The notes beneath the pieces are model-generated. The model was not told the DNA's origin. It searched no databases and saw nothing but the letters and a program-made list of their open reading frames with translations. A DNA stretch of 61,707 bases, filler included, from Candidatus Omnitrophota bacterium (GTDB taxonomy: Bacteria > Omnitrophota > Gorgyraeia > Zapsychrales > JBDRMG01): assembly GCA_043812495.1 (NCBI GenBank). It is 6 parts of 6 records of this genome, joined end to end, with 100 filler letters (N's around TTAATTAATTAA, not from the genome) between each part and the next. Parts side by side here need not be neighbours in the genome. Positions count along the whole stretch, not along the records: positions 1 to 10,085 come from JBDRMG010000042.1; 5 more parts are not named here. The stretch is one strand, 5' to 3'. Made by a program: the position numbers and the translations under genes. This document shows positions 1 to 61,707 of the stretch, one piece after another (within the stretch, counting starts at the first letter, position 1; each line of letters starts with the position of its first letter).

Positions 1-2
1 GG

Positions 3-3000
3 ATATTCGGAATAGGAGAGGAAAATAAAGGCCGTGGGGTCTATGCCAACTATCCGAAAGTCAATGAAGTTAGAGATGGCAGATTGGTATATCCAGAAGA
101 ATACAAAGCGTTAAAAAGGATTGTTGTGTTTGCAGAAACACAAAGCGATGAGGAAACCGGCGATGTACGCAAAGACACGGAACTCTACGCTAACGTTGGC
201 TTATGGGTTTCTGTCGGAATGGTTATTATCGTTGCCTTGGTCATTCTTCTTGTGCTGGGGGTGAGGAAGTGGCTCAGCCGTCGTATCAACGCGCCGAATG
301 GAGTTTTAGAGGGCATCCGGGTATCAGGTGATCAGGGACTAGGGTACCCGGATATCGGGGTATTAGGGACAAAATATTTAATGGTTCGACGCGCTTCGCT
401 TGTGGTTCGACAAGCTCACCATCCCGAGCGTAGTCGAGGGACTCACCATGAATCTCTGTGGAGATTCATGTTCCGTCCCGGATATCCAGATTCCCCGGAT
501 AACCCAGTGCCGCCCCAACTAACATATCTAAACGTAGAGGGAGAAATAAATAGTACGCAAAATATAGTTGGGGCGGCGCTAGTCCCTAATACCCGGATAA
601 CCAGATCACTGATTCTACATATACTATTACTCACCCTTCTCGCCGCGGCCGTTGGTTTGGTCCTCGCTCACGCGAACATATCCATCCAAGAATTCTTGTT
701 TGGTTCCGGCGTGATTTGCGCCGGCATCGGTTTAGGACCAATTTCTCTTAAAGAAACACGTACACGCACTTCCCGGGTAGGAACCAAAGACGCTCAAGCC
801 TTCTTAAGGGCAAAGATTCTCCTTGCCCAAAGGAACAATCAAGCCGGATACTTTGAGAAGACCATCGCTCTTGTGACCACCCGCGGACTGCCGATCATCC
901 ATCTTCTTAGGGCAAGAAAAATGAGCGAGGAAGAACAAAAGTTATTCTACGAAAATGCCCTTTCCCTTTATGCTCAACTCATCGAAGCTCAGCTGTCTCT
1001 TGGCCGGTACCGGGAAGCGGCCAAGACCTCGAGAGAGGCTTGCCGCGTATTTCCAGAGAAGAATGCCAAAGGGTATGCCGCGATAGTTAAACTTCTGGTC
1101 ATTTGGGGAAATAGATTGCGGAAAAACAATGACCTTAAGGATGTCGAAAACCTCTTGGAAACAGCGGTGGAAATCGCGGGAGAAATACAGGTCAGCCTGA
1201 TCAGTATAAACTCCCTCGCGTATCTCTATAATCTAAACGGACGCTTTGAAGAAACCGTGAAGCTGGTCACCTCCCGCGGATTGCCGAACATCAACTTTCT
1301 CCGGGGACCGAGAATAGGCAGAGCGAAGATGGATAGGAGGCTGTTTGACAATAACGCCCTGTCCGTTTACATGGAATTTGTCAGGGCCCTGATGGGTCTT
1401 GGCTGGTACCAGGAAGCCGTCGCGTCTTTACAAGAAGCCCGCCGGGCATTCCCTAAGGATAATCCGCACTATAGTTATATTGCCGAGATGGTCATTAAGC
1501 AAACAAGGGATGAGAAAAATCTGGCGGATATCGAGTTGCTTTTGAAAACAACCCTGGGAATATCCGGGAAGCTTCCGATTCGCTTGACGTCTCTACGGCA
1601 TCTTATTCATTTCTATGTCGAACAAAACCGCCATCAAGAAGCTGCGCGCGACCTCCGTCAGGCCCTTGATCATGTCGCCCTGATGGATGAGACATTAGAA
1701 AGAGATTCAGAGGGATATGTATTTTACCTCAAGAATGTTATTGGATTATACGAGATAGCCGAGAAGGCGTATTTGCGTTTTAAGGAACACTATCGGGATA
1801 TCTACAATGATTATCGCCAATCCCCCATTGTTCAAGATATCGTATCCAGGCAGGCCCGCTTAAGAGCCCGTAACCATGCCCTGCCTAGTGGTGATTTTTC
1901 TGACATGAGAGCCGAGGCCTTGGCCCTGTTCGCGCGAGGCGCCTATAACACATCCGCCTATGACGAAGCTAGAGTGATTTTGATGGCCATCGACGAAAGG
2001 TTTCCTGACCGGCGGCTTAGCGGAGGCTGGACAGCCCAATGCTTCTTGGGAGAGATTGACCGATTAACAAAGTCTTCGCGCAATGGAATTACAGAAAGAC
2101 CGTCTAAAGAAAGCAAAAATGAATGGCCAAATTCCGTGAACGGCTTTATTTTTGCCGATATGCTTCTTTGGGGTGAGATATCGATCGGCATTGCCATGCT
2201 TGCGGCAACGATTCTAATCATTTTTTCGTGGCGTATAATGCAAGCGGTAAAACGTTTCATCAAGGAGATGGGTGGTTATTTTGCATTATTCACTGTTTTT
2301 CTGGTTGGCATTAGTCTGGTCAGCGCCTCATGGGCGATCATGATCTACAAAGATTGGACAAACATATTAGCCTGGTTTAATTCACAAACAGTCACTCGTT
2401 TCCTAAGCACCGCTGTTCTTGTTTTTGCTGCCATACTTGTTTGGAAAATAATTGACAGGAAAATTATGAAATGCTCTGAGTTAATATTTGCAGCAGAGAT
2501 TAGCCGGCTAGAAAAACCAATCGAGCCTCAAACCTATCATGAAGCCTTTTATGTTAAGTCGGCATTGAAAAAATTTCTCTCTTTTGGCTATTTAACCGCG
2601 CCCCATTTGGATAAGAGCGCATTAACGGATATCTTCTATGAAGAATTGCAGAAAACCTATGTATTAGAAAGATGCTGGCTTCTTAAGAGAGCTCCTCCGC
2701 TGGCATGTCTTGTTCCCGCGCGTGAAGGAGTGCCTTTGCGATTAACCATAAAGAATGTTTTCTTTATTCATGTCGAGGTTGACTATAGAGCGTATCTCAA
2801 CCATGGCTCAAAGACGCAGCTTGAGTATTTATCCAAAATACGATTGACGCATGGCCCGAGAGATTCCATTATTCTTGTTGTTTTCTTGATCCTCTTGATG
2901 TATGCATTTGGCAATGTATTGCTCATTCCACTTTACTATGAAGTTGCCCACGCACTTGGCCATGATGTGTCCATGTACTATCATGCGGAACTAAGATTAT

Positions 3001-6000
3001 TATTTGCGCTTTTTGCCGATTTATTCCTAACAGTTGCGCTCTGTGCTATGTCAGCAAGATATGCGCTAAAAGTAAGAAAGATTTTTGCTGACTATACAAT
3101 AAAATACCGACCAACAGCCGCAAGATTCTGTTTCCCATTTCCTGCCAGCGCAATGCCACTTTTCTGCCTAATAGTGATTAATATGTTTTCCTTGATTTTC
3201 GCTTATTTTGGGATAGTGAGTGTAAAACTTGCGCTAGCGTGGCCCTACATTGTTTTCTTTTTGTTCATGGTGTCTGTTCTAAGATTTTGTCAAAGAATCT
3301 GGCAGATGCGAAAACAGGAAAAATGCGAATCAATTTCGGATAATCTTCCCGGATTACGCCGTCCGCCTGTTACCAGAGTTAAGATGATAACAGTCCTCAG
3401 GGACATTCCCGGGGCGAAGAACTCACACAACTTACGCAAAGGAGACCGTTTTATCCATCGGCCAACATCACAGTTTGCCAGTGCGAGGCTTAACGTGTAT
3501 GGCTTATCGGCCCGAATCTTTGAAAAATTCCGAATACGCAAAATAAGCCGTTTCTTCATCGAGCGTATAAGAAACCATAAGCCTATGATTAACCGGTCAG
3601 CTCTCTATGTTGCTGAAGCCATCGCCGATGTTCCTGAAAAGACGCAGCGATCCTTGAAAAACAGATACCGGGCAAAACGCTATCTTACGTCCTTGCGCCG
3701 CTGGGTCCTTATTCCCATAACACTCGCGTTCGCTCTTATGCTGGCTTTCATCCCTGTGTGCATTCTGGATGCTGTCCGGCCCCATCCAAAGGCATTATCC
3801 GGTGAATTTGAAAAATCATTGGATAGGTGTCAGGGGTCATCATGCAAACGGTCCTATTATTATCGGCCGCATGTCAAAGTTTCTGAAGAGACCTCTGATA
3901 CTATTTTCACGGTTTCTAACCTGGATAATGAATTTTATTCAGGGTATATCGCGTCTGATTCCGATTCTAATCAATGGGTGAACCTTGAGAAATCTCCCCA
4001 AATGGGACGCGTGATCATACCCGATAGTGCCAGCACGCAGACACAAACCATCACCATTTTCAATCCTCCGGCATGGGATTACGCCCCATTTTATACTCCG
4101 CCGGGAATGGTGAGTCAGAGCCATTTTTATACACCAGGGGTTTCTCTTGATCCTTACTATTGGGCTTATCGTTTAAAGATCGACGGGGGTGTGGTTTCCG
4201 CAACATACACCCTGTCAGTGACTGACGATTACAAGCTCGTCTTCAACGAAGAAGAGCGCCAAGGGCTCCTTGAGCTTGACCAGGTGACACGGGACTATTT
4301 GGACCGGTATTTCGAAGGCGCCGTTGGCCTGCCGGACTACGGTGATTTTGAAACTGTCCGCTTATGGATAGAAGATTTTGCCCGCCGGAAATGGATGTAT
4401 TCTTCAGGTTCTCGCTGGATCTGGTATTGGGCGTGGAATGAATATCAGCCTGTGATGAAGGCCAGCCTCCCTGCACAACAGGATAAAACCATCGGCCTTC
4501 AGTGGGGAGGTTTGGCTTTTAACGGGTATAAATTATCGCGTTATTTCGGCGTGCCGGCGGTTGCCTATTTAGGTTTTCAAAACAGCAACGAAGATCTCGC
4601 GCTCACAAACGACGAAGACCACATGATTTTTGCCATGTATAACGATCAGACGCAGAAATTTGAGAATGTCGATTTAACAAAAAATGTTTCTCACGATGAT
4701 TCCCGTCTTTCATTCAACATCGAGACATTGATCAGAATTCTTGGCGGGGCCGTCATCGCGCTGATTCTTTTGCCTTTGATTTTTGCCACGAGAGTTCTGC
4801 AAAGAAGATGGGCCAATATCAGCGGTCTTCTTCGAAAAGCAAAAATCGGTGAAGTCGCCAAAGACAAGACTCCCGAGCCTCAGAGCGCGGCGGGCAATTC
4901 ATCTTGGCGCATGCTGACCTTCAGCCAATGGATCGCGGCCCTGGAGAAATTGAGAGAACTCTATGAAGACTACCGGGGCAAAACAAGAGGAGGGCTTCAT
5001 CAGGGATGGTGGGAGGCCTGGAAAGCATTCGAGACGCAAAGACAGGACGATGCCCTTTCTCTCAGTGTATCGCTGTATCGTCTGCTTGAGGATGGTAAAG
5101 TTCGCCTTGAACCGGTCGCAAAACAGGAAAAGACAGCAAGCTATGCTTCGGTTGATGTGCGCACAACCTTCTATCGGAATCCCATCAAGCTTATCATTAA
5201 AAGGAACGATGCTTACTTGGTTATCCCCGGGGTTAACGCAGTCCACGCGATTTCTCTCACGCAGCCGTTGGCCAAAAAATTGAATTCGGGAGTTTACGCG
5301 GTTGTTGCCGATCATTGGAAAAATGCCGGCAAAGACGATACTGACGCGCGGCATCAGTGGTTGGCTGATACTGGAATATCATCCAGAGAGCTCATTCCAA
5401 GCGCTTATGGATTGATCCTACCCGGCGTGACGGGTACCTTGGTCGAAGTGTTCGTCGTCGCGCTGCTCCTGGCCGGGCTTGGGGTTTTGGCGATAAGGTT
5501 TATCCTAAAAAGAAATCAGCAGAAACGCATCCGGGCAAAGAACGAGCAACTAACGATTGAAGCGGCGAATTTGAGCTACCTTGCCTACTCTGGCGTGCCT
5601 CTTGCGGAGCCTTTGCCCGAAAGATTATCCATTATTGCCGCCAATGAAAGTTATCGATTAAGAAGGAATGGCTGGACACCAGCGGAATCAGACGAAAGCC
5701 AGGAGCCCTCGCTTCCCGTGCGCCTCGCGGCCCAAGAGGAATTTGAGAGAGTTACCGAAGAACTTCATAAGGCTCGAGCCCAAGTGGCTGGCTGGTTTAT
5801 CTTCGGCATGCCGGTCTACGCGCTTGCCATCGGCGCCGTGATCCTCGCGATCCTGGGCGTTCTTCTTTGGCGCAAATCGGTCCTGGCCCAAGGGGAAAAG
5901 AATGCTGAAAACCGCATTTTCTGGTATGCGTGGCTTTATAAACACTATCCAATAACATTTATTATTTTAAATTGGCCTTTATTAACCATTATTGCATTTA

Positions 6001-9000
6001 CCATTTTCTGCATACTATTCAAGCGGCTTACGGGCTTTCTGAATTTCGAGACCTATATGATTTGCGGGGCACTTGGATTTTTATTTGGTGTTGTCATATT
6101 TTCAAAAGTGGTCGAGACAATATTCCCGCTTTATTTTCAGAAAAAAGACAAAATAATACCTCCGAAGATTATTGTTCTCGGAAGCCATACGCCCCTTGAT
6201 GCATATGTTTTTGTCTGCAAAATAATTGCGGTCTATAAAGGAATAAATGAAGGGGTAGCTCTCTCGGCGATTAGAATAAGACGGAACAATTCTGCAGAGG
6301 AAGTCACAATTGACATACCGTCTTTGTCAGATGAAATAATTTCCAAATCCACGGCCCGCGCTTTGGATTTGGCTTTGGAGAAACTTAAAGACACTTTGGA
6401 GAAAGAGTATTTCGCGAATCAAAACCTTGTGCTGAAATACGCGGAGTATTTGAGCCGGTGGGAGCTTCTGATAGGCCCTGACGATGACACGGCAAATGAC
6501 GACAGTGAACCAGTGTCCTCAAGGAATCAAAGCCTGACATCGGATACGGTTTCTTCTTTAAGAAGCTTCGGGCCGGTTGCGCTGGCGGCCAGCGTTGTTC
6601 TGGCTGTCCTCCTGGCCGGGCTGGGGATTTTGGCCCGCCGCTTCGCGTCGAGGCAGGCGTCAATCTTGCAAATGAGAAGAAATAATCAGGATTTGGGAAG
6701 AGGCGACTTAAGAGACTTGCCGCTTTTGTGGAGTGATTCGAGGACTTCCTTTGGCGATAGTTTACGCCACTTACTCGATAGTTCTTCGCGGATTTTGTGG
6801 AGTTCTTTCATAAATTTAGGTTCCCTATCTTTCATTTTAGACCTCCTGAGGAGAACAAATGTCAACTTGAGGGTAATTCAAGTGTTGATTAATTTCATTA
6901 ACCCGGACGCGGGTATGGTGCCGAACAATATGTTTAAAATTCCAGCTCACAAGAATTGGAATATTATGAACAGAGGCCGTGGCGATATGAATGGCATCGG
7001 GCAAATATCGGTCCGGAATAATTCCTTCCTTAACATATCGGTGAGCCAAATCCTGAGCTTCTTGAGTCGCCGGCAGTATTTCCATAGAGTATTCTTCAAT
7101 GATATCTATAAACGATTGTCGTTTTCTCCGATTCTTGGTTTGCTCTATTTCGGCAACGACCAATTCCGAAATACAAATTACGAAAGGAGCTTTACTGGCC
7201 AGCTCAAAGAAATCTCTCGTCGCTTGTTTAATCCGCAAAGCATCATCAGCAAACATTCCGCTAATAACAGACGTATCAATGTATATCCTCATGGTTTACC
7301 TCATTTCAATATTATATTAGGACACACGAGAAGTCAAGGGGAATGCGTGGCTATTGGCGGTTGGATTATTCCAGGTGTGCCCGCCTCGGCCCCACTAGGT
7401 TCATTTGGGCTCAGCGCTCACCTCACGGCGGAGCCGTGGGGGGCCGGGTTAGGCGTGCTGGTCGCGTTTGTCCTCGGCGCTGTGGTCCTTGCCGCGGTCC
7501 TGGGCGTTCTTCTTGTGCCGGGCGTGCGGAAATGGCTCGCCCGCCTCATCAACGCGCCGAATGGAGTTTTAGAGGGCATCCGGATATCAGGTGATCAGGG
7601 ACTAGGGTACCCGGATATTGGGGTATTAGGGACAAAATATTTAATGGTTCGACGCGCTTCGCTTGCTCACCATGAATCTCTGTGGAGATTCATGTTCCGT
7701 CCCGGATATCCAGATTCCCCGGGTAACCTAGTGCCGCCCCAACTAACATATCTAAACGTAGAGGGAGAGATAAATAGTACGCAAAATATAGTTGGGGCGG
7801 CGCTAGTCCCTAATACCCGAATAACCAGATCACCGATTCTACATATACTATTACTCACCCTTCTCGCCGCGGCCGCTGTTTTTGGCGCTCATGTTCTCTT
7901 TAATCTATCCGGATTGATAGTTGCTTTCGGCATGGTCGAAGAAGGAGACAGCCGCCTTTCGGAGGGCATCTTGGCTTCCGGCGCCAAGCCAAAAATCCTT
8001 CTCGCTAAAGACAACGATGTCAGCAGGAAAATCTTCGCAGAGTTTCTTGCATATAGGGGATTTCAGGTCATCAAAGCGTCCAACGGGAAGAAGGCATTAG
8101 ACGCATTCTTAGCTGATTCTGAAAAAACATTCCAGATTGTTGTAACCGATTACAACATGCCCTGCATGGATGGCGCTCAACTTGTGGCTGAGATCCGAAA
8201 AACGGATCCACTTATTCCGATCATTATGGTAAGCGGAAATATTGATATAGTGAAGAAGGAAATTACTCAAGTCGTGACCTTATTTCTGCGAAAGCCCTTC
8301 GACCCTGCAGATATCGTAGAGCATATTAGAGGGATTTTAAGCGTCAGGCAGGAAGGGAATCAGAAAAAAGAGGATAGTGACCCTCTCTATGGCTGGATTT
8401 TCTTATCCATGCCGACATTATCCATAATGCTTCCAGCTGCTGCGGTATTCCTTATTCTCAACAAGACCCTCCACCCGCGCAAAATAATGAATAACCTCAA
8501 TGATCTTGTTCAAGAACAATGGACAAGAAAATACTGGAGCTGGGGCAGTTTGGTTGTCTATTTACTTGCTTATACAATATTTGGCGCGTCTTACATGGCC
8601 ATAGCTACTTACTTTTTCGGTGGTCTATCTTTAGGCTTATTCGGCATTAATCTCAAATCCCTTGGAACGATCAAAACTATGGAAATTAGTATTATTATTT
8701 CTATAGTTGCAGCTATTTTGCATGCCTTGGGTCATATTAATATAGGTCCATACTTTTTAAATCAATATAGAGAAAGAAAAAGAACAAACATACAGAAATT
8801 AAAAGATAGAAGGCTAACCGTTCGTGTCGGTCCATATGCTAATCTCATCGCAGGTTTATTATACTTCCTTTATGTATTGATTCTTTCATCGCATTTCACA
8901 AAGAGTGCCCGCTATGAAACTTACTTTGGTATGTTCATTAATTTAGGTATGTTCCTTGGATTTGCAGTGCGTGCATCGAATGATGGAAGAGCCATATCAG

Positions 9001-10085
9001 CTTTGAATAGGCAAATTGAGGAGGAGGACAGCGATCGTTCTAATGAATCGTCCCTTGCCGGTTTTGGCCTCCTGTTGCCTTTGGGTGCGGCGGTTGTCCT
9101 CCTCGCCGGGCTGGGGGTTTTAGCTTATAAAATGTTCTCAAGGAAATCTTCGGGGGATGAGGCGCGGGTAAATTTTGATGCTGATTTGAGGAGTTCTTTA
9201 TCGCGGGAGACGAGGACGACATTGTCCATGGATGAGGCGATGGCGACGAGCAATGCATCAAATGGAGAAAAGGGGTATTCGTCCTGGAGGCTGTTTGCCT
9301 TTAAAAGATTAACCTCATCGGGCACGATGATCTTGAGCAATTTCATGATTTTGGCAATATCTTCTTTGATCTTGCTTTCGTCAAAATTCTTCTTACGCCT
9401 TAGCACAAAGCGGATTTCTAAAAGACTGACCAAAGCGGCAGATCCTTTTAGTTTGCCTTTCTCGATAAATTCAATGATTTTATGGGGTGATTCCCAGAGT
9501 GGCTTGCCGGATGCAGGATCTTCCTCTTTGGTAAGCCAATTGATGATGACATCGCTGTCAAGAAGGCAAGCGGTAAGAAGCGGATTATTTGACTTTGCCA
9601 TAGAGAGAGTTCCTCAAATTTCTGATAAACTCGGTCGAAGTGCTATCCTTGGGGACGATTCCTTTGTATTTTCCGAGAAGTTCATCGGCAATTTTGGTCT
9701 TTCCGTTGCCTCTTTTGTTGGGAATGATCTTAATCGATTGAATGGCTTCAATAGCTTCCTGCAAAGTTGTCATTTTGATAGCTCCTTTTGTAATGAGTCT
9801 AGACCATTTTCTGATGAAAGTCAAGCCGCTTTGTCTTTCCATGGCTTATTAGGACCGGGCATTATTATCTTTATCATCGCTGTATTTGGCCTTGGTGTTC
9901 TGGCTATTGGTTACTTAGCGGTGCAGAGAGAATGGCTTGTAAGACTCATCAACGCGCCGAATAGAGTTTTAGAGGGCATCCGGGTATCAGGTGATCAGGG
10001 ACTAGGGTACCCGGATATTGGGGTATTAGGGACAAAATATTTAATGGTTCGACGCGCTTCGCTTGCTCACCATGAATCTCTGTGG
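3..10085 (+). CDS. Giant modular multi-pass membrane polyprotein, partial at both ends (>3300 aa): TPR block, membrane/transglutaminase-like block, receiver domain, M50-like block, translated repeats and antisense-read TA cassettes
   Basis: The frame is open from base 3 (IFGIGEENKGRG...) through the TTG at 84 to the contig end. It contains recognisable domains: TPR-like helices ~800-2070, REC ~7990-8345 (IVVTDYNMP..DG, MVSG, RKPF) and M50-like ~8480-9030 (HALGH, GPYAN, NDG). Hydrophobic linkers recur throughout. Confidence 0.8.
285..651 (+). repeat. 328-bp intragenic repeat, copy 1 (carries a 39-bp insertion)
   Basis: Near-identical to 7548-7875 and 9948-10085; encodes INAPNGVLEGIR...LLTLLAAA; contains internal inverted repeats. 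Confidence 0.95.
403..441. repeat. 39-bp REP-like palindromic insertion (TGGTTCGACAAGCTCACCATCCCGAGCGTAGTCGAGGGA)
   Basis: Present in repeat copy 1 and absent from copies 2 and 3; exactly 13 codons; forms two imperfect hairpins. Confidence 0.8.
6686..6835 (-). CDS. Small (49 aa) putative antitoxin downstream of the PIN gene, nested antisense in the giant ORF
   Basis: Translated by hand: MKDREPKFMKELHKIREELSSKWRKLSPKEVLESLHKSGKSLKSPLPKS*. The ATG is 1 nt after the PIN stop, with a GGAGGT RBS in the PIN 3' end. Too short for the ORF track. Confidence 0.65.
   Translation of the reverse strand: MKDREPKFMKELHKIREELSSKWRKLSPKEVLESLHKSGKSLKSPLPKS
6837..7292 (-). CDS. PIN-domain (VapC-like) ribonuclease toxin, nested antisense
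   Basis: Motifs IYIDTSV, AEI, DAIHIA, LVSWNFKHIV and C-terminal ICSPQEV; GAGGT RBS at 7298-7302. Confidence 0.85.
   Translation of the reverse strand: MRIYIDTSVISGMFADDALRIKQATRDFFELASKAPFVICISELVVAEIEQTKNRRKRQSFIDIIEEYSMEILPATQEAQDLAHRYVKEGIIPDRYLPDAIHIATASVHNIPILVSWNFKHIVRHHTRVRVNEINQHLNYPQVDICSPQEV
7309..7337 (-). promoter_or_regulatory. Sigma70-type promoter of nested TA operon 1
   Basis: TTGACT (7337-7332), 17 nt, TAATAT (7314-7309); an overlapping TATAAT lies at 15-nt spacing. Confidence 0.6.
7548..7875 (+). repeat. 328-bp intragenic repeat, copy 2
   Basis: Direct repeat of 285-651 without the 39-bp insertion; few substitutions. Confidence 0.95.
9125..9601 (-). CDS. PIN-domain (VapC-like) toxin, nested antisense
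   Basis: Acidic motifs LLDSDV, LLE, FDALLVA and SRD; start overlaps the upstream small gene. Confidence 0.85.
   Translation of the reverse strand: MAKSNNPLLTACLLDSDVIINWLTKEEDPASGKPLWESPHKIIEFIEKGKLKGSAALVSLLEIRFVLRRKKNFDESKIKEDIAKIMKLLKIIVPDEVNLLKANSLQDEYPFSPFDALLVAIASSMDNVVLVSRDKELLKSASKFTRASSPEDFLENIL
9585..9773 (-). CDS. Putative antitoxin (62 aa, MTTLQEAIEAIQ...STEFIRNLRNSLYGKVK), nested antisense
   Basis: AGGAG RBS at 9782-9786; the 3' end overlaps the PIN start; the C-terminal 'S-x-E-F-I-R-x-L-R' resembles VapB-type toxin-binding tails. Confidence 0.7.
   Translation of the reverse strand: MTTLQEAIEAIQSIKIIPNKRGNGKTKIADELLGKYKGIVPKDSTSTEFIRNLRNSLYGKVK
9796..9824 (-). promoter_or_regulatory. 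Sigma70 promoter of nested TA operon 2
   Basis: TTGACT (9824-9819), 17 nt, TAGACT (9801-9796). Confidence 0.7.
9948..10085 (+). repeat. 328-bp intragenic repeat, copy 3 (cut by the contig end)
   Basis: Matches the first 138 bp of copy 2 with 2 substitutions; the contig ends inside it. Confidence 0.95.
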
Positions 10086-10185
10086 NNNNNNNNNNNNNNN
10101 NNNNNNNNNNNNNNNNNNNNNNNNNNNNNTTAATTAATTAANNNNNNNNNNNNNNNNNNNNNNNNNNNNNNNNNNNNNNNNNNNN
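10086..10185. other. Artificial contig linker (also at 30268-30367, 34771-34870, 47515-47614, 59288-59387)
   Basis: N44-TTAATTAATTAA-N44, which places stops in all six frames. Confidence 0.99.
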
Positions 10186-10326
10186 TGTGTTTCTTCTTTT
10201 TAGTGTTAGAATGCTTTAGCTCCATATGACCTCCTGTTTTTTGTTTGTTTCCACTTACAAATTAACAGTTTTTTTGGTCTTTGGAGCTTTTTTCTTATTT
10301 TGTCTCACTTAATGTTACAATCTTTC
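10186..10326 (-). mobile_element. Probable left end of a multicopy insertion sequence (IS30-like) with the first 13 codons of its gene
   Basis: 141 bp identical to 47615-47755. On the minus strand: end GAAAGATTGTAACATTAAGTGAGACA, AGGAGG RBS, and ATG at 10225 giving MELKHSNTKKKKH, reminiscent of IS30 transposase N-termini. Confidence 0.5.
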
Positions 10327-10352
10327 GGGACGTTGATGATAGTATTACACTA

Positions 10353-10381
10353 TTGACGGAAAGCAGATCAACTGTTAATAT
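10353..10381 (+). promoter_or_regulatory. Sigma70 promoter for RAYT, probably giving a leaderless mRNA
   Basis: TTGACG-N17-TAATAT with a TG extension; the ATG is 6 nt downstream and there is no SD. Confidence 0.55.
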
Positions 10382-10387
10382 GTCCGC

Positions 10388-11383
10388 ATGCCACGTCAAG
10401 CTCGATTGGATTATCCGGGCGCTCTCCACCATGTGATTGCCCGCGGAATAGACGGTATCGAGATTTTTCAAACAGAAAAAGAAAAGCAAGCCTTCCTCTC
10501 TCGCCTTAAAAAACGCCTGTCTGAAAGCAATCTTCAAATTTATTCCTGGTGCCTCATGGACAATCATTGTCATTTGTTGATCCAAACCGGAAAAACATCG
10601 CTTTCAGAATTTATGCAGTCAGTCTTAACGGGTTATGCCGTTTTTTATAATAAAGCTCATAAGCGCAAAGGATATGTATTTCAGAATCGATATAAATCCA
10701 TTCTTTGCCAAACGGACGAATATCTCTTGCCGCTCATTCGCTATATTCACTTGAATCCTGTTAAGGCCAAGGTTGTGACTTTTGACAATCTTGCTCAGTA
10801 TCTCTGGACGGGGCATAAGGAGTTGATCCAAAATTCAAAAGAAGGAATTATTAATTCTCTTGAGGTCTTAAGGTTTTTTGGCACAAAACAGAATGAAGCG
10901 AGAAAGGCCTACCTCGAATATTTGAGAAATGGTCTGAGCAGCCAAGAAGATTTTATGGGGGGAGGGCTCATCAGGAGCCTGGGAGGGATAGAAGCAGCGC
11001 AGCGAATAACTAAAGAGGAAAGACAAAATTATGATGAAAGGATTTTGGGAGAAGGGAGCTTTGTGAACGAAGTTTTGAGCCGGTTGGAAATAGTAACGGA
11101 AGAAAAAAGAAAGATATTTAAAGATATCGATGAATTATTAGAACGGTTAGAGCGTTATTATCATGTTAAGAAAGAAGACATTTTGAGAGGTCAAAACAAA
11201 AAAGTGCGGGAAGCAAGAAATGTTTTGGTATATTTGAGCAATGCCTGTTTAGGAGAAAGCTTAACAGCGATAGGGAAAATACTCAAAATTAAACAGTCCT
11301 CAGCCAGTAGGGCTAAGCGGAAAGGCCAAGAGGTTGCGGCTCAAAAGGCCATTCTTGATCAATTGTTAGAAGATAGAAGATAG
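10388..11383 (+). CDS. REP-associated tyrosine (Y1/HUH, IS200-like) transposase with C-terminal DnaA-like HTH
   Basis: N-terminus MPRQARLDYPGALHHVIARG; HUH motif in MDNHCHLL; FQNRYKS; YIHLNPV catalytic Tyr region; helical C-terminal HTH. Confidence 0.9.
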   Translation: MPRQARLDYPGALHHVIARGIDGIEIFQTEKEKQAFLSRLKKRLSESNLQIYSWCLMDNHCHLLIQTGKTSLSEFMQSVLTGYAVFYNKAHKRKGYVFQNRYKSILCQTDEYLLPLIRYIHLNPVKAKVVTFDNLAQYLWTGHKELIQNSKEGIINSLEVLRFFGTKQNEARKAYLEYLRNGLSSQEDFMGGGLIRSLGGIEAAQRITKEERQNYDERILGEGSFVNEVLSRLEIVTEEKRKIFKDIDELLERLERYYHVKKEDILRGQNKKVREARNVLVYLSNACLGESLTAIGKILKIKQSSASRAKRKGQEVAAQKAILDQLLEDRR

Positions 11384-11515
11384 GGGACGTTGATGATAGT
11401 ATTACATTATTAAATAGCATGAGAAGGCACGAGCTATTCAAAAGAAATCAATTCACCCGATGCGTCCCCTGAATACTAAACTATCATAGAATCATCAACG
11501 TCCCCTGCTAGGACG

Positions 11516-12060
11516 TCAACGTCCCCTGCTAGGAAAACCCCCGTATTCCAGAAGATTTTCCAAAGCATGATTGGCGCTTGGTTTGCAATCAAGAATGTTA
11601 AGAATAAACATACAGGCGCCTTTAGTCATATTAAGATCAATTTCCGGATTTCCACATGACTCCCTTAGGGTTAAGGGGAACAAATGGAAGGTAAAATACC
11701 GCCCGGAAAGGCTATTCCCGGTTCTTCCGGAGATGTCTATTTTTGCCGAACCTGCTACGATGAACTGATAGCGGTTCTCTGCTTCATCAGAAATCCCTTT
11801 AAGGATGTTCTTCCATTTTGGCATTTTATAGATCTCATCAAAACAATCCCAATGCCTTTTTTGTTTTGATGGGGAAGATCTCGCGTAAAGAATAATTCCT
11901 GTTGTTTGTAGCGTTCCCGCACCGTTCGCAGGTCCCATAGATAATACAGTTGCTGTGTATGTTATTGGTTCAGCTTTTCTTTAGAAAGGGTGGTCTTAAC
12001 GGATTGACGAGAACCGGTCACGAAGCGCATCTGCCGGCCCCATTGACGGGAGAAAGCAAT
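11516..12060 (-). pseudogene. Frameshifted, truncated AAA+ ATPase (AAA_14/DUF4143-type)
   Basis: Fragments in different frames: GRQMRFVTGSRQSVKTTL (degenerate Walker A), LYYLWD, FDEIYKMPKWKNILKG, VAGSA, SLSGR, LLEYGGFP. It ends abruptly at a REP copy. Confidence 0.75.
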
Positions 12061-12723
12061 CGAGAATAATGACCGCTGGATTATATGACTAATTTATAAT
12101 ATCGTTTAAAATAGTCAAGGATATTTAATGGTATGATTTAAAATGGTCAGATATTCTGGATGCTGAGAAGAAAACGAACAGAGGACAAAAATGGGGACGT
12201 TGATGATTATATTACATGAACAGAAATCCTGAAAAAGCATAAACTAAAAATCAGTCATCAACGTTCCAAAATAAGGGATTTTTCAATAAGCGCTTGAGTT
12301 ATTCAATGAAATGACAGACAAAGCCACGCGAATTTATGTGGACTGAACAATAATGAGCGAGGGAGCTAAAAAATACAAAACCCCCGATGCTCTCATCATC
12401 ATTTGCAATTTCCAGAAGTATCATGAAGTCATCAACGTCCCCTAAATATTAAATGTCCAGAATAAATTTCTATGAACGAGAAATGTCCACTCTGTGATTT
12501 TTTATCATCTGGTAGATGAAGGTGAATATTCTTGTGTATTGGTTTTGAATTTTATGCGCGAAATAAATCATTTGCTAGGCAGATTTTTATGTAAAATTTA
12601 AGAAAATCTCCTCGAAAAACCAATTTTCAGAAAAAATAAAAAAAATTTTTTAGAAATTTTCTAAGATAATTGTAACCCCCTTTATTTTCATATCTTATGT
12701 AATATCCAATCAGTCCTGTTTCC

Positions 12724-12751
12724 TTGACTTGTATATATAATATGTTATATT
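12724..12751 (+). promoter_or_regulatory. Sigma70 promoter upstream of the riboswitch-like leader and giant gene 2
   Basis: TTGACT at 12724; extended -10 TG-N-TATATT at 12743-12751. Confidence 0.5.
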
Positions 12752-12769
12752 TAAGATGCAGTTGACGGA

Positions 12770-12861
12770 AACGAAAAGGTGCCCGCCATTGAAGCGTTGG
12801 CGGATGCAAAGCCACGGAAATCCCAAAGAATATCCGGGAATTTTTATATCGGGCTGCCGAA
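12770..12861 (+). ncRNA. c-di-GMP-I (GEMM-I)-like riboswitch aptamer
   Basis: Hairpin CCGCCA/TGGCGG followed by (GG)ATGCAAAGCCACGG and a 3' CGGGCTGCCGAA, resembling GEMM-I hallmarks; overlaps an intrinsic terminator. The first loop is not the canonical GNRA. Confidence 0.55.
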
Positions 12862-12894
12862 ATCCGTAAAGAATTCGGCAGCCCTTTTTATTTT
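12851..12894 (+). terminator. Intrinsic terminator/attenuator in the leader of giant gene 2
   Basis: 11-bp stem GGGCTGCCGAA/TTCGGCAGCCC followed by TTTTTATTTT. Confidence 0.85.
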
Positions 12895-12924
12895 CCATTT
12901 TAGCACTAGATCCATAAAGCCACG

Positions 12925-12944
12925 CCTGCCTGCCGGCAGGCAGG
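12925..12944. repeat. Perfect 20-bp palindrome CCTGCCTGCCGGCAGGCAGG (REP-like) within AAGCCACGG repeats
   Basis: Perfect self-complementarity, read directly from the sequence. Confidence 0.85.
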
Positions 12945-13117
12945 GAAGCCACGGAAGCCACGGAAAATGAAAAAAGATATAAAAAAGCCACGGAATCTAT
13001 TATTAATTAATAATAGATTTTTTTATATTTTGATTGGACATAAACTTACGCCCTGTATCAATGAAAAACAATTGATACAGGGCTTTTCCATAAATGGACA
13101 ATTCTCGGTGAACAAAT

Positions 13118-16100
13118 ATGTTTAACAGACTGGACAAATACAACAATCTGGATTCTGATGACTCTGACCGTTTTGATGAATATGACGGTTCTAAGGGTTC
13201 TGATGACTCCGGTTTTGACGGTTCTGATGACTCCGGATTTGATGGCTCTGATTTTGAGCCGGAAAAACAGCCGCAAGAGCAGGAGCCTTTTAAGAGCCGC
13301 TTCAAATCCTGGATCAGAACCGCTGCCTTGATTGTTGTCCTGGTTTTTGTCCCCGAACAAATCAGCTGGGCTATTAATTATAATCCTTATGTGCTGCATA
13401 AGCGCCAGGCGGCTCACTATGTCGATCCGGATGCCTCAAAAGAAGACCTGACGTCCGCGCGCATTGCCGGCAATGTCGAATATTTCCTGCGCCAAATTTC
13501 CTATCAACAAAACCCCGAACTTCGCTTAAGACTGACCAATAATAATCTCTCCGGAGCCGAATCCGATTCAACTGCGCCCTCCATTTTGATCACCTCACAG
13601 CGGTTCTACACGGACCGGGAAATCGACACAATTTACAACTGGCTGCGCGAACCGAGCATCTACCCCTTAAACTGCAGTATCTACGCCCTCAAAGACATTC
13701 TCACAAGCCATGAGATTGACACAACCCTGGAAGAACTTTCCGTGGTCTCATTGCTTGCGGATTTGATGAATGACATCATCCGCCCCGGTGAGCCGAAACT
13801 CAAGACTTCATTGTTTGCCATCAACGAAGTGGCCAAGGCTTATGGCCTCGATTATAAAGCCCTGAAAGTCCTTCCGTATGAGCTTTGGACCATAAAGACG
13901 CCTTTTATGGCCAACTTGAAAAGCGAGCACTTTGTCATGGTCACAGGCATGGATGAAGAGAATGTCTATTACACCGATATCGGCCAGGCCAAATTTATGC
14001 CCAGAGACGTGTTTAGCAATGAATTCAGCGGTTTTGTTTTGGCTCCGCCTTCCGACAATCTTCAGGAGGCCCGGCTGGTTTCAGAGTCCATGATGGCCTT
14101 TGTCTGGGGCTCGCAGTACCGCCACCGTGAAGGTAATCTGCCCGGTCTGTATACGAATTCGGACATGCTTGCTTTTGGAGCTATGACAGCACTTTCCTTT
14201 GCCATGTCAGTAGATATGAACCAATATTTCGTTCAATCGGGCGCGAACGAACTTTTTGGTGCATTCGCCGAATGGAAAGTGGCCACTGGAAAATGGGATG
14301 TGGATGATGCCGCCTTGTTTACAACGGTCGGAAGCAGCGCGGTTGGAATGGGCTACAAAGGATTCAGCAAACCACAAACAGAAATACCATATGCTCCTTA
14401 CTCCACAGGCCAGAAAATCGGCCATATGTTTGAAGGCATGGGCATCGGCGGCTTGGACGGTTTTTCGAAATATTACTTAAACAAATTAATTATTGATCCG
14501 GTTACAGATAAGATTACGGAAAGACTTGATATCCATTCGGACATTGTTAATCAGGGAATCAAGATGTTGTTAACCCGGGCGATTTCCGCTCCCCTGAGAA
14601 TAGCTTCGCTTAAAATGATTGATTTTGCGGGTGATAAGCTGCTGCCGGGATTTGATAAAGGGTGGTATCAGGATTGGTGGGCTTCAGCCGAAATAAAAGA
14701 CGGCCAGCAGGTAAAATTTTCAGACATGGGCTTGTTTGACAGCATGTGGAGCGAATTCAGCTCTCCCGACAACTTGACCTCCATGCTTTATACGGCAGGG
14801 AGCACGACGGTCCAGTATTCTTACAAACAATTGATTGATCCCGATTATGACCCCTCAAAAGATCTTTTGGCGGGCGCCCTGATGGATTGGACCATCATGG
14901 AACTGTCGGAGATGGGTTTAAAATACCTGGCGCCGGATTATTATCGGCAGATGAAAGAAGAAGAGAACAAAATTAGAGAAGATGCAAAAAAGCTGGGCAA
15001 AGAAATAGGCGCGACCGGCTGGAAACTCCTGGCCCAGAAAGGCCTTAAGGTCATGGAATTAAGCATCATCGCCCTGGCCTATCAAAGCCTCATGAGAAAA
15101 TATGTTAAGACAAGCAAAAACGACGACAAACCCTTTACGCCCATGGAATTTCACGCCCTCGCGTTTTTTACCACGTCTTTGGCCTCGGGAACCATCGGCG
15201 CTCTTTTGGGCAGGGAAGATGACACGAGCGGCGGTGACGTAGAAGATCCAAGCTTTTTCAAGAAAGTATGGTCCAATTTCTCTGTTGAATTATCCAACAT
15301 GTCCAACAGTTATTTTTCGTATGCCGGGTCCGCGCCCGCGGCCGGGCAAGGCTGGAAACTTCAGGATTGGGACCGATTCATCGATAAGTCCGTTGAGTTT
15401 ACGGGCTTTACGCCGGAGTTCGCCAAACAGATGAACTCCACGTATGACATGATGAAGCGGCAGAACGCCATTTCCTCAGACCCCAAGTCGGACGAAGAAC
15501 TGGACAGGCAATTTAGACAGTTGGTCATGGATTCCCTCAGCGCAAGCAGACTCAACGCGGCCACCTACATGTTCCAGGAACTGGCCAAGGCAAGTGTCCA
15601 CAATTTTTATGACGGCTTGAGCTTCGTCGGAACCCGCATTGCCGGCAATCATTTCAGCCCCCACTGGATGGGTCTGGATAGTCGCTTTTGGAATAAAGGA
15701 AAAATTAATTCAACGGGCACGGCCGAAAAAGAGGCAACAAAAGTAGTCATGTACACCCTGGGCGTCCAGCCGGTCGGCTCATTGATCCAGATTCACTATA
15801 ACGTCTCGGGCTCATGGAATCCCAGAAAAATCGCCGCGCCGATCGGCATGATTTTTGACCCCCATGAAGAGACTTCCGGCCGGGAAACTTCCGGCGGCGG
15901 GCCCGGCTTGCGGCTATTATTAAGCACAGGCGTCGAAAAGAAGATTTTATTCAGAAACGAGGAAGCAGGCGATTCTCTCCAAAACGGATTTCAAGAAAAA
16001 TTTCAGCTGAGCACCGATTCCTCGTTTGCCTCAAGCCAGGAGTCATCGCTCGCTTCCAAGAAACGTCTATTCATCAAATACTTCAGCGAAAGAGAGAACA

Positions 16101-19100
16101 ATATCCGAGGCTGGGCCAAGTATGATTTAAGCCTCAACCCGCCCAAAGGATTGGATGAAAGATTCGCGGCCAAGGGAATATCAGAAGGCGGAACGATCGT
16201 GTCCTATATCTATGATCTTAACGATCCCCGAAGCGCCCAGGACAAATCGCATGAGCTCAGCAATCTCATTTTGCTTGGGCCGCAGGAAAGAGGAAAACCC
16301 TCCTTCTTTATTTTTTCCCAAGAGACGGACGCCGGCCTGGAAAAAATAGGCGACCTTTCGGTCGTCATGAACCATGAATTCAAAGACGGCAACACACTCG
16401 CCTTGAATTATCAGAAAGTACGAATGGTCGACGGAAGTTCGGTCATTCTCTATAACCGTTCGGCCGGCCAAAAAGGCAAAGACGCGAGCGCCTATGTGAA
16501 CCTGATGGTTTCCCCGGCCGACTTTGCGGCCAAGGCCATGGCGGGCCAGGGATTTTCCATTCATCTGTTTAATCTGGACGGCAATATCATCATGGCCAAA
16601 GCGGGAAAGACCGGCGGAGAAAATGACGAGTCAGGCACAACCATCAAAATGCCGGCTAACGAAATCGACCTTACATTTCCCAACGCAAACGGGAATAATA
16701 TCAGCCTGGCTTTACTCTCGAAAATGTTAACGGACAATAAGAATCAAGAGTTCCTTGCCCTTGCAAAGGAAAAGGAATTCTATGGCCGTCTTAAAGAAAA
16801 CCCCGAGTTGTTGCTGGCTTCCCTTGATACGTCAATTTCTCGTGAGGTGTGGGAGAGTATATGGAGCTCCGAAGAATCTAAGAAAAAGCAGCCGGACAAT
16901 TACTACGCCACTCGAGGCTCCAAGTATGGCGAAATCCTGATCGAGAATGAAAACGGAGACATAGAAAAGCTCGACCTCATGGACGTGCTATTCAGCTTCT
17001 CCGAAGGGAAAAATCCACAAGGTCTTTTGGTGGGCTCTTTGGGTCTGGATTTTCTGGGCGTGGCCAAAAACGGCGCGAACGTTTCTGTTTACGCGAGCGG
17101 GGACTATCTTAGGGAAAATTTTGGGGAGAACTATCGTCAAGGCGCCGAAAACGCTTTGCAGGGGCCGACCGCTCAAGCGGATCCGGATAGCCTCAATATT
17201 AGAGTGGATGATCCCAAGGGTGACGTCGGCGGTTTTGAGCAGGATCAAGAGAACGATAAATTCGCCTGGCGTTTGAGAAAGGCCGGTGACCAGGTCTATT
17301 TTCACGGCCCTCGGCTGAGTCCTCTCGAGGACCCCATGGGCGTGCGCAACGAAAACATCGCCCGGCCCTACTGGAAAGCGGGATTGGTGTATAAAAATGA
17401 AATGCCGCATGGCGCCGAAATGACTTTACCCGTAGGTCTGGATCAATACGGCAGTTTATCTATCGCTCAGATTACCAAAGTGACGGGTAAAGACGGAACA
17501 AATTCTTACAAGGTTTACAATCCTGAAACAAAACAAGAAGAAACAGTCCAGACCACCGACGAATATCTCCTCCAGCTCGGCCGCACCGCCATGAATATCG
17601 GCGGAAGCCAGGTGGTGGATCATTTTATTTCCTACGGCCGCTCCTCAGAGCGCGAAGAAAATCTCGAATTTAAAGGCAAGCATTTATCTTTAGGTTTTGG
17701 AAAAGGCTTTGTCAAAGTCGCGGACAAAAGCCTCAGCGAAGATCAAACCCAAATCGTTGAGAAGCTGTCGATGCCTCAGATGAAAGGCGCAACCTATGGG
17801 AATAATTTCATCGACGGCCGCCATATGGACAGCAAAGAAATCACCGATGGCTTTAAACTTAAGAAAAATATCGTCTCCAACGAAAGCCTGAAGCGCGCGG
17901 TCACAGGCCTCAATAGAGAGTACTCGGACATCTTAGAAAATCTTCTCATGCAGGCCTCTGATATCGACGAGAACGCGGGTATCGATGACCTTCGCCAGAA
18001 AGCCGGGGCCATCGATGAAGCGACCGCGAGCGCGGATGAGTTGAAATTTAAAAAAGCCGTTGGCCAGCTGTCCGGGGCCTGGGAGAATAAAGATTTTCAA
18101 AAAATCGAAAAGTTTTCAACGCGTTTTGATTCTGACAAAGATCAGAATGACAGGGAAGACAAAGACGCGTTCCATTTCAGCCAAGAAGACCAGGATAAAA
18201 TAGATCAGTCCATCAGCGATTATAAGTCCAAGAAAGCCGCCGGCCAATTATGGGGCGCGACGGATATCAATGTCATCACAAAAGCCATGTGGAATCTCGG
18301 CACGGAAGACAGAGAAAAAGTTCAAAAAGCCCTGGCCGACGAAAGATACCGCAGCGTTCCCTTGGTGATTGAAGGCGACTGGGTGGACCGCTCTCATGAA
18401 GACCAGACAGATTTCAGCTTTGTCACGATCAAGGCCACAACGTATAACAAAGACGGAATTCCCAAAGAAGTTGTCCTGAGGGATCCCCGTAAATATGCCA
18501 AGAGTCTGGATTTCGTCATTCCTGAATCGGGGCTTTACGTCACGGGTTCCGACGGGGAGCTTAAGGATTTTGCCGGTTCGCCGGACGGCGAATATACCAC
18601 CTACTCAGGCCGCATGGAGTTCACCATCGACGGCAATTCCCCGTCCAATCTCAAAAGCCATCAGTTCACGCCCGGCGCCTATTGGAAGTTGCCCGCGGTC
18701 GCCGGCAACGCCAAAGACGGAGATTTCAACCGCTACATGACCCGCGACTGGAAGTGGTCATCGGGTAAAGGCGCCCAAGGCGCTATCTATGTGGATTTAG
18801 CGGGCCGCGCCATCGGCGAATTCGGGGTCGGCAAGGATACCGTGTCCAGGCTGCCCTTTATCAGCCAAAATGTTTCGTCCCGAACGCAAAGAACACCCAC
18901 ATACCTCCTCGTTCTGCTCATAGGAGCGGATCCTCAAATATTGGAGGAGCAGAATGTCGCAAGTCTCCTTAATGCCGAAGGAGGTCAAGAGGTATTGAAT
19001 AAATTGGGTGAGTACTTAAGGAAAATCGGTGTCAGCAAAGTTGATGTTGAATTGGCCAAACAGAGCTTAAAAGCAGGCGAATACGATAAATTTTATTCAG

Positions 19101-22100
19101 ACTATTACACGCAAGAAGTCCGTCAATCAACAGGACTTGATCTTTCCGGCGATAAAGACAAAGCCTTTTTGCTCGCGGAACATTCCGCCAAAATCAAATA
19201 CGGCGGCGATTTTCTCTGGAAGCGGGGCGCGGCATGGACGCCGTACCACGGATTCGATAGCGCCGGCGGCCTGTCCAACAATGACGGAACCAAGCCCTAT
19301 ATGCTCGAAACCATGTACACACTCGGCAAAGACGGGCGGAAAAAGATTGTCTACCAAGAGAAAAATTCCGATATCGACATCATCCTCGGACCTTACCGCG
19401 ATCCCATTCTCGTGGCCGATCACCTGACAAACTTTTCCTTTGTTGCCGCTGGCGAAGGGGAATCTGCGCTTCACCAAGGCACAGTGCAGGTTGAAGCCCT
19501 TAAGGATGGGCAGGGAAACGACATCACGCCTTTTTTCAATAAATACACAGCCATCGCGACCGGCGAAGACCAAGATAGCGTGGCCCCGGGCAAATTCGTT
19601 TTGCAAACGGGCATGATCAGAGAAGACGGTTCTGAGCAGATGAACGTGGACCAGGTCTTTGCGGCCCGCAGGTACATAACAACGGAAAAAGGCGCGTATC
19701 TGGGCCTGCCGGGTCTGGGCTTAAGAAAATATTCACCAGGCGAAAAGGGCGGTCCTGTTATCCATTATATGCCCCAGGCCACGGCAGACGGGCAAACAAT
19801 TGACGTGCCCCTGGTTCTTGAGGGAACCAAAGAAGAAACCGTCTTTGGCGAGCTTCACGCGGGCATTGTTCCTGACGATTACAAGGAAGGAAAATACAGC
19901 GGTTCAGTGTTCTTAAAAAGTTTCGCCAAAGGCAGCTCGTTCACCCGCGGCGAGAATAAAGGCTTCGCTATCAATGGAGTTATCGTCGGTTATAACGGCG
20001 CGGATATTCCGGATGAAGGAACCGAGGTCAGCGTTTCGCCTCTGATTATCTCTGATGGGGGAAAAACCCACGCCCTCGCCTATTCCGGCCAAAAGGGCGG
20101 GTATTGGTCGAAAAAAGATGAGTCCTGGATTCATCAGTGGGCCAATGAGGCAGGTGATAAAAGCTCGTTCGATGTCGCCGTTCGCAATATCAACACCGGA
20201 GACGCTGATCCCGACAAATCAAAAGGTCTTGAGAGCAAATTTCCGGAGAGCGTTGATAAAGAATTAAACAAACCGGAAAACCGGTATATCCATTCCAACA
20301 TCACGTTAATGAACAATGAGCCAAAACGCTCATTTACATTAAGCGGTGTTAATTACGACGTGCATAAAGCTCAAATAACCAGCTTGTCGGCTTATGATTC
20401 TTCCTTCGGATCCATTGCCTCGCCGGGTGCGTTTATTCTTCCCACCAAAGCGGGCATAGTCAGCGGCGGGGTTACGCAAACAGTCAGCAAAGAGGCTGCC
20501 GATAAAGCCCTGGCGGGCTTAACACAAAGACTGTTTGACCCAAGCGAAAATTACGAAAAAATTCAAGAAGCAATCAAGAATATCGAAACATTTATTTCAG
20601 AGTCCACGTTAAAAGACGGCCAGTATTCTTATCGCCACGGAAAAGAAGGCAAGCCCTTTGATCTCAACGGCATAAAGCTGTTTAAAGGAAATGACGACGA
20701 CCAGGCCGGACTTTATTTCGACGGCAAAAAAATGTATGCCCTTGTCGGCACGTGGTTGAAGCAGGAAAGCGTGACCGATCCGAGCAAGCCCGAAATCGGC
20801 AATTTTAAGGACGGCCAGCCTATTGATCCCAGCAAGCCGTGGACAGAGACCTTCGGCAAAACGGAAATGGTCGGAAAAATCATTGATGAAGGCGTCAATC
20901 AATTTGCCTACAAGAGCCAATTGCGTAACCTGACAACCATCTCGCATAAGGATCAATATGCCGCGGACCAGTCGGCCGAAACGGCGAGAAATACCATCGA
21001 TGCCCTTCCAAACCAATCACCCCTCATGATTGCCTTGGATAATATGGGATTGCTTGAACTCTCCCTTTCGAACAGCGACGAACTTCAATTGGATTCTGAC
21101 GCCACATTTGTTACCCCGAGCCCGGCGGCCCAAGATATGTCTTTAAATAAATTTGATAAAATGAGCAGAGACTTAACAGATGAGATAGCTTTGATATTCA
21201 CTGCTCCGGGTCAGGCGACTGACCTTCAAGACACGTCTCTGGAAGAATTTACGGAAATGAACAACGGCATATTAAATGAGATGGTTTCTATCGGCGAAGA
21301 GCATGACCGGCAAATCAACCAGAAAGTTTCTCATCCCGGATACGAAAATGGTCAAATCACTCAACATATCGAGGATTTTGCCATTGTCATAGGCAGTAAC
21401 GACACGCAAGATTTGATGACGCCCATGACGACCCTGAATGAAAACGGCGAAACCGTCACCACCGGCATGAGAGGAAATATCCATAAAATAGCATATATAC
21501 CTATTGAATTTACCTCTAAAGCGGCCGATGGCGCGGAAGGCACACTTGGCGCGGTCAGTCTTTTGCAGGGAAAAGACGGCTCTATGAATATACGCGCCAG
21601 ACAAGGCAAGTGGGTCACATACGAAAATCCTTATGATATAAAATCCAGCGAAGATGCCACCCAAAAAGCCTCAGACAGCATGACGGAGCATCCATCGGGC
21701 GGGGCTTCCCGAACAGCGGCTTACAGCTCAATTCGCGGATACACCATTCTTGATTTGGACAGAGATATCGGACCCGGCGGGGCCGTGGCGTATGACCAGC
21801 ACGGCAATGTTATGCCATTTGAGGCCTTTTCTCCTTTGGCTAACGGTTATTCGCCTCATTTAGATTTTTCCTACATCAATCCGTTTTCGGCCATCATGGG
21901 CGAAGGAAGCGTCGTCTGGCTTCCGGCAGGCGAATATTCGAGGGCCGCTGTTGATCAGGAAGTCAAAAACGCAGACGGGACCATTACGACAAAAAGAGAA
22001 GATAATCAAATCGTCAATTTGAATGCCGAAGGTTTTCCGCTGGGCTACAGGCTTAAAAGAGAAAAAGGAAATTTGGTCAGGGATTATTCCGACAGCGTGG

Positions 22101-25100
22101 TCAAGAGACCGGTCCAGGGAATAGAAAGATATTTTGTGACAAAAGCAGCAGAAAGCGTTCCTCTGCTCAATACGACTTCGACCGCCTCACTTTTTAATAA
22201 GAATGATGACTATCTTGGCAATACCGGAAAAGATGAAACCATGGGTATCGAAGAGCCGCAACTCGAGGTAAAAGAGAAAATCAAATATACGGTCGACACG
22301 CAAGCGGTCAATCATGCTTATGAGATTGTTTATGAGGGAAGCGTCAAAGGAAAGGCCGCCATTGTCCAACCTCTTACGCCCGAAGAAATGGATTATATCA
22401 CCGGCAATATTCTGGAAAATAATGCCTTGCGCTACAAAGGCGTTCGGAAGTTTACCAATCTGGGCGGTCCTGATCAAAAGACCGGAGAAATCCGCTATGG
22501 CTTCCTGCCCATGGCCAACAAATTCATTACGCTTGAAGGCGGAAAAATCATTAGCGATCAGATCGACACGGAAACCGGCAAAAATATCGTGATTGACCTC
22601 AAAAGCGGCGGTTTCAGCCGTGGCTGGGGATATAAATATGATATTGTGAGCCAGGAAAAAGAAGAGCGCATCAATGAGTCGGGACAGGTCAACGATGCCC
22701 CGCGTTTTAATATCGTTCGAAGAGATCCCTCCGGATGGGGCCCGCTGGCAAGCGGAAAAATCTACGCGAGCGACAAACCGGCCTTGCGTGATGCCTATCA
22801 GCAAGTCTTCCGGCAATTGAGTTATGAATACTGGCTCTCAAAACGGACCGATGGATCTCAAATTGTTTCGACCATAAAGAAATTTCTTGGCCTCGGAACG
22901 GATGACAATGGAATAAATAAAGATCAAACCAAGAAAAACAAAGAAAATTTAAGCACCATGGGCACGGTCGTGGATACCCAAAAAGCCACATGGGATGAAA
23001 AGGATTATAGCATTACATTTGATAACGCCCTGCTTGTCTACGGCGATGTGGATACGCGGCGCGATAGCCCGACCTTTGGCCGCGTTATTTTCGAATCCAC
23101 GCTGACCTTACCCGGCACAATCGTCGAGGACCCGGCCATCCTCGACATGAACCTGCTTGAACTGGCAGAAAAGAGAGATTTAATCTGGGGTTCGTCGGTC
23201 AAAGCCAAGATGACATTCTTGGTCAGTCACGATATTATCAAAGACCTCGTAGAAAGAGGCGAACTTCCGGATGATTTTGAGCTCATCGACGAGCCTGTCC
23301 TGATCTCCAGAGATAGAGTTTTGCCCGATGGTTCTGTGAAAACTCTTGAGGCCATCGTGTCGCAAGAAACAGTGAATGATGCCAGGGGCACAGATAGAAA
23401 AGTATTCGGTATTATCCCTACACCAGGCCCTGAATACGCGCATATTATACCCTGGATTGGTTTGTTGTGGACTCCTAAAATACAAGTTCACATCGGAAAT
23501 GAGATCGAAACATTAACATTTGAGCCCAATGATCTTCCGAAATTCTTATCAGACATATCTGATGAACCTGAATCGGAAAGGGTGCCGATAACCGAAGAAC
23601 ATGCCTTAGATTTCAAAGACTTCACATTAAAGAGCGATTACAGATCACCGGGCGATGAGAGCTCCGAGTGGATTTCTTCATTAACCCTGGGCATGGAAAA
23701 CTCCGTAGAAAATGATTTTACGACTTTTGCGCAAGGAAACGCGGGAAGCATAGACGGAAATAATATGGGTAGATTCGCAAGCGTTATGGTCAAAAACGGT
23801 TACACAGAGTTCAGGCCTCTTGTTGAAACGTCCATTCAGCTCAATAGACAAGCCGAAGTAGCCACGATCACAGATATTGGGCTAACGGCTCTGACCATTG
23901 CCGATATAGCCTCTCAATTTTTCGCTCCTCACGCGCCTGTCAGCCCGGCGGCCATCGAAGCGGCCGGCGCAGCCGCTAAATTATCGGCAAGATCGATAGC
24001 CTCAAAAATTTTTGGAAACAGAGTCATGAGTTCCGCTATCGGCAGGTACGCGGCCGATCGGGCTGTCATGACGGGCGCCGCGGTTGCCGGAACAGGCGCG
24101 ATCAATCTCGTTTCCTATCTTCAAGATGGAAAAACCCTGTCCGCGGAAGACAATATTCGCATGGTGGTCGGACTTGTCAGCCAGCAGGCCCTGATAAAAA
24201 ATCTGGAAAAGGCCGTTGAGGCCATCGGCGCTGCCAAAAACCTCAGCCCATTGGCCCAACGTGTCATTGCTTATGGGGCATCAGGGACCATAACAGGCAT
24301 CAATTATGTTGCCGCTGATATAATTTCAGGACAATACAAGGATTCTTCAAACTCTTTGATGAAGAGTTTTGCGACGGGTTTTGGCATCGGCCTTCTGACC
24401 CACGGCGCGGGACGATTATTGACGGGAAAAAGGCCCTTGAAGTTTTTGGAAAAATTAGCCAATCCCAAGACCAAGTTGTATTTTCGGGCTCCGGTCATGG
24501 CCGGTTTATACCTGGCAGCTTTTGAAGCGGCATCATTGCTTCAAACCCACACATTGATCAATCCTTTTGATGAACCTGTCGCGCTTGCTCTGATCGGATT
24601 AGCCGGCGTAGGAACAGGTTTGCTTGGGCCGAGAAGCTTGCTGAACCTTGCAACAAAGATGGGAAAAGAAGGCCAATTGGCGACAACCCTTGCCATCGCC
24701 ACCGGCGCGGCCGGTTTTGCCAACGCCGGCGCCATATGGGAAACCGTCAAAACAACCGGTTTGGATCGTATTGGAATTTTGGGTCACAGCGAAGAAGAAC
24801 TCTATGATCCTTCAGGAAATAAAATAAGCTATCTCTCAAGGCTGGGCGGGGCTTACGCCGGAGGCCTCCAAACCGGCCCTTATATGGGCATGGTAGTCGG
24901 TGGTTTGATGCGAAGCACAACCAATCCCTACTGGGTTGAATCCGGCCTTGCGGGCAGTCCCATTGCTATCGGCAAGGCTGTCTGGAGAGTGAAAAATCCC
25001 CTCAAACTTTTCAATAAATCAATCAGGGAGGAAACATTCGAACACGTTGCGGCAGGCGGCCCTCTGCTGTCGAGAATCCCCGTCATCGGAAAACAGGTCG

Positions 25101-28100
25101 CGAAAATGGACAACCTGTCCATGTTCATCGGTGCCAGCGACGCTATCGAAAGGTATGGCTTGAGCGCTCTTGAGACATACGCTCGCGAGAAATACGGAAT
25201 TAACTTATTCAACGAAGGAGACGAAGGCAAGCAAGCCAAAAGCCACGCCAGTTTCGCGATTACCTTATTCTTATTCGGATCGTATGCTTCAACTCAAGCT
25301 AAAGGTGAGTCTGATATTGTAGGGGCAGGCAAGTATGAGAATGCCAGAAAAGCCGCCGCAGAAGATCCACCAGCTAGAAACAGTCGCGATCGCAATGATC
25401 AGGGTCAACTGGTAGAAGTTGCGCCACCAAGTCCACGAACAACCGAATCATCCCCAAGCGGTCTTGTTGATGCAAGCGGCAATCCTATCCAAAGGGCTAG
25501 CCGTTCAGCTCAACCGACTTTTACCGATACAAACGGAAACACGATTTCTTCGAGCTCGCCATCCATTTTCAAACGCGTTAGACGAACAATAACAGACAGC
25601 AAGCCTGTTCGCTCTATTCGATCACGTTTTATTGAACCTATGGATAGACGCATCCTGCAGGCTCGATCACTACGGGATGCGCGAAAAGCCATTGGCGCAG
25701 TTAAACAATATAAAACCATTGATTCTATCAAAGAGAAATCTGGTTTGAATACGAGGCAAATCGAATTAGCTGAGATGATTCTTGACACAAAGACCGATTT
25801 TGAAAAAAGAACAGGGGAAACATTTGAATTTAATACCAATCAGGCATCTCTTCAAGGCATCGGAATGAGACTGTTTGAAAGATCCTATTCAGGCGCTAAA
25901 AATGTTAGAGAGATCATGAACTGGTTTGCATCAAAAGGAAAATCAACAGCTGCTTTTCCTTTGATGAAAGCCATTGCCAGAAAATATCCCAACGCCAAGG
26001 TTATATTCACGACATCATTTAATAATATCGATGCGGCTCTCAAAGGATTAGAAGGTATTCCTGTTAATCGAATCTTATTTGATGCACAAAACAAACCGAC
26101 AAATCTAAGAAAAGGAATCACAGTCGTTGAAACAAGTGAATTACTCGAATTGGCTGCCCATGAAAAACTGAAAGACACATTTATTATTGCCGACGAACCT
26201 CAAGATGGTTTCCAATCTCCAACACTTGTTTTTGGCAGCGAAAAAGGTCTGGGCAAACAGCTTATTCAAATTGAACAATTCAGAACCCAATATGGAAATG
26301 AACGAAGCTATGATGCTGCTTTATTAAGCATAGCTCGTAGACACGCAGGCGAAATTATCAACAAGACTCTTGAAAGCGGCCATGTTGTGAGAGTCCAATT
26401 CCAATTTAGCGAACCAGCCAAGAGGGCTATTGTTGAGCAATTCAAGAAAACTCCAGAATTCAAACTTACTGAACGAAACGACCAGCAGATCGATGCTTTA
26501 CTGGATGGAGCTGCTGATGCGATCAAAGGTAAAGACATTACCTATCGTGTTAATCAGGACAGTCAAACGGGTCGTATGTCAGGCTATGAAACTATGGAGG
26601 TTCGAAAAGGAAAAGTTGTTAAAAATACTCACTTTGGCGATGAGGGCATGGGCTTAAATGCAAGAGCTCGAATGATTGCTGTTAACGAAAAAGCGCCTTT
26701 AGATGTGTATGTTGATGGCGTGATGAATAAAACTAAATCTGCCACAACCTATAGCGATGCGTTAACACAAGCTGAGGGTTTTATTGGTCTGACAGCGACA
26801 GCGAAAGGATTCAACCCTACCTTCAAAACATTAAGAGCCAATATTTGGAAGATTGGCCGAAAAGGAGAACTCGACATTGCTGATTTATCCGAAAATCTTA
26901 ATATTACCCTTGATTGGCATTCTTCGGGTAAGCCAGAGTCAATTGTTGAAAAAGTGAACAATATTATTCATCCGAGCAATTCAAAGATAGGGAAGTCTAA
27001 GATTCCCAACCTGCTTCTCGTTTCTAATAATGATGCTGCAGTGAGAAAAGCAGTTGCTCTTCGTATGAGTTCAGACCCGAGATTCAAAGACATTGAAATA
27101 CTGGTTGAAGGAAAAGAATTATCTATAAGTAAGATCGAGAGCCGAATTGAATCAAATCCTAACCAAGAACGAGTTGTTATTGCCCAGTTCTATGATGGTG
27201 TCAACCTTGCTAAACAAACAATCAAGGTTGATTCCAATACGCGTGCCCAGGTTGTGCTCACCAATGTTGCTTCCACGGCTGATGCGGTGCAGACATTTTT
27301 GCGTGTCGCAAGCCATGATTCCGTGAGAGGCCGACGCATCAAAGGCCAGGCTGATTACGCAGTCTCTATTCGTGATTTCCGCTTAACACATGTGGAAAGA
27401 GCGGAGTTGATGAAGATTGCTGAAAAGATCGATTCGGCGAATGCAAAAATCGCAAGCTTACAAGAAGGATCAAGGGATTACAAGAAAACATCCAGCGAGA
27501 AATCTGTTCAAGAGGCGCTCTTGCGAAGAAAATTAATCGGCATATCAGATGTTATTCTGGCTGAGACAAATATCAGCAATATCCAAATTGCCTCAAGATC
27601 CAGCCGGGGAACAAAAACACATTCTCGCGATCAACTATTTAAGCTTGTTGAACAATACAATACAGACATTCAAAATAAACGAGATGCTTCTTTCTTAAGA
27701 GATAATACAGGACAGACTTCAGTCAATCGATCCTTACCAAGCAACAAAGGATTTGAAACATATGTGGCGGATGGCAAAGGCAGCGTTAAAGCAATTAGTC
27801 AAACAGCCGTAAGTGCTCCAATTGATTTTACCCATGGTAGCCAATTGATGCCGGGTGAGACGATTAACCATCAGAGCATCTTGTTAGCCAATCAAGCGAT
27901 CCCAGCCAAAATCATTACTCAACAAAATGAAAATGGCGAGGTCGCTCCTGTTAAGTTAATGTACACTACCATTGATCAAAATTCTCAAAATAACACACCA
28001 TTTACGAATGCCTTTGTCCCTATCACCAACAATCAATACACGGTTGATTTTAAGCAGAACATCGCAAGCGATATTCAGGTCACAGGCCGGGTTTTTGAGA

Positions 28101-30267
28101 TTACCGATGTCCAGACAGGTGAGCAGAAATTAGCCGGCTATCGGCTTAAAACCTCCAGAAATTCCACTACACCGCTTGATAAAATCGGTATTCCTTATAC
28201 CAAGGTTGGTGATCAGATCCAGATTTCTCGGGATACCGTGAATAAGCTCATGCCGCATGATCTTATTGAAGACATTTTGAGTGTTGCGCAAAACAAGACA
28301 CTTCAATTTGCATTTTCAACAGATTCGGTTACACCCATCACGGTTGATACCAAAGCAAAAAAAGTCTCAAATACCAAAATTGCCATCGATGCAGCCCGGG
28401 CGAATGTAGAAAAACTTGAACTCATTTTGGATAATACTTCTCTCTTAATTGATCAGGCTGATCAGCTGGGACTTAATCCTGCAGGTATCCAAAGAGATCT
28501 TGCAGATATCCAGGGTACTCGCGATCTCATTAAAGATATGCTTGATAGTCAAAAAGGCAGTAAAAATTTATTCCTTATTGATAGCCAGGTAGCCAATGAT
28601 ATTCCTGCAGCTATCCAGCAGGCGCAAAAACAAGAGGGATTAACCAGCGCAGAAAGTATAGCTTTTGACCTTGGATTTGGCCTCAAAACCTTTGGCGGTC
28701 ACGCAGGGACAAGTCACACTAAAAATCAGCAAAACATCTATCTCTATGGGGCCTCACCTGATTTTGCCGATACCATTGAGCACGAAGGAATCAGTTTGGT
28801 TGCGAATCTCAAGCATGATAAGGCTGTTGCTCTTCAAGGTCGCATTGCCAAGTACCAAAGCCATTTAAGAGGAATTGAGACAAAGGCAGATGTATCAAGC
28901 GATATTGCGTCTGTTTCTTCAGATGTATCCTCAAGCGGCAAGCGTCGGGATCAGGCCTCCTTAGTCGAGGTCGCGGCCCAGCCGCGCATGACAGTGCAAA
29001 CACCCGCAACCGCCCACACCCAGCCCATTACTTCCCTGAATGATCTTTACCGGAGTTCAGGTTTTTTTGAGGCCGTCCAAGCCATTGCCCGGGAAGATGC
29101 CGTCAGCGCTTTAGAGATTATCGATCGATTGACAGCACAGGAAAAGAACAACCTCCATGCCGCGACAGGAGATCAAGTTAACATCGCCCGCATCCGCTTT
29201 AACGCGACCCAAGGCTTGCGCGCCGTAGCCGAGCAGATCATCGAGGATGAACTCCAAGGACTCGAGCCGATTATTCCCTTATGGATTTCGGAAGCGGCGA
29301 ATCAACAACCTATTTCACGGGGAACCAGTGGTATGCCCTCTCCAGCAGCGCCGGTCTTCAATGCACAAAAATTGCAAAAACCTAATTTAACAAATCCACT
29401 CACAACCGAACAGCAAGAATGGTTCCAAGAACTCTATGCATATGCCGAAAGGTTCTCAACAACACATACAGCCATTGGAAAGCTTGGCAGAAATCTGCTT
29501 AACCAAGAAGAAATCCTTGGTCTGTTGGCTGATGAGATTGACGGTCTTGTGCGGCGCTTTGATCCGTCCAGAGGAACTCTTCTCGTCACTCTGGCAGGAC
29601 CCCGGTTTGAAGGAGCTATCAAAGACGCCGTAAGAACGGATAGAGGGCTCAATGAAAAACTTAAATATACTCATTTATCTTTGGCCGACACTCTAGACAG
29701 AAAAGGAGACGATAAGGACCTAACGGTGGAAGCAAGCTTAAAATCCAAAACGGATCCTTATCTCGATCCTTTGATGCAATTAAATGGCGAACGATCAAGG
29801 CTTGAGAGAATCAAGAGTTTTCTCGAGGAACACAATGGACAAATCTACCCAGAAAGGACGAAAGAAGAAGTAAAAAGAATTTTTGGCGTCACAAGGAATA
29901 CGTTAGAAAGTGAAATCAGAAGAACACCCGCCTTAGCCATAGTATTCGATCAACTTAGAGAAGCGCGACCCATCTTAGAAGCACTCGAGAAAGAGGGCAG
30001 AGATACCGGGAAAGCTGCCGAGAGCCTGGGCTTTTCTCATCCGGCTCTCGTCGAAAAGATGGCGGCCAATCCTTATTTAGCTCAGACGCTGGCTGACATA
30101 CAAAGGGTTGAGGCAGAAGCTGAGAGAGAGATTCAAACAATCACGGCCGCTCTCAAAGAAACCGGAGGCATAAAATATAAAACAGCGGAACTATTACGCA
30201 TTAGCGACAAAACTCTTAAAGAAAGAATAGCCAGACACGGCCTTGAAGACCTGGTTATGAATTTGAA
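13118..30267 (+). CDS. Giant protein (>5700 aa, 3' truncated): N-terminal TM/signal, C39 peptidase-like domain, long unknown region, SecA/SF2 helicase-like domain, sigma70 region-2-like segment, tandem Fis-type HTHs
   Basis: WIRTAALIVVLVFVPEQISWA; NCSIYAL...HFVMVTGMDEENVYYTD (Cys/His/Asp); SKGKST, FIIADEPQD, FIGLTATA; VRRFDPSRG...PRFEGAIKDAVR; ALKETGGIKYKTAELLRISDKTLKERI. Confidence 0.85.
13196..13252 (+). repeat. 24-bp tandem repeat encoding GSDDSGFD in the acidic N-terminus
   Basis: GGTTCTGATGACTCCGGWTTTGAY x2 plus a partial copy; a degenerate copy lies at ~13151. Confidence 0.85.
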
Positions 30268-30367
30268 NNNNNNNNNNNNNNNNNNNNNNNNNNNNNNNNN
30301 NNNNNNNNNNNTTAATTAATTAANNNNNNNNNNNNNNNNNNNNNNNNNNNNNNNNNNNNNNNNNNNN

Positions 30368-31560
30368 GACTTGCCGCGTCCAGGTTCACCGTCAAGGATA
30401 AGGAATTTCTGAATCAGGTTATTGCCTAAAAGGCAGAGTCCCGCGTATTTTTGCAAAAGCACGGCATCATCAGGCGTAACTGCCGGATAGAGAAGCTCAT
30501 TTAAAAACCGTTCACACTTAGCCGCGGGGTCAAAAGGTATCGGGCATTGATTGCGTGAATAAAATTCCGGCGAGAATGTGCAGAAGTCCGCGTCCGCGGT
30601 ATCCTTAAACACAATGACACCGTTGGCCAGATGCACGATCGTCTTAAGCCGTTTAAAAGCATTCTTCTTTTCACTGATGCCTTTTAAGTGCGCCACGATG
30701 TGATTGAGACTGCTGTTGGTGCGCTTGCGCTCAAGTGACGGAAGCCCAAGCTCGCGGGAAATCTCAAGGATGCGGCTGGCGATCTCCTGCTTGATGACAT
30801 CTTCGGAAATAACACTGTAAAGACCGGTCGCCGGATCATAGCGGTAAAAGACGCGCTCATCCGGCTCGTATAGCTGAATGTGTTCCGCTTGATGCAGGCT
30901 TGCCCAGAATGCTTGATTAAGCGCTGTCACGCCGCCGTCTTTGGATAGATAATACGGCTCACCGTAACGGCTGATGAGGCCTTGCAATTCAGGATTGATC
31001 ACCGGATCCGGCACTTGCGACAATGCCCAGCGTGGACGGTTATCAACAAGAGAGAGAAGCTCCTCGCGTGTGCCGCCAGCGGAAAGCCAATCAGACACGT
31101 CTTTGATTGTTTCGCCCTCAACATCCGGCATCTCGATCATCTTGACCGGAATGCCCGCAGTGTATAAGTCACTTGCCACATCATACGCGTGTATCCGTCC
31201 GGGTCCGTCTTTATCCGCCAACACAACCGCTTCACAGCATCCATCAAGCGCCTTTGTGTAGGCCGCTTGCCATTTACCCGCGCCCATCGGGCAGGAGGTA
31301 GCCGCAAGGCCTAAAGCGTTCAGATTATCAGCGTCCTTTTCGCCTTCGCAAATAAAGATCGTTTTGCCGTCTTGAATTGCCTGCATCACTTCCGGCAAAT
31401 GGTAAAGAACAGGCTCTACTTCACCTAAGCCCCAGACAAAATCATTGTTAAACGGCCGCCTTTGCGCGAATGACTTGGGCTCAAACCGCACGACCTGAAA
31501 AAGCAGATTGCCGCCCGCGTCCTTATAATCATAAATTTTGCTAATGCGCTGGTTATTCAT
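30368..31560 (-). CDS. Phage/plasmid-type primase: TOPRIM domain fused to a D5/P4-like helicase region (3' truncated)
   Basis: IFICEGEKDAD and LADKDGPG (TOPRIM); HLANG; LQKYAGLCL; ILDGEPGRGK Walker A at the contig break. The likely start ATG at 31560 overlaps the upstream stop. Confidence 0.85.
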
Positions 31561-31720
31561 CTTTACCGTCCTCATTAGAATGGATTGGATATCCCAAGGC
31601 GAACTTGCAGAAGCGGATCAGACGAAGCGCTTGCTCCGTAGCCTCGGCAAAGGAAAGCTCCTTGCCGTAGGCCTGTAAATAAATCTCCTGAAATTCTTCG
31701 ATCGCCTTTTGGGTTAACAT
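31553..31720 (-). CDS. Small hypothetical protein (55 aa) coupled to the primase
   Basis: Translated by hand: MLTQKAIEEFQEIYLQAYGKELSFAEATEQALRLIRFCKFALGYPIHSNEDGKDE*; its stop overlaps the primase ATG. Confidence 0.6.
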   Translation of the reverse strand: MLTQKAIEEFQEIYLQAYGKELSFAEATEQALRLIRFCKFALGYPIHSNEDGKDE

Positions 31721-31864
31721 AAAAAACTCCGTAACATTTTTGCTTACGGAGTAAAGTTTATCGCAGTTTTGTAAGGTTTAAAATTTGCTAAAACACACGA
31801 ATTCCGACGGATGTTTTAGTATTCTGAAAAAGGAATTTTAAGAGGAGTGTTTCAGTAAGGCAGG

Positions 31865-32899
31865 TTATTTTTTAATGCCTTTTTTCTTGTAAAACGCGCG
31901 TAGTCCCCGGGTGGTCTTGCGTGCCTTGGGCAGGATCTCGTCTCGGTGCTTCATATAAAAGCGTTTGTTTCGCGCGGGCTTGCCGCAATCTTTGCCCTCG
32001 GTCTTGTAGGCGCAATATTTACGGCTTTTGTGGAATGGAAAGATATTGCCGCAGAAAGAACACTGTGTGATTTTTTGCTTTTCTTTAAGTTCATCCAGAA
32101 GGTCGTCGAAGAAACGAAAACAGAAATCATAAAACGGCAGAGTACGGTCTTTGACAGCCGCGTTAAACGCGTTCAGCTTGGCGATGTATTGAGTTGAAAC
32201 CGCCTGCGACTTTATCCATTCATATCCCAGCTCGGCGATCTCATTGAGCAACCTTTGATATTCGCGTTTGTCGGTGAAGTTGTAATCGAGGTTGAAATAG
32301 AGGATGTTGAAGACATCGTCAAAGAATAAGCGTTCGATGTCATCCTCATGGAATTCGCTCTCTTTCGCCAGATGATACGCCGGGAGCTGATAAATTCTTT
32401 TTAATTTCCGAAACAGGAGTTTTTCTTTTTCACTGTCCGGGTCCAACACCCTATCCAAACTTATGTCGAGCTTAAGGACAATCGCGTCTTTATTGTTGCG
32501 AATGGAGTTTAAGAGATACGGCGTCTCCTGAATACCAAAGTCCTTGAGGCTAATCTCAACCGGTTTGTTCTTTGCCTTGTCTTGCAGGAGTTTCAGGAAT
32601 TCGGATTTTGTCCTTCCAATGAAAGTCCCCAGCCGGGTATATTCAAGGCGTTCATCATCAAGATCAATGCTCTTGGCATAGGCGTCATTGATTAAGGCGA
32701 ATATCCTGAAATGATAAACCGCATGGCCGTAGCCTTTGGGGAGTGAGGAGTCTTCGATATTGTCATGCAGTTCAACCACCTGCCCGCGCGGATGATACCC
32801 TTTGTATTTCTGCGGGCAGAATATCTCAACCGGGTCTTGAAACTGAAGGGTGATATCTTCCGGTTTCTTAAACTTTATCTTGAGCTCTCGTTTCGTCAT
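31865..32899 (-). CDS. Hypothetical protein with C-terminal CGNR-like zinc finger
   Basis: 344-aa ORF; CSFCGNIF...RKYC...DCGKPARNKRFY followed by a basic tail. Confidence 0.65.
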   Translation of the reverse strand: MTKRELKIKFKKPEDITLQFQDPVEIFCPQKYKGYHPRGQVVELHDNIEDSSLPKGYGHAVYHFRIFALINDAYAKSIDLDDERLEYTRLGTFIGRTKSEFLKLLQDKAKNKPVEISLKDFGIQETPYLLNSIRNNKDAIVLKLDISLDRVLDPDSEKEKLLFRKLKRIYQLPAYHLAKESEFHEDDIERLFFDDVFNILYFNLDYNFTDKREYQRLLNEIAELGYEWIKSQAVSTQYIAKLNAFNAAVKDRTLPFYDFCFRFFDDLLDELKEKQKITQCSFCGNIFPFHKSRKYCAYKTEGKDCGKPARNKRFYMKHRDEILPKARKTTRGLRAFYKKKGIKK

Positions 32900-33036
32900 G
32901 GGTAACCTTAAATTTATGGTAGTAATACTAAATCTTTTATATTATAATGTTTTATACCCTTTTTGTAAATAAGAATGGCTTGCGGGTGGTGCTATTAACA
33001 GGATGTTGTGACCACCGGGAAGCGGGAAGATAGGAT

Positions 33037-34770
33037 ATGTCTAAAGAAGCCCAAGCAAGAATCAAGATTAATAAACTATTGGAAGAATCCGGTTGGCGGT
33101 TTGATGCCGATGAAAATGGGTCGGCAAACATTCAACTTGAAGCAGGCGTCAGGTTTGAGGATTTGGGCGATGACTTTGAGAATGCCCAAACTCACGATAA
33201 GAGACGCGGAGCAATCGATTTTCTATTAATTGATAAGGATGGCCGCCCATTGGTTGTTGTGGAGGCTAAAAAAGAATCTATTGAGCCATTGTCTGCCAAA
33301 GAGCAGGCTCGTAATTACGCCCGCAATGTTGGCGCCCGATTTATCATTCTTTCAAACGGAAACATTCATTATCTTTGGGATACCAAACACGGTACGCCCA
33401 GCCCTATTGTTCGATTCCCCTCACAGGATTCCATTACGCAATATGAAACATATGTTCCTCAGCCCGATGTGCTGGCAGAAACGCCGGTTGATGAAAATTA
33501 TGTGATCGCGACTCAGATGCCTGCCTTTGCCAATGATCCTGATTTTCAGGATGAGGCCAAGCGTCCTGATTTTCTGCATCGCCACAACCTGAAACAATTA
33601 CGCCCATATCAAGTCAAAGCGATAAAAAGCCTGCAACAGTCCGCTCAAAAGGGAAATATGCGATTCCTCTTTGAAATGGCCACAGGAACGGGAAAGACCC
33701 TTGTCTCGGCGGCAGTCATCAAATTGTTTCTCAAGTCCGGCAATGCCAAGCGTATTCTGTTTTTGGTTGATCGTCTGGAACTGGAAGATCAGGCTCACAA
33801 GGCTTTTCAGAATTACCTCGGCAAAGATTACACAGCTGTCATTTATAAAAAGAATCGCGATGACTGGCGAAAGGCAGATATTGTTGTCTCAACGATCCAA
33901 TCATTTCTGGCTGGCGATCGTTACAAAAAAGAATTTTCCCCTACTGATTTTGAGTTCATCATTTCAGATGAGGCCCACCGTTCCATCAATGGCAACAGCC
34001 GCGCGGTATTTGAATATTTTGTGGGATATAAGCTGGGATTAACGGCTACACCAAAGAATTATTTAAAAGGTTATGACCATACCGGCCCTAGTACACAAAG
34101 GGATTTTGAGCGGCGCCAGTTGCGAGATACGTATAAAACGTTTGGATGTGAGCCGGGCGAGCCGACCTTCAGTTATGATCTTCTTTCCGGTGTTAAAGAT
34201 GGGTACCTTGTCAACCCGACTCTTGTCGATGTGCGGACAGAGATCACAACCCAGCTTTTATCTGATGAAGGTTATGCTGTGCATGTGGTTGATGATGAAG
34301 GCAATGAGAGTGACGAAAAATATACCCACCGGGATTTTGAGAGAAAATTCTTTAACGAGGAAACAAACATTGCCATGTGCAAGGCTCTGGTGGAGAACGG
34401 TTTTCTCGATCCGGTTGCCAAACAATTCGGCATTGATTTGTTCGGGAAAACCATTGTTTTCTGTGTTTCCCAAGCGCATGCCGCAAGGATCACTAACATT
34501 TTAAACAAGATGGCGTTGGAACGATGGCCAAGCGTTTATGGACAGTCTGACTTTGCGGTTCAGGTCACCTCTTGGGTGCAGGGCGCACAGCAAATGACCA
34601 TCAATTTCGCGAATAACTTGTTAGGCGGTAAAGTGAGACAGCCGGATGGTTATGATTCAGGCAAGACACGTGTTTGCGTGACTGTCGGTATGATGACCAC
34701 CGGATATGACTGTCAGGATATTTTGAATCTTGCCTTAATGCGTCCCGTATTCAGTCCGTCAGACTTTGTG
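33037..34770 (+). CDS. hsdR: Type I restriction enzyme R subunit (EcoEI-like DEAD helicase), 3' truncated
   Basis: EAQARIKINKLL; IDFLL...VEAK nuclease motif; MATGTGKT; DEAHRS; GLTATP; MMTTGYD. Confidence 0.85.
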
Positions 34771-34870
34771 NNNNNNNNNNNNNNNNNNNNNNNNNNNNNN
34801 NNNNNNNNNNNNNNTTAATTAATTAANNNNNNNNNNNNNNNNNNNNNNNNNNNNNNNNNNNNNNNNNNNN

Positions 34871-35081
34871 TGTAATAATAACCTACGTCATAGTGATGAT
34901 AATAGAATTCGCTGGCATTGTGCCCCCAGCGGAATTCTTCCTCAAATGTTATTTTAGAATCCTTGCTAACTTTAACTTCTTCTACATCTGTATTCCATAT
35001 TTGAAAATCACCATCATCGTAAGCATAAACTTTTGTTGTTATGAGTAGGGCTAACCCGACACTTACAAAAATCCTCTTCAT
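34871..35081 (-). CDS. DUF2490-like outer-membrane beta-barrel protein, 3' truncated
   Basis: Signal peptide followed by YDDGDFQIWNT...EEEFRWG; AAAGGAG RBS. Confidence 0.55.
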
Positions 35082-35225
35082 GACGTATTCTCCTTTCACA
35101 ATAACGATTTTCTTTCGACTCAACTAAAATGCACAGCGCCTATAGCAAGCCAAACGGATAAACAGATCACCTCCCTCCCCGCCGACAGGCTTCATTTCAA
35201 TTCTGAAAAAGTATATAATGAGGGT

Positions 35226-35253
35226 ATTAAATCTGCTTTAAGGAGAAGTTAAA
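35226..35253 (-). promoter_or_regulatory. Pho-box-like triple direct repeat
   Basis: TTTAAC/CTTAAA/TTTAAT at exact 11-bp period, followed by a TATACT -10-like element; adjacent to phoBR. Confidence 0.5.
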
Positions 35254-35283
35254 TGTGAGTAAAATCTTATGGGGAATTTCAAA

Positions 35284-37062
35284 TTACTTAGGAAGGATAA
35301 ACCAAAACTTTGAGCCGAGGCCTTCAGAGCTTTCTACGCCTACGCGTCCGCCATGCAGCTCGATAATATGCTTAACGATAGAAAGCCCGAGTCCGGTGCC
35401 GCCAAGCTCGCGTGAGCGCGCTTTATCCACGCGGTAGAAACGCTCAAAAATACGGGGAATATCTTTTTCAAGAATGCCGATTCCTGAATCTTCGACAACA
35501 ACTTGTATTTTCCCGTTACTTTCTTGGGAAGTGATCCGAATATAACCCTTTTCTTTGTTAAATTTTATGGCGTTATCGATAAGGTTGATCAATACCTGCT
35601 CTATTCTGTTTTTATCAGCCATCACCAAAAGGCCGGCAGGCAACTCATTTTTGATTTCGATATCCTTCTTTTTCAGCTGAGACTTAAAACTCAAGACGAC
35701 CTCTTCAAGCTGCTGCCTTAAATGAAAGCTTTTCTTGTGCAGCACGATTTCTTTTGATTCAAGGTGCGACAAAGAAAGTAAATCTTCAACTAAATTGTTA
35801 AGGCGTTCGGCATGTTCTTGAATGATTTTCAGGAAATGACGGTTATTCTTCTTGTCATCCAGAGCGCCTTCAAGAAGCGTTTCTACGAAACCTTTGATAG
35901 AAGTCAGCGGTGTTTTTAACTCATGGGAGACATTCGCCACAAAATCGCTTCGCACAGTTTCTAATTTACGAATTTCGGTTATATCGTGGATAACAATCAA
36001 ACACCCGCCAACAGAATGATTATCAAAAATGGGGGTTGCGTTGACTTCGAATGTTTTGCGCACCGGCAAAACAAGGTCTATCTCTACGGATAGTGATTTA
36101 CCATTTTTGAGTACACTGCTGATGACCTCAGCGATATCGTTATTACGTATCGCTTCCAGGAATGGTTTTCCTTCTGCTTCCCCTTTTGAAACATTGAATA
36201 TGTTTTCAATCGTAGGATTCACAGAAACGATGCAGGGCTGACGATCGACAACAATGATGCCTTCAATCATGCTGTTAAAGATTGCGGAAAGTTTTTGATT
36301 CTGAGTCCTGATTTCTTTAACCTTATCTTCTAGTCCCTGCGCCATTGTGTTCAAAGTCGCGGCAAGTTCCCCGATCTCATCATCGGAGGATTGTATAATT
36401 CTGCGGCTAAAGTTTCCTTCGGAAAACTTACGGGAGACCTGAATCATTCTGTTGATTGGCCTTGTAGTCTGAGCTGCTATGACTGAGCCTAACGTAAAGG
36501 CAAGGATTAAGGCAAAAACTAAACCGAGGAGAACTGTCTTGCGGGTCTCGCCCAATGTTTTCTCTACATTCTCAAGCGGGAGCGCGAGCCTTACCACCGC
36601 GAGAATCTCTTTATTTTCTTTTATGGGCAAGGCGACGTAGAGCATATCTATTTTTAGTGTCGAGGAATAGCGCGTGTCGATACCGATTCTATCGTCCAGA
36701 GCCGTCCGTACCTCCGGCCGATAGAGATGATTCTCCATCTTAAGAATTTCTTGTTGGGGCTTTTCTGAATCAGCTAAGACTTTACCAAGTTTGTTAATAA
36801 CAGTAATGCGGCATTTGATCTTCTGACCCAGGGACGTCACTAGCGGGTCCAGAAAGCCTGTGTCTTCATTCTTAATACGATCGACACTGATTTGATGATC
36901 AACGAGGCGGGCCTGATGAATAAGAGAAGTTTCAATATGGTTGAGAAAGATTTTTTCCAGGTTCCTATTTAAAAAGAAGGCTGTAAACCCAAAGGAAACT
37001 AAAATAATAAGAAAATACGAAAAAATCAGCTTTAACTTAAAACTTCTAATTTTCATAATCAA
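35284..37062 (-). CDS. phoR: PhoR-type sensor histidine kinase (TM, HAMP, PAS, HisKA, HATPase)
   Basis: FVANVSHELKTPLTSIKG; NLIDNAIKF; RFYRVDKARSRELGGTGLGLSIVKH. Confidence 0.9.
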   Translation of the reverse strand: MIMKIRSFKLKLIFSYFLIILVSFGFTAFFLNRNLEKIFLNHIETSLIHQARLVDHQISVDRIKNEDTGFLDPLVTSLGQKIKCRITVINKLGKVLADSEKPQQEILKMENHLYRPEVRTALDDRIGIDTRYSSTLKIDMLYVALPIKENKEILAVVRLALPLENVEKTLGETRKTVLLGLVFALILAFTLGSVIAAQTTRPINRMIQVSRKFSEGNFSRRIIQSSDDEIGELAATLNTMAQGLEDKVKEIRTQNQKLSAIFNSMIEGIIVVDRQPCIVSVNPTIENIFNVSKGEAEGKPFLEAIRNNDIAEVISSVLKNGKSLSVEIDLVLPVRKTFEVNATPIFDNHSVGGCLIVIHDITEIRKLETVRSDFVANVSHELKTPLTSIKGFVETLLEGALDDKKNNRHFLKIIQEHAERLNNLVEDLLSLSHLESKEIVLHKKSFHLRQQLEEVVLSFKSQLKKKDIEIKNELPAGLLVMADKNRIEQVLINLIDNAIKFNKEKGYIRITSQESNGKIQVVVEDSGIGILEKDIPRIFERFYRVDKARSRELGGTGLGLSIVKHIIELHGGRVGVESSEGLGSKFWFILPK

Positions 37063-37738
37063 ACCTATAGCCGTAATTTTTGACCGTGATAATGCGTTTT
37101 GATTCGTTTTTTAATTTTATCCGCAGGGTCCGGATATGCACGTCAACGGTGCGGGTTTGGATTTCCATGGCATGATCAAGTCCCCAGATAGTATCCAGGA
37201 GATAATCACGCGATAAGACCCTGCCTTTCGCGTTCAGCAATGTCTTCAAGAGCTCAAATTCCTTCGCGGTAAGCTTGATGGGTTTGCCTTTCACGGCTAC
37301 GCTGATTGTTGAGAAGTCGATGGTTAAATCGCCTTTTTTCATCACTTCCGGCAGCTTATCTTTTTCCTTCATGCGCCGCAATACCGCTTTTATCCGGGCA
37401 ATCAATTCTCTTGGGCTAAACGGCTTGGTGACATAATCATCCGCTCCCAGCTCAAGGCCGATCACTTTATCCGATTCCTGGCTCTTGGCTGTCAGCATAA
37501 TGATGGGGATAGACGCGGTTTTATTGCTGTTCTTTAGACTCTTACAAACTTCTAAACCGTCCATCCCCGGAAGCATTAAATCCAAAATGATAAGGTCAGG
37601 TTGTTCTTTGCTCGCAGAATCTATGGCATCTTCGCCGTCATGAACAGATAAAGGCCTGAATCCTTCTTTCTTAAGGTTGTAGTCCAACATCTTGACGATA
37701 TCTTTTTCATCCTCTACGATTAATATCTTTTCTTTCAT
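37046..37738 (-). CDS. phoB: PhoB/PhoP-type OmpR-family response regulator
   Basis: ILIVEDE, LDLMLPGMDG, GADDYVTKPF, TRTVDVHI; overlaps phoR. Confidence 0.85.
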   Translation of the reverse strand: MKEKILIVEDEKDIVKMLDYNLKKEGFRPLSVHDGEDAIDSASKEQPDLIILDLMLPGMDGLEVCKSLKNSNKTASIPIIMLTAKSQESDKVIGLELGADDYVTKPFSPRELIARIKAVLRRMKEKDKLPEVMKKGDLTIDFSTISVAVKGKPIKLTAKEFELLKTLLNAKGRVLSRDYLLDTIWGLDHAMEIQTRTVDVHIRTLRIKLKNESKRIITVKNYGYRFDYEN

Positions 37739-37834
37739 AGTTTATTATAGCTTCTTTAGGTTAAATGAGCGCGTGGATTATAAAAAGGCAGTGGCCGCTA
37801 ATTTTTCTAACATTTTTTAATGATTATTCTCTTT

Positions 37835-39148
37835 CAGTAGTGTCCCGTTAAGGATTTTATAAATTTTGCAATTTGTTAATTTAAATATGGTTACGACAAA
37901 TTTTACATTTTTCGATTTGAATCAGCTTTTCGGTTATCATGAGCGTTTCAGCAAAGGAGCGCATCATGAATACCGGCAAAACAATTTTTTCTCAACTCAT
38001 GGATTTTATTCCATGGTACGAATTCCAGAAATGTGTCGAACGCTATTCTGGCAACTACAGAAGCAGAACTTTTTCATGCCAGGATCAATTCCGTTGCATG
38101 GCTTTTGCTCAATTAACATTCCGCGAAAGTCTGCGGGATATCGAAGCCTGTCTGCGGTCCATGCAAAGCAAACTTTATCACATGGGTATTCGCGGCAAAG
38201 TCAGCCGGACAACTCTGGCCAGAGCCAACGAAAATCGAGACTGGCGTATTTACGCCGACTTTGCTCAAATTTTGATTCATTGTGCCAGAGACTTGTATTC
38301 AAACGACGACTTTGGCTTAGATCTCAAAGAAACGGTTTACGCTTTAGACGCAACGACAATCGATTTATGTTTATCTCTATTTCCTTGGGCCAAATTCAGA
38401 ACCACCAAAGGTGGAATCAAGATGCATACGCTCTTGGATTTACGCGGCCCGATTCCATCCTTCGTCGAGATTACGCCAGCAAAAGTTCACGAAGTCAATG
38501 TCCTGGATATCCTCATCCCCGAACCAGGTTCCTTTTACCTCATGGATCGCGGGTACATCGATTACGAAAAACTTTATCGGTTCAATCAATCGTGCGCGTT
38601 CTTTATCATTCGGGCCAAAGACAACTTAAAAGGTGCCAGGGTTTATTCACAAAAAATCGACAAATCAACAGGACTAAGATCAGATCAAACAATCCGTTTA
38701 AAAAATTATTATGCTTCCAAAGATTATCCAGAGCATTTAAGACGTGTTCATTTTTTCGATTCAGAGCACGAGCAATATTATGTCTTTTTAACAAACAATT
38801 TTTTCCTTCCAGCTTTAACCATTGCTCAGGCTTATAAACAACGCTGGAAGATTGAGCTCTTTTTCAAATGGATCAAGCAGCATTTACGTATCAAAGCATT
38901 CTTCGGAACTTCGGTCAATGCCGTTAAAACTCAAATTTGGATTGCAATCTCAATTTATGTCCTGATTGCCATTGTCAAAAAACGGGTGAAAATAGAGTAC
39001 AATCTCTACACTTTTTTACAGATTTTAAGCGTCACAATTTTCGAGAAAATTGACGTTTCTCGACTAGGTAAAGATTCTGATAACATAAACACTTTTGTTA
39101 ATTCCCGTAACCAGTTGGAATTATTCCACTAATAACGGGACACTACTG
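37835..39148 (+). mobile_element. Complete IS4-family insertion sequence (1314 bp)
   Basis: Perfect 16-bp TIRs CAGTAGTGTCCCGTTA (37835-37850 and 39133-39148); 9-bp target duplication ATTCTCTTT (37826-37834 and 39149-39157). Confidence 0.95.
37966..39132 (+). CDS. IS4-family DDE transposase (DUF4372 N-terminus)
   Basis: MNTGKTIFSQL; LDATTI; MDRGY; YKQRWKIELFFKWIKQ (YREK motif). Confidence 0.95.
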   Translation: MNTGKTIFSQLMDFIPWYEFQKCVERYSGNYRSRTFSCQDQFRCMAFAQLTFRESLRDIEACLRSMQSKLYHMGIRGKVSRTTLARANENRDWRIYADFAQILIHCARDLYSNDDFGLDLKETVYALDATTIDLCLSLFPWAKFRTTKGGIKMHTLLDLRGPIPSFVEITPAKVHEVNVLDILIPEPGSFYLMDRGYIDYEKLYRFNQSCAFFIIRAKDNLKGARVYSQKIDKSTGLRSDQTIRLKNYYASKDYPEHLRRVHFFDSEHEQYYVFLTNNFFLPALTIAQAYKQRWKIELFFKWIKQHLRIKAFFGTSVNAVKTQIWIAISIYVLIAIVKKRVKIEYNLYTFLQILSVTIFEKIDVSRLGKDSDNINTFVNSRNQLELFH

Positions 39149-39170
39149 ATTCTCTTTAGATTTTAACTTC

Positions 39171-41453
39171 TCATATTCTTAACCGCCGTAATCTCAGGGC
39201 ATTTCCGATGACAGAGACCGAACTGAAACTCATTGCGGCACCGGCTATCATAGGATTGAGCAGCAATCCGATAAAAGGATACAAAACACCGGCCGCGACG
39301 GGAACTCCCAAGGCGTTATAAATAAAAGCAAAGAATAGATTCTGGCGGATATTGCGCATGACGCCGCGGCTCAACTTCAAGGCTTTAACGATACCGTTGA
39401 GATCCCCTTTAACCAGTGTGATCCCCGCGCTTTCCATAGCCACATCCGTTCCTGTCCCCATAGCCACACCGACTTCGGCCTGTGCCAAGGCCGGAGCATC
39501 ATTAATACCGTCGCCGGCCATTAAGACCAAAGCGCCTTTTTCCGTGAGTTCCTTGACGATTTTCTGCTTATCTTTGGGTTCGAGTTCGGCCCGGACATCG
39601 TCGATGTTAAGTTCTCTGGCAATAGCTTGGGCCGTTTTTTGATTATCTCCTGTCAGCATGATAACCTTCAAACCCAAACTATGAAGCTCTTTGATAGCTT
39701 GAGGTGTGCTTTTTTTGATCGGATCGGAAATTCCAAGAATTCCCAAAACTTTCTTCTCCTGAGCGACCCAAACAACTGTCTGAGCTTTTTCCTGCATCGC
39801 TATGGCCTTTTCTTTTAACCTCTCGGGCAAAGAACTATTATCCTCAGCAACAAACTTTTGCTTACCCAACTTGACTTCATTCCCCTCTATCTTGCCTTTG
39901 ACACCGCCTCCCGTAATAGAGTCAAACCCTTCTAACGTCTTGAGCGAAATGTTCTTCTCTTTAACAAAATCCAACACAGCCCGAGCGAGGGGATGCTCAC
40001 TAGGTTGCTCTAAAGATCCGGCGATGGCAAGGAATTCTTTCTCATCAACATTTTCCGCTAACTCGACAGATGTTACGCGAGGTTTTCCTTCCGTGAGTGT
40101 TCCTGTCTTATCGGTTAAAACATGCGTGATGTTTTCGGTTTTTTCTATGGCCTCAGCATTCTTTATCAATATTCCGGACTGTGCTCCGCGGCCAACACCC
40201 ACCATAATCGACATAGGCGTCGCCAGTCCCAGCGCGCACGGGCAGGCAATGATCAAAACGGAAATTGCGCTAACCAATGCATAGGCCAAAGCCGGTTCCG
40301 GCCCCCATGTGATCCACGCAAAAAAGGAAATCATTGCGCAAACGAGAACAGCCGGGACAAAGAAACCTGCTACAACGTCCGCTAATTTCTGTATCGGTGC
40401 ACGGCTGCGCTGGGCTTGGCCAACCATATGAATAATCTGAGAAAGAAGAGTTTCTGATCCGACCCTCGCTGTCTTCATGACAAAAGTTCCGGTTTGGTTA
40501 ACCGTTGCGCCGATTACTCGATCCCCTTCTTTCTTTTCCACCGGAACAGGTTCCCCTGAAATCATGGATTCATCAATAGTGCTTTTGCCTTCGGCAATGA
40601 TCCCGTCCAGTGGGATCTTTTCTCCAGGCCGTACACGCAGGTAATCACCTTTCTGGACCTTTTCAATGGCGATTTCCTCTTCATTCCCATTGCGAAGACG
40701 ATGGGCGTTCTTGGCAGCTAGCCCAAGCAGGGCTTTAATGGCCTGGCCCGTTCTGTTGCGAGCCTTTGCTTCAAGAAATTGCCCCAGGAGGACGAGAACT
40801 GTTATGACGCAAGCCGCTTCGAAATATAACCCTATTTCACCGTGTTTTTTAAGTGCGTCCGGAAAAATAAAAGGAAACATGACCGCAACGGCACTGTATC
40901 CATAAGCGGCTCCAACACCAAGAGCAATGAGCGTAAACATGTTTAAGCTTTTATGGATGACTGAACGCCAAGCTTTGGCAAAGAAAAATCCTCCCGCGAA
41001 GAACACAACGAATGTAGCAGAAATAAGCTGTATCCAACGGGAAATCAATGAAGGTATGAAGGATTCAAAACTGAATGAAGGAATCATATCCCCAAGAGCT
41101 GATAGAAAAACCGGTAATGTAAAGGCAAGCCCTAGCCGCAATTTTATTGAAAGCGTCCTGATTTCATGATCTTTCTCGGTCTCCTGGCCAGAAACATTCT
41201 TGAGTTCAAGATGCATCCCGCATTTGGGGCAATCTCCGGGATGATCCTGCGCAATTTCCGGATGCATCGGGCAGGTGTAAATATTGGAATGACTCGACTT
41301 CGTATGGGAAGATTCCTGATGAGTTGAACGCGCGCCGGATAAAAATATTTTTTTGCAATGTTCGCCGCAAAAAAAGTATGTTGTCCCGTTTTTTTGCGCG
41401 CTCAAAGAGGAATTTTCATCAACGTCCATCCCGCAAACAGGGTCTTTGGCCAT
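39171..41453 (-). CDS. copA: Cu(I)-translocating P1B-type ATPase with YHS and heavy-metal-binding N-terminal domains
   Basis: [43 protein letters not shown]. Confidence 0.93.
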
Positions 41454-41472
41454 CGTGACCGTCCAATTCTAT

Positions 41473-42258
41473 TTAATAAATAATTGAGGGGTCGGGGTAT
41501 TTTCCACGATTCCTCATCTTCTTGGCTGTGATGATTCCAAAACATTTGTAGTGAGGCAGTCTTTTTACCCTAACTTGCTTAAATCCCGCGTCCCTGCATA
41601 TTTTAGCCCACTGTTTCAAGCTGATGCAATATTCACCTTCATTGAAGATATGCTTTTTGCCGTTGTCATACATTCTGACAAAAGCCTTGATGCCAACATT
41701 CTTAAGAGCAAAAATCCATTCTTGTTCCAATACGTTCAATATCCTTTTGAGCCTGTTGGCATCGCTATGACTTCCTGTCGAATCCATATCAATTTCACCA
41801 AGGATAAAAATACCACCCGGTTTTAATATCCTGTGTGCTGCTCGGATAGCCTTCTTCTTATCTTTCAGGTGATGCAAGGTCACGGAAGAAACAACCTTAT
41901 CAAAAGTATCTTTCTTGAATTTCAAATCAAGTGCATCCATGAATTGGCAGGTCACGTTCGCTTGCAGATTTAAACGCTTGATCTTCTCTTGAAAGATCGC
42001 CATCATGCCTTCTGAATTATCAATGCCGGTAATGTGGCAAGCCGCTTTCTGCAATAACTTCAGGCTCAGAAGCCCGGTGCCGCAGCCGATATCCAGTACT
42101 TTATCTTTGCTTTTCAGGTGCGCATTCTTTGCTATCGTCGATAATAATTCCGTATGAAACCCGATCTTCCCGAGAGTATCATCATACTCGTTGGACCAGC
42201 TGCTGAACCAATCTTTGGTTGTGTTTTTCTTTGATTTTTTATTTCTTTTGTTTTTCAT
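41473..42258 (-). CDS. Class I SAM-dependent methyltransferase
   Basis: VLDIGCGTG; FDKVVSSVTLHH; LKPGG. Confidence 0.9.
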   Translation of the reverse strand: MKNKRNKKSKKNTTKDWFSSWSNEYDDTLGKIGFHTELLSTIAKNAHLKSKDKVLDIGCGTGLLSLKLLQKAACHITGIDNSEGMMAIFQEKIKRLNLQANVTCQFMDALDLKFKKDTFDKVVSSVTLHHLKDKKKAIRAAHRILKPGGIFILGEIDMDSTGSHSDANRLKRILNVLEQEWIFALKNVGIKAFVRMYDNGKKHIFNEGEYCISLKQWAKICRDAGFKQVRVKRLPHYKCFGIITAKKMRNRGKYPDPSIIY

Positions 42259-42360
42259 TCCACTACCCTTCCATCGCTGACTGACTCATTTTCCACTTTT
42301 GCCTGCCATTCAATGAACAAAGGCAAGTTGTTGGCCAGCCAGAAGTCACCAAGACGACAA

Positions 42361-43575
42361 TCAATGGATTTCTCCGGCTTTTTTAAGCGAAGCCTTGACA
42401 AGGACCGGGCCGATGAGTTCATGAAATATAGTGGCGCCGATGATGACATTAACAATGACTTCAGAGAACGAATGAAAAACAGGTTCTTGGCCGATCAGGA
42501 GAGCTAAACCAACAACAATCCCGCCTTGAGGAATTAATCCGGCAGGGACGTATTTGCGTATTTTCAAAGAAGCATGCGATAGGCTAGCGCCCCAGGCCGT
42601 TCCGACATATTTTCCTATCGTTCTAAATAGTATAAATATGACAATCAAGAAAAATGAAGATTTCAGAACAGAAAAATTAAGATGCATCCCGCTTAAAGTA
42701 AAAAAGAGAACGAAAATTAATTGTTCCGTATAGCGCTCAAGAATTTTAAATATTTTATCCTTTTTATAATTCAAATTAACTACGATAATCCCCATGATCA
42801 TCGTTGATAAAAGTTCGTCTAAGCCCAAAAGCGTTGCCATTCCATAACAAAGCGGAAGCAAGGCAAAAATCAAGACAGTCAATGTTCCTTCCGTTTCTTT
42901 CTTGATAAGGAAACTGATGAGATTGAAAAAGAGTCCGAAGACAATGCCCAGCAGCAAAGAGCCGCCTAATATAATCAATGGTTTTATGAATGAATGGAAT
43001 ATGTCAAATTTCACATGCAAAATGAGCGTGTGGGCTACAACAATGGCCAAGCTGTAATTGATAATCCCTAAAGCATCGTCAAAGGCCGCTACGCCTAAGA
43101 TGGTTGACGAAACTTCTCCTTTGGCTTTGTATTCATGGACAACAGCAAGATTAGAAGTCGGATCTGTCGGGGATGCCAGGCAGCCGAGCAATAAACTTAA
43201 AGGAAAAATAAACGTGAGCCAGGAATTCTGAGTGCCGTAGAGAAACGGTAAGCAAAGGCATAAGCCGGCCGTCACAGCTAAAAAAGCAGCCTCGGCCTCA
43301 AAGACAGTGATGCTGAGAATTTTCTTGCCCAGAGTTTTTAAGCGGGAAAATAATAAGGTCCCTCCTATAGAAAACGTAACGAAGCTAAGAGCAATATTGG
43401 TGACTGCATTCGTCTGATTGATAAAATTTTTTGGTATCGCCGTTACAATATCCGGGTTTAACAAAACGCCGGCCAGGATGTATCCTGTGACCTTCGGCAA
43501 TTTAATTTTGGTCGCTATTTCTCCGCACAAAAAACCCGCGGACATAATAATTCCTATAATTAAAATTGTTGGCAC
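42361..43575 (-). CDS. Cation:proton antiporter (Na+/H+ exchanger family)
   Basis: About 12 hydrophobic segments; KLPKVTGY; ASPTDP; AAFDDA. Confidence 0.85.
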   Translation of the reverse strand: MPTILIIGIIMSAGFLCGEIATKIKLPKVTGYILAGVLLNPDIVTAIPKNFINQTNAVTNIALSFVTFSIGGTLLFSRLKTLGKKILSITVFEAEAAFLAVTAGLCLCLPFLYGTQNSWLTFIFPLSLLLGCLASPTDPTSNLAVVHEYKAKGEVSSTILGVAAFDDALGIINYSLAIVVAHTLILHVKFDIFHSFIKPLIILGGSLLLGIVFGLFFNLISFLIKKETEGTLTVLIFALLPLCYGMATLLGLDELLSTMIMGIIVVNLNYKKDKIFKILERYTEQLIFVLFFTLSGMHLNFSVLKSSFFLIVIFILFRTIGKYVGTAWGASLSHASLKIRKYVPAGLIPQGGIVVGLALLIGQEPVFHSFSEVIVNVIIGATIFHELIGPVLVKASLKKAGEIH

Positions 43576-43594
43576 GACTTCACCTTTACTTTAT

Positions 43595-44746
43595 TTACCC
43601 GCATCCAAAATACTTATCGTAGGCGGTGCCGGGCAGGATATTCAGTTTGGATAAAATCTTTATCGGGATGCGAAGAGCCTTGATGTATCTGTAATTGGAC
43701 GGATAATCGCGGAAAGTTTTTGGCGGTAGCGCCACATAGGAATCGAATTCTTCGCGCGTTAGACCCAGGCGCTTGATACACAAATCAATCACTTTCGGAT
43801 CTTCAATGGAATACACGCTCTTGACACTCTCAATCGCCTCTTCTCTTGTCATCTGGCCCGAACGGACAAGGGCCGAATAATTAAACCGTCTCCGATCAAT
43901 ATTGAATTTGATCCGGTACACATGAGTCATCAGGCTCTGGTAGAGATCGTCATAATAATGCGCGCCCGGATAAATCCAGTCGAACTCCTTCTTGATGATG
44001 GCCTCAGCGTCTTTGCGAATATATTCCTGAAAGTACAAAATAGGGACGGTCTTGATTCCTTTTATGATCGTATAGTAAAAGATATGCGACAAGTCAAGAC
44101 TAAAGCCGGGATCTTCGGGTGTCCACTTTCTTAGTTTGATTGTGCCAAAACGCTGATGAACGCTTTTAAGATATTTGCCGTCTAAAAAGTTCCACTCTAA
44201 AGGACTGATGCCTTCAGAACGAAATGACTGCCCGATAATGATGAATTTGATATTTTCCTTAGCAGCGACCCCATAGAGGGCCGTGGCAATCCCGACATCC
44301 GTTGCTTCTTCCAAATCAGGCGTAGAGGCTTTTAGGAAAGCGATACGCAAGTCCTTTGATTCGCGCCAATTGGACGTGATGGTGCGAAGCTCAACAGAGA
44401 GCTTTTGCGTAGCTTTCTTCATGTTTTCGCCGGCAACCGGATTTCCGTAACCGTCATTAAAGTGAACAGCAAGCGGCCTTAAGCCAAGTTTCTTTGTTAG
44501 ATAAAGGGTATAGATACTGTCGCGGCCGCCGCTAATCCCGATGACGCAATCGAATTTATTGTTTCTTCCGGCACGCTTAATTTTCTCGACAATCTGATCA
44601 AATTTTTTCTCTCCATCATCGTTTAAAGGAAATTCCTTCTCTAATTTGTCATGCAGCTTGCAGTAACTGCATTCGCCCTTTTCATCAAAGGTGGCGCCGG
44701 CCACAGTCGTATCGACAATACAGCGTGTGCAAATCTTATAGCCCAT
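43595..44746 (-). CDS. N-acetyl sugar amidotransferase (WbuX/WbpG-like PP-loop ATPase)
   Basis: ICTRC...CSYC; CVIGISGGRDS PP-loop; LVRSGQMTREEA. Confidence 0.85.
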   Translation of the reverse strand: MGYKICTRCIVDTTVAGATFDEKGECSYCKLHDKLEKEFPLNDDGEKKFDQIVEKIKRAGRNNKFDCVIGISGGRDSIYTLYLTKKLGLRPLAVHFNDGYGNPVAGENMKKATQKLSVELRTITSNWRESKDLRIAFLKASTPDLEEATDVGIATALYGVAAKENIKFIIIGQSFRSEGISPLEWNFLDGKYLKSVHQRFGTIKLRKWTPEDPGFSLDLSHIFYYTIIKGIKTVPILYFQEYIRKDAEAIIKKEFDWIYPGAHYYDDLYQSLMTHVYRIKFNIDRRRFNYSALVRSGQMTREEAIESVKSVYSIEDPKVIDLCIKRLGLTREEFDSYVALPPKTFRDYPSNYRYIKALRIPIKILSKLNILPGTAYDKYFGCG

Positions 44747-45217
44747 TTTTATAAAACCCATTCTTTCTTAGCATCTCACCGATGGCTGTTCCCTTTTCTT
44801 TTCTTTGCGGAATGTCAATCTTTGCGACAACGAGCTCACCCGCAAATTCATTATAGTCGCCTCTCTCGATAATCCCGTCTTTGCCGATGGCTAAAGAGCA
44901 TCCGACCATCTTTTTGCCTTCATATGGACCCCCGACGATATAGCCAACGCTGGTCGCGCTGATGACAACAAGATTGTAAAGACTCGCCAATGTATGGTAA
45001 GGTTTAAACCACTTGTCACCGTGTGGATGGGCTTAGCTTCAGTCTTTGCGCTAGGATGCGTCCACGCGAGATCCAGACATTCAGGCAAAAGAATAATGGC
45101 GCATTCTTTGTTTTTGGCCTCCCGGATCATGACGCCGGCTCTTTGAAGGTTGCGCTGCGGCTCTCCCCCTTCGACCAATAGTTGGCCCATGCCGATCTTC
45201 ATGGAATTTTGTGTCAT
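44736..45217 (-). pseudogene. Carbon-nitrogen hydrolase (nitrilase family) with an internal deletion/frameshift
   Basis: The N-terminus (GMGQLLVEGG...LLPEC) joins out of frame at ~45025 to the C-terminus (GDKWFKPY...GCSLAIG...GE). The middle part carrying the catalytic Lys and Cys is missing. Confidence 0.75.
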
Positions 45218-45236
45218 ATCGAGCGATCTTGGCGAG

Positions 45237-46679
45237 CTATGCAGCGTATGCCTCTTTGGCTTGGACTTGAGAATTCTTCTTCTTGGGGCATTCGCCCAAC
45301 CAGCAGTAGAGGCAGAGTTTTTCGCGCGGCAGACCGATGGCCTGAACCATGTCCTCTACCGTTTGATAGCGCAACGTTGTGACTTCGATATCTTTGGCAA
45401 TCCAATCAACCATTTTCTTGTATTGATCGGAATTCGGATCAATGTACGCTGAAACATTATCGATATCGCGGCCTTCAATCGCACGGATGGCTTTGCGCGC
45501 GGCCAATTCCTGGATGCTGCGTGTGGAAAGGCAAAACCGGCACGGAAACATCAAAGGGGGGCACGCCGGCCGCACATGAACCTCTCTCGCTTTGCAATCC
45601 CATAACTTATTAATCGTAAAATTCTTCAGTTGGGTTCCGCGGACAATCGAATCTTCGCAGACGACAATACGGTTGTTTTCAATAATTTCTTTGACAGGGA
45701 TCAGTTTCATTTTGGCGACTAAATCACGTGTTTCCTGATTTGGCGGTGTGTAGCTTCGGCCGTAACCGGGTGTGTATTTTACGAGTGGCCGGCGATATGG
45801 TTTTTTTGATTCCATGGCGTATCCGATCGCATGCGCGATACCGGAGTCAGGAACGCCCGAGACAACATCGACCTCAATATCTTTGTCATTTCTGGCCAGT
45901 GCTCGGCCGCAGCGTTCGCGCACGGTTTCGACATTGATTCCTTCATAGCTTGAGGCCGGGAATCCCGTATAGATCCATAAGAAAGTGCATATCTGATTGA
46001 CTTTGTTTCCCGGACTTTTGTCGGTCAGACCTTTTTCATTTAAAAGAATGATTTCTCCCGGCTGGAGAAATTTAACAACCTCAAATCCGATATTGGGCAG
46101 GGCGCTGCTTTCGGATGTGATGGCCCAATCATTCCCTTTTCTTCCGAGCACAAGGGGTGTATACCCAAGGCGATCGCGTGCCGCGTAGAGGCCGTCTTTG
46201 TTCAAAAGCAGCAATGAGCAGGATCCTTCGATTAAGTCAAACATCTTCTCGATACCATCAATCAGATTATCGCCAAGGCTGATCAATTTAGCGATCAGCT
46301 CGGTGATATTGATGTCGTGCTTACTTGTTTCGCTAAAAGAAATACCTTTCTCAAAAAGATGCGCCTTCAGCTTATCCTTGTTTTCAATCAAGCCCATCGT
46401 GACAATACAAAAGGTCCCAAACCGAGAATTTAAGAAAATGGGCTGCTCGTCACTGTCGCTGATGACGCCGATGCCTTTTTCGCCTTTCATGCGATGATAA
46501 TCGTCGTAAAACTTGGATTTGAATTGGGACTGACTGATATTATGAATTTGACGTACAAACTGCTGACCCAACAGGGCCATCCCCCCATACTCCGTGCCCA
46601 GATGAGAATGGTAATCGGTTCCGTAAAATAATATCTCAGGACAGTTGTTCTTTGATACCGCGCCAAAAATTCCGCTCAT
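45237..46679 (-). CDS. purF: Amidophosphoribosyltransferase-like protein lacking the N-terminal Cys (starts MSGIFG)
   Basis: ARDRLGYTPL; GVPDSG; VVCEDSIVRGT PRPP-binding loop; Fe-S cysteines in CPPLMFPC and CLYCW. Confidence 0.85.
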   Translation of the reverse strand: MSGIFGAVSKNNCPEILFYGTDYHSHLGTEYGGMALLGQQFVRQIHNISQSQFKSKFYDDYHRMKGEKGIGVISDSDEQPIFLNSRFGTFCIVTMGLIENKDKLKAHLFEKGISFSETSKHDINITELIAKLISLGDNLIDGIEKMFDLIEGSCSLLLLNKDGLYAARDRLGYTPLVLGRKGNDWAITSESSALPNIGFEVVKFLQPGEIILLNEKGLTDKSPGNKVNQICTFLWIYTGFPASSYEGINVETVRERCGRALARNDKDIEVDVVSGVPDSGIAHAIGYAMESKKPYRRPLVKYTPGYGRSYTPPNQETRDLVAKMKLIPVKEIIENNRIVVCEDSIVRGTQLKNFTINKLWDCKAREVHVRPACPPLMFPCRFCLSTRSIQELAARKAIRAIEGRDIDNVSAYIDPNSDQYKKMVDWIAKDIEVTTLRYQTVEDMVQAIGLPREKLCLYCWLGECPKKKNSQVQAKEAYAA

Positions 46680-46692
46680 CTTGATCTCCTTT

Positions 46693-47376
46693 TTATTCTG
46701 TTGGCTCGCTAGAGGGGTTTAAATTTTCCTGAGATACTTGCGTCCAGTTTTCTTCTTCTATTTTCCATTGCCCGTTTTCATGGATAAAGACAACCTGGCC
46801 TTGCTGAGGGCTGATTGATCCTGATTCAAGACTTTTTAATTGACCATTGAGAAAGAGAATGGCCTTATGATCCTGATTGCGGACTTCATAATTCTGAAGT
46901 TTATATTCTACGGGAACAAGGCTTTTGAGCGCGCCGATCATGAGTTCCTTCTCATTAAAGGCCACCCCATCGAGTGTTTTAGCCAATTGCCCCTTTTTGT
47001 TTAAAGACAAAAACGACATCATTGTTTGCAGATCGCCCTTAAGTTGGGCTTCGTTTTTCATTTCGTAGACATTCAATAATTGATTTGATATCCCTTCTGG
47101 AGGGGAATCAGGCTTTAAGATTTCAATCGGGGGATGACTTTGTTGATCATGAGAGGCTTCTGAATCTGATGGGATATCGTTTTCGATGTTTAGAATCTCA
47201 TCACGATAATAGGTCACCGGCATATCAATCCCGATATCGACTTTGATAAAATCAGATGTCTGTTCAATGATTTTGCCTTTTAGCGTCTTGCCGGATTTGA
47301 ATTGAATCGTCTCGGCAGATGCCCAACTAACCGTCAATGAAACGATAAACGCTAAGAGAGAATATTTTGATCGCAT
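46693..47376 (-). CDS. Hypothetical secreted protein
   Basis: Signal peptide, then ETIQFKSGKTLKGKIIEQ beta-domain; C-terminal ENGQWKI motif. Confidence 0.7.
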   Translation of the reverse strand: MRSKYSLLAFIVSLTVSWASAETIQFKSGKTLKGKIIEQTSDFIKVDIGIDMPVTYYRDEILNIENDIPSDSEASHDQQSHPPIEILKPDSPPEGISNQLLNVYEMKNEAQLKGDLQTMMSFLSLNKKGQLAKTLDGVAFNEKELMIGALKSLVPVEYKLQNYEVRNQDHKAILFLNGQLKSLESGSISPQQGQVVFIHENGQWKIEEENWTQVSQENLNPSSEPTE

Positions 47377-47614
47377 TTTGATTTTCCCTTTCGAAAGGAT
47401 ATTAAATTGGGCCATTCTTCTTTATTGACTTTTTCTTTATTAAAGGAACGGTGGAAGTCAATATAAGGTCTTCTTTCTCGTATAGAGAAAATATTATTGA
47501 CTGTTCCATTAATANNNNNNNNNNNNNNNNNNNNNNNNNNNNNNNNNNNNNNNNNNNNTTAATTAATTAANNNNNNNNNNNNNNNNNNNNNNNNNNNNNN
47601 NNNNNNNNNNNNNN

Positions 47615-47755
47615 TGTGTTTCTTCTTTTTAGTGTTAGAATGCTTTAGCTCCATATGACCTCCTGTTTTTTGTTTGTTTCCACTTACAAATTAACAGTTT
47701 TTTTGGTCTTTGGAGCTTTTTTCTTATTTTGTCTCACTTAATGTTACAATCTTTC
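47615..47755 (-). mobile_element. Second copy of the 141-bp probable IS left end
   Basis: Identical to 10186-10326 but with a different flank. Confidence 0.5.
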
Positions 47756-47821
47756 TTATCGCGCCACATCTCCAAAAAATCTTTTCATACCCATCCGTGA
47801 TATGCTAAAATACCTCTCACC

Positions 47822-50728
47822 ATGCCCGATGTCATTCTCAAAAACCTTAATCCCGAACAAAAAAAAGCGGTTAAACACGAACAAGGGCCGCTTCTGATCA
47901 TTGCCGGCGCGGGAACCGGCAAGACCACGGTCATCACCCACCGCATTGCCCATTTGATCGTCAACAAAGGCATAAGGCCCAATGAAATCCTTGCACTGAC
48001 CTTCACGGACAAGGCCGCGTTTCAGATGCAGGAGCGCGTGGACATTCTTGTGCCCTACGGTTTTACCGACACGTGGATTTCCACGTTTCACGCCTTCGGC
48101 GACCGGGTGTTGCGCGAGAATGCCTTGGATATGGGCTTGAGTCCCGATTTCCGGGTGATGACGCGGCCGCAGTCCGCGGTCTTGCTGCGGGAAAATCTTT
48201 TTAAATTTTCTCTGGAATACTACCGTCCTCTGGGTACGCCCACCAAATACGTTAAGGCCTTTATTTCGCTTTTTTCACGGGCGCGCGACGAGGACATCTC
48301 GTGTGAAGAATATCTCGCGCACGCGCAGGCACTTTCGCAAAAAGCAGCGGCGCACCCCGAAGATGAGGCCTTAGCCGAAGAGGCCCTGCACCAGATAGAG
48401 ATCGCGCGCTGCTACCAGCAGTATTGCGAACTTCTTTTGAAAGAAGGCCGGATTGATTTCGCCAATCAGTTTTATCTCACACTCCAGCTTTTCCGCGCGC
48501 ATCCTAGCGTGTTGAAATATTACCAGGACCAGTTCAGGTACATCCTGGTCGATGAATTTCAGGACACCAATTACGCGCAATTCGAGTTGGTCAAGCTTTT
48601 AGCCAGGGGCACAAAAAACCTGACCGTGGTCGCGGACGACGACCAGTCGATTTACAAATGGCGCGGGGCCGCGGTTTCCAATATCCGCAACTTCATGGCG
48701 ACCTACCCGGCTTGCGAAAAAGTGGCGCTCACGCGCAATTACCGCTCGACGCAAAAAATTCTGGATTCCGCCTACCGGTTGATTCAGAACAACAATCCCG
48801 ACCGTTTTGAAGTCCAGGCCAAAATCAACAAACGCCTGGTGGCCAAGACAAAAGCAGGCCAGGGCCCAGCGGCCAAACAATTCGACACGCTTTCAAGCGA
48901 ATCGGACTGGGTCGCCGAGAAAATAGCCAACGACATCAAAAAGAAAAAACGCACGTACCGCGACTTCGCGGTCCTGGTGCGCTCCAATTCCGACGCCGAA
49001 TCGTTTCTGCACGCGTTTAACATGCGCGGGATACCTTGGCAGTTCAGCGGCAATCAGGGGCTGTACGCGCGCTCCGAGGTGAAATTATGCATTTCGTTTT
49101 TGCGGTTGATGGCAAATCCGGCGGATTCGCTCAGTCTTTATTTTCTAGCCACGTCTTCCATTTACCATGTGCCCATTGTCGAGCTTTCACGTGTGATGCA
49201 CGCGGCCAGGCGCCGCAATTTCGATCTTTATTCAACACTTAAAAGAATTTCCGGTATTGAAGGTTTTGAAGATCTTTCGCAAGAATTTAAAGAATCAAAA
49301 GACAAAATCCTCACCGACATCGAAAAATACATGGAGCTCTCAAGGGAACTGCCCGCGGGCCAGCTTCTTTATGCGTTCTTGACGGAATCCGGATATCTGA
49401 AAGGACTTGTTCAAAACGAATCCCAGGACAACGAAGACAAAATCAAAAATCTCGCCAAGTTTTTTGACATCATCAAGGAATTTGAGTACGCGGCCAAAGA
49501 AAACCGTGTTGTGTATTTCATCAATTACCTGGACTTGCTCATCAATGTCGGGGATGACCCGGCTGTCGCCGAAGCGGATTTCGATGTCGAGGCCGTCAGT
49601 GTCCTGACGATTCACAAGGCCAAGGGCCTGGAATTTCCCGTTGTGTTTTTGGTCGGCCTTGTGGAGCAGCGGTTTCCCTGGCCGTACCGCAAAGACCCCA
49701 TTGAGCTTCCGCAGGAGCTCATCAAAGATATTCTGCCTATCGGTGATTTCCATATCCAGGAGGAACGGCGCCTGTTTTATGTCGGCATGACGCGCGCGCA
49801 AAAAGAATTATATTTAACGAGCGCCACGGATTACGGGACCAAACGCCTAAAAAAAGTCAGCCGGTTTGTTGAAGAGGCCGTGACGCGGAAGAAAACAGAA
49901 AAGATCGCCAAGACAAGCGCGCTTGAATCCATCGAGCGCCATGCCGCCGGTCAACGGGTTGCCGTCGTGCAAAGCGTCACGAGTGATAACCAAATCATCA
50001 ACTTAAGCTATTTTCAAATCGATGACTACCTGACGTGCCCGCTCAAATACAAATATGTGCATGTTTTGCGCGTGCCCATCATGGCGCATCATACGGTGCT
50101 CTACGGCAAGGCCCTTCATGATGCTGTGCAATATTACCATCTGAGGACCATGAAAAAGGAAAGCGTCAAGGAAGATGAGCTGATGAGGATTTTTGAGGAG
50201 TCTTTTACCAAGGAAGGTTTTCTTTCTCAGGAACATATTGCTCTTCGGATGAAATCCGGGGCGCAGGCCATTCATCAGTTTTTTCAACAACAGGAGCACA
50301 CACGTATCATTCCGCAGTTTGTTGAAAAAGAATTTTCTTTTGCGCTTGGCCATAATCGCATCATCGGGCGATGGGACCGTGTGGATGAAAGAGGCGACGA
50401 AATTATTCTCATCGACTTTAAATCATCCCATATTGCCAAACAGGAACAGGCGGACAAGCGGACCAAAGACAGCCTTCAGCTTGATTTGTACGCCATGGCC
50501 TACGAAAAGGTTTTTGGCCGCCTGCCGGATTTTAAGGAATTGCATTTTCTGGAAACGGGTTTGATCGGACGCGCGCCTTTAACGGAAAAAAACCTTAAAA
50601 AGGCCGCCCAGTCCGTTGACAAAGCGGCGGCCGGCATACGCGCTCATCATTTTCAGGCCACACCCAGTCAAATCAACTGCACCTATTGCGCCTTCAACCA
50701 GATTTGTCCTTTTGCGATTTTAAGATAA
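47822..50728 (+). CDS. UvrD/PcrA-family helicase fused to a C-terminal PD-(D/E)XK nuclease with Fe-S cysteines (AdnAB-like)
   Basis: AGAGTGKT; VDEFQDTN; TIHKAKGLEF; EERRLFYVGMTRA; CPLKY; GRWDRVD; IDFKS; CTYCAFNQIC. Confidence 0.9.
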   Translation: MPDVILKNLNPEQKKAVKHEQGPLLIIAGAGTGKTTVITHRIAHLIVNKGIRPNEILALTFTDKAAFQMQERVDILVPYGFTDTWISTFHAFGDRVLRENALDMGLSPDFRVMTRPQSAVLLRENLFKFSLEYYRPLGTPTKYVKAFISLFSRARDEDISCEEYLAHAQALSQKAAAHPEDEALAEEALHQIEIARCYQQYCELLLKEGRIDFANQFYLTLQLFRAHPSVLKYYQDQFRYILVDEFQDTNYAQFELVKLLARGTKNLTVVADDDQSIYKWRGAAVSNIRNFMATYPACEKVALTRNYRSTQKILDSAYRLIQNNNPDRFEVQAKINKRLVAKTKAGQGPAAKQFDTLSSESDWVAEKIANDIKKKKRTYRDFAVLVRSNSDAESFLHAFNMRGIPWQFSGNQGLYARSEVKLCISFLRLMANPADSLSLYFLATSSIYHVPIVELSRVMHAARRRNFDLYSTLKRISGIEGFEDLSQEFKESKDKILTDIEKYMELSRELPAGQLLYAFLTESGYLKGLVQNESQDNEDKIKNLAKFFDIIKEFEYAAKENRVVYFINYLDLLINVGDDPAVAEADFDVEAVSVLTIHKAKGLEFPVVFLVGLVEQRFPWPYRKDPIELPQELIKDILPIGDFHIQEERRLFYVGMTRAQKELYLTSATDYGTKRLKKVSRFVEEAVTRKKTEKIAKTSALESIERHAAGQRVAVVQSVTSDNQIINLSYFQIDDYLTCPLKYKYVHVLRVPIMAHHTVLYGKALHDAVQYYHLRTMKKESVKEDELMRIFEESFTKEGFLSQEHIALRMKSGAQAIHQFFQQQEHTRIIPQFVEKEFSFALGHNRIIGRWDRVDERGDEIILIDFKSSHIAKQEQADKRTKDSLQLDLYAMAYEKVFGRLPDFKELHFLETGLIGRAPLTEKNLKKAAQSVDKAAAGIRAHHFQATPSQINCTYCAFNQICPFAILR

Positions 50729-50843
50729 AAAACCGCCTCCGTTCCCGGAGGGGAGATGGTCCAAAGGCTGCCTTCAGAAATATTATTATTCATACTAATT
50801 TTAAAGAAATTGTGTTATTTTATTAGGGATTAAAAAACCTGTC

Positions 50844-52475
50844 ATGAATCTTCATTTAAATAAACTCAAAAACTTTCACGGCCGGCCGGGCCCGCTTATG
50901 TACATCATCATGGACGGCGTGGGCCTTGGAAAGAAAGACGAAACAGACGGGCTTTTTCTCGCGAAGACACCCTGCCTGGATGAACTGTTCAAAAGCAAGC
51001 TCTTTGCGGCCCTCAAGGCGCACGGCAAGGCCGTCGGACTTCCGTCCGATGACGATATGGGCAACAGCGAAGTCGGGCACAACGCGCTTGGGGCCGGACG
51101 CGTGTTTGCGCAGGGCGCGCGCTTTGTCAATGATTCGATTCAAACCGGGAAAATATTTCAAACAGAACTTTGGGCAAAAATCATTGAGCGCTCGAAATAC
51201 GCGGGGCACACCGTTCATTTCATCGGTCTTCTTTCAGACGGCAACGTGCATTCGCATATTGAGCAGCTCTTCGCTTTAATCAAACAATGCGCGCAAGATG
51301 GTGTTAAGCGCATTTGCCTTCATCCGCTCTTAGACGGCCGCGATGTGCCGGAAAAATCCGCGCTGACGTATATCGAGAAAACAGAAAATTTCCTCAAGGA
51401 CATCAACCAACAATTTGGTGTAGACGCAAAGATTGCTTCCGGCGGGGGCCGTATGATCACGACCATGGACCGCTACAACGCAGACTGGAGCGTGGTCAAG
51501 CGCGGCTGGGACGCGCATGTGTTAGGCAGGGCCCGGACGTTTTCTTCAGCTGCTGAAGCGATTTCCACGTATTACAAGGAAGATCCCAAAATTACGGATC
51601 AATATCTCGATTCTTTTGTGATTATGAAAAATGAAAAACCGGTCGGAACGATTGAAGACGGGGACGCGGTTGTGTTTTTCAATTTCCGCGGGGACCGGGC
51701 CATTGAGATTTCGCGTGCTTTTGAGGAGAAAGATTTTAAGGAATTCGATCGCGAACGCGTACCCCGCGTTTTGTACGCCGGCATCATGGAATACGACGGC
51801 GATTTGAAGATCCCGAAGAATTTTTTGGTCAACCCTCCGCAGATCGACCGGACTATCGGGCAGTATTTGTGCGCGCAAGGCGTCACGTCTTTCGCGATTT
51901 CGGAGACGCAGAAATTTGGCCATGTCACGTATTTCTGGAACGGAAATAATTCCGGATACATCGATGAAAAACTCGAAAAATACATCGAAATCCCTTCGGA
52001 TAAAATCCAGTTCGACAAGGCGCCGAAGATGAAGGCGCCCGAGATTACCGAGAAAACAATCGAGCTTTTGAAAAGTGGGAAGTACAAATTCGGCCGCTTA
52101 AATTTTGCCAACGGCGACATGGTGGGTCACACGGGTATTGTCCCGGCGATTCTTGAGGCCGTGGAAACGGTGGATGTCTGCGTTGCAAAACTTCTTGGTG
52201 TTGTGAAAGAACTTAAGGGAATCGCCATTGTTTCGGCGGACCACGGAAACAGCGATCACATGTTTGATGTGAAAAAAGGAAAAAAGGATGTACGCACCGC
52301 GCATTCTTTAAATCCCGTGCCGTTTGTGATTATTGACTCCGGGTATCAGGGGGAATATGAAATGGCTGACTTGAAAGAGGCCGGTCTTTCGAATGTCGCA
52401 GCGACTATTCTGAATCTCTTGGGATATGAAAAGCCCGAGGATTATGAGCCGTCGCTGATTAAATTTAAGAAATAA
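50844..52475 (+). CDS. gpmI: 2,3-bisphosphoglycerate-independent phosphoglycerate mutase
   Basis: MGNSEVGHN; SDGNVHS; NFRGDRA; DMVGHTG; ADHGN. Confidence 0.95.
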   Translation: MNLHLNKLKNFHGRPGPLMYIIMDGVGLGKKDETDGLFLAKTPCLDELFKSKLFAALKAHGKAVGLPSDDDMGNSEVGHNALGAGRVFAQGARFVNDSIQTGKIFQTELWAKIIERSKYAGHTVHFIGLLSDGNVHSHIEQLFALIKQCAQDGVKRICLHPLLDGRDVPEKSALTYIEKTENFLKDINQQFGVDAKIASGGGRMITTMDRYNADWSVVKRGWDAHVLGRARTFSSAAEAISTYYKEDPKITDQYLDSFVIMKNEKPVGTIEDGDAVVFFNFRGDRAIEISRAFEEKDFKEFDRERVPRVLYAGIMEYDGDLKIPKNFLVNPPQIDRTIGQYLCAQGVTSFAISETQKFGHVTYFWNGNNSGYIDEKLEKYIEIPSDKIQFDKAPKMKAPEITEKTIELLKSGKYKFGRLNFANGDMVGHTGIVPAILEAVETVDVCVAKLLGVVKELKGIAIVSADHGNSDHMFDVKKGKKDVRTAHSLNPVPFVIIDSGYQGEYEMADLKEAGLSNVAATILNLLGYEKPEDYEPSLIKFKK

Positions 52476-52476
52476 T

Positions 52477-52518
52477 CAGACCACAGACCACAGACTACAG
52501 ACTACAGACCAAAGACCA
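52477..52518 (+). repeat. 7-bp tandem repeat (CAGACYA) x~6
   Basis: cagacca cagacca cagacta cagacta cagacca aagacca. Confidence 0.9.
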
Positions 52519-52532
52519 AGACTTTAGATTTT

Positions 52533-53141
52533 ATGTCAATGGAAGAGAAAAAAGATAAAATTGAAAAACTCAAACGGCAGATTGCGCGTTGTCGGCGTTG
52601 TGTCCTGAACAAAACACGCACGAATACAGTGCCGGGCGAAGGGTCGGCGGACGCAAGGATCATGTTCATCGGCGAGGCGCCGGGACAAAGCGAAGATGAA
52701 CAGGGAAGACCTTTTGTGGGGCGCGCGGGGCATATCCTTGATCAGCTTTTGGAATCGATTGACTTGAAACGGGAGGACGTTTACATTTGCAATATCTTAA
52801 AATGCCGGCCGCCGTCCAATCGTAACCCCTTAAGCGATGAGATCCGGGCGTGTGCAGGGGCTTTAGATAGACAGATCAAAGTTATTGATCCTGTGATCAT
52901 CGCAACGCTGGGAAGTTTTGCGACCACCACCATTTTTGAGAAATTCGGTCTTGCCCCGGCCAAGATCAGCGCCGTGCACGGAAAAGTTTTTGACACGCAA
53001 ACACCTTTTGGGCCAAAGAAAATCATTCCGCTTTTTCATCCGGCGGTCGCGACCTACGATGCAAGCAAGCTGGATTTGCTGAAAAAAGATTTCCGTATTT
53101 TCCAGAATATTTTGCAGGAGGAATGCGCTCATCATGATTGA
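52533..53141 (+). CDS. Uracil-DNA glycosylase, family 4 (Fe-S)
   Basis: CRRC; IGEAPG; PFVGRAG; KCRPP; HPA. Confidence 0.92.
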
Positions 53142-53877
53142 GGGTGTCCTGATCCTTAAAATTTTCATCGCGCTTTTTGTGCTGGCGTTTGCCGTGGCCA
53201 GTTTTTGCGTGTTTTTCGACCAGGCAGTTTTTACGCGCCGAGGGACCGTCTATCGCGCGGACACAGGCCAAAAACAAGTGGCCCTTACATTTGACGATGG
53301 GCCGTCTCCGGTCTGGACGCCCAAAATTCTCGATGAACTCAAAAAAGAAGGGATCAAAGCGACCTTTTTTATGATTGGCCATCACGCCAAAGAATATCCG
53401 GATATCGCCCGGCGAGTTGCGCAAGAAGGCCATGAGATTGAAAATCACGGCTATGCCCACAGTGTTTTAGTCTACTACACGCCCGAAGAGATCGAAGAAG
53501 AGATCAAATACACGGAGCATGTCATTCGGGACGCAACCGGCCGGACCACCAAATATTTCCGGCCGCCCAAGGCGTGGCTGCAACCGGCCATCAAGAAGAA
53601 AATCAAGGCCATGGGCTACGAAGTGGTTTTGTGGTCTTTGAATTCCAAGGACTGGGTGACGTTTGACAGTAAATACATCGCGCGGTTTATTTCCCGCAAT
53701 ATCAGCAACGGCGATATTTTGTTGTTTCATGACAGCGGTGGCGTTTTTTCAAAAGAAGGGGGCAATCGCAAGGAAACCGTGGATTCTATTTCCCGATTGG
53801 CAAAGAAAATCAGACAACAAGGTTTTACGTTTGTAACCGTAGAGGAGCTTCTTCATGGACAGAGACCTAGTGAGTAA
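53134..53877 (+). CDS. Polysaccharide deacetylase (NodB/CE4), membrane anchored
   Basis: LTFDDGP; HGYAH; FRPP; LLFHD. Confidence 0.92.
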   Translation: MIEGVLILKIFIALFVLAFAVASFCVFFDQAVFTRRGTVYRADTGQKQVALTFDDGPSPVWTPKILDELKKEGIKATFFMIGHHAKEYPDIARRVAQEGHEIENHGYAHSVLVYYTPEEIEEEIKYTEHVIRDATGRTTKYFRPPKAWLQPAIKKKIKAMGYEVVLWSLNSKDWVTFDSKYIARFISRNISNGDILLFHDSGGVFSKEGGNRKETVDSISRLAKKIRQQGFTFVTVEELLHGQRPSE

Positions 53878-55537
53878 TTGGACTCACCGGAAAATCATTC
53901 TTATTTTGCTTGGGGTCAGTTTCATTTTCTTGATGTTCGGTAATGGGGCCCTGAGCCTGACACACCCCGACGAGGTTTTTTACGCTCAGATCGCCAAAGA
54001 AATGATCCACCATCATTCCTGGATGACGCCCTACATTTTTGATGAACCCAATTTCGAGAAACCTATTTTCTTTTATTGGTTGATGGTGGCGGTGATTCGT
54101 CTTTTTGGGCTCTCGGCCTTCGTGGCAAGGTTTTGGCCGGCCTGTTTTGGAATTCTGGGAGTGATTTTGACGTACTGGATGGCTTTTTTGTTGTTTAAAG
54201 ATAAACGAACGGGATTTTATTCGGGAATGATTTTGGCCAGCAGTTTTATTTACATTGCTCTCTCGAGGGCCATCTTAACGGATATGGTGTTTTCGATATG
54301 GGTGGTTCTGGCTCTGGCCTGTTTTTATTGGGGTTACTCAGACAGGAAATACAAGTCCCTGGGAATTTTCCTGTGCTTCGTCGTTTCGGGTGTCGCTGTT
54401 TTAACTAAAGGGATTTTAGGCTTCATTTTTCCGTTTGGCATTATTTTCCTTTTCCTTTTGTGGAAGAAAGAACTTTCTTTTTTGAAGGCCAAGGCGACCG
54501 CACTGGGGGTTCTGGCTTTGCTTGCGATCGTTGTCCCGTGGCATGTGCTGATGGTCAAATTGTACGGAAATACCTTTTTTCAAGAATACTGGCATAACGT
54601 TCATGTTCGGCGTATCTTTGACGCGGAACATCAAAAGAGCAATACGTGGTATTTTTATCCCTTGACGATGTTCACCGGCGTTTTTCCCTGGAGTTTGTTC
54701 TTGGTGCCGGCCGGTTGGTTTGTTGTCAAGAAAGTCAAGCAGATCAGCGCCGAGAGGGATCAATTTATTTTTCTTTTCATATGGATTATTTTTGTTTGGA
54801 TGTCCATGCAGGTGGCGGCTTCGAAGTTATCCAGCTATGTTTTTCCTGTGTTTCCGGCCCTGGCGATTCTTTTGGGATATTATTTTGCGCAGCTTATGAA
54901 AAATAAGGACGACCCCTTCCTCGCTAAATCTGCAAAAATCACCCAGTTCATCATTGTTTTCATCTGCCTTGTGGGCGGTATTGCCGCCATACTCTTTAGC
55001 AAGCAATATCCGATCATTTTCAGGAACATGTTTCCTATTTATCTTTTTTCCTTATTGCTTTTGGCCTGCGGTGTCGGCCTATTTATTTTGACGAGAAAAT
55101 CAAAGTATCTCCAAGCGACGGGATGTATCTTTTCTGTCGCCATCATTTTTCTGATGTCCGCTTTTTTTGGGATCCCGGATACAGAGCCGTGGGTGTCGTG
55201 CAAACAAATCTGCGATGTATTTAAGACCATCGATCAATCCGAGACAACCGTTTTGTGCTCAAAATTCTTTGTGCGCGGAGTGCGCTATTACACCGATCGC
55301 GATGTCGCCGTGATGGACAGCGGAGAAGGATTCTTTAGTCCGCATCCCGTTCCTTATCTTAATAACGACGACAAGGTTCGGGCTTTTCTGGATCGTCAGC
55401 CGTTTACCTATGCGATTGTCAAGGAATCCAATGTCAAAGACCTGGAAAGAATTTGTCAAAATAGCGGATATGAGCTGACCCATTTTTGGGACATTGGGGG
55501 CAAGTATATCGTCAAGGTTGAAAAGAAAGCGAAGTAG
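53855..55537 (+). CDS. ArnT/PMT-like membrane glycosyltransferase
   Basis: PDEVFYAQIAKEM; FEKP; LTKG; many TM segments. Confidence 0.9.
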   Translation: MDRDLVSNWTHRKIILILLGVSFIFLMFGNGALSLTHPDEVFYAQIAKEMIHHHSWMTPYIFDEPNFEKPIFFYWLMVAVIRLFGLSAFVARFWPACFGILGVILTYWMAFLLFKDKRTGFYSGMILASSFIYIALSRAILTDMVFSIWVVLALACFYWGYSDRKYKSLGIFLCFVVSGVAVLTKGILGFIFPFGIIFLFLLWKKELSFLKAKATALGVLALLAIVVPWHVLMVKLYGNTFFQEYWHNVHVRRIFDAEHQKSNTWYFYPLTMFTGVFPWSLFLVPAGWFVVKKVKQISAERDQFIFLFIWIIFVWMSMQVAASKLSSYVFPVFPALAILLGYYFAQLMKNKDDPFLAKSAKITQFIIVFICLVGGIAAILFSKQYPIIFRNMFPIYLFSLLLLACGVGLFILTRKSKYLQATGCIFSVAIIFLMSAFFGIPDTEPWVSCKQICDVFKTIDQSETTVLCSKFFVRGVRYYTDRDVAVMDSGEGFFSPHPVPYLNNDDKVRAFLDRQPFTYAIVKESNVKDLERICQNSGYELTHFWDIGGKYIVKVEKKAK

Positions 55538-55635
55538 AACAATTCTCAAGGAGCCTCTGGGCGGGGGCAAAACAAATACAATCACAATATTTCAATTGAC
55601 CCAATGACGAGTATGAATAAGAATTTTACCTAATT

Positions 55636-56634
55636 ATGGCAGCCAGACGATATTTTAAATCCATCTATTCTTTTCTCTTGTTTTTGTTGATTGGCCTTGT
55701 GGCTATCTTGTCTACGTATGGCTGGCGCCTTTCCAGCGTCGGCTATTCGGTCCATATGGAAAAAGATCAACTCATCAAAGAAAATTTGAAGAACCATGTT
55801 GTCTTTTTGTCAGAAACCGTTGGGTCGCGTAACATTCAGGAATACGAAAACTTAAAGCGCGCGGCCCAATACATTGTTGACCACTTTAAAGGGCTCGAGC
55901 TTGACGTTCGCGTTCAGATTTTTGAAGTCGATGGTCAAAAGGTCGGAAATATCATTGCCGAAAAGAAGGGCGCGAGGCATCCCGATAGCGTCATCATCTT
56001 TGGGGCCAATTATGATACATATCATAATCCGGGAGCGGACACCAACGCGAGCGGCGTCGCGGCTGTTCTCGAGCTAGCTCGTTTATTTGCCAAAGAGCAG
56101 ACGGATCAAACACTTCGCTTTGTTGCTTTTGTGAATAAGGAATCTCCGTATTTTCAGACGGGTAACATGGGGAGCACCCGTTATGTCCGAGAGCTTAAAG
56201 AGGAAAAACAGAACGTGGGGATGGTTTTTATTTTTGATTCCATCGGCTTCTTTACGACGAAGAACTTTTCTCAGCGTTATCCGCCGTTTTTGGGCATATT
56301 CTTTCCTGACAAGGGACAATTTATCAGCTTGATTTCCTCTCTCAAGTCGCGCCGGTCGGCCAGAGCCATCACCCAAATCCTGCGCAGGGAGACTTCTTTT
56401 CCGATTTACACTATTTTTGGTTATGATTTTGTTGATTCGGATCATACGAATTTCTGGCAAGAAGATTACCCCGCTATTCTGATTACGGATACGGGAAGCT
56501 ATCGGAATCCGGATTACCATAGCCTTTCGGATACTCCCGACAAGCTCGATTATCTGAAAATGGCTCAGCTCATCAGGGGTTTAAAGGTTGCGGTTAAAGA
56601 CACAATGATGTCTTTGTCAATTCAAGAAGAATAA
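55636..56634 (+). CDS. M28-family peptidase homologue with substituted metal ligands
   Basis: GANYD, GADTNASG, NKESP, SDH and YH motifs. Confidence 0.8.
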   Translation: MAARRYFKSIYSFLLFLLIGLVAILSTYGWRLSSVGYSVHMEKDQLIKENLKNHVVFLSETVGSRNIQEYENLKRAAQYIVDHFKGLELDVRVQIFEVDGQKVGNIIAEKKGARHPDSVIIFGANYDTYHNPGADTNASGVAAVLELARLFAKEQTDQTLRFVAFVNKESPYFQTGNMGSTRYVRELKEEKQNVGMVFIFDSIGFFTTKNFSQRYPPFLGIFFPDKGQFISLISSLKSRRSARAITQILRRETSFPIYTIFGYDFVDSDHTNFWQEDYPAILITDTGSYRNPDYHSLSDTPDKLDYLKMAQLIRGLKVAVKDTMMSLSIQEE

Positions 56635-56736
56635 ATCATTTGAAGAAAGTTTGTCTTGCTGCGCGCGAAAAAAAGAATACAACTTATTGACTTAATAAAT
56701 GATGCATGATATTATGCATTCAATAAGGAGGTGGGT

Positions 56737-57063
56737 ATGAGAAAAATTCTTGTACTAGTTTTAGCGGGTGCTTTGGTGCTGAGCTTTGCTGCACCGTCAT
56801 TTGCCTTACCCCGTCCTGTTGAGAAATTAGCAAGAGGCGTTGCCAATGTTGTGAGTTCGCCTTTGGAAATCGGCAAACAAATCACTTTGGAATGGCGCGC
56901 AACGGACAAAAAACAACTTGGCTTTCTCGGCGGACTCGTTAAAGGCGTTGGCTTTACGCTCAAGAGATTAGGTTCCGGACTTGTGGATATCGTCACATTT
57001 CCTTTCGAGTTAAAGGAAGTCTATGAGCCGATCATGAAGCCTAATTACGTTTTTGAGGAATAA
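56737..57063 (+). CDS. Putative exosortase-system-associated protein (TIGR04073-like)
   Basis: Signal peptide; KLARGVANV...PLEI...G...R...G..DIVTFP; AAGGAGG RBS. Confidence 0.7.
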   Translation: MRKILVLVLAGALVLSFAAPSFALPRPVEKLARGVANVVSSPLEIGKQITLEWRATDKKQLGFLGGLVKGVGFTLKRLGSGLVDIVTFPFELKEVYEPIMKPNYVFEE

Positions 57064-57076
57064 TACTTCATTAAAC

Positions 57077-57112
57077 AAAATGGGGTCAAGCCAAAGAACT
57101 TGGCCCCATTTT
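57077..57112. terminator. Bidirectional intrinsic terminator
   Basis: Stem AAAATGGGGTCAAG / CTTGGCCCCATTTT. Confidence 0.8.
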
Positions 57113-57267
57113 ATGTCCTACGCCTCCCATTCTTAGCTGCGATTTTTATTGTCATGAAGCCAGCCTTGGTTGATGCGTTCACAGTAATATTCCTTGCCTA
57201 AAATAGTTTTTAATATTAATAATAATCAGTAATTTTAATCAAAATTTTAATAGAGGAGCGTTTGAGC

Positions 57268-57296
57268 TTGACTCTCGAGCATCCAGATAGTATAAT
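57268..57296 (+). promoter_or_regulatory. Sigma70 promoter of rpsO-pnp
   Basis: TTGACT-N17-TATAAT. Confidence 0.75.
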
Positions 57297-57455
57297 AAGC
57301 GACACATAAAGAAACATAGTTGAAATAATAAAAAATTGTATTTGCTTTATCCCCGCCGCATTCTTGCATTCTGCAAGAATGCAAGAGGCGGGGTCCATTC
57401 GCACTGATCTCGACGTAACGTCGGGATGTGCTCATGGAAAGGAGGAAAAGAACAA

Positions 57456-57725
57456 TTGGCTTTAGTCAAAGAAAAAAAGACAGAAATCATCGATGGATTT
57501 AAAGTGCATTCTCGGGATACAGGATCGGCCGTTGTCCAAATTGCCCTCTTGACAGAGAAAATCAATCAACTCGCAGAGCATTTTAAGATTTATCGAAAGG
57601 ATTTTCATTCCCGCCGAGGACTTTTGGTCATGATTGGCAAAAGACGCCGTCTTTTAGCCTACCTGAAAAAGACAGACCCCCAGAAGTACGAAGAGACCAT
57701 CAAAAAACTTAACCTACGTAAGTGA
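57456..57725 (+). CDS. rpsO: 30S ribosomal protein S15 (TTG start)
   Basis: [23 protein letters not shown]; 89 aa from a TTG after an AGGAGG RBS. Confidence 0.97.
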
Positions 57726-57734
57726 GGCTTTTTT

Positions 57735-59287
57735 ATGGAGTTAACTCATATTGAGATTCCCTTTGGCGGCCAGAATCTTATTATTGAAACAGGAAAATAC
57801 GCCAAATTAGCCAATGGGGCTGTGACATTAACCTACGGTGGGACCGTGGTGTTAGTTACGGCTTGCATATCCCGCAACATCAGGCAAGGAATAGACTACT
57901 TTCCTTTAATGGTCGAGTATCAAGAGAAGACATATGCGGCAGGCCGGATTCCCGGTGGATTCTTTAAAAGAGAAGGCCGCCCATCGGAAAGCGAAATTCT
58001 TGCTGCACGCATGATTGATCGGCCCATCCGTCCGCTTTTCCCAACGGGTATGCGAAATGAAGTTCAAGTGGTCGCGACAGTTTTAAGTAGCGATGGAGAA
58101 AACGATCCTGATGTTTTAGGGATTGTGGGAGCTTCCGCGGCCTTGATGATCTCGGATATTCCTTTCGAAGGACCTATCGGCGCTATCCGCGTCGGCTTGA
58201 TGGAGGATCAATTCATACTCAATCCGACCTACGAACAAAGAGAAAAGAGTACGCTTGATTTGATCATTGTCGGGCACCAAGACGGCATCATCATGCTCGA
58301 AGGAGAAGCCAAAGAGATGCCGGAAGAAAAAGTCCTAGAAGCGATTGAATTTGGATTTGAAAAATTACAACCCATTGTTGCGATTCAGCATGAATTGGCC
58401 AAGGAAACGGGCAAGAAAAAACAAAAAGTAGCTCTTAAAATTCTCGAGCCTGCTTTTGTGGATAAAGTGAAGGAATTATCTTTGAAGCGGCTCAGTGAGA
58501 TTTACAAAATGGGCCAGAAGGAAGACCGAGAAGAGGCCATGGATTTGCTCCTCGAGGATTTGTCCAAAGACATTTCCGTTTTTGAAGAGTTTGCCCAAGA
58601 AGACAAAGAAGTGACCGCTAATGAGGTCAAGGAAGCGCTCTGTGAAATTGAAGCCCAAGAGGTGCGAAGGATCGTGATCGAGGAAAAAAGACGCGTGGAT
58701 GGCCGCGGGTTCGACGAGGTTCGAGAGATCGCCTGCGAGGTCAATGTGCTTCCGCGAACACACGGAAGCGGATTATTTACACGCGGTCAGACTCAGAGCC
58801 TTGCCATCACCACGTTAGGAACAAAGATGGACGAGCGCCTCATTGAGGCCCTGGAAGGGAAATCTTATAAGCATTTTATGCTGCATTATAATTTTCCCTC
58901 CTTTAGCGTTGGGGAAGCTAGACCCATGCGTGGGCCCGGCCGACGCGAAATCGGTCATGGCGCCTTAGCCGAAAAGGCTATTCGGGCGATGATGCCGACC
59001 AAAGATGAGTTTCCCTATACCGTCAGAGTTGTTTCGGAAATTCTTGAATCAAACGGTTCTTCGAGCATGGCAACGGTTTGCGCGGGAACATTATGCTTGA
59101 TGGATGCGGGTGTTCCGATCAAAGAGGCGGTCGCTGGGATTTCTATCGGCCTTGTCAAGGAAAACGCAAAGACGGTTCTTTTAACGGATATCATGGGCGT
59201 CGAAGATCATTTTGGGGATATGGATTACAAAGTGGCCGGATCACGCAAAGGCATCACAGCTATTCAGATGGACCTGAAGATCAAAGG
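57735..59287 (+). CDS. pnp: Polynucleotide phosphorylase, 3' truncated
   Basis: GRIPGGFFKREGRP; RREIGHG; ESNGSSSMA; GDMDYKVAG; follows rpsO. Confidence 0.97.
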
Positions 59288-59388
59288 NNNNNNNNNNNNN
59301 NNNNNNNNNNNNNNNNNNNNNNNNNNNNNNNTTAATTAATTAANNNNNNNNNNNNNNNNNNNNNNNNNNNNNNNNNNNNNNNNNNNNG

Positions 59389-60714
59389 GGTTTTAAAGCG
59401 CAAATCGTATGTCCGGATCGTTTTGCCTGTGAACAGTATAAGCAGGAGCTGGACAAACTCATTCCATCCGAAGAAAGCGCGGTAGTAATCTCAATAAATC
59501 ATTCAGATAATGAGGCTTTCAAAAAGAAATACCGAATGGATCGAGATGAGCAGGAGAAGCTTTTAGACAGGTTTCGCGACCCGATGGACCCGCTTAAATT
59601 TGTGATTGTAACGGCCAAGCTTTTAACGGGTTTCGATGCGCCGATTTTGCAGGCTATGTATCTGGATAAGGCGATGAAGGATCACAATCTGTTGCAGGCA
59701 ATTTGCCGCACAAACCGTGTTTACAAAGACAAGACGCATGGATTGATAGTGGATTATTACGGCGTCTTTGATAATGTGGCCCGGGCCTTGGAATTTGACG
59801 AGGCATCGGTCAGACAAGTGATCACAAATATCGGTACGCTTAAAGAAAAATTGAAGCAGGCGATAGCCATGTGTCTAGAGCATTTCCCGAACGTGGATAG
59901 AAGCGTTGAAGGATACGAGGGGCTTTTACTTGCGCAGGAATGCGTGAATACGAATACAAAGCGAGATGCGTTTGCGAATGATTACAGCTATTTGTCGCTT
60001 CTTTGGGAGGCGTTGTCACCGGATGCCATTCTTAATGTGTACGAGAAGGATTATCGCTGGCTAACTAAAGTCTATGAATCGGTAAAGCCGCCATCCAGCG
60101 ATACGGGTCGTCTTTTATGGCATGCATTAGGTGCTCAGACCATGAAGCTCATTCATGAGCATATTCATGTCGAGAAGATTAGCGATGATTTGGAAAAGAT
60201 CATCCTCGATGCCGATGTGGTCGAGGATTTAATGAAGACCAAGGATACCAAAAAAACTAAGCTGATTGAAATCGAAATTGTTAATCGCCTGCGGAAGCAT
60301 AAGGGCAATCCAAAATTTGAAGAGCTTGGTCAGAAGCTTGAAGAATTGCGCGATAAGGTAGAGCGCGGACTGATCAATAGCGTGGATTTCCTTAAGCATT
60401 TGATTGAGTTGGCCAAGGAAGTCGTTCAGGCCGAGAAGGACGAAGAAACACAGGAAGAACGCAAGGGGGCCAAGTCAGCCCTTACAGAACTATTCCTGCA
60501 AGTACGCACAGACCAGACGCCAGCGATTGTTGAGCGTATCGTTAATGATATCGATGAAATCGTTAAAGTAGTGCGCTTTCCCGGATGGCAGTCTACTGCC
60601 GCCGGTGAGCGCGAAGTCAAGAAAGCCCTTCGTAAAACCCTGCTTAAATACAATCTGCACACCGACCAAGACCTTTTCGACCGGGCGTATGGGTATATAA
60701 GGGAGTATTATTAA
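59389..60714 (+). CDS. hsdR: Type I restriction enzyme R subunit, C-terminal part (5' truncated)
   Basis: The frame is open from the contig start (GFKAQIVCPDRFAC); KLLTGFDAP; LLQAICRTNR; GLIVDY. Confidence 0.9.
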   Translation, partial: GFKAQIVCPDRFACEQYKQELDKLIPSEESAVVISINHSDNEAFKKKYRMDRDEQEKLLDRFRDPMDPLKFVIVTAKLLTGFDAPILQAMYLDKAMKDHNLLQAICRTNRVYKDKTHGLIVDYYGVFDNVARALEFDEASVRQVITNIGTLKEKLKQAIAMCLEHFPNVDRSVEGYEGLLLAQECVNTNTKRDAFANDYSYLSLLWEALSPDAILNVYEKDYRWLTKVYESVKPPSSDTGRLLWHALGAQTMKLIHEHIHVEKISDDLEKIILDADVVEDLMKTKDTKKTKLIEIEIVNRLRKHKGNPKFEELGQKLEELRDKVERGLINSVDFLKHLIELAKEVVQAEKDEETQEERKGAKSALTELFLQVRTDQTPAIVERIVNDIDEIVKVVRFPGWQSTAAGEREVKKALRKTLLKYNLHTDQDLFDRAYGYIREYY

Positions 60715-61707
60715 TGCCCGAAGTTGAAATCTGTCAAAAAGATATCGTTAATAAGATTGAAGAGATAACCAAAGAAAAGGGTTTTATCTATTCTCTCGCC
60801 ATTATTCTGTTACAAAGTTTTTTTCATGACCCAGAAGAAGCCGCCGATATTGATTGGCATTCAAAACTGAGTTTTCAGGAAATCAGTTTTTTGACTGGGT
60901 TAATGGTAAAAAACAGCATTTCCGTAGAATTACCCACCGAAGCATCTTGCCGCAGTCATATTGAAAAAGTGAGCCAGCTTTTTCAAGAACTCCATTCGTC
61001 TTATATGAAGCCATTTAAAGATCATACGCAGAATATTGCTAAACAAATCACTGTTTCAGAGGGCGACGCGCAAATATCTGAGAATATCCTTGGTTCTGGC
61101 ATGGCGCTTTCGGAGGCTATTTTTTATGGAGATTCTGGCGCGTATGATTTCCAATACTGGGATTTTGCTGTCAAAAGATATGAGAACGATCATGAATGGT
61201 TAAGGCGTGCAAAAGGCTTTGATATTGCAACTGCGGTTGCAATCTGTCGAAAACTGAAAGAATTGGCGATAAGCAAATCCATCAATGTATTCAATACAGA
61301 GAATTTTGATGACCTTGCGAAGATGGCATTAGCTGTTTTCTGTTTTTCAGAAAGCGACCTGAGTGAATTTAATTCTGACGAGCTAAAGAATATTATAAGA
61401 GCGTTTTCAATATTGCCAAATACCGAGAACAAAACCTTATCTGCTCCGGGCCAATATAACGTTATAGTTTCTAATCCAATCATTATTTTGCGAGAAGGGC
61501 TTTACTTTATCCCGGTTCTATTCAATTTCGCACAGTCGATATACGAAAGTCCTTTTTACTGGATGATTAAAGATGCCGCCTACAAAGAGCAATCATTGAT
61601 AAACAGAGGACAAGCCACTGTTAAGATTGCCAGGGCTCTTCTTGCCAATGTTTTTGGCGATGTGAATGTTGCTGAGCAAGTTGTCATCGAGAAGCAAAGA
61701 GGACAAG
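60714..61707 (+). CDS. Uncharacterised protein, 3' truncated; resembles N-termini of NERD/SEC-C-associated proteins
   Basis: ATG overlaps the hsdR stop (TAATG); reads MPEVEICQKDIV...EAIFYGDSGAYDFQY...SIYESPFYWM; no stop seen before the window end, so it is absent from the ORF track. Confidence 0.6.
   Translation, partial: MPEVEICQKDIVNKIEEITKEKGFIYSLAIILLQSFFHDPEEAADIDWHSKLSFQEISFLTGLMVKNSISVELPTEASCRSHIEKVSQLFQELHSSYMKPFKDHTQNIAKQITVSEGDAQISENILGSGMALSEAIFYGDSGAYDFQYWDFAVKRYENDHEWLRRAKGFDIATAVAICRKLKELAISKSINVFNTENFDDLAKMALAVFCFSESDLSEFNSDELKNIIRAFSILPNTENKTLSAPGQYNVIVSNPIIILREGLYFIPVLFNFAQSIYESPFYWMIKDAAYKEQSLINRGQATVKIARALLANVFGDVNVAEQVVIEKQRGQ

Follow-up and report, generated by a model that had tools for sequence, protein, structure and literature searches.

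Complete toxin–antitoxin operons nested antisense in the stop-free frame of a giant Omnitrophota gene

A giant plus-strand frame in a Candidatus Omnitrophota genome (G000) reads through complete, independently promoted toxin–antitoxin (TA) operons that are encoded on the opposite strand and are open only in the register of the giant gene. This register has been selected for the absence of stops, and the nested arrangement recurs in other genomes, where the homology is limited to the cassette itself. These cassettes probably form a guild adapted to in-frame antisense life inside giant genes, in which addiction would stabilise giant-gene segments.

Results

The window analysed is a stretch of 61,707 nt made of joined contigs, and its positions 1–10085 represent the entire contig C42. 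As the original prediction had it, a single plus-strand frame stays open for more than 10 kb: it crosses C42 without a stop and is open at both ends, while the apparent stop at 10131 is not biological because it lies within the artificial N44-TTAATTAATTAA-N44 linker (Table 1). The 3′-end of C42 and the 5′-end of contig C53 share a 27-nt overlap across which the frame continues, and all 33.7 kb of C53 is open, which gives a continuous frame of at least 43.8 kb. Genome-wide, 14 frames of 4.3 kb or more are free of stops (on 12 contigs; 275,886 nt summed, about 14% of 1.9 Mb), and 12 of these frames run off a contig end. The expected series of unrelated domain payloads was borne out only in part, by a receiver domain and by weak TPR matches. 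The neighbouring giant ORF (window position 13118 onwards) begins with a Peptidase_C39 domain, which is also reported at the start of full-length Omnitrophota giant genes (10.1101/2023.11.21.568195). The C42 frame belongs to a gene of this class, which encodes a giant modular membrane protein.

Table 1. Features of contig C42 and of the adjoining artificial junction (positions in the window)
Feature	Position	Strand	Remarks
Giant ORF fragment, 3361 codons	3..10085	+	Stop-free; spans all of contig C42
Structured repeat copy 1, nested hairpins, in frame	220..658	+	39-nt (13-codon) insertion at about 403–441
GLGVL-type membrane-helix linker, left of TA operon 1	6576..6632	+	Repeat family D3
Partner of PINa, putative antitoxin, 49 aa	6689..6835	−	Downstream of toxin; register f1; conserved
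PINa, PIN-domain toxin gene, 151 aa	6837..7292	−	Pfam PIN 1.6e-10; register f0
Promoter-like site TTGACT-17-TAATAT, upstream of PINa	7309..7337	−	Sequence match
GLGVL-type membrane-helix linker, right of TA operon 1	7446..7517	+	Sequence
Structured repeat copy 2	7483..7882	+	5′ part encodes membrane helix; inner 75-nt hairpin at about 7728–7802
Response_reg receiver domain, giant-frame aa 2665–2776	7995..8330	+	Pfam 5.9e-18
GLGVL-type membrane-helix linker, left of TA operon 2	9069..9125	+	Repeat family D3
PINb, PIN-domain toxin gene, 158 aa	9125..9601	−	Pfam PIN 3e-8; register f1
ATb, upstream partner of PINb, putative antitoxin, 62 aa from conserved ATG	9585..9773	−	Register f0
Operon 2 promoter TTGACT-17-TAGACT, then AAGGAG RBS	9796..9824	−	Conserved in 5 genomes
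GLGVL-type membrane-helix linker, right of TA operon 2	9861..9917	+	Sequence
Structured repeat copy 3, cut by contig end	9883..10085	+	Remainder opens contig C53
Artificial contig joiner N44-TTAATTAATTAA-N44	10086..10185	.	Source of apparent ORF stop at 10131

The four predicted minus-strand genes were recovered, two of them with Pfam PIN matches and two as their small partners, and they do lie in two registers: PINa and ATb are codon-aligned with the giant frame (f0), while the PINa partner and PINb face it wobble position to wobble position (f1). PIN domains are RNases. PINa retains all invariant residues of its family, whose downstream partner gene was found at 46 of 48 loci. The predicted complex of PINa with its partner scored 0.93 (best of three controls, 0.00) against a mark that 116 of 157 solved complexes attain but only 2 of 215 mismatched pairs, a pass that may partly reflect likeness to already solved PIN–antitoxin complexes; contacts agreed to at least 92% between runs, the pLDDT of the partner was at least 80 and the partner covered catalytic-pocket residues 7–8, 48 and 97–99 in the model. 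Two antisense promoters had also been proposed. Both sites are present, and that of operon 2 is kept in five genomes with its −35 box, 17-nt spacing, −10 box, RBS and ATG, but the number of promoter-like sites across the region (6 observed, 6.2 expected) does not exceed chance. The nested operons would be type II TA systems, each with its own sigma-70-type promoter and RBS and consisting of a putative PIN RNase toxin and a small partner that may neutralise it.

The absence of stops is specific to the register read by the giant gene. The three antisense registers contain 0, 10 and 11 stops in PINa and 11, 0 and 15 in PINb, the zero falling in the giant-frame register in both (f1 for PINb). In a crude set of 1366 free-standing genes from the genome, the antisense frames carry 10.2, 14.4 and 21.2 stops per kb, and none of the 220 such genes of 450–599 nt has any open antisense frame; openness across all four nested genes is far beyond chance against this background. 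Synonymous resampling gave stop-free probabilities of 0.036, 0.58, 0.35 and 0.17 for the four genes of the window, and as low as 0.001 for an IS630 DDE gene nested elsewhere. Judged from these sequences, the nested TA genes appear constrained on both strands, as conserved proteins and as one stop-free antisense register. Free-standing homologues are not equally open. All 14 PINa homologues found in 40 relatives are free-standing and carry 3–7 stops each in the corresponding register, and all 80 metagenome loci are likewise free-standing, with a mean of 5.3 stops there (6 of the 80 are stop-free). Since no embedded PINa relative occurs among these 14 and 80 loci and six free homologues are stop-free, the capture of PINa may have been a lucky filter event rather than an adaptation. 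The part of the prediction that only stop-free captures are kept is supported by the insertions, which are in frame and open in the giant register only.

Three copies of a structured repeat, also predicted, are read within the giant frame. Their folding is strongly structured (z of −4.3 and −5.2, with none of 100 shuffles as good), and the inner 75-nt hairpin of copy 2 is missing in the C53 copy. The full element (about 330–400 nt) was found in this genome only, while a 34-nt piece of it is 94–100% identical in many related genomes.

Within the giant frames of the genome, 299 ORFs of 80 aa or more lie in an alternative frame, and the 150 that reach 100 aa were searched against Pfam. Eight matched above the cut-off, and all eight are antisense and derive from selfish elements: four PIN genes, DUF433 and DUF5615, and the HTH and DDE_3 domains of IS630. 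All four PIN/PIN_3 loci of the genome are nested in giant frames (about 4e-4 under random placement).

PINb homologues with 54–66% identity were found in four other genomes, G001 (of the same family), G003, G018 and G005. All are antisense and in the same register, within frames open over 12–20 kb, that of G005 being truncated to a match to residues 1–100; three distant homologues (27–30% identity) are free-standing and contain stops. The module content of the surrounding giant genes varies between relatives, as predicted, and to the extreme that it is completely different, with the TA cassette shared: homology to the giant frames of G000 is confined to the cassette, and in operon 2 the DNA homology between genomes runs from the −35 box to the toxin stop, the flanks being unrelated. 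The cassette is flanked by 58 nt at 100% identity in G001, about 300 nt at 69% in G003 and 200 nt at 84% in G018. In these three of the four genomes the flank pairs are local direct repeats without a common linker, and the 58-nt repeat occurs at those two places only in the whole G001 genome. Of the original model of a polyprotein gene that grows by in-frame capture between stereotyped linkers, the in-frame, stop-free capture of TA operons by the giant gene is supported; an integron-like device with the linkers as recombination sites is not, as no conserved site travels with the cassette.

A second lineage, the PIN_3 type (on contig C65 in G000), behaves similarly: 14 of 30 loci are embedded (in 13 further genomes), and register f1 is the one used throughout, the open frame having been checked over 2–3.4 kb, short of giant length, at 13 of them. 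In the PIN_3 tree the embedded copies lie on one side of a weakly supported branch (65/79), which requires one change, compared with 10.2 on average after shuffling and with none of 500 shuffles as low, and that side mixes taxonomic families; convergent constraints on amino acids from the shared antisense frame may have inflated this grouping. The closest pair, from two different families, has 516 nt in common around the PIN gene, beyond which the checkable 1.5 kb on one side is unrelated and the other side ends at a contig end.

Discussion

In the explanation that we favour, an insertion into a giant gene would persist only when its length comes to a whole number of codons and it brings no stop into the giant frame, and a gene with stop codons of its own could satisfy this in the antisense orientation only. 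The cassettes would then be translated through as part of the giant protein. A resident addiction module would penalise DNA loss and might in this way protect a long, repeat-rich and deletion-prone segment, much as TA cassettes guard large chromosomal integrons. At least the PINb and PIN_3 lineages have probably specialised in this niche, moving between non-homologous giant-gene positions and different families, always antisense and with the wobble positions of both frames facing.

The observed anatomy is also accounted for if the giant gene is simply the largest target in a compact genome for in-frame, stop-free insertions, which would be harmless there because the peptide between membrane helices need carry no meaning; TA operons, an IS element and hairpin repeats would then accumulate as passengers without benefit to the host or the gene. 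We hold this to be a serious possibility, somewhat short of an even chance. Giant frames do occupy 14% of the genome, every nested gene that was identified belongs to a selfish element, the repeat copies differ by 39-nt and 75-nt indels that are both whole codons, and the giant-frame peptides spanning the cassettes resemble antisense junk. Target size alone poorly explains why four of four PIN loci fall into that 14%, especially as the stop-free filter should lower their share, or why the PINb and PIN_3 arrangement is kept across several families with a fixed register and intact promoters. These points prove no benefit, and passive tolerance departs from the adapted guild only at the last, inferred step. 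An assembly artefact, by chimeric joining at repeats or by mistaking a long frame for a gene, is very unlikely. The bin is fragmented into 66 contigs and C42 ends within the structured repeat, but no misjoin can rid a single antisense register, and only that one, of every stop in four genes, 4 + 13 genomes assembled independently show the nesting too, and 10–75 kb without a stop at 44% GC is impossible without selection.

Control of the giant gene by the cassettes, through transcriptional interference from the antisense promoters or mRNA cleavage by the PIN RNases, appears improbable. The promoters are conserved, near consensus and opposed to giant-gene transcription, a transcript so interfered with would need a very long time to make, and RNase activity is that expected of the PIN family; against this, the sequences show no connection between the toxins and the giant mRNA, and the non-homologous positions of the cassettes fit a tuned regulatory site poorly. 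We give about as little credence to a translated counterpart of integrons, in which dedicated recombination captures DNA between linkers serving as sites and keeps the stop-free captures. It would suit the GLGVL-type linkers that flank both operons of G000 (three of them share a 33-nt DNA stretch with 82–88% identity), the similar motif-plus-helix pairs on either side of the cassettes nested in C53 and C19, and the self-promoted TA cassettes known in large chromosomal integrons (PMC13108822). The dissimilar local direct repeats around the PINb cassette in G001, G003 and G018, the confinement of the 58-nt repeat to two places and the end of homology at the −35 box on one side and the toxin stop on the other speak against such sites; neither an integrase nor an attC-like element came up in searches made without models dedicated to them, and inter-module membrane helices are general in these giant proteins (10.1101/2023.11.21.568195; 10.64898/2026.06.07.730766).

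Four known systems can be set beside the repeats and cassettes. Rickettsia palindromic elements are in-frame insertions of palindromic repeats within protein-coding genes. The hairpin-forming repeat described here is likewise read within an ORF and varies in length by whole codons (39 and 75 nt), but it is larger (about 330–400 nt) and a nested composite of hairpins. In E. coli O157:H7, embedded antisense genes with their own promoter and RBS lie wholly inside a longer frame, a similar layout (PMC9927249, PMC5960689); those are single short ORFs seemingly born within an older gene, whereas old, widespread two-gene Pfam operons were inserted here, with the mother frame adapted or the insertions filtered, and the arrangement is mobile and conserved across families. 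The superintegron of Vibrio cholerae also scatters self-promoted TA operons through a long array of unrelated modules, and they have been proposed to penalise loss of the array (Sci Adv 2024, PMC13108822); sedentary integron cassettes are, however, genes in their own right that attC sites delimit and an integrase moves, while the array here is one frame that the TA operons overlap in antisense, with no attC-like site or integrase tied to them.

The fourth system is that of the Omnitrophota giant genes of the 'Archaeovorin' type (West-Roberts et al. 2023, 10.1101/2023.11.21.568195; Nielsen & Lui 2026, 10.64898/2026.06.07.730766). These are single frames of tens to hundreds of kb, with many membrane helices that separate domains unrelated to each other and mostly of cytoplasmic type (TPR, signalling), a C39 peptidase near the N-terminus (here on the neighbouring contig) and assembly breaks at internal repeats, and the earlier view that no named system matches the giant gene had to be given up. 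TA genes appear in the two papers only as flanking genes or as cargo of hypervariable loci, and the words antisense, nested and opposite strand occur in neither; here, complete TA operons and IS630 lie inside the frame on the other strand. Our literature search found no published description of TA operons nested antisense in giant genes.

Extent and composition of the giant reading frames

Whole contigs from a genome bin of 1.94 Mb and 66 contigs are strung together in the window, and the joiners between them (N44-TTAATTAATTAA-N44) are artificial. Contig C42, which makes up positions 1–10085, is complete, and its plus-strand frame (3..10085) contains 3361 codons and no stop. The open frame described in the original prediction was thus correct and even understated, since it extends along all of C42 and, with no stop over the whole contig, is open at either end. 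What looks like a stop at 10131 belongs to the joiner and not to the genome, and an alternative genetic code is unneeded, as table 11 gives no stop. C42 and contig C53 share 27 identical nt, which end the former and begin the latter, and the frames are continuous over this overlap, so the two contigs carry at least 43.8 kb of continuous frame, open at both ends. A six-frame scan of the genome revealed contigs open from end to end (C65, 75.3 kb; C53, 33.7 kb; C11, 22.6 kb; C19, 13.3 kb) and open frames of 14–34 kb, each running off a contig end, on C20, C63, and C45. The giant open frames, belonging to one gene or several, add up to 275,886 nt on 12 contigs, that is, 14% of the genome. Both C20 and C63 carry two giant frames on the same strand, overlapping by approximately 100–170 nt in different frames, which a frameshift, programmed shifting, or a pair of adjacent genes could explain.

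A second giant ORF of the window (13118–30267, plus strand) lies on C45, a contig separate from C42. It comprises more than 5700 codons and runs off the contig end. Given its real start and the Peptidase_C39 domain (3.5e-10) at aa 186–309, it probably represents the N-terminus of a giant gene. Just upstream, its start is adjoined by a free-standing gene (10388–11383, plus strand) encoding an IS200-like Y1 transposase domain (2.4e-10) and a DnaA-type helix-turn-helix; the product is possibly a REP-associated tyrosine transposase, an identity that would fit the many hairpin repeats of the genome.

In the protein predicted from C42, a Kyte–Doolittle scan detected 32 hydropathy peaks, corresponding to about 25 distinct helices in 3361 aa, so it is predicted to have the numerous transmembrane helices typical of the Archaeovorin type. 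The segment encoded by 660–6600 (1980 aa) had no homologue in 40 relatives at 1e-5, and the sole match, elsewhere in the source genome, was that of a linker. The linkers are reminiscent of PEP-CTERM-type anchors. When the giant protein was scanned with NCBIfam for sorting-signal families, the 25 matches listed, out of 76, were all to response-regulator families. SecA_DEAD was matched twice in the genome, in a normal 997-aa SecA frame on C10 and where contig C55 (2 kb) begins, neither of which was identified as carrying a giant frame.

Features of the giant reading frames and the genes nested in them (window coordinates unless a locus is named)
Feature	Position	Strand	Remarks
PINa	6837–7292	−	TA operon 1; Pfam PIN 1.6e-10
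PINa partner	6689–6835	−	small overlapping gene downstream of PINa, shared motif
Promoter-like site, operon 1	7337–7309	−	sequence match
PINb	9125–9601	−	TA operon 2; Pfam PIN 3e-8
ATb	9585–9773	−	62-codon partner upstream of PINb
Promoter, operon 2	9824–9796	−	TTGACT-17-TAGACT; conserved in five-genome DNA alignment
Structured repeat, copy 1	220–658		core nearly identical to other copies
Structured repeat, copy 2	7483–7882		core nearly identical to other copies
Structured repeat, copy 3	9883–10085		core nearly identical to other copies; element continues on C53
IS630-type transposase	L007 (source genome, C20): 8421–9632	antisense in 33.7 kb giant frame	HTH 8479–8967, DDE_3 8984–9484
DUF433–DUF5615 pair	L014 (source genome, C19): 7660–8372	antisense in 13.3 kb all-open contig	1.4e-21, 5.3e-25

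The structured repeat

The three copies of a structured repeat noticed in the original prediction are real. The repeat folds far better than shuffled sequences on either strand (z −4.3 and −5.2), and its copies differ by hairpin-bearing indels of 39 and 75 nt, both of which are whole codons. Neither Rfam matches (gathering threshold over the whole window, E ≤ 1 on 100–800) nor tRNAs (scan of 1–10085) were found, thus the repeat is not a known RNA family or a tRNA. The full element was found in this genome only, while a 34-nt piece of it (7640–7673), containing the motif CTTCG, recurs once or several times, with 94–100% identity, in each of about 15 related genomes from other families and is far more conserved than its surroundings. 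In our reading, the repeat is a composite in which mobile hairpin repeats are nested, and it may be tolerated since it contributes codons but no stops. The palindromic elements that lie in frame in Rickettsia genes can be likened to it.

Four groundwater sequencing runs contained 5–8% of the sampled words. For the region 5400–9900 they yielded 10 small contigs of 151–244 nt, most of them identical to the window, and none of these bridged the cassette junctions. One DNA contig skips 7727–7803; it corresponds to the shorter repeat copy on C53 and does not represent a deletion. The RNA library gave two pieces and was uninformative on expression.

The nested genes form two putative toxin–antitoxin operons

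The four minus-strand genes proposed within the C42 frame are borne out by the PIN matches and the conservation of their partner genes. In a 25-row family alignment 23 columns are invariant, D6, E48, and D99 among them, and PINa retains every one. A small overlapping downstream partner with a shared motif accompanies it in 46 of 48 homologous metagenome loci. No Pfam or NCBIfam family was matched by this partner or by ATb. Structure prediction scored the PINa–partner complex at 0.93, while the best of three controls reached 0.00; this mark is attained by 116 of 157 solved complexes and 2 of 215 mismatched pairs, with the reservation that solved PIN–antitoxin complexes may help the predictor. 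The runs shared at least 92% of contacts, the pLDDT of the partner was at least 80, and the modelled partner covers the catalytic residues 7–8, 48, and 97–99 of PINa, which supports that it binds the toxin over its active site. With a PIN (VapC-like) toxin, a conserved acidic pocket, and a syntenic partner, the nested operons can be regarded as putative type II TA systems.

Two nested promoters had also been predicted. That of operon 2 was conserved in the five-genome DNA alignment, where the −35 box, the spacing, the −10 box, the AAGGAG RBS, and the ATG were all kept; the site in front of operon 1 is promoter-like in sequence, and the number of such sites was no higher than in shuffles.

The PINb cassette recurs in giant frames with unrelated flanks

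Close homologues of PINb (54–66% identity) were found in four related genomes, one of the same family (G001) and three (G003, G018, and G005) representing three other families of the same order. All four are antisense in the same register, and the frames around them are open over the whole 12–20 kb analysed. Three further homologues with 27–30% identity are free-standing and have stops. The similarity to the giant frame of the source genome is limited to the cassette (aa 3014/3045 to ~3265) and the flanks gave no match; at the DNA level, homology extends from the −35 box to the stop codon of the toxin. The cassette is bracketed by local direct repeats in three of the four other genomes, and these are different in each: 200 nt at 84% in G018, ~300 nt at 69% in G003, and a perfect 58-nt pair in G001 (locus L132 on contig C23, at ~10266–10323 and 11066–11123 in locus coordinates). 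No direct repeats were found around the cassette in G005. In the source genome, both TA operons lie between copies of a GLGVL-type membrane-helix linker.

The 58-nt repeat of G001 is a hairpin itself with a 16-bp stem. It is not a dispersed repeat, being present in that genome only at the two flanking places. The insert and one repeat together make up 798 nt, that is, 266 codons, and recombination between the copies would excise exactly this number of codons. On contig C8 of G003 (locus L133), a PINb-type and a PIN_3-type gene are nested in one giant frame approximately 4 kb apart, mirroring the two operons of the window.

The original prediction invoked integron-like capture at stereotyped linkers. 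This was not supported, since the flanks of the same cassette are unrelated between genomes and nothing resembling a recombination site moves with it; no attC-like site was seen travelling with the PINb cassette in the five-genome DNA alignment, although a cryptic site is possible.

For PINa, no homologue embedded in a giant frame was found: the 14 detected in 40 related genomes stand free, as do the 80 metagenome loci examined. Antisense to the 80 metagenome homologues, open frames reach at most 1089 nt.

Other nested genes and the PIN_3 lineage

Within the giant frames of the source genome, 299 ORFs in alternative frames reach 80 aa or more; 240 of these are antisense. When 150 ORFs of at least 100 aa were scanned, eight had Pfam matches above the cut-off, all of them antisense and all genes of selfish elements: four PIN genes, a DUF433–DUF5615 pair, and two halves of an IS630-type transposase. 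One more match was weak and fell below its cut-off. All four PIN/PIN_3 loci of the genome are nested in giant frames. Two diverged copies of a segment made up of a motif plus membrane helix flank the DUF433–DUF5615 pair. The IS630 halves are one frameshift apart and the DDE motif region is intact; the giant frame is stop-free across the element, where the third frame of the same strand is also open for 404 codons. When close copies of this transposase were sought among genome contigs, only four distant relatives with at most 56% identity were found.

Homologues of the PIN_3 gene nested in C65 are present in 47 of 151 genomes of the order. Among the best 30 loci, 14 (13 other genomes) are antisense-embedded in one common register, with the frame open over the whole inspected locus (2–3.4 kb), and the remaining 16 are free and have stops. 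In a maximum-likelihood tree the embedded copies occupy one side of a branch, requiring one change compared with a shuffled mean of 10.2 (0 of 500 shuffles were as low); the separating branch has weak support (65/79), and an antisense constraint common to the embedded proteins might raise their resemblance above the level due to ancestry. Taxonomic families are mixed within the embedded side, for example, in a two-family sister pair at 100/100. The members of this pair have 516 nt in common around the PIN gene, and a flank of 1.5 kb on one side proved unrelated, the other side of the locus being cut by its contig end.

Stop avoidance in the antisense registers

As a background, in 1366 crude gene calls from non-giant contigs the three antisense registers contained 10.2, 14.4, and 21.2 stops per kb, and none of the 220 genes of 450–599 nt had any open antisense frame. 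Opposite PINa, no stop occurs in the codon-aligned register, which is that of the giant frame, and 10 and 11 occur in the other two; opposite PINb, the stop-free register is the one where third codon positions face each other, and the other two contain 11 and 15 stops. The partner genes have 2–6 stops in the registers other than that of the giant frame, and both lie in registers complementary to their PIN genes. The claim that the nested genes occupy two different registers was thereby confirmed. These two registers, the Pfam matches, and the conserved synteny rule out that the antisense ORFs are mere codon-aligned shadows of the giant gene, as had been anticipated.

It would have counted against the original prediction if free-standing homologues were equally stop-free in antisense. 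For PINa they proved not to be: those in the metagenomes have a mean of 5.3 stops in the critical register, although 6 of 80 are stop-free, and the 14 in related genomes have 3–7 each. When the protein sequence was kept fixed and codons were redrawn from genome usage, the probability of finding no stop was 0.036 for PINa, 0.58 for its partner, 0.35 for PINb, 0.17 for ATb, 0.006 for the nested DUF5615 gene, and 0.004 and 0.001 for the nested IS630 genes. The high value of PINb, compared with the approximately 7 stops predicted by the background, indicates that its amino-acid sequence itself avoids antisense stops, a sign of long residence. As all homologues examined are free-standing, PINa is an isolated capture in this genome, and its insertion may have been a lucky stop-free event. 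Considering that the TA proteins are conserved and that the giant register is stop-free in comparison with the other registers and the free homologues, the sequence data argue for selection on the frames of both strands in the nested TA loci.

Discussion

These results support that the giant gene is real and that its frame is under selection to stay open, which would require ribosomes to traverse it. They argue, from sequence comparison, for selection on uninterrupted translation of the giant frames, a point on which published proteomics is only partial. In this reading, the giant gene has received in-frame insertions of foreign DNA. A nested gene brings its own stop codon, hence it can be carried only in antisense orientation, which explains why none of the eight nested genes lies in sense. 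Two or more cassette lineages seem to have adapted to the giant-gene niche and to move between giant genes.

Most likely, the cassettes persist as addiction modules and incidentally stabilise deletion-prone segments of the gene. Purely passive passengers with no stabilising role would fit the anatomy equally well. Extending the addiction reading, giant genes might be translated landing strips for an in-frame antisense selfish guild whose addiction function locks segments in, a proposal that we consider rather doubtful in this full form. The guild would consist of PIN TA operons, IS elements, and hairpin repeats, the cassettes would spread horizontally from giant gene to giant gene, and addiction would secure segments that are otherwise unstable, costly, and repeat-rich. 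If so, the growth and persistence of giant genes would be due in part to nested cassettes, and co-evolution of entire conserved operons with an overlapping frame would here be seen for the first time. The finding of nested cassettes provides a testable idea of how the largest known genes grow and avoid decay, namely, by in-frame capture of foreign DNA combined with addiction modules that punish deletions.

Gene callers that accept the giant ORF drop the nested ORFs, consequently annotations hide real genes, which in this genome means every PIN toxin.

The giant frames match, in their sequence features, the giant genes described in Candidatus Omnitrophota, which combine numerous membrane helices with enzyme and signalling domains unrelated to one another and are fragmented at repeats (10.1101/2023.11.21.568195; 10.64898/2026.06.07.730766). 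An N-terminal C39 peptidase is also described for them (10.1101/2023.11.21.568195) and is seen here in the giant ORF on C45. The Archaeovorin type is defined by one ORF tens of thousands of codons long, compared with the at least 43.8 kb assembled here, by a C39 or S8 peptidase near the N-terminus, and by a divergent SecA_DEAD domain inside the giant protein. Nested or antisense genes are not mentioned in the text of either study, although their supplements may include nested calls, and a literature search for antisense genes in Omnitrophota returned only unrelated papers. The present analysis adds the nested TA operons, their fixed-register conservation between genomes, the homology limited to the cassette, and the confinement of the PIN genes of this genome to giant frames.

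Long antisense overlaps in bacteria remain a matter of dispute. In the present case, old two-gene operons recognisable by Pfam overlap with a second frame that has demonstrably been kept free of stops, and the overlap is conserved across families in the wobble-facing register. The embedded antisense genes of E. coli, as far as the published accounts cited here describe them, are single short ORFs and not conserved operons (PMC9927249, PMC5960689). In large chromosomal integrons, self-promoted TA cassettes are described as stabilising segments of the array (PMC13108822). An integron has an integrase with attI and a Pc promoter beside its array. Its cassettes are bounded by attC, whereas for the PINb cassette the limits of homology are the −35 box and the stop codon of the toxin. 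Should the landing-strip proposal hold, the giant genes would represent a protein-coding analogue of the TA-stabilised chromosomal integron.

Follow-up and report, generated by a model that had tools for sequence, protein, structure and literature searches.

Two toxin–antitoxin (TA) operons, TA1 and TA2, lie wholly antisense within a giant, stop-free reading frame of a Candidatus Omnitrophota bacterium, and they are two of nine TA modules placed in this way inside the giant frames of its genome. We think it reasonably probable that such operons entered the giant genes as mobile cassettes at linkers, that they persist there by addiction, and that they penalise the deletion of blocks only incidentally.

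The giant frame and its two antisense operons

The window, by which we mean the whole stretch of 61,707 nucleotides that was analysed, begins with a complete contig (positions 1-10085), and an artificial contig spacer follows from position 10086 onwards. The whole contig lies within a single frame on the + strand (3..10085), an internal piece of 3,361 codons that is open at both contig ends and contains 21 hydrophobic segments; the contig is part of a giant membrane-threaded gene. The reading frame likely runs on without a shift into a frame of 11,238 codons on a second contig, C53, whose start repeats, in frame, the last 27 bases of the 10,085-bp contig. This match is the sole exact end overlap among the 66 contigs (k 21 to 127). 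Sister giant frames reach 25,094 codons, and giant genes account for 14.5% of the genome, which is 90% complete.

The giant frame encodes a TPR-like region (894..1478, +), recognised through weak Pfam matches under the curated cut-offs, and a response-regulator receiver domain (7995..8330, +; E 6e-18). Copies of a membrane linker, LAGLG, are found at 5459..5491, 6602..6634 and 9092..9124 (all +). The slot that the initial annotation had described, in which the linker leads into a TA operon, holds for the second copy, which precedes TA1, and for the third, which directly adjoins the TA2 toxin's stop codon, but not for the first, which has no TA behind it. A hydrophobic linker at 7455..7511 (+) precedes repeat copy 2 and recurs at 207-275 and in C53, the C53 version having no 328-bp repeat behind it; another, at 9846..9902 (+), precedes repeat copy 3.

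TA1 consists of a PIN toxin of 151 aa (6837..7292, -) and a presumed antitoxin of 49 aa with a strong RBS (6686..6835, -), which is homologous to small genes downstream of the closest free-standing TA1 toxins (9 phmmer matches). TA2 consists of a PIN toxin of 158 aa (9125..9601, -) and an antitoxin of 62 aa (9585..9773, -) that overlaps the toxin start. The two toxins score 42.1 and 34.8 bits with Pfam PF01850, whose cut-off is 23.6; a PDB sequence search with the two toxins returned nothing significant. The conserved acidic residues of PIN domains are catalytic. In TA1, D6, E48, D99 and N118 match alignment columns that 94-100% of 105 homologues share, and in TA2, D15, E62, D115 and D134 are invariant across 28 aligned sequences. 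The TA2 antitoxin has no family in Pfam or NCBIfam, and in the ESM Atlas it matched unnamed clusters only (best 0.90).

The predicted complex of the TA2 toxin and antitoxin scores 0.85, with the best control at 0.00. The mark used for such scores is reached by 116 of 157 solved pairs and by 2 of 215 mismatched ones, counts that are only roughly valid here, and a passing score may reflect likeness to solved VapBC complexes. At least 86% of contacts recur from run to run, the pLDDT of the partner is at least 67, and toxin residues 15, 62 and 134 are within the modelled interface. The TA2 antitoxin is thus predicted to bind over the acidic site of its toxin.

Since a promoter scan gave 6 sites, with 6.4 in shuffles, only position and conservation were used as evidence for promoters. 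Upstream of TA1 there is a promoter-like site (7308..7337, -) with 9 of 12 consensus bases, for which the evidence is its position, since shuffled sequence yields such sites at least as often. The putative TA2 promoter (9796..9824, -) has a TTGAC box that is found at the same place upstream of all six nested TA2 operons and is missing upstream of the free-standing one. Judged by their sequences, both operons look alive.

Nested modules in the genome and its relatives

Genome-wide searches with toxin and antitoxin families placed 7 of 11 matches inside giant genes (binomial p 2.6e-4). The HepT-like and PemK families were not found in this genome. The Pfam scan covered 150 of the 179 antisense ORFs of at least 90 aa in the giant genes; a dicodon model was run on all 179, and selected ones were searched further. 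Across 16 nested TA genes there are no giant-frame stops, where 30.7 would be expected from codon usage.

The same arrangement recurs in relatives. With the present genome left out, 11 of 29 PIN_3 loci, 11 of 28 HicA loci and all 11 VapB15-like antitoxin loci are nested in open antisense frames. The VapB15-like/PIN family as a whole was seen in 11 of 168 genomes, and every one of its 14 loci is nested. Twelve of the relatives' loci, refetched at 12-20 kb, lie in open frames of 4,025-6,647 codons. The PIN_3 tree requires 4 changes compared with 7.2 in shuffles (5 of 500 shuffles were equally low), with most inner branches weak; it shows clustering only.

The TA2 cassette is nested in five of six distinct homologous loci, in the same phase and at 46-66% identity, and the partner gene is present in all six. 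The two named records that carry nested TA2 homologues bear the depositor labels Omnitrophota and Planctomycetales. The nested homologues retain the promoter box, RBS and catalytic residues, and their surroundings are non-homologous, with other sequences alongside. In the antitoxin too it is the third codon positions that diverge most, and there they coincide with the giant frame's first positions. It is likely that TA2 has been under selection while nested, likely rather than proven, because the divergence of its homologues could predate capture. TA1 has no nested relative among 29 in the order and is therefore a one-off capture; 80 metagenomic TA1 homologues have a mean of 5.3 stops in the giant-frame phase.

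Six toxins are broken or lost. An intact nested toxin without its antitoxin was found neither among 13 HicA-found loci nor among the 11 PIN-found loci whose partner position is on the contig. Decay of the toxin only is what is expected of any active TA, whether addictive or not. Toxin genes are also larger targets, and some loci turned up in more than one search.

The repeats and their elements

The initial annotation reported three 328-bp repeats starting at 285, 7548 and 9948, with spacings of 7263 and 2400 bp. Starts and spacings were verified, and the lengths were corrected: copy 1 (285..658, +) is 374 bp, copy 2 (7548..7882, +) is 335 bp, and copy 3 (9948..10085, +) breaks off after 138 bp, where the contig ends. 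C53 would complete copy 3 to 260 bp, with an internal gap of 75 bp. The copies are 95-98% identical to one another. Copy 1 is a nested palindromic element through which the giant frame reads, and it alone contains a REP-like palindrome of 39 bp, or 13 codons (403..441, no strand assigned); related sequence is found in contig C21 and in unrelated contigs from all four sequencing runs. Copy 2 folds much better than shuffled sequence does (z -5.1), and in one relative the flank of a 23S_rRNA_IVP (four-helix-bundle) gene looks similar to its outer arms.

Between two CTAG sites in copy 2 there is a MITE-like insert (7728..7806, no strand assigned) of net 75 bp, or 25 codons. It is present in copy 1 as well (504-582) and missing from the portion of copy 3 that lies on C53, where the empty site is a single CTAG. 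CTAG flanks both sides of the insert in copy 2 and in three other places, and three longer copies (net 95-97 bp) all lie outside giant genes. The element has the inverted termini, the target duplication and the filled and empty sites of a MITE. In a comparison confined to the IS630 gene in contig C20, its ends were not seen beside that gene.

The repeat breaks down into palindromic elements; it was not found whole among 60 relatives, and an Rfam search of the window had no matches. In our reading, the 328-bp repeat is a linker-plus-palindrome duplicated inside the giant gene rather than a partner reserved for the TA. As had been noted, its spacing is in frame, as is that of 13 of the 14 long pairs of repeats on the genome's giant-gene contigs. 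Since the repeat has stops in five of six frames and a single open one, in-frame spacing is forced, and we do not accept it as evidence of design. Contigs of three low-share DNA runs and one companion run, which are patchily covered, showed no junction between repeat copies; their sole joint was a 75-base skip (503 to 579), which is the short form of copy 3 already present in C53.

Each interval between the repeat copies holds, as claimed, one antisense operon with a Pfam PIN toxin in the same slot (n = 2), the order in both being LAGLG linker, antisense TA, hydrophobic segment and repeat. Both operons are 175-256 bp from a repeat copy, which by a hand estimate is closer than chance. This adjacency is accounted for only loosely, hairpins being found near TA modules with p 0.02. 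Nested TAs are located between close direct repeats in 5 of 9 cases in this genome (1.2 expected from random giant-gene stretches) and in 4 of 12 in relatives (0.65 expected); at two of the bracketed modules the repeats, of 58 and 179 bp, are 100% identical. We rejected such bracketing as a trait peculiar to nested TAs, because 4 of 35 free-standing TAs are bracketed compared with 5 of 24 nested ones (Fisher p 0.46).

Persistence of the nested operons

Between hydrophobic linkers the giant frame accommodates antisense-derived filler of 200-300 residues as long as it contains no stop, and TA operons, REP-like palindromes, the MITE and an IS630 transposase all occupy such places with the frame staying open. 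We propose that the cassettes entered at the membrane-anchor linkers, where palindromic repeats accumulate as well, and that they are stop-free before they pass from one giant gene to another. Homologous recombination at linkers is the probable route and would leave direct repeats around some of them; transcription of the operons would start at promoters of their own. Loss of a block would then kill or arrest the cell unless the toxin had been broken first, and a toxin set free by the loss of its cassette is the likely reason why the cassettes persist. Many giant-gene pieces (7 of 13 contigs) hold no TA, which speaks against this account.

An unlikely alternative to mobile, self-persisting cassettes is that a resident TA lineage is kept by the host as a stabiliser, having been selected for protecting a costly, repeat-rich modular gene from loss by recombination, wherever the repeats lie. 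The strong enrichment of TAs in giant genes, the nesting of the VapB15-like/PIN family at every locus and the bracketing of TAs by close direct repeats beyond chance are all consistent with such a lineage. There is also a precedent in the superintegron of Vibrio cholerae, whose TA cassettes are reported to stabilise the array by killing losers (PMC13108822; bioRxiv 10.1101/2023.11.17.567518). A protective role would sit poorly with the distribution of the modules, given that no TA lies within any of 11 further pairs of long, near-identical repeats, that C11, the contig richest in repeats, has none, and that one 75-kb piece has a single one. In addition, toxins have been lost repeatedly, and an IS630 transposase and non-TA genes are nested likewise.

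Alternatively, the giant gene might be a permissive landing site that gains no stability, with TAs that are either active for phage defence or dormancy or else inert, swallowed intergenic DNA. We consider this improbable, even though linker regions hold material typical of intergenic DNA, such as REP-like hairpins, the MITE and gene-less cassette arms, and free-standing TAs are flanked by repeats about equally often. Inert DNA would have lost its promoter, RBS and catalytic residues at the observed 46-66% protein identity and would not lose toxins first, and another purpose is compatible with addiction.

The initial annotation had taken the 328-bp repeats for dedicated shuffling joints with one TA lock per interval, which we now regard as very improbable. 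Part of that proposal stands: a crossover would excise a block in frame and take one TA operon with it, nested TAs occur between close direct repeats more often than by chance, and the pattern holds in both intervals, at the same slot, between nearly identical copies. But there are only two intervals, the in-frame spacing is forced, and no TA is seen upstream of copy 1, as that annotation had itself observed; the 284 bases there score 0.24 for giant-frame coding compared with -0.24 antisense. C53 carries three further TA modules past copy 3 with no closing repeat copy. A pairing of TA modules with this repeat, or with repeats at large, is not supported, the seven other TA modules of this genome's giant genes having no such repeat alongside. 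The repeat consists of common palindromic elements nested locally, and no whole copy was found in the 60 relatives, although TA2 homologues are nested there.

Finally, that the giant frame is untranslated, or the contig an assembly artefact without true overlap, is hardly credible: the contig's dicodon score is low (0.076 vs 0.27 for ordinary genes), but the frame is stop-free over all its codons, encodes real domains and is preserved by insertions of 39 and 75 bp, the nested TA genes lack the expected stops, and independent runs contain exact stretches of the contig as well as copy 3 in its short form.

As reported for the superintegron, self-promoted type II TAs of several families are scattered through a long, repeat-punctuated, rearrangeable array. 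Here, however, the array is one fused frame that overlaps the TA operons, and the repeats are duplications of hydrophobic linkers and palindromes, of several unrelated kinds, most pairs of which are without a TA. An integron proper was rejected, since the frame is continuous, not made of separate single-gene cassettes, and in the 90% complete genome no IntI match exceeded the cut-off (TIGR02249, best 89.5 bits vs 265; two ordinary tyrosine recombinases only). TA1 and TA2 resemble VapBC, including the TIGR00305/VapB15-like pairs, in being two-gene operons with a PIN toxin, conserved acidic residues and a small partner. They differ in being wholly nested antisense in another frame; moreover, TA1 is toxin-first and has Asn at the fourth acidic position (family-wide), and the TA2 antitoxin lacks a named family.

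The host gene itself is like the Archaeovorin-type giant genes of Omnitrophota in its very long frame, many membrane helices, TPR and assorted enzyme and signalling domains, as described in two accounts (bioRxiv 10.1101/2023.11.21.568195; 10.64898/2026.06.07.730766). The terms "antisense", "opposite strand" and "reverse strand" appear in neither main text, and TA genes figure in the main text of the latter solely as flanking genes and in hypervariable loci. A search of open-access papers and bioRxiv main texts found no account of TA operons nested inside giant genes. A further likeness is relE placed inside ilvA, a synthetic entanglement that is reported to prolong genetic stability (bioRxiv 10.1101/2023.02.27.530340). 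There too a toxin gene is encoded wholly within another gene, but that system is engineered and toxin-only, whereas the present one is natural, antisense, and made of whole operons with promoter and antitoxin.

Whole operons that lie antisense to a bacterial gene, with their promoters maintained by selection, are rare; here operons likely of this kind recur across an order, and one TA family has been seen solely in the nested state. Because standard gene callers output the giant frame alone, hiding 7 of the 11 family matches in this genome, the TA inventories of such bacteria are likely undercounted. If the modules are addictive, they would offer a testable answer to how repeat-rich genes of 30-100 kb withstand deletion, and they would parallel engineered toxin entanglement in nature. 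More tentatively, and with some doubt on our part, resident TA lineages in the giant genes of this order may live only as antisense, dual-coded cassettes that pass from one giant gene to another, stop-free and pre-adapted, and act as natural entangled addiction locks. Were this so, a superintegron-like array would be written as a single protein, and a repeat-rich gene of tens of kilobases could grow and shuffle without collapse.

Antisense TA operons within a giant frame

Two PIN-toxin operons, TA1 and TA2, lie antisense to a plus-strand frame that runs from 3 to 10085 through a complete contig (C42, positions 1-10085; assembly of 1.94 Mb, 66 contigs). The frame has 3,361 codons without a stop, is open at both ends, and encodes 21 hydrophobic segments, one receiver domain and weak TPR matches. 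Other open frames in this genome have 25,094, 11,238, 11,223 and 7,525 codons. An Omnitrophota host is likely, given the literature on giant genes and the label of one of the two named records that carry a nested homologue. Because contig C53, which carries the 11,238-codon frame, begins in frame with the final 27 bases of C42, the only exact end overlap in the test, it is likely that C53 continues C42. At the opposite end, contigs from two sequencing runs are identical over positions 1-140 and then diverge, a branch point away from the 328-bp repeat discussed below; no second copy of these 140 bases was found in the same assembly.

The TA1 toxin (6837-7292, PIN) matches 29 of the 37 family columns conserved in at least 80% of 105 homologues, including D6, E48, D99 and N118, and its partner (6686-6835) is homologous to genes behind the closest free relatives of TA1, that is, those standing outside such frames. 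The TA2 toxin (9125-9601, PIN) retains D15, E62, D115 and D134, invariant across 28 sequences. With its antitoxin (9585-9773) it gives a predicted fold scoring 0.85, and none of three controls exceeded 0.00. Solved complexes reach the former mark in 116 of 157 cases and mismatched pairs in 2 of 215, counts no more than roughly valid with the alignments used here. Runs have at least 86% of contacts in common and the partner's pLDDT is at least 67; resemblance to solved VapBC complexes may contribute to the score. Promoter-like sites stand directly before both operons, in a region whose site count is no higher than in shuffles. All six nested TA2 operons share, at a constant upstream position, a TTGAC box and an RBS-like motif; the free TA2 homologue lacks the box. 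Judged from these features, both operons look alive.

Nine antisense TA modules were found in the giant genes of this genome by family searches and by a dicodon model applied to the 856 antisense ORFs of at least 45 aa in 15 giant frames. Besides TA1 and TA2, three are in C53 (a PIN with a VapB15-like gene; a second VapB15-like gene whose PIN is reduced to its last 25 codons; and HicB-HicA), and one each in C65 (PIN and partner), C63 (DUF4258-like and DUF2283), C19 (DUF433 and DUF5615) and C20 (HicB and a HicA carrying a stop). The same kind of search outside giant genes gave ParE, DUF433 and two HEPN genes; HepT-like and PemK genes were not found. With a family list that is not exhaustive, 7 of 11 TA family matches fall within the 14.5% of the genome that is giant gene (p 2.6e-4). 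Across 16 nested genes tested, the giant frames contain 0 stops against 30.7 expected.

Other genes share these surroundings. Two related coiled-coil genes (40% identical) lie antisense within giant frames (C53:3780-4130 and C65:24178-24498), and the 11,223-codon frame runs without a stop across the two antisense halves of an IS630-family transposase (C20:8479-9487); this transposase is single copy, and clear ends were not found. Elsewhere in the window, a further giant frame occupies 13118-30267: its ~5,700 codons run open into the contig end, a peptidase C39 domain is encoded close to its beginning, and nested TAs were not detected in it. A RAYT-like Y1 transposase (10388-11383) lies between 28-bp repeat copies and an inverted form (10327-12443, on the next contig, not joined to C42), and an IS4-like transposase (37939-39132; DUF4372 and DDE_Tnp_1) has a two-component system on one side and a heavy-metal P-type ATPase on the other. 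ORFs and repeats touching the artificial 100-base N spacers that join the six unrelated contigs (10086-10185, 30268-30367, 34771-34870, 47515-47614 and 59288-59387) are artefacts.

Nested modules in related genomes

The dual-frame architecture recurs in relatives, which are not independent samples; the insertions keep the frame and the TA features are conserved. Among the 30 PIN_3 loci listed of 62 matches in 61 genomes (loci of 1.9-3.4 kb), 12 are nested in an antisense frame open over the whole locus (11/29 without the present genome). For HicA, 13 of the 30 loci listed of 52 matches in 41 genomes are nested (11/28), and for the VapB15-like antitoxin of C53 all 14 of 14 loci in 168 genomes of the order (11/11). 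Twelve loci viewed at 12-20 kb have open frames of 4,025-6,647 codons.

Once a duplicate is discounted, TA2 homologues occupy 6 distinct loci, of which 5 are nested, all in the same phase; they are 46-66% identical, extend to another order of the class and have non-homologous surroundings. Third codon positions are the most divergent in both toxin and antitoxin genes. Since those of the antitoxin are first positions of the giant frame, selection would appear to act on the TA2 proteins, the giant frame being merely kept open. For TA1, the 29 loci of the order include no nested homologue, and 80 metagenomic loci yield just 2 short GC-rich contigs with an open opposing frame. The PIN_3 tree was built from 21 proteins, 10 of them nested and 11 free, after 10 loci that were weaker or partial had been set aside; its branches are mostly weak, and it requires 4 changes versus 7.2 when shuffled. 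The TA1 record and this tree would count against long residence for all nested TAs.

Two loci carry further antisense genes. In G005 (C8:3373-6624), a truncated TA2 has as its neighbour another antisense pair, whose toxin looks PemK/MazF-like by eye; each of the two is preceded by a copy of a ~230-bp linker repeat. In G028 (C56:16363-19569), a nested VapB15-like antitoxin has a PIN stump behind it and, after that, two more antisense ORFs, the giant frame being open throughout; the second of these ORFs, judged by eye from a motif, resembles an aspartyl protease.

Repeats and a proposed deletion penalty

The initial annotation described 328-bp direct repeats at 285, 7548 and 9948, and their starts, spacings and slot order are correct in the window. 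The copies are not uniform, measuring 374, 335 and, if C53 follows C42, 260 bp; what sets them apart is a 39-bp palindrome (403-441) and an element of 75 bp with CTAG on either side, each a multiple of three in length. The 75-bp element has three longer copies, all outside giant genes, and the outer arms are similar to sequence flanking a 23S_rRNA_IVP gene of the closest relative. There (G001:C22:16450-16900) the arms run straight into this four-helix-bundle gene; gene-less versions occur at C29:33485, C31:12304, C53:22428 and C53:23777 of the present genome, intergenic and also flanking the nested HicAB on either side. The fold of copy 2 has z = -5.1, no Rfam family matches this copy, and among 60 relatives the repeat is seen only as 22-69-bp fragments, in 10. 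Its palindrome, 75-bp element, outer-arm likeness and fold make it a nest of palindromic elements of common kinds, seated on a membrane linker and duplicated within this gene. That the spacings are multiples of three is true but uninformative, because five of the repeat's six frames contain stops and, of 14 long repeat pairs on giant-gene contigs, 13 are in frame, the exception being a contig-end overlap.

An anti-deletion design had been proposed from this layout, which stands in part, and the interpretation is likewise partly supported. Five of the nine modules, TA1 and TA2 among them, are enclosed by direct repeats spaced no more than 2.5 kb; 1.2 would be expected on those contigs (p 0.0015). 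In relatives this holds for 4 of 12, with 0.65 expected (p 0.0014). Six toxins are broken or lost while partners are kept: all 13 HicA-found nested loci retain a stop-free HicB match, and 11 PIN-found loci an intact partner, the twelfth being cut by a contig end. Related nested HicA genes at C20:24893-25105 and in G003 (C8:11738-11905) appear to have been inactivated independently, since their in-frame stops differ in position; the G003 HicB may be without its N-terminus. This excess and decay would fit an anti-deletion effect; against it, free modules are bracketed too (4/35 loci versus 5/24 nested, p 0.46). That the host is selected to keep the cassettes for such an effect we consider unlikely. 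A one-to-one lock on the 328-bp repeat is very improbable: despite one module in each interval (chance expectation ~0.8 and ~0.3, by hand arithmetic from 5 modules in 44 kb of C42 and C53), the repeat is beside 0 of the 7 other modules in this genome, with a diverged version of its arms flanking HicAB; of 11 other repeat pairs (at least 50 bp, at least 88% identity) none encloses a TA; and, as the annotation had suspected, the 284 bases ahead of copy 1 show no visible TA.

Known systems and proposed persistence of the cassettes

TA cassettes of Vibrio superintegrons have their own promoters and are reported to stabilise the array (PMC13108822; bioRxiv 10.1101/2023.11.17.567518), and the nested TAs would work alike. 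An integron itself is rejected, since no IntI was found in this 90% complete genome and the frame is single and fused. A synthetic counterpart, a toxin nested in another gene, is reported (10.1101/2023.02.27.530340). The words antisense, opposite strand and reverse strand are absent from the main texts, as available, of two giant-gene preprints, and a search of openly available papers returned no description of TA operons nested antisense in giant genes. New here are the nested TA class, its enrichment in giant genes and one family found only nested.

We propose that TA cassettes would enter or move at hydrophobic linkers via homologous recombination, with their transcription running against the giant gene. 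They would persist by addiction, and a crossover between flanking repeats would therefore be penalised until the toxin mutates. The cassettes are probably selfish lodgers of the giant genes.

Follow-up and report, generated by a model that had tools for sequence, protein, structure and literature searches.

A toxin-first PIN operon nested antisense within a giant Omnitrophota open reading frame, and related cassettes with open antisense frames

A two-gene operon, consisting of a PIN-domain gene and a small basic partner gene, was found on the minus strand inside a giant open reading frame (ORF) of a Candidatus Omnitrophota bacterium (GCA_043812495.1). It lies in the window, by which we mean the whole stretch of 61,707 nucleotides that was analysed. 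An antisense PIN operon at this place had been pointed out in an earlier note made from the sequence alone. That observation was confirmed, and we regard the existence of the nested antisense operon as practically certain. Comparison with its closest relatives indicated that the open frame opposite to the operon is very probably under selection. The best explanation as a whole, to which we give a probability of about 0.65, is a self-promoted toxin-antitoxin (TA) cassette that is compatible with read-through from the opposite strand and was inserted backwards in a giant gene. The interpretation in the earlier note stood for the nested operon, the partner and the non-protein nature of the plus strand, but not for the idea that codons were replaced upon entry into the giant ORF.

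The nested operon and its host frame

Within the window, which is made up of contigs placed in series, positions 1-10085 correspond to genome contig C42. The host frame is an internal piece of a giant ORF (3..10085, plus strand) of 3361 codons, unbroken to both contig ends. The ORF given as '3376 aa' is unbounded at both ends because the window consists of contigs joined via N-linkers. The piece encodes a response-regulator domain and TPR-like stretches; as a modular ORF of several thousand codons in an Omnitrophota host, it belongs to the Omnitrophota giant genes. The assignment of the host agrees with proteins of two genomes from the same class, which are identical to database entries named Omnitrophota or Omnitrophica. 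Giant frames total about 276 kb of this 1.94-Mb genome, the longest having 25,094 codons. A second giant ORF is represented by its N-terminal part at 13118-30267 (plus strand), where a C39 peptidase is encoded close to the start and a Fis-type HTH close to the end of the contig. Antisense ORFs scanned in this second giant ORF gave no Pfam match.

The PIN/VapC-fold gene (6837..7292, minus strand) encodes 151 aa. It matched Pfam PF01850 with 42.1 bits (cut-off 23.6; E 1.6e-10), and the best structural matches of its AF2 model (pLDDT 95.7) were VapC toxins with a Foldseek E-value of 7e-6, in agreement with its earlier assignment as a PIN gene. The active site of PIN domains is formed by three to four conserved acidic residues. 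In 53 sequences compared, E48 and D99 were invariant and D6 was nearly invariant. N118 was likewise invariant in the 53 sequences and may be a candidate for the fourth site. Relatives of the protein numbered 538, the closest at 69%, and a PDB sequence search gave 0 matches. The gene is codon-aligned with the giant frame and carries no TTA, CTA or TCA at its 8 Leu and 9 Ser codons, exactly as the earlier note had described. Its GC content is 41%.

A candidate sigma-70-type promoter (7309..7337, minus strand) is composed of TTGACT and TAATAT separated by 17 nt, with a 9/12 match. By itself this candidate did not exceed chance expectation (3 sites against 1.4 +/- 1.1 in shuffled sequences), but 8 of the 13 close loci, the window locus included, have a TTGAC box no more than 60 nt ahead of the start. 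A Shine-Dalgarno-like GAGGT (7298..7302, minus strand) is placed 5 nt ahead of the PIN start, as expected from the ribosome binding site noted before. In several close-clade copies, the -10 box is only 5-8 nt from the start, and this sequence arrangement suggests that the toxin mRNA of these copies may be leaderless.

The partner gene (6686..6835, minus strand) starts 1 nt past the PIN stop and encodes a basic protein of 49 aa of an unnamed family. It is preceded by a strong Shine-Dalgarno sequence, AGGAGGT (6841..6847, minus strand), within the final PIN codons, and the junction with its ribosome binding site in the last PIN codons was similar in all 13 close loci. The reading register of the partner differs from the register shared by the giant frame and the PIN gene, again as noted before. 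With an iterated model, 174 of the 195 loci that offered enough room showed a partner homologue beginning at the PIN stop; the count was 57 in the first model round, and the iterated model may drift on basic helices. Absence of the 49-aa ORF beside other PIN homologues had been named as an argument against the proposal. The family follows the PIN gene at most loci, which indicated that the ORF is conserved and the coupled partner genuine.

The partner family had no NCBIfam match, no Pfam family was common to more than 1 of 60 members, and no DNA-binding domain was detected among the family searches. Matches in the ESM Atlas were to hypothetical clusters only (0.85-0.87) and serve only as a lead. 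The pair forms a conserved coupled two-gene operon, which is the arrangement of type II TA systems. From this operon anatomy, the partner is a putative antitoxin, and it is probable that the PIN protein would be toxic and the partner neutralising.

Over 6686-7340, each of the two plus-strand frames other than the giant frame contained 14 stops. The sense-versus-shadow codon score of the plus-strand giant frame over the PIN gene was -0.11. A score equally low was found in 1 of 602 giant-frame blocks and in 0 of 964 ordinary genes, making the PIN stretch the second most shadow-like. The giant frame over the PIN gene looks, by its codons, like a shadow rather than a conserved protein, and the earlier impression of a non-protein-like translation was supported.

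The operon is bordered by repeats in the giant frame that code for hydrophobic helices, one downstream (6564..6640, plus strand) and one upstream (7434..7531, plus strand). A repeat of about 400 bp with terminal inverted repeats lies in frame at 7483..7882 (plus strand), and its other copies are at 220-658 and 9883-10085. The copy at 220-658 has an additional hairpin-like insert, one outside contig omits 7728-7802 of the repeat, and the 27-nt overlap between the end of C42 and the start of contig C53 is inside this repeat. When the giant-frame region was used to search 168 genomes of the order for an empty slot, no orthologous module was found; the search returned nothing beyond shadows of PIN homologues and a single match to the 400-bp repeat.

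A second nested PIN gene (9125..9601, minus strand; 158 aa) is in a different register, and a putative antitoxin ORF of 62 aa without family match (9585..9773, minus strand) is located upstream of it. This second operon (9125-9842, minus strand) has the small gene first and a PIN protein of a different subfamily. Both PIN operons of the window are bracketed by giant-frame stretches that code for hydrophobic helices. Further along the window, a Y1 (IS200-like) transposase gene was found at 10388-11383, with short direct and inverted repeats around it (10327-12443).

Toxin-antitoxin loci in giant frames and their possible role

TA loci were sought in this genome among the best 140 of 842 antisense ORFs in giant frames and with nine family searches. 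Eight nested TA loci were found, all antisense to giant frames: the two PIN operons of the window, two PIN_3 genes with VapB15-like partners, two HicAB pairs, one DUF433/DUF5615 locus and one DUF2283 locus. The loci found outside giant frames comprised one ParE, one DUF433 and two nucleotidyltransferases, the role of the latter being uncertain. The p-value of the enrichment in giant frames, 6e-6 to 5e-5, is inflated because six of the nine families had been selected once they had been observed in giant frames, and the three families chosen blind gave 3 matches, all outside giant frames.

The survey of the class covered 151 genomes and three families, and 90 of 143 matches were examined. Frames of at least 1.8 kb ran opposite to 19 of the 90 TA loci examined, and 0 of 90 were in a same-strand frame. 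Counting other genomes only, 17 of 88 examined TA loci, from 11 genomes, were in opposite-strand frames. The frame reached 7.8-18.4 kb in 9 of 10 loci that were widened. The antisense bias may arise in part because the codon-aligned antisense frame has fewer stops per length.

Several nested loci were observed individually. In L296 (G542:C81), the contig is open throughout its 13.5 kb and carries two PIN_3 pairs, a DUF2283-like gene and another pair of genes; some of these cassettes are separated by a short conserved repeat. A transposase-type winged-helix/HTH gene is antisense within a giant frame at L207:8536-8967 (G000 C20). Small antisense genes without a Pfam match were seen in giant frames at L214:3783-4130 and L219:4181-4465 (G000 C53 and C65, respectively) and at L233:55-427, and a free gene of similar look in G527 likewise has its antisense frame open. 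One nested HicA (G000 C20:24914-25081) has an internal TAA and stays in the giant-ORF frame, indicating that nested toxins can decay. At C53:7954-8184, a VapB15-like gene is duplicated with a toxin remnant only, also in the giant-ORF frame.

Two views of the role of such pairs have to be weighed. An addictive TA pair would penalise deletions between the repeats of a giant gene, as TA cassettes of superintegrons do, although this is a weaker step of the mechanism proposed below. By that analogy, addiction might stabilise the giant gene against deletion, a proposal we hold only tentatively. Alternatively, the pair could be useless to the giant gene and persist as a selfish element, since most deletions removing it would shift the frame. 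We consider this somewhat doubtful, and it competes with the best explanation over role and not over anatomy, with odds that overlap those of the best explanation. It fits about as well as addiction because some nested modules have decayed and yet stay in frame, as the two examples above illustrate, and an IS-type HTH gene is nested as well. Against it, the nested toxin genes seen were mostly intact, and PMC13108822 describes TA cassettes that stabilise another long modular locus by limiting cassette loss in Vibrio chromosomal integrons.

Stop-codon absence and orientation in the close clade

For the codon test, DNA of about 200 PIN homologues was gathered. The close clade was defined as 12 rows with a support of 98 in a quick tree, to which the frameshifted L225 was added to give 13 loci; L225 and proteins shorter than 130 aa were excluded from the quick trees. 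The codons TTA, CTA and TCA, which are stops in the antisense frame, were absent from 7 of the 13 close-clade loci, occurred once in 2 and occurred 3-6 times in 4. Among distant homologues of 33-45% GC, 0 of 122 lacked all three codons (mean 6.6). Only 4 of all 189 distant homologues lacked them, and those had 48-58% GC. Six of the seven open close-clade loci were outside giant ORFs, and only 1 of the 13 close loci was inside a giant frame.

The earlier note had proposed to align the gene with non-nested homologues, expecting that these codons had been specifically replaced in the nested gene. Of the 12 closest non-nested homologues, 6 equally lacked TTA, CTA and TCA and two more had one, in contrast to 0 of 122 distant ones of 33-45% GC. 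The objection that homologues outside giant ORFs might lack the codons as well thus held for half of these close relatives and failed for the distant ones. On the sequences compared, the recoding is a trait of the clade, of single or repeated origin, and is not specific to the insertion in the window.

In the six free open copies, the antisense frame was open over 681-855 bp and spanned the operon, promoter included as in the window locus, continuing through the partner at offsets of 0, +1 or +4 nt from the PIN stop. None of their 68 Leu and 51 Ser codons was TTA, CTA or TCA, where 35 were expected. The six free copies were picked for openness, and for this reason the fair contrast is 7/13 vs 0/122. 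General avoidance of A-ending codons in the free open copies was rejected: GTA, GCA, ACA, ATA, AAA, GAA and CAA were at normal usage, with the exception of CCA. This codon, whose antisense is TGG, was unexpectedly scarce in the open copies, where it made up 4 of 46 Pro codons as against 25-30% in controls. General avoidance of TTA, CTA and TCA by the host was also rejected, as they make up 3.0% of codons in 812 ordinary genes. For the window PIN gene alone, absence of the three codons had a P of about 0.03-0.04 under genome usage and 0.003-0.005 under homologue usage, and the gene was poor in A-ending four-fold codons overall (4 of 39). The absence in this single gene is modest evidence.

The close-clade copies with stops included the pseudogene L175 and the frameshifted L225. 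At L203:5313-8902, a close PIN pseudogene lies head-on to the end of a 1002-codon ORF, and the stop of that ORF is inside the partner gene.

All six free open copies were antisense to their neighbouring genes. Omnitrophota homologues co-oriented with their neighbours (23 loci) had 3-11 stops with a mean of 6.8, and the co-oriented close copy L178 had 6. An antisense ORF with a start codon spanned 98-100% of the operon in 6 of 6 free open copies, with a length of 220-260 codons, and at most 61% in the 23 controls. In G559, a long series of co-directional genes contains two tandem cassettes whose antisense ORFs are coupled stop-to-start with the flanking genes on either side. In G520, which has one stop, overlapping ORFs still span the full stretch. 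The same open-ORF arrangement was found at L237, a PIN_3 locus of another family. Among DUF433 loci with opposite-strand flanks, 3 of 4 were not open; the opposite-strand flanked L176 had 3 stops, and 8 similarly placed loci outside the Omnitrophota set had 2-14. Ordinary antisense-embedded genes of this genome were open in 5 of 25 cases vs 25 of 832, based on home-made gene calls. With 20 of the 25 closed, a genome-wide openness rule for antisense-embedded genes was not supported.

Five close copies lie between direct repeats with lengths of 35-93 bp or more, and no border duplication was found for the window copy. At L232:13645-15738, each cassette border duplicates the first 26-35 bp or so of the downstream gene, resulting in coupled antisense ORFs; the -35 box of this cassette overlaps the duplicated ATG. 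At L095:440-860, the antisense ORF of the cassette opens like a gene start, as if the cassette had been inserted in frame just after it. This gene start presumably resembles that of an ABC-transporter ATPase.

We propose that a mobile operon with the PIN toxin gene first and the small partner second entered a module slot of the giant gene backwards, between two repeats coding for membrane helices. Selection would have acted only on the absence of stops, so that ribosomes on the mRNA of the opposite strand could cross the cassette. In a giant gene, an open cassette would avoid truncation; in an ordinary operon, it would avoid an untranslated gap and the polar effect that may follow, and this genome encodes Rho. 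Giant genes would gather many TA pairs because read-through-compatible cassettes fit giant-gene and operon sites. A broader reading, to which we give not quite an even chance, is that Omnitrophota have a class of read-through mobile TA cassettes and that giant ORFs are single-frame arrays locked by addiction modules. Cassettes of such a class would have a reverse strand that selection keeps translatable and would insert backwards without polarity or truncation, as a natural gene entanglement, and part of every giant 'protein' would be filler whose sole purpose is the passage of ribosomes.

The main rival explanation for the free copies is a recent escape from giant genes. The clade would then reside mainly in giant genes, in which stops are eliminated, and the free open copies would be escapees that have yet to decay, with idle antisense ORFs. 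This would suit the abundance of TA loci in giant frames across the class, as well as the presence of a pseudogene and a frameshifted copy among those with stops. Nested copies are also likely to be under-sampled, with gene callers skipping them and giant genes being fragmented, the latter reported in bioRxiv 10.64898/2026.06.07.730766. Six recent escapes would be required, yet just 1 of 13 close loci is nested, and neither the link with orientation nor the chaining of antisense ORFs in G559 and G520 would be explained. We consider the escape unlikely.

The antisense frame could also encode a functional protein domain or regulator in a truly dual-coding gene. The antisense ORFs of the free copies do have start codons and considerable length, and the antisense dN/dS was near 0.6 in the closest pairs. 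The two closest open pairs had a higher antisense identity as well (63% and 55%). In seven more distant pairs of the open clade, antisense identity dropped to 27-43%, the level of a non-open control pair (42%), with a dN/dS of about 0.7-1.05, while dS between open copies ranged from 0.76 to saturated and was mostly saturated. Given this high synonymous divergence and an antisense peptide that is conserved no more than the control, selection seems to act on openness and not on the peptide. Amino-acid selection on both frames was not recognised, codon use was shadow-like, and weak searches for proteins homologous to the antisense peptide, at similar or greater length, found none. Moreover, the register of the partner varies between copies and scrambles the peptide. 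Dual coding is therefore very improbable.

That a TA operon was misjoined into a long frame, or was luckily open in it, can practically be dismissed: the single-gene P is only about 0.03 under genome codon usage and contigs from independent sequencing runs were short pieces, none of which bridged the operon borders, but the frame is kept over both borders, independent runs agreed with 6945-7188 and 7103-7276 with 0 differences, and there are 8 nested loci in this genome and 17 in 11 others.

Significance and comparison with known systems

Gene calling that allows one gene per locus would miss most of the TA loci found in this genome, which are inside giant frames. Nested cassettes with a junk peptide on the opposite strand are good evidence of translation through giant frames, because stops have been eliminated although the peptide there has no meaning; they are thus relevant to the question whether giant ORFs yield one polypeptide. 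Selection for nothing but an open frame, seen at a scale of up to 450 codons despite saturated synonymous divergence, offers a clear example in nature of genes that overlap without dual coding, and points to a rule for designing antisense inserts free of polarity. The partner represents a widespread, unnamed candidate family of antitoxins.

The host gene resembles the Omnitrophota giant genes ('Archaeovorins') described in bioRxiv 10.1101/2023.11.21.568195 and 10.64898/2026.06.07.730766, sharing modular ORFs, many membrane helices, TPR and signalling domains. In the main texts of both preprints, TA genes appear only as flanking or hypervariable-region cargo and neither 'nested' nor 'opposite strand' is mentioned; 'antisense' is absent from the main text of the 2026 preprint. 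Searches of openly accessible main texts turned up no account of a TA operon inside a giant ORF.

The nearest precedent of overlap that we found is the synthetic entanglement of relE in ilvA, in which, according to PMC10359631, a toxin gene is likewise placed wholly inside another frame of a host gene and constrains mutations of the host gene. That system is engineered and both proteins are functional, whereas the present case is natural and antisense, comprises a whole operon and has an unconserved peptide in the host frame. In class 1 integron arrays, untranslated length lowers downstream expression, as stated in PMC11511950, and a pressure of this kind is proposed here for the free copies. 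The cassettes considered there are in the sense orientation, in contrast to the antisense cassettes with an open shadow frame described here.

Sedentary chromosomal integrons of Vibrio, as described in PMC13108822, share with the present locus self-promoted TA modules dispersed in a very long modular locus. Here, by contrast, the host locus is one ORF that runs through the TA operon, and the borders are helix-coding repeats, or direct repeats in relatives. With VapBC systems such as Rickettsia VapBC2 (PDB 3zvk) and M. tuberculosis VapBC15 (4chg), the window operon shares the PIN fold, the residues D6, E48 and D99, and a coupled operon with a promoter candidate. In canonical VapBC, the antitoxin gene comes first and encodes a DNA-binding VapB of a known class, whereas the window operon is toxin-first, has a partner without a known family or DNA-binding domain and is nested in another gene. 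We concluded that the window operon is VapBC-type-like and superintegron-TA-like, yet not a canonical VapBC.
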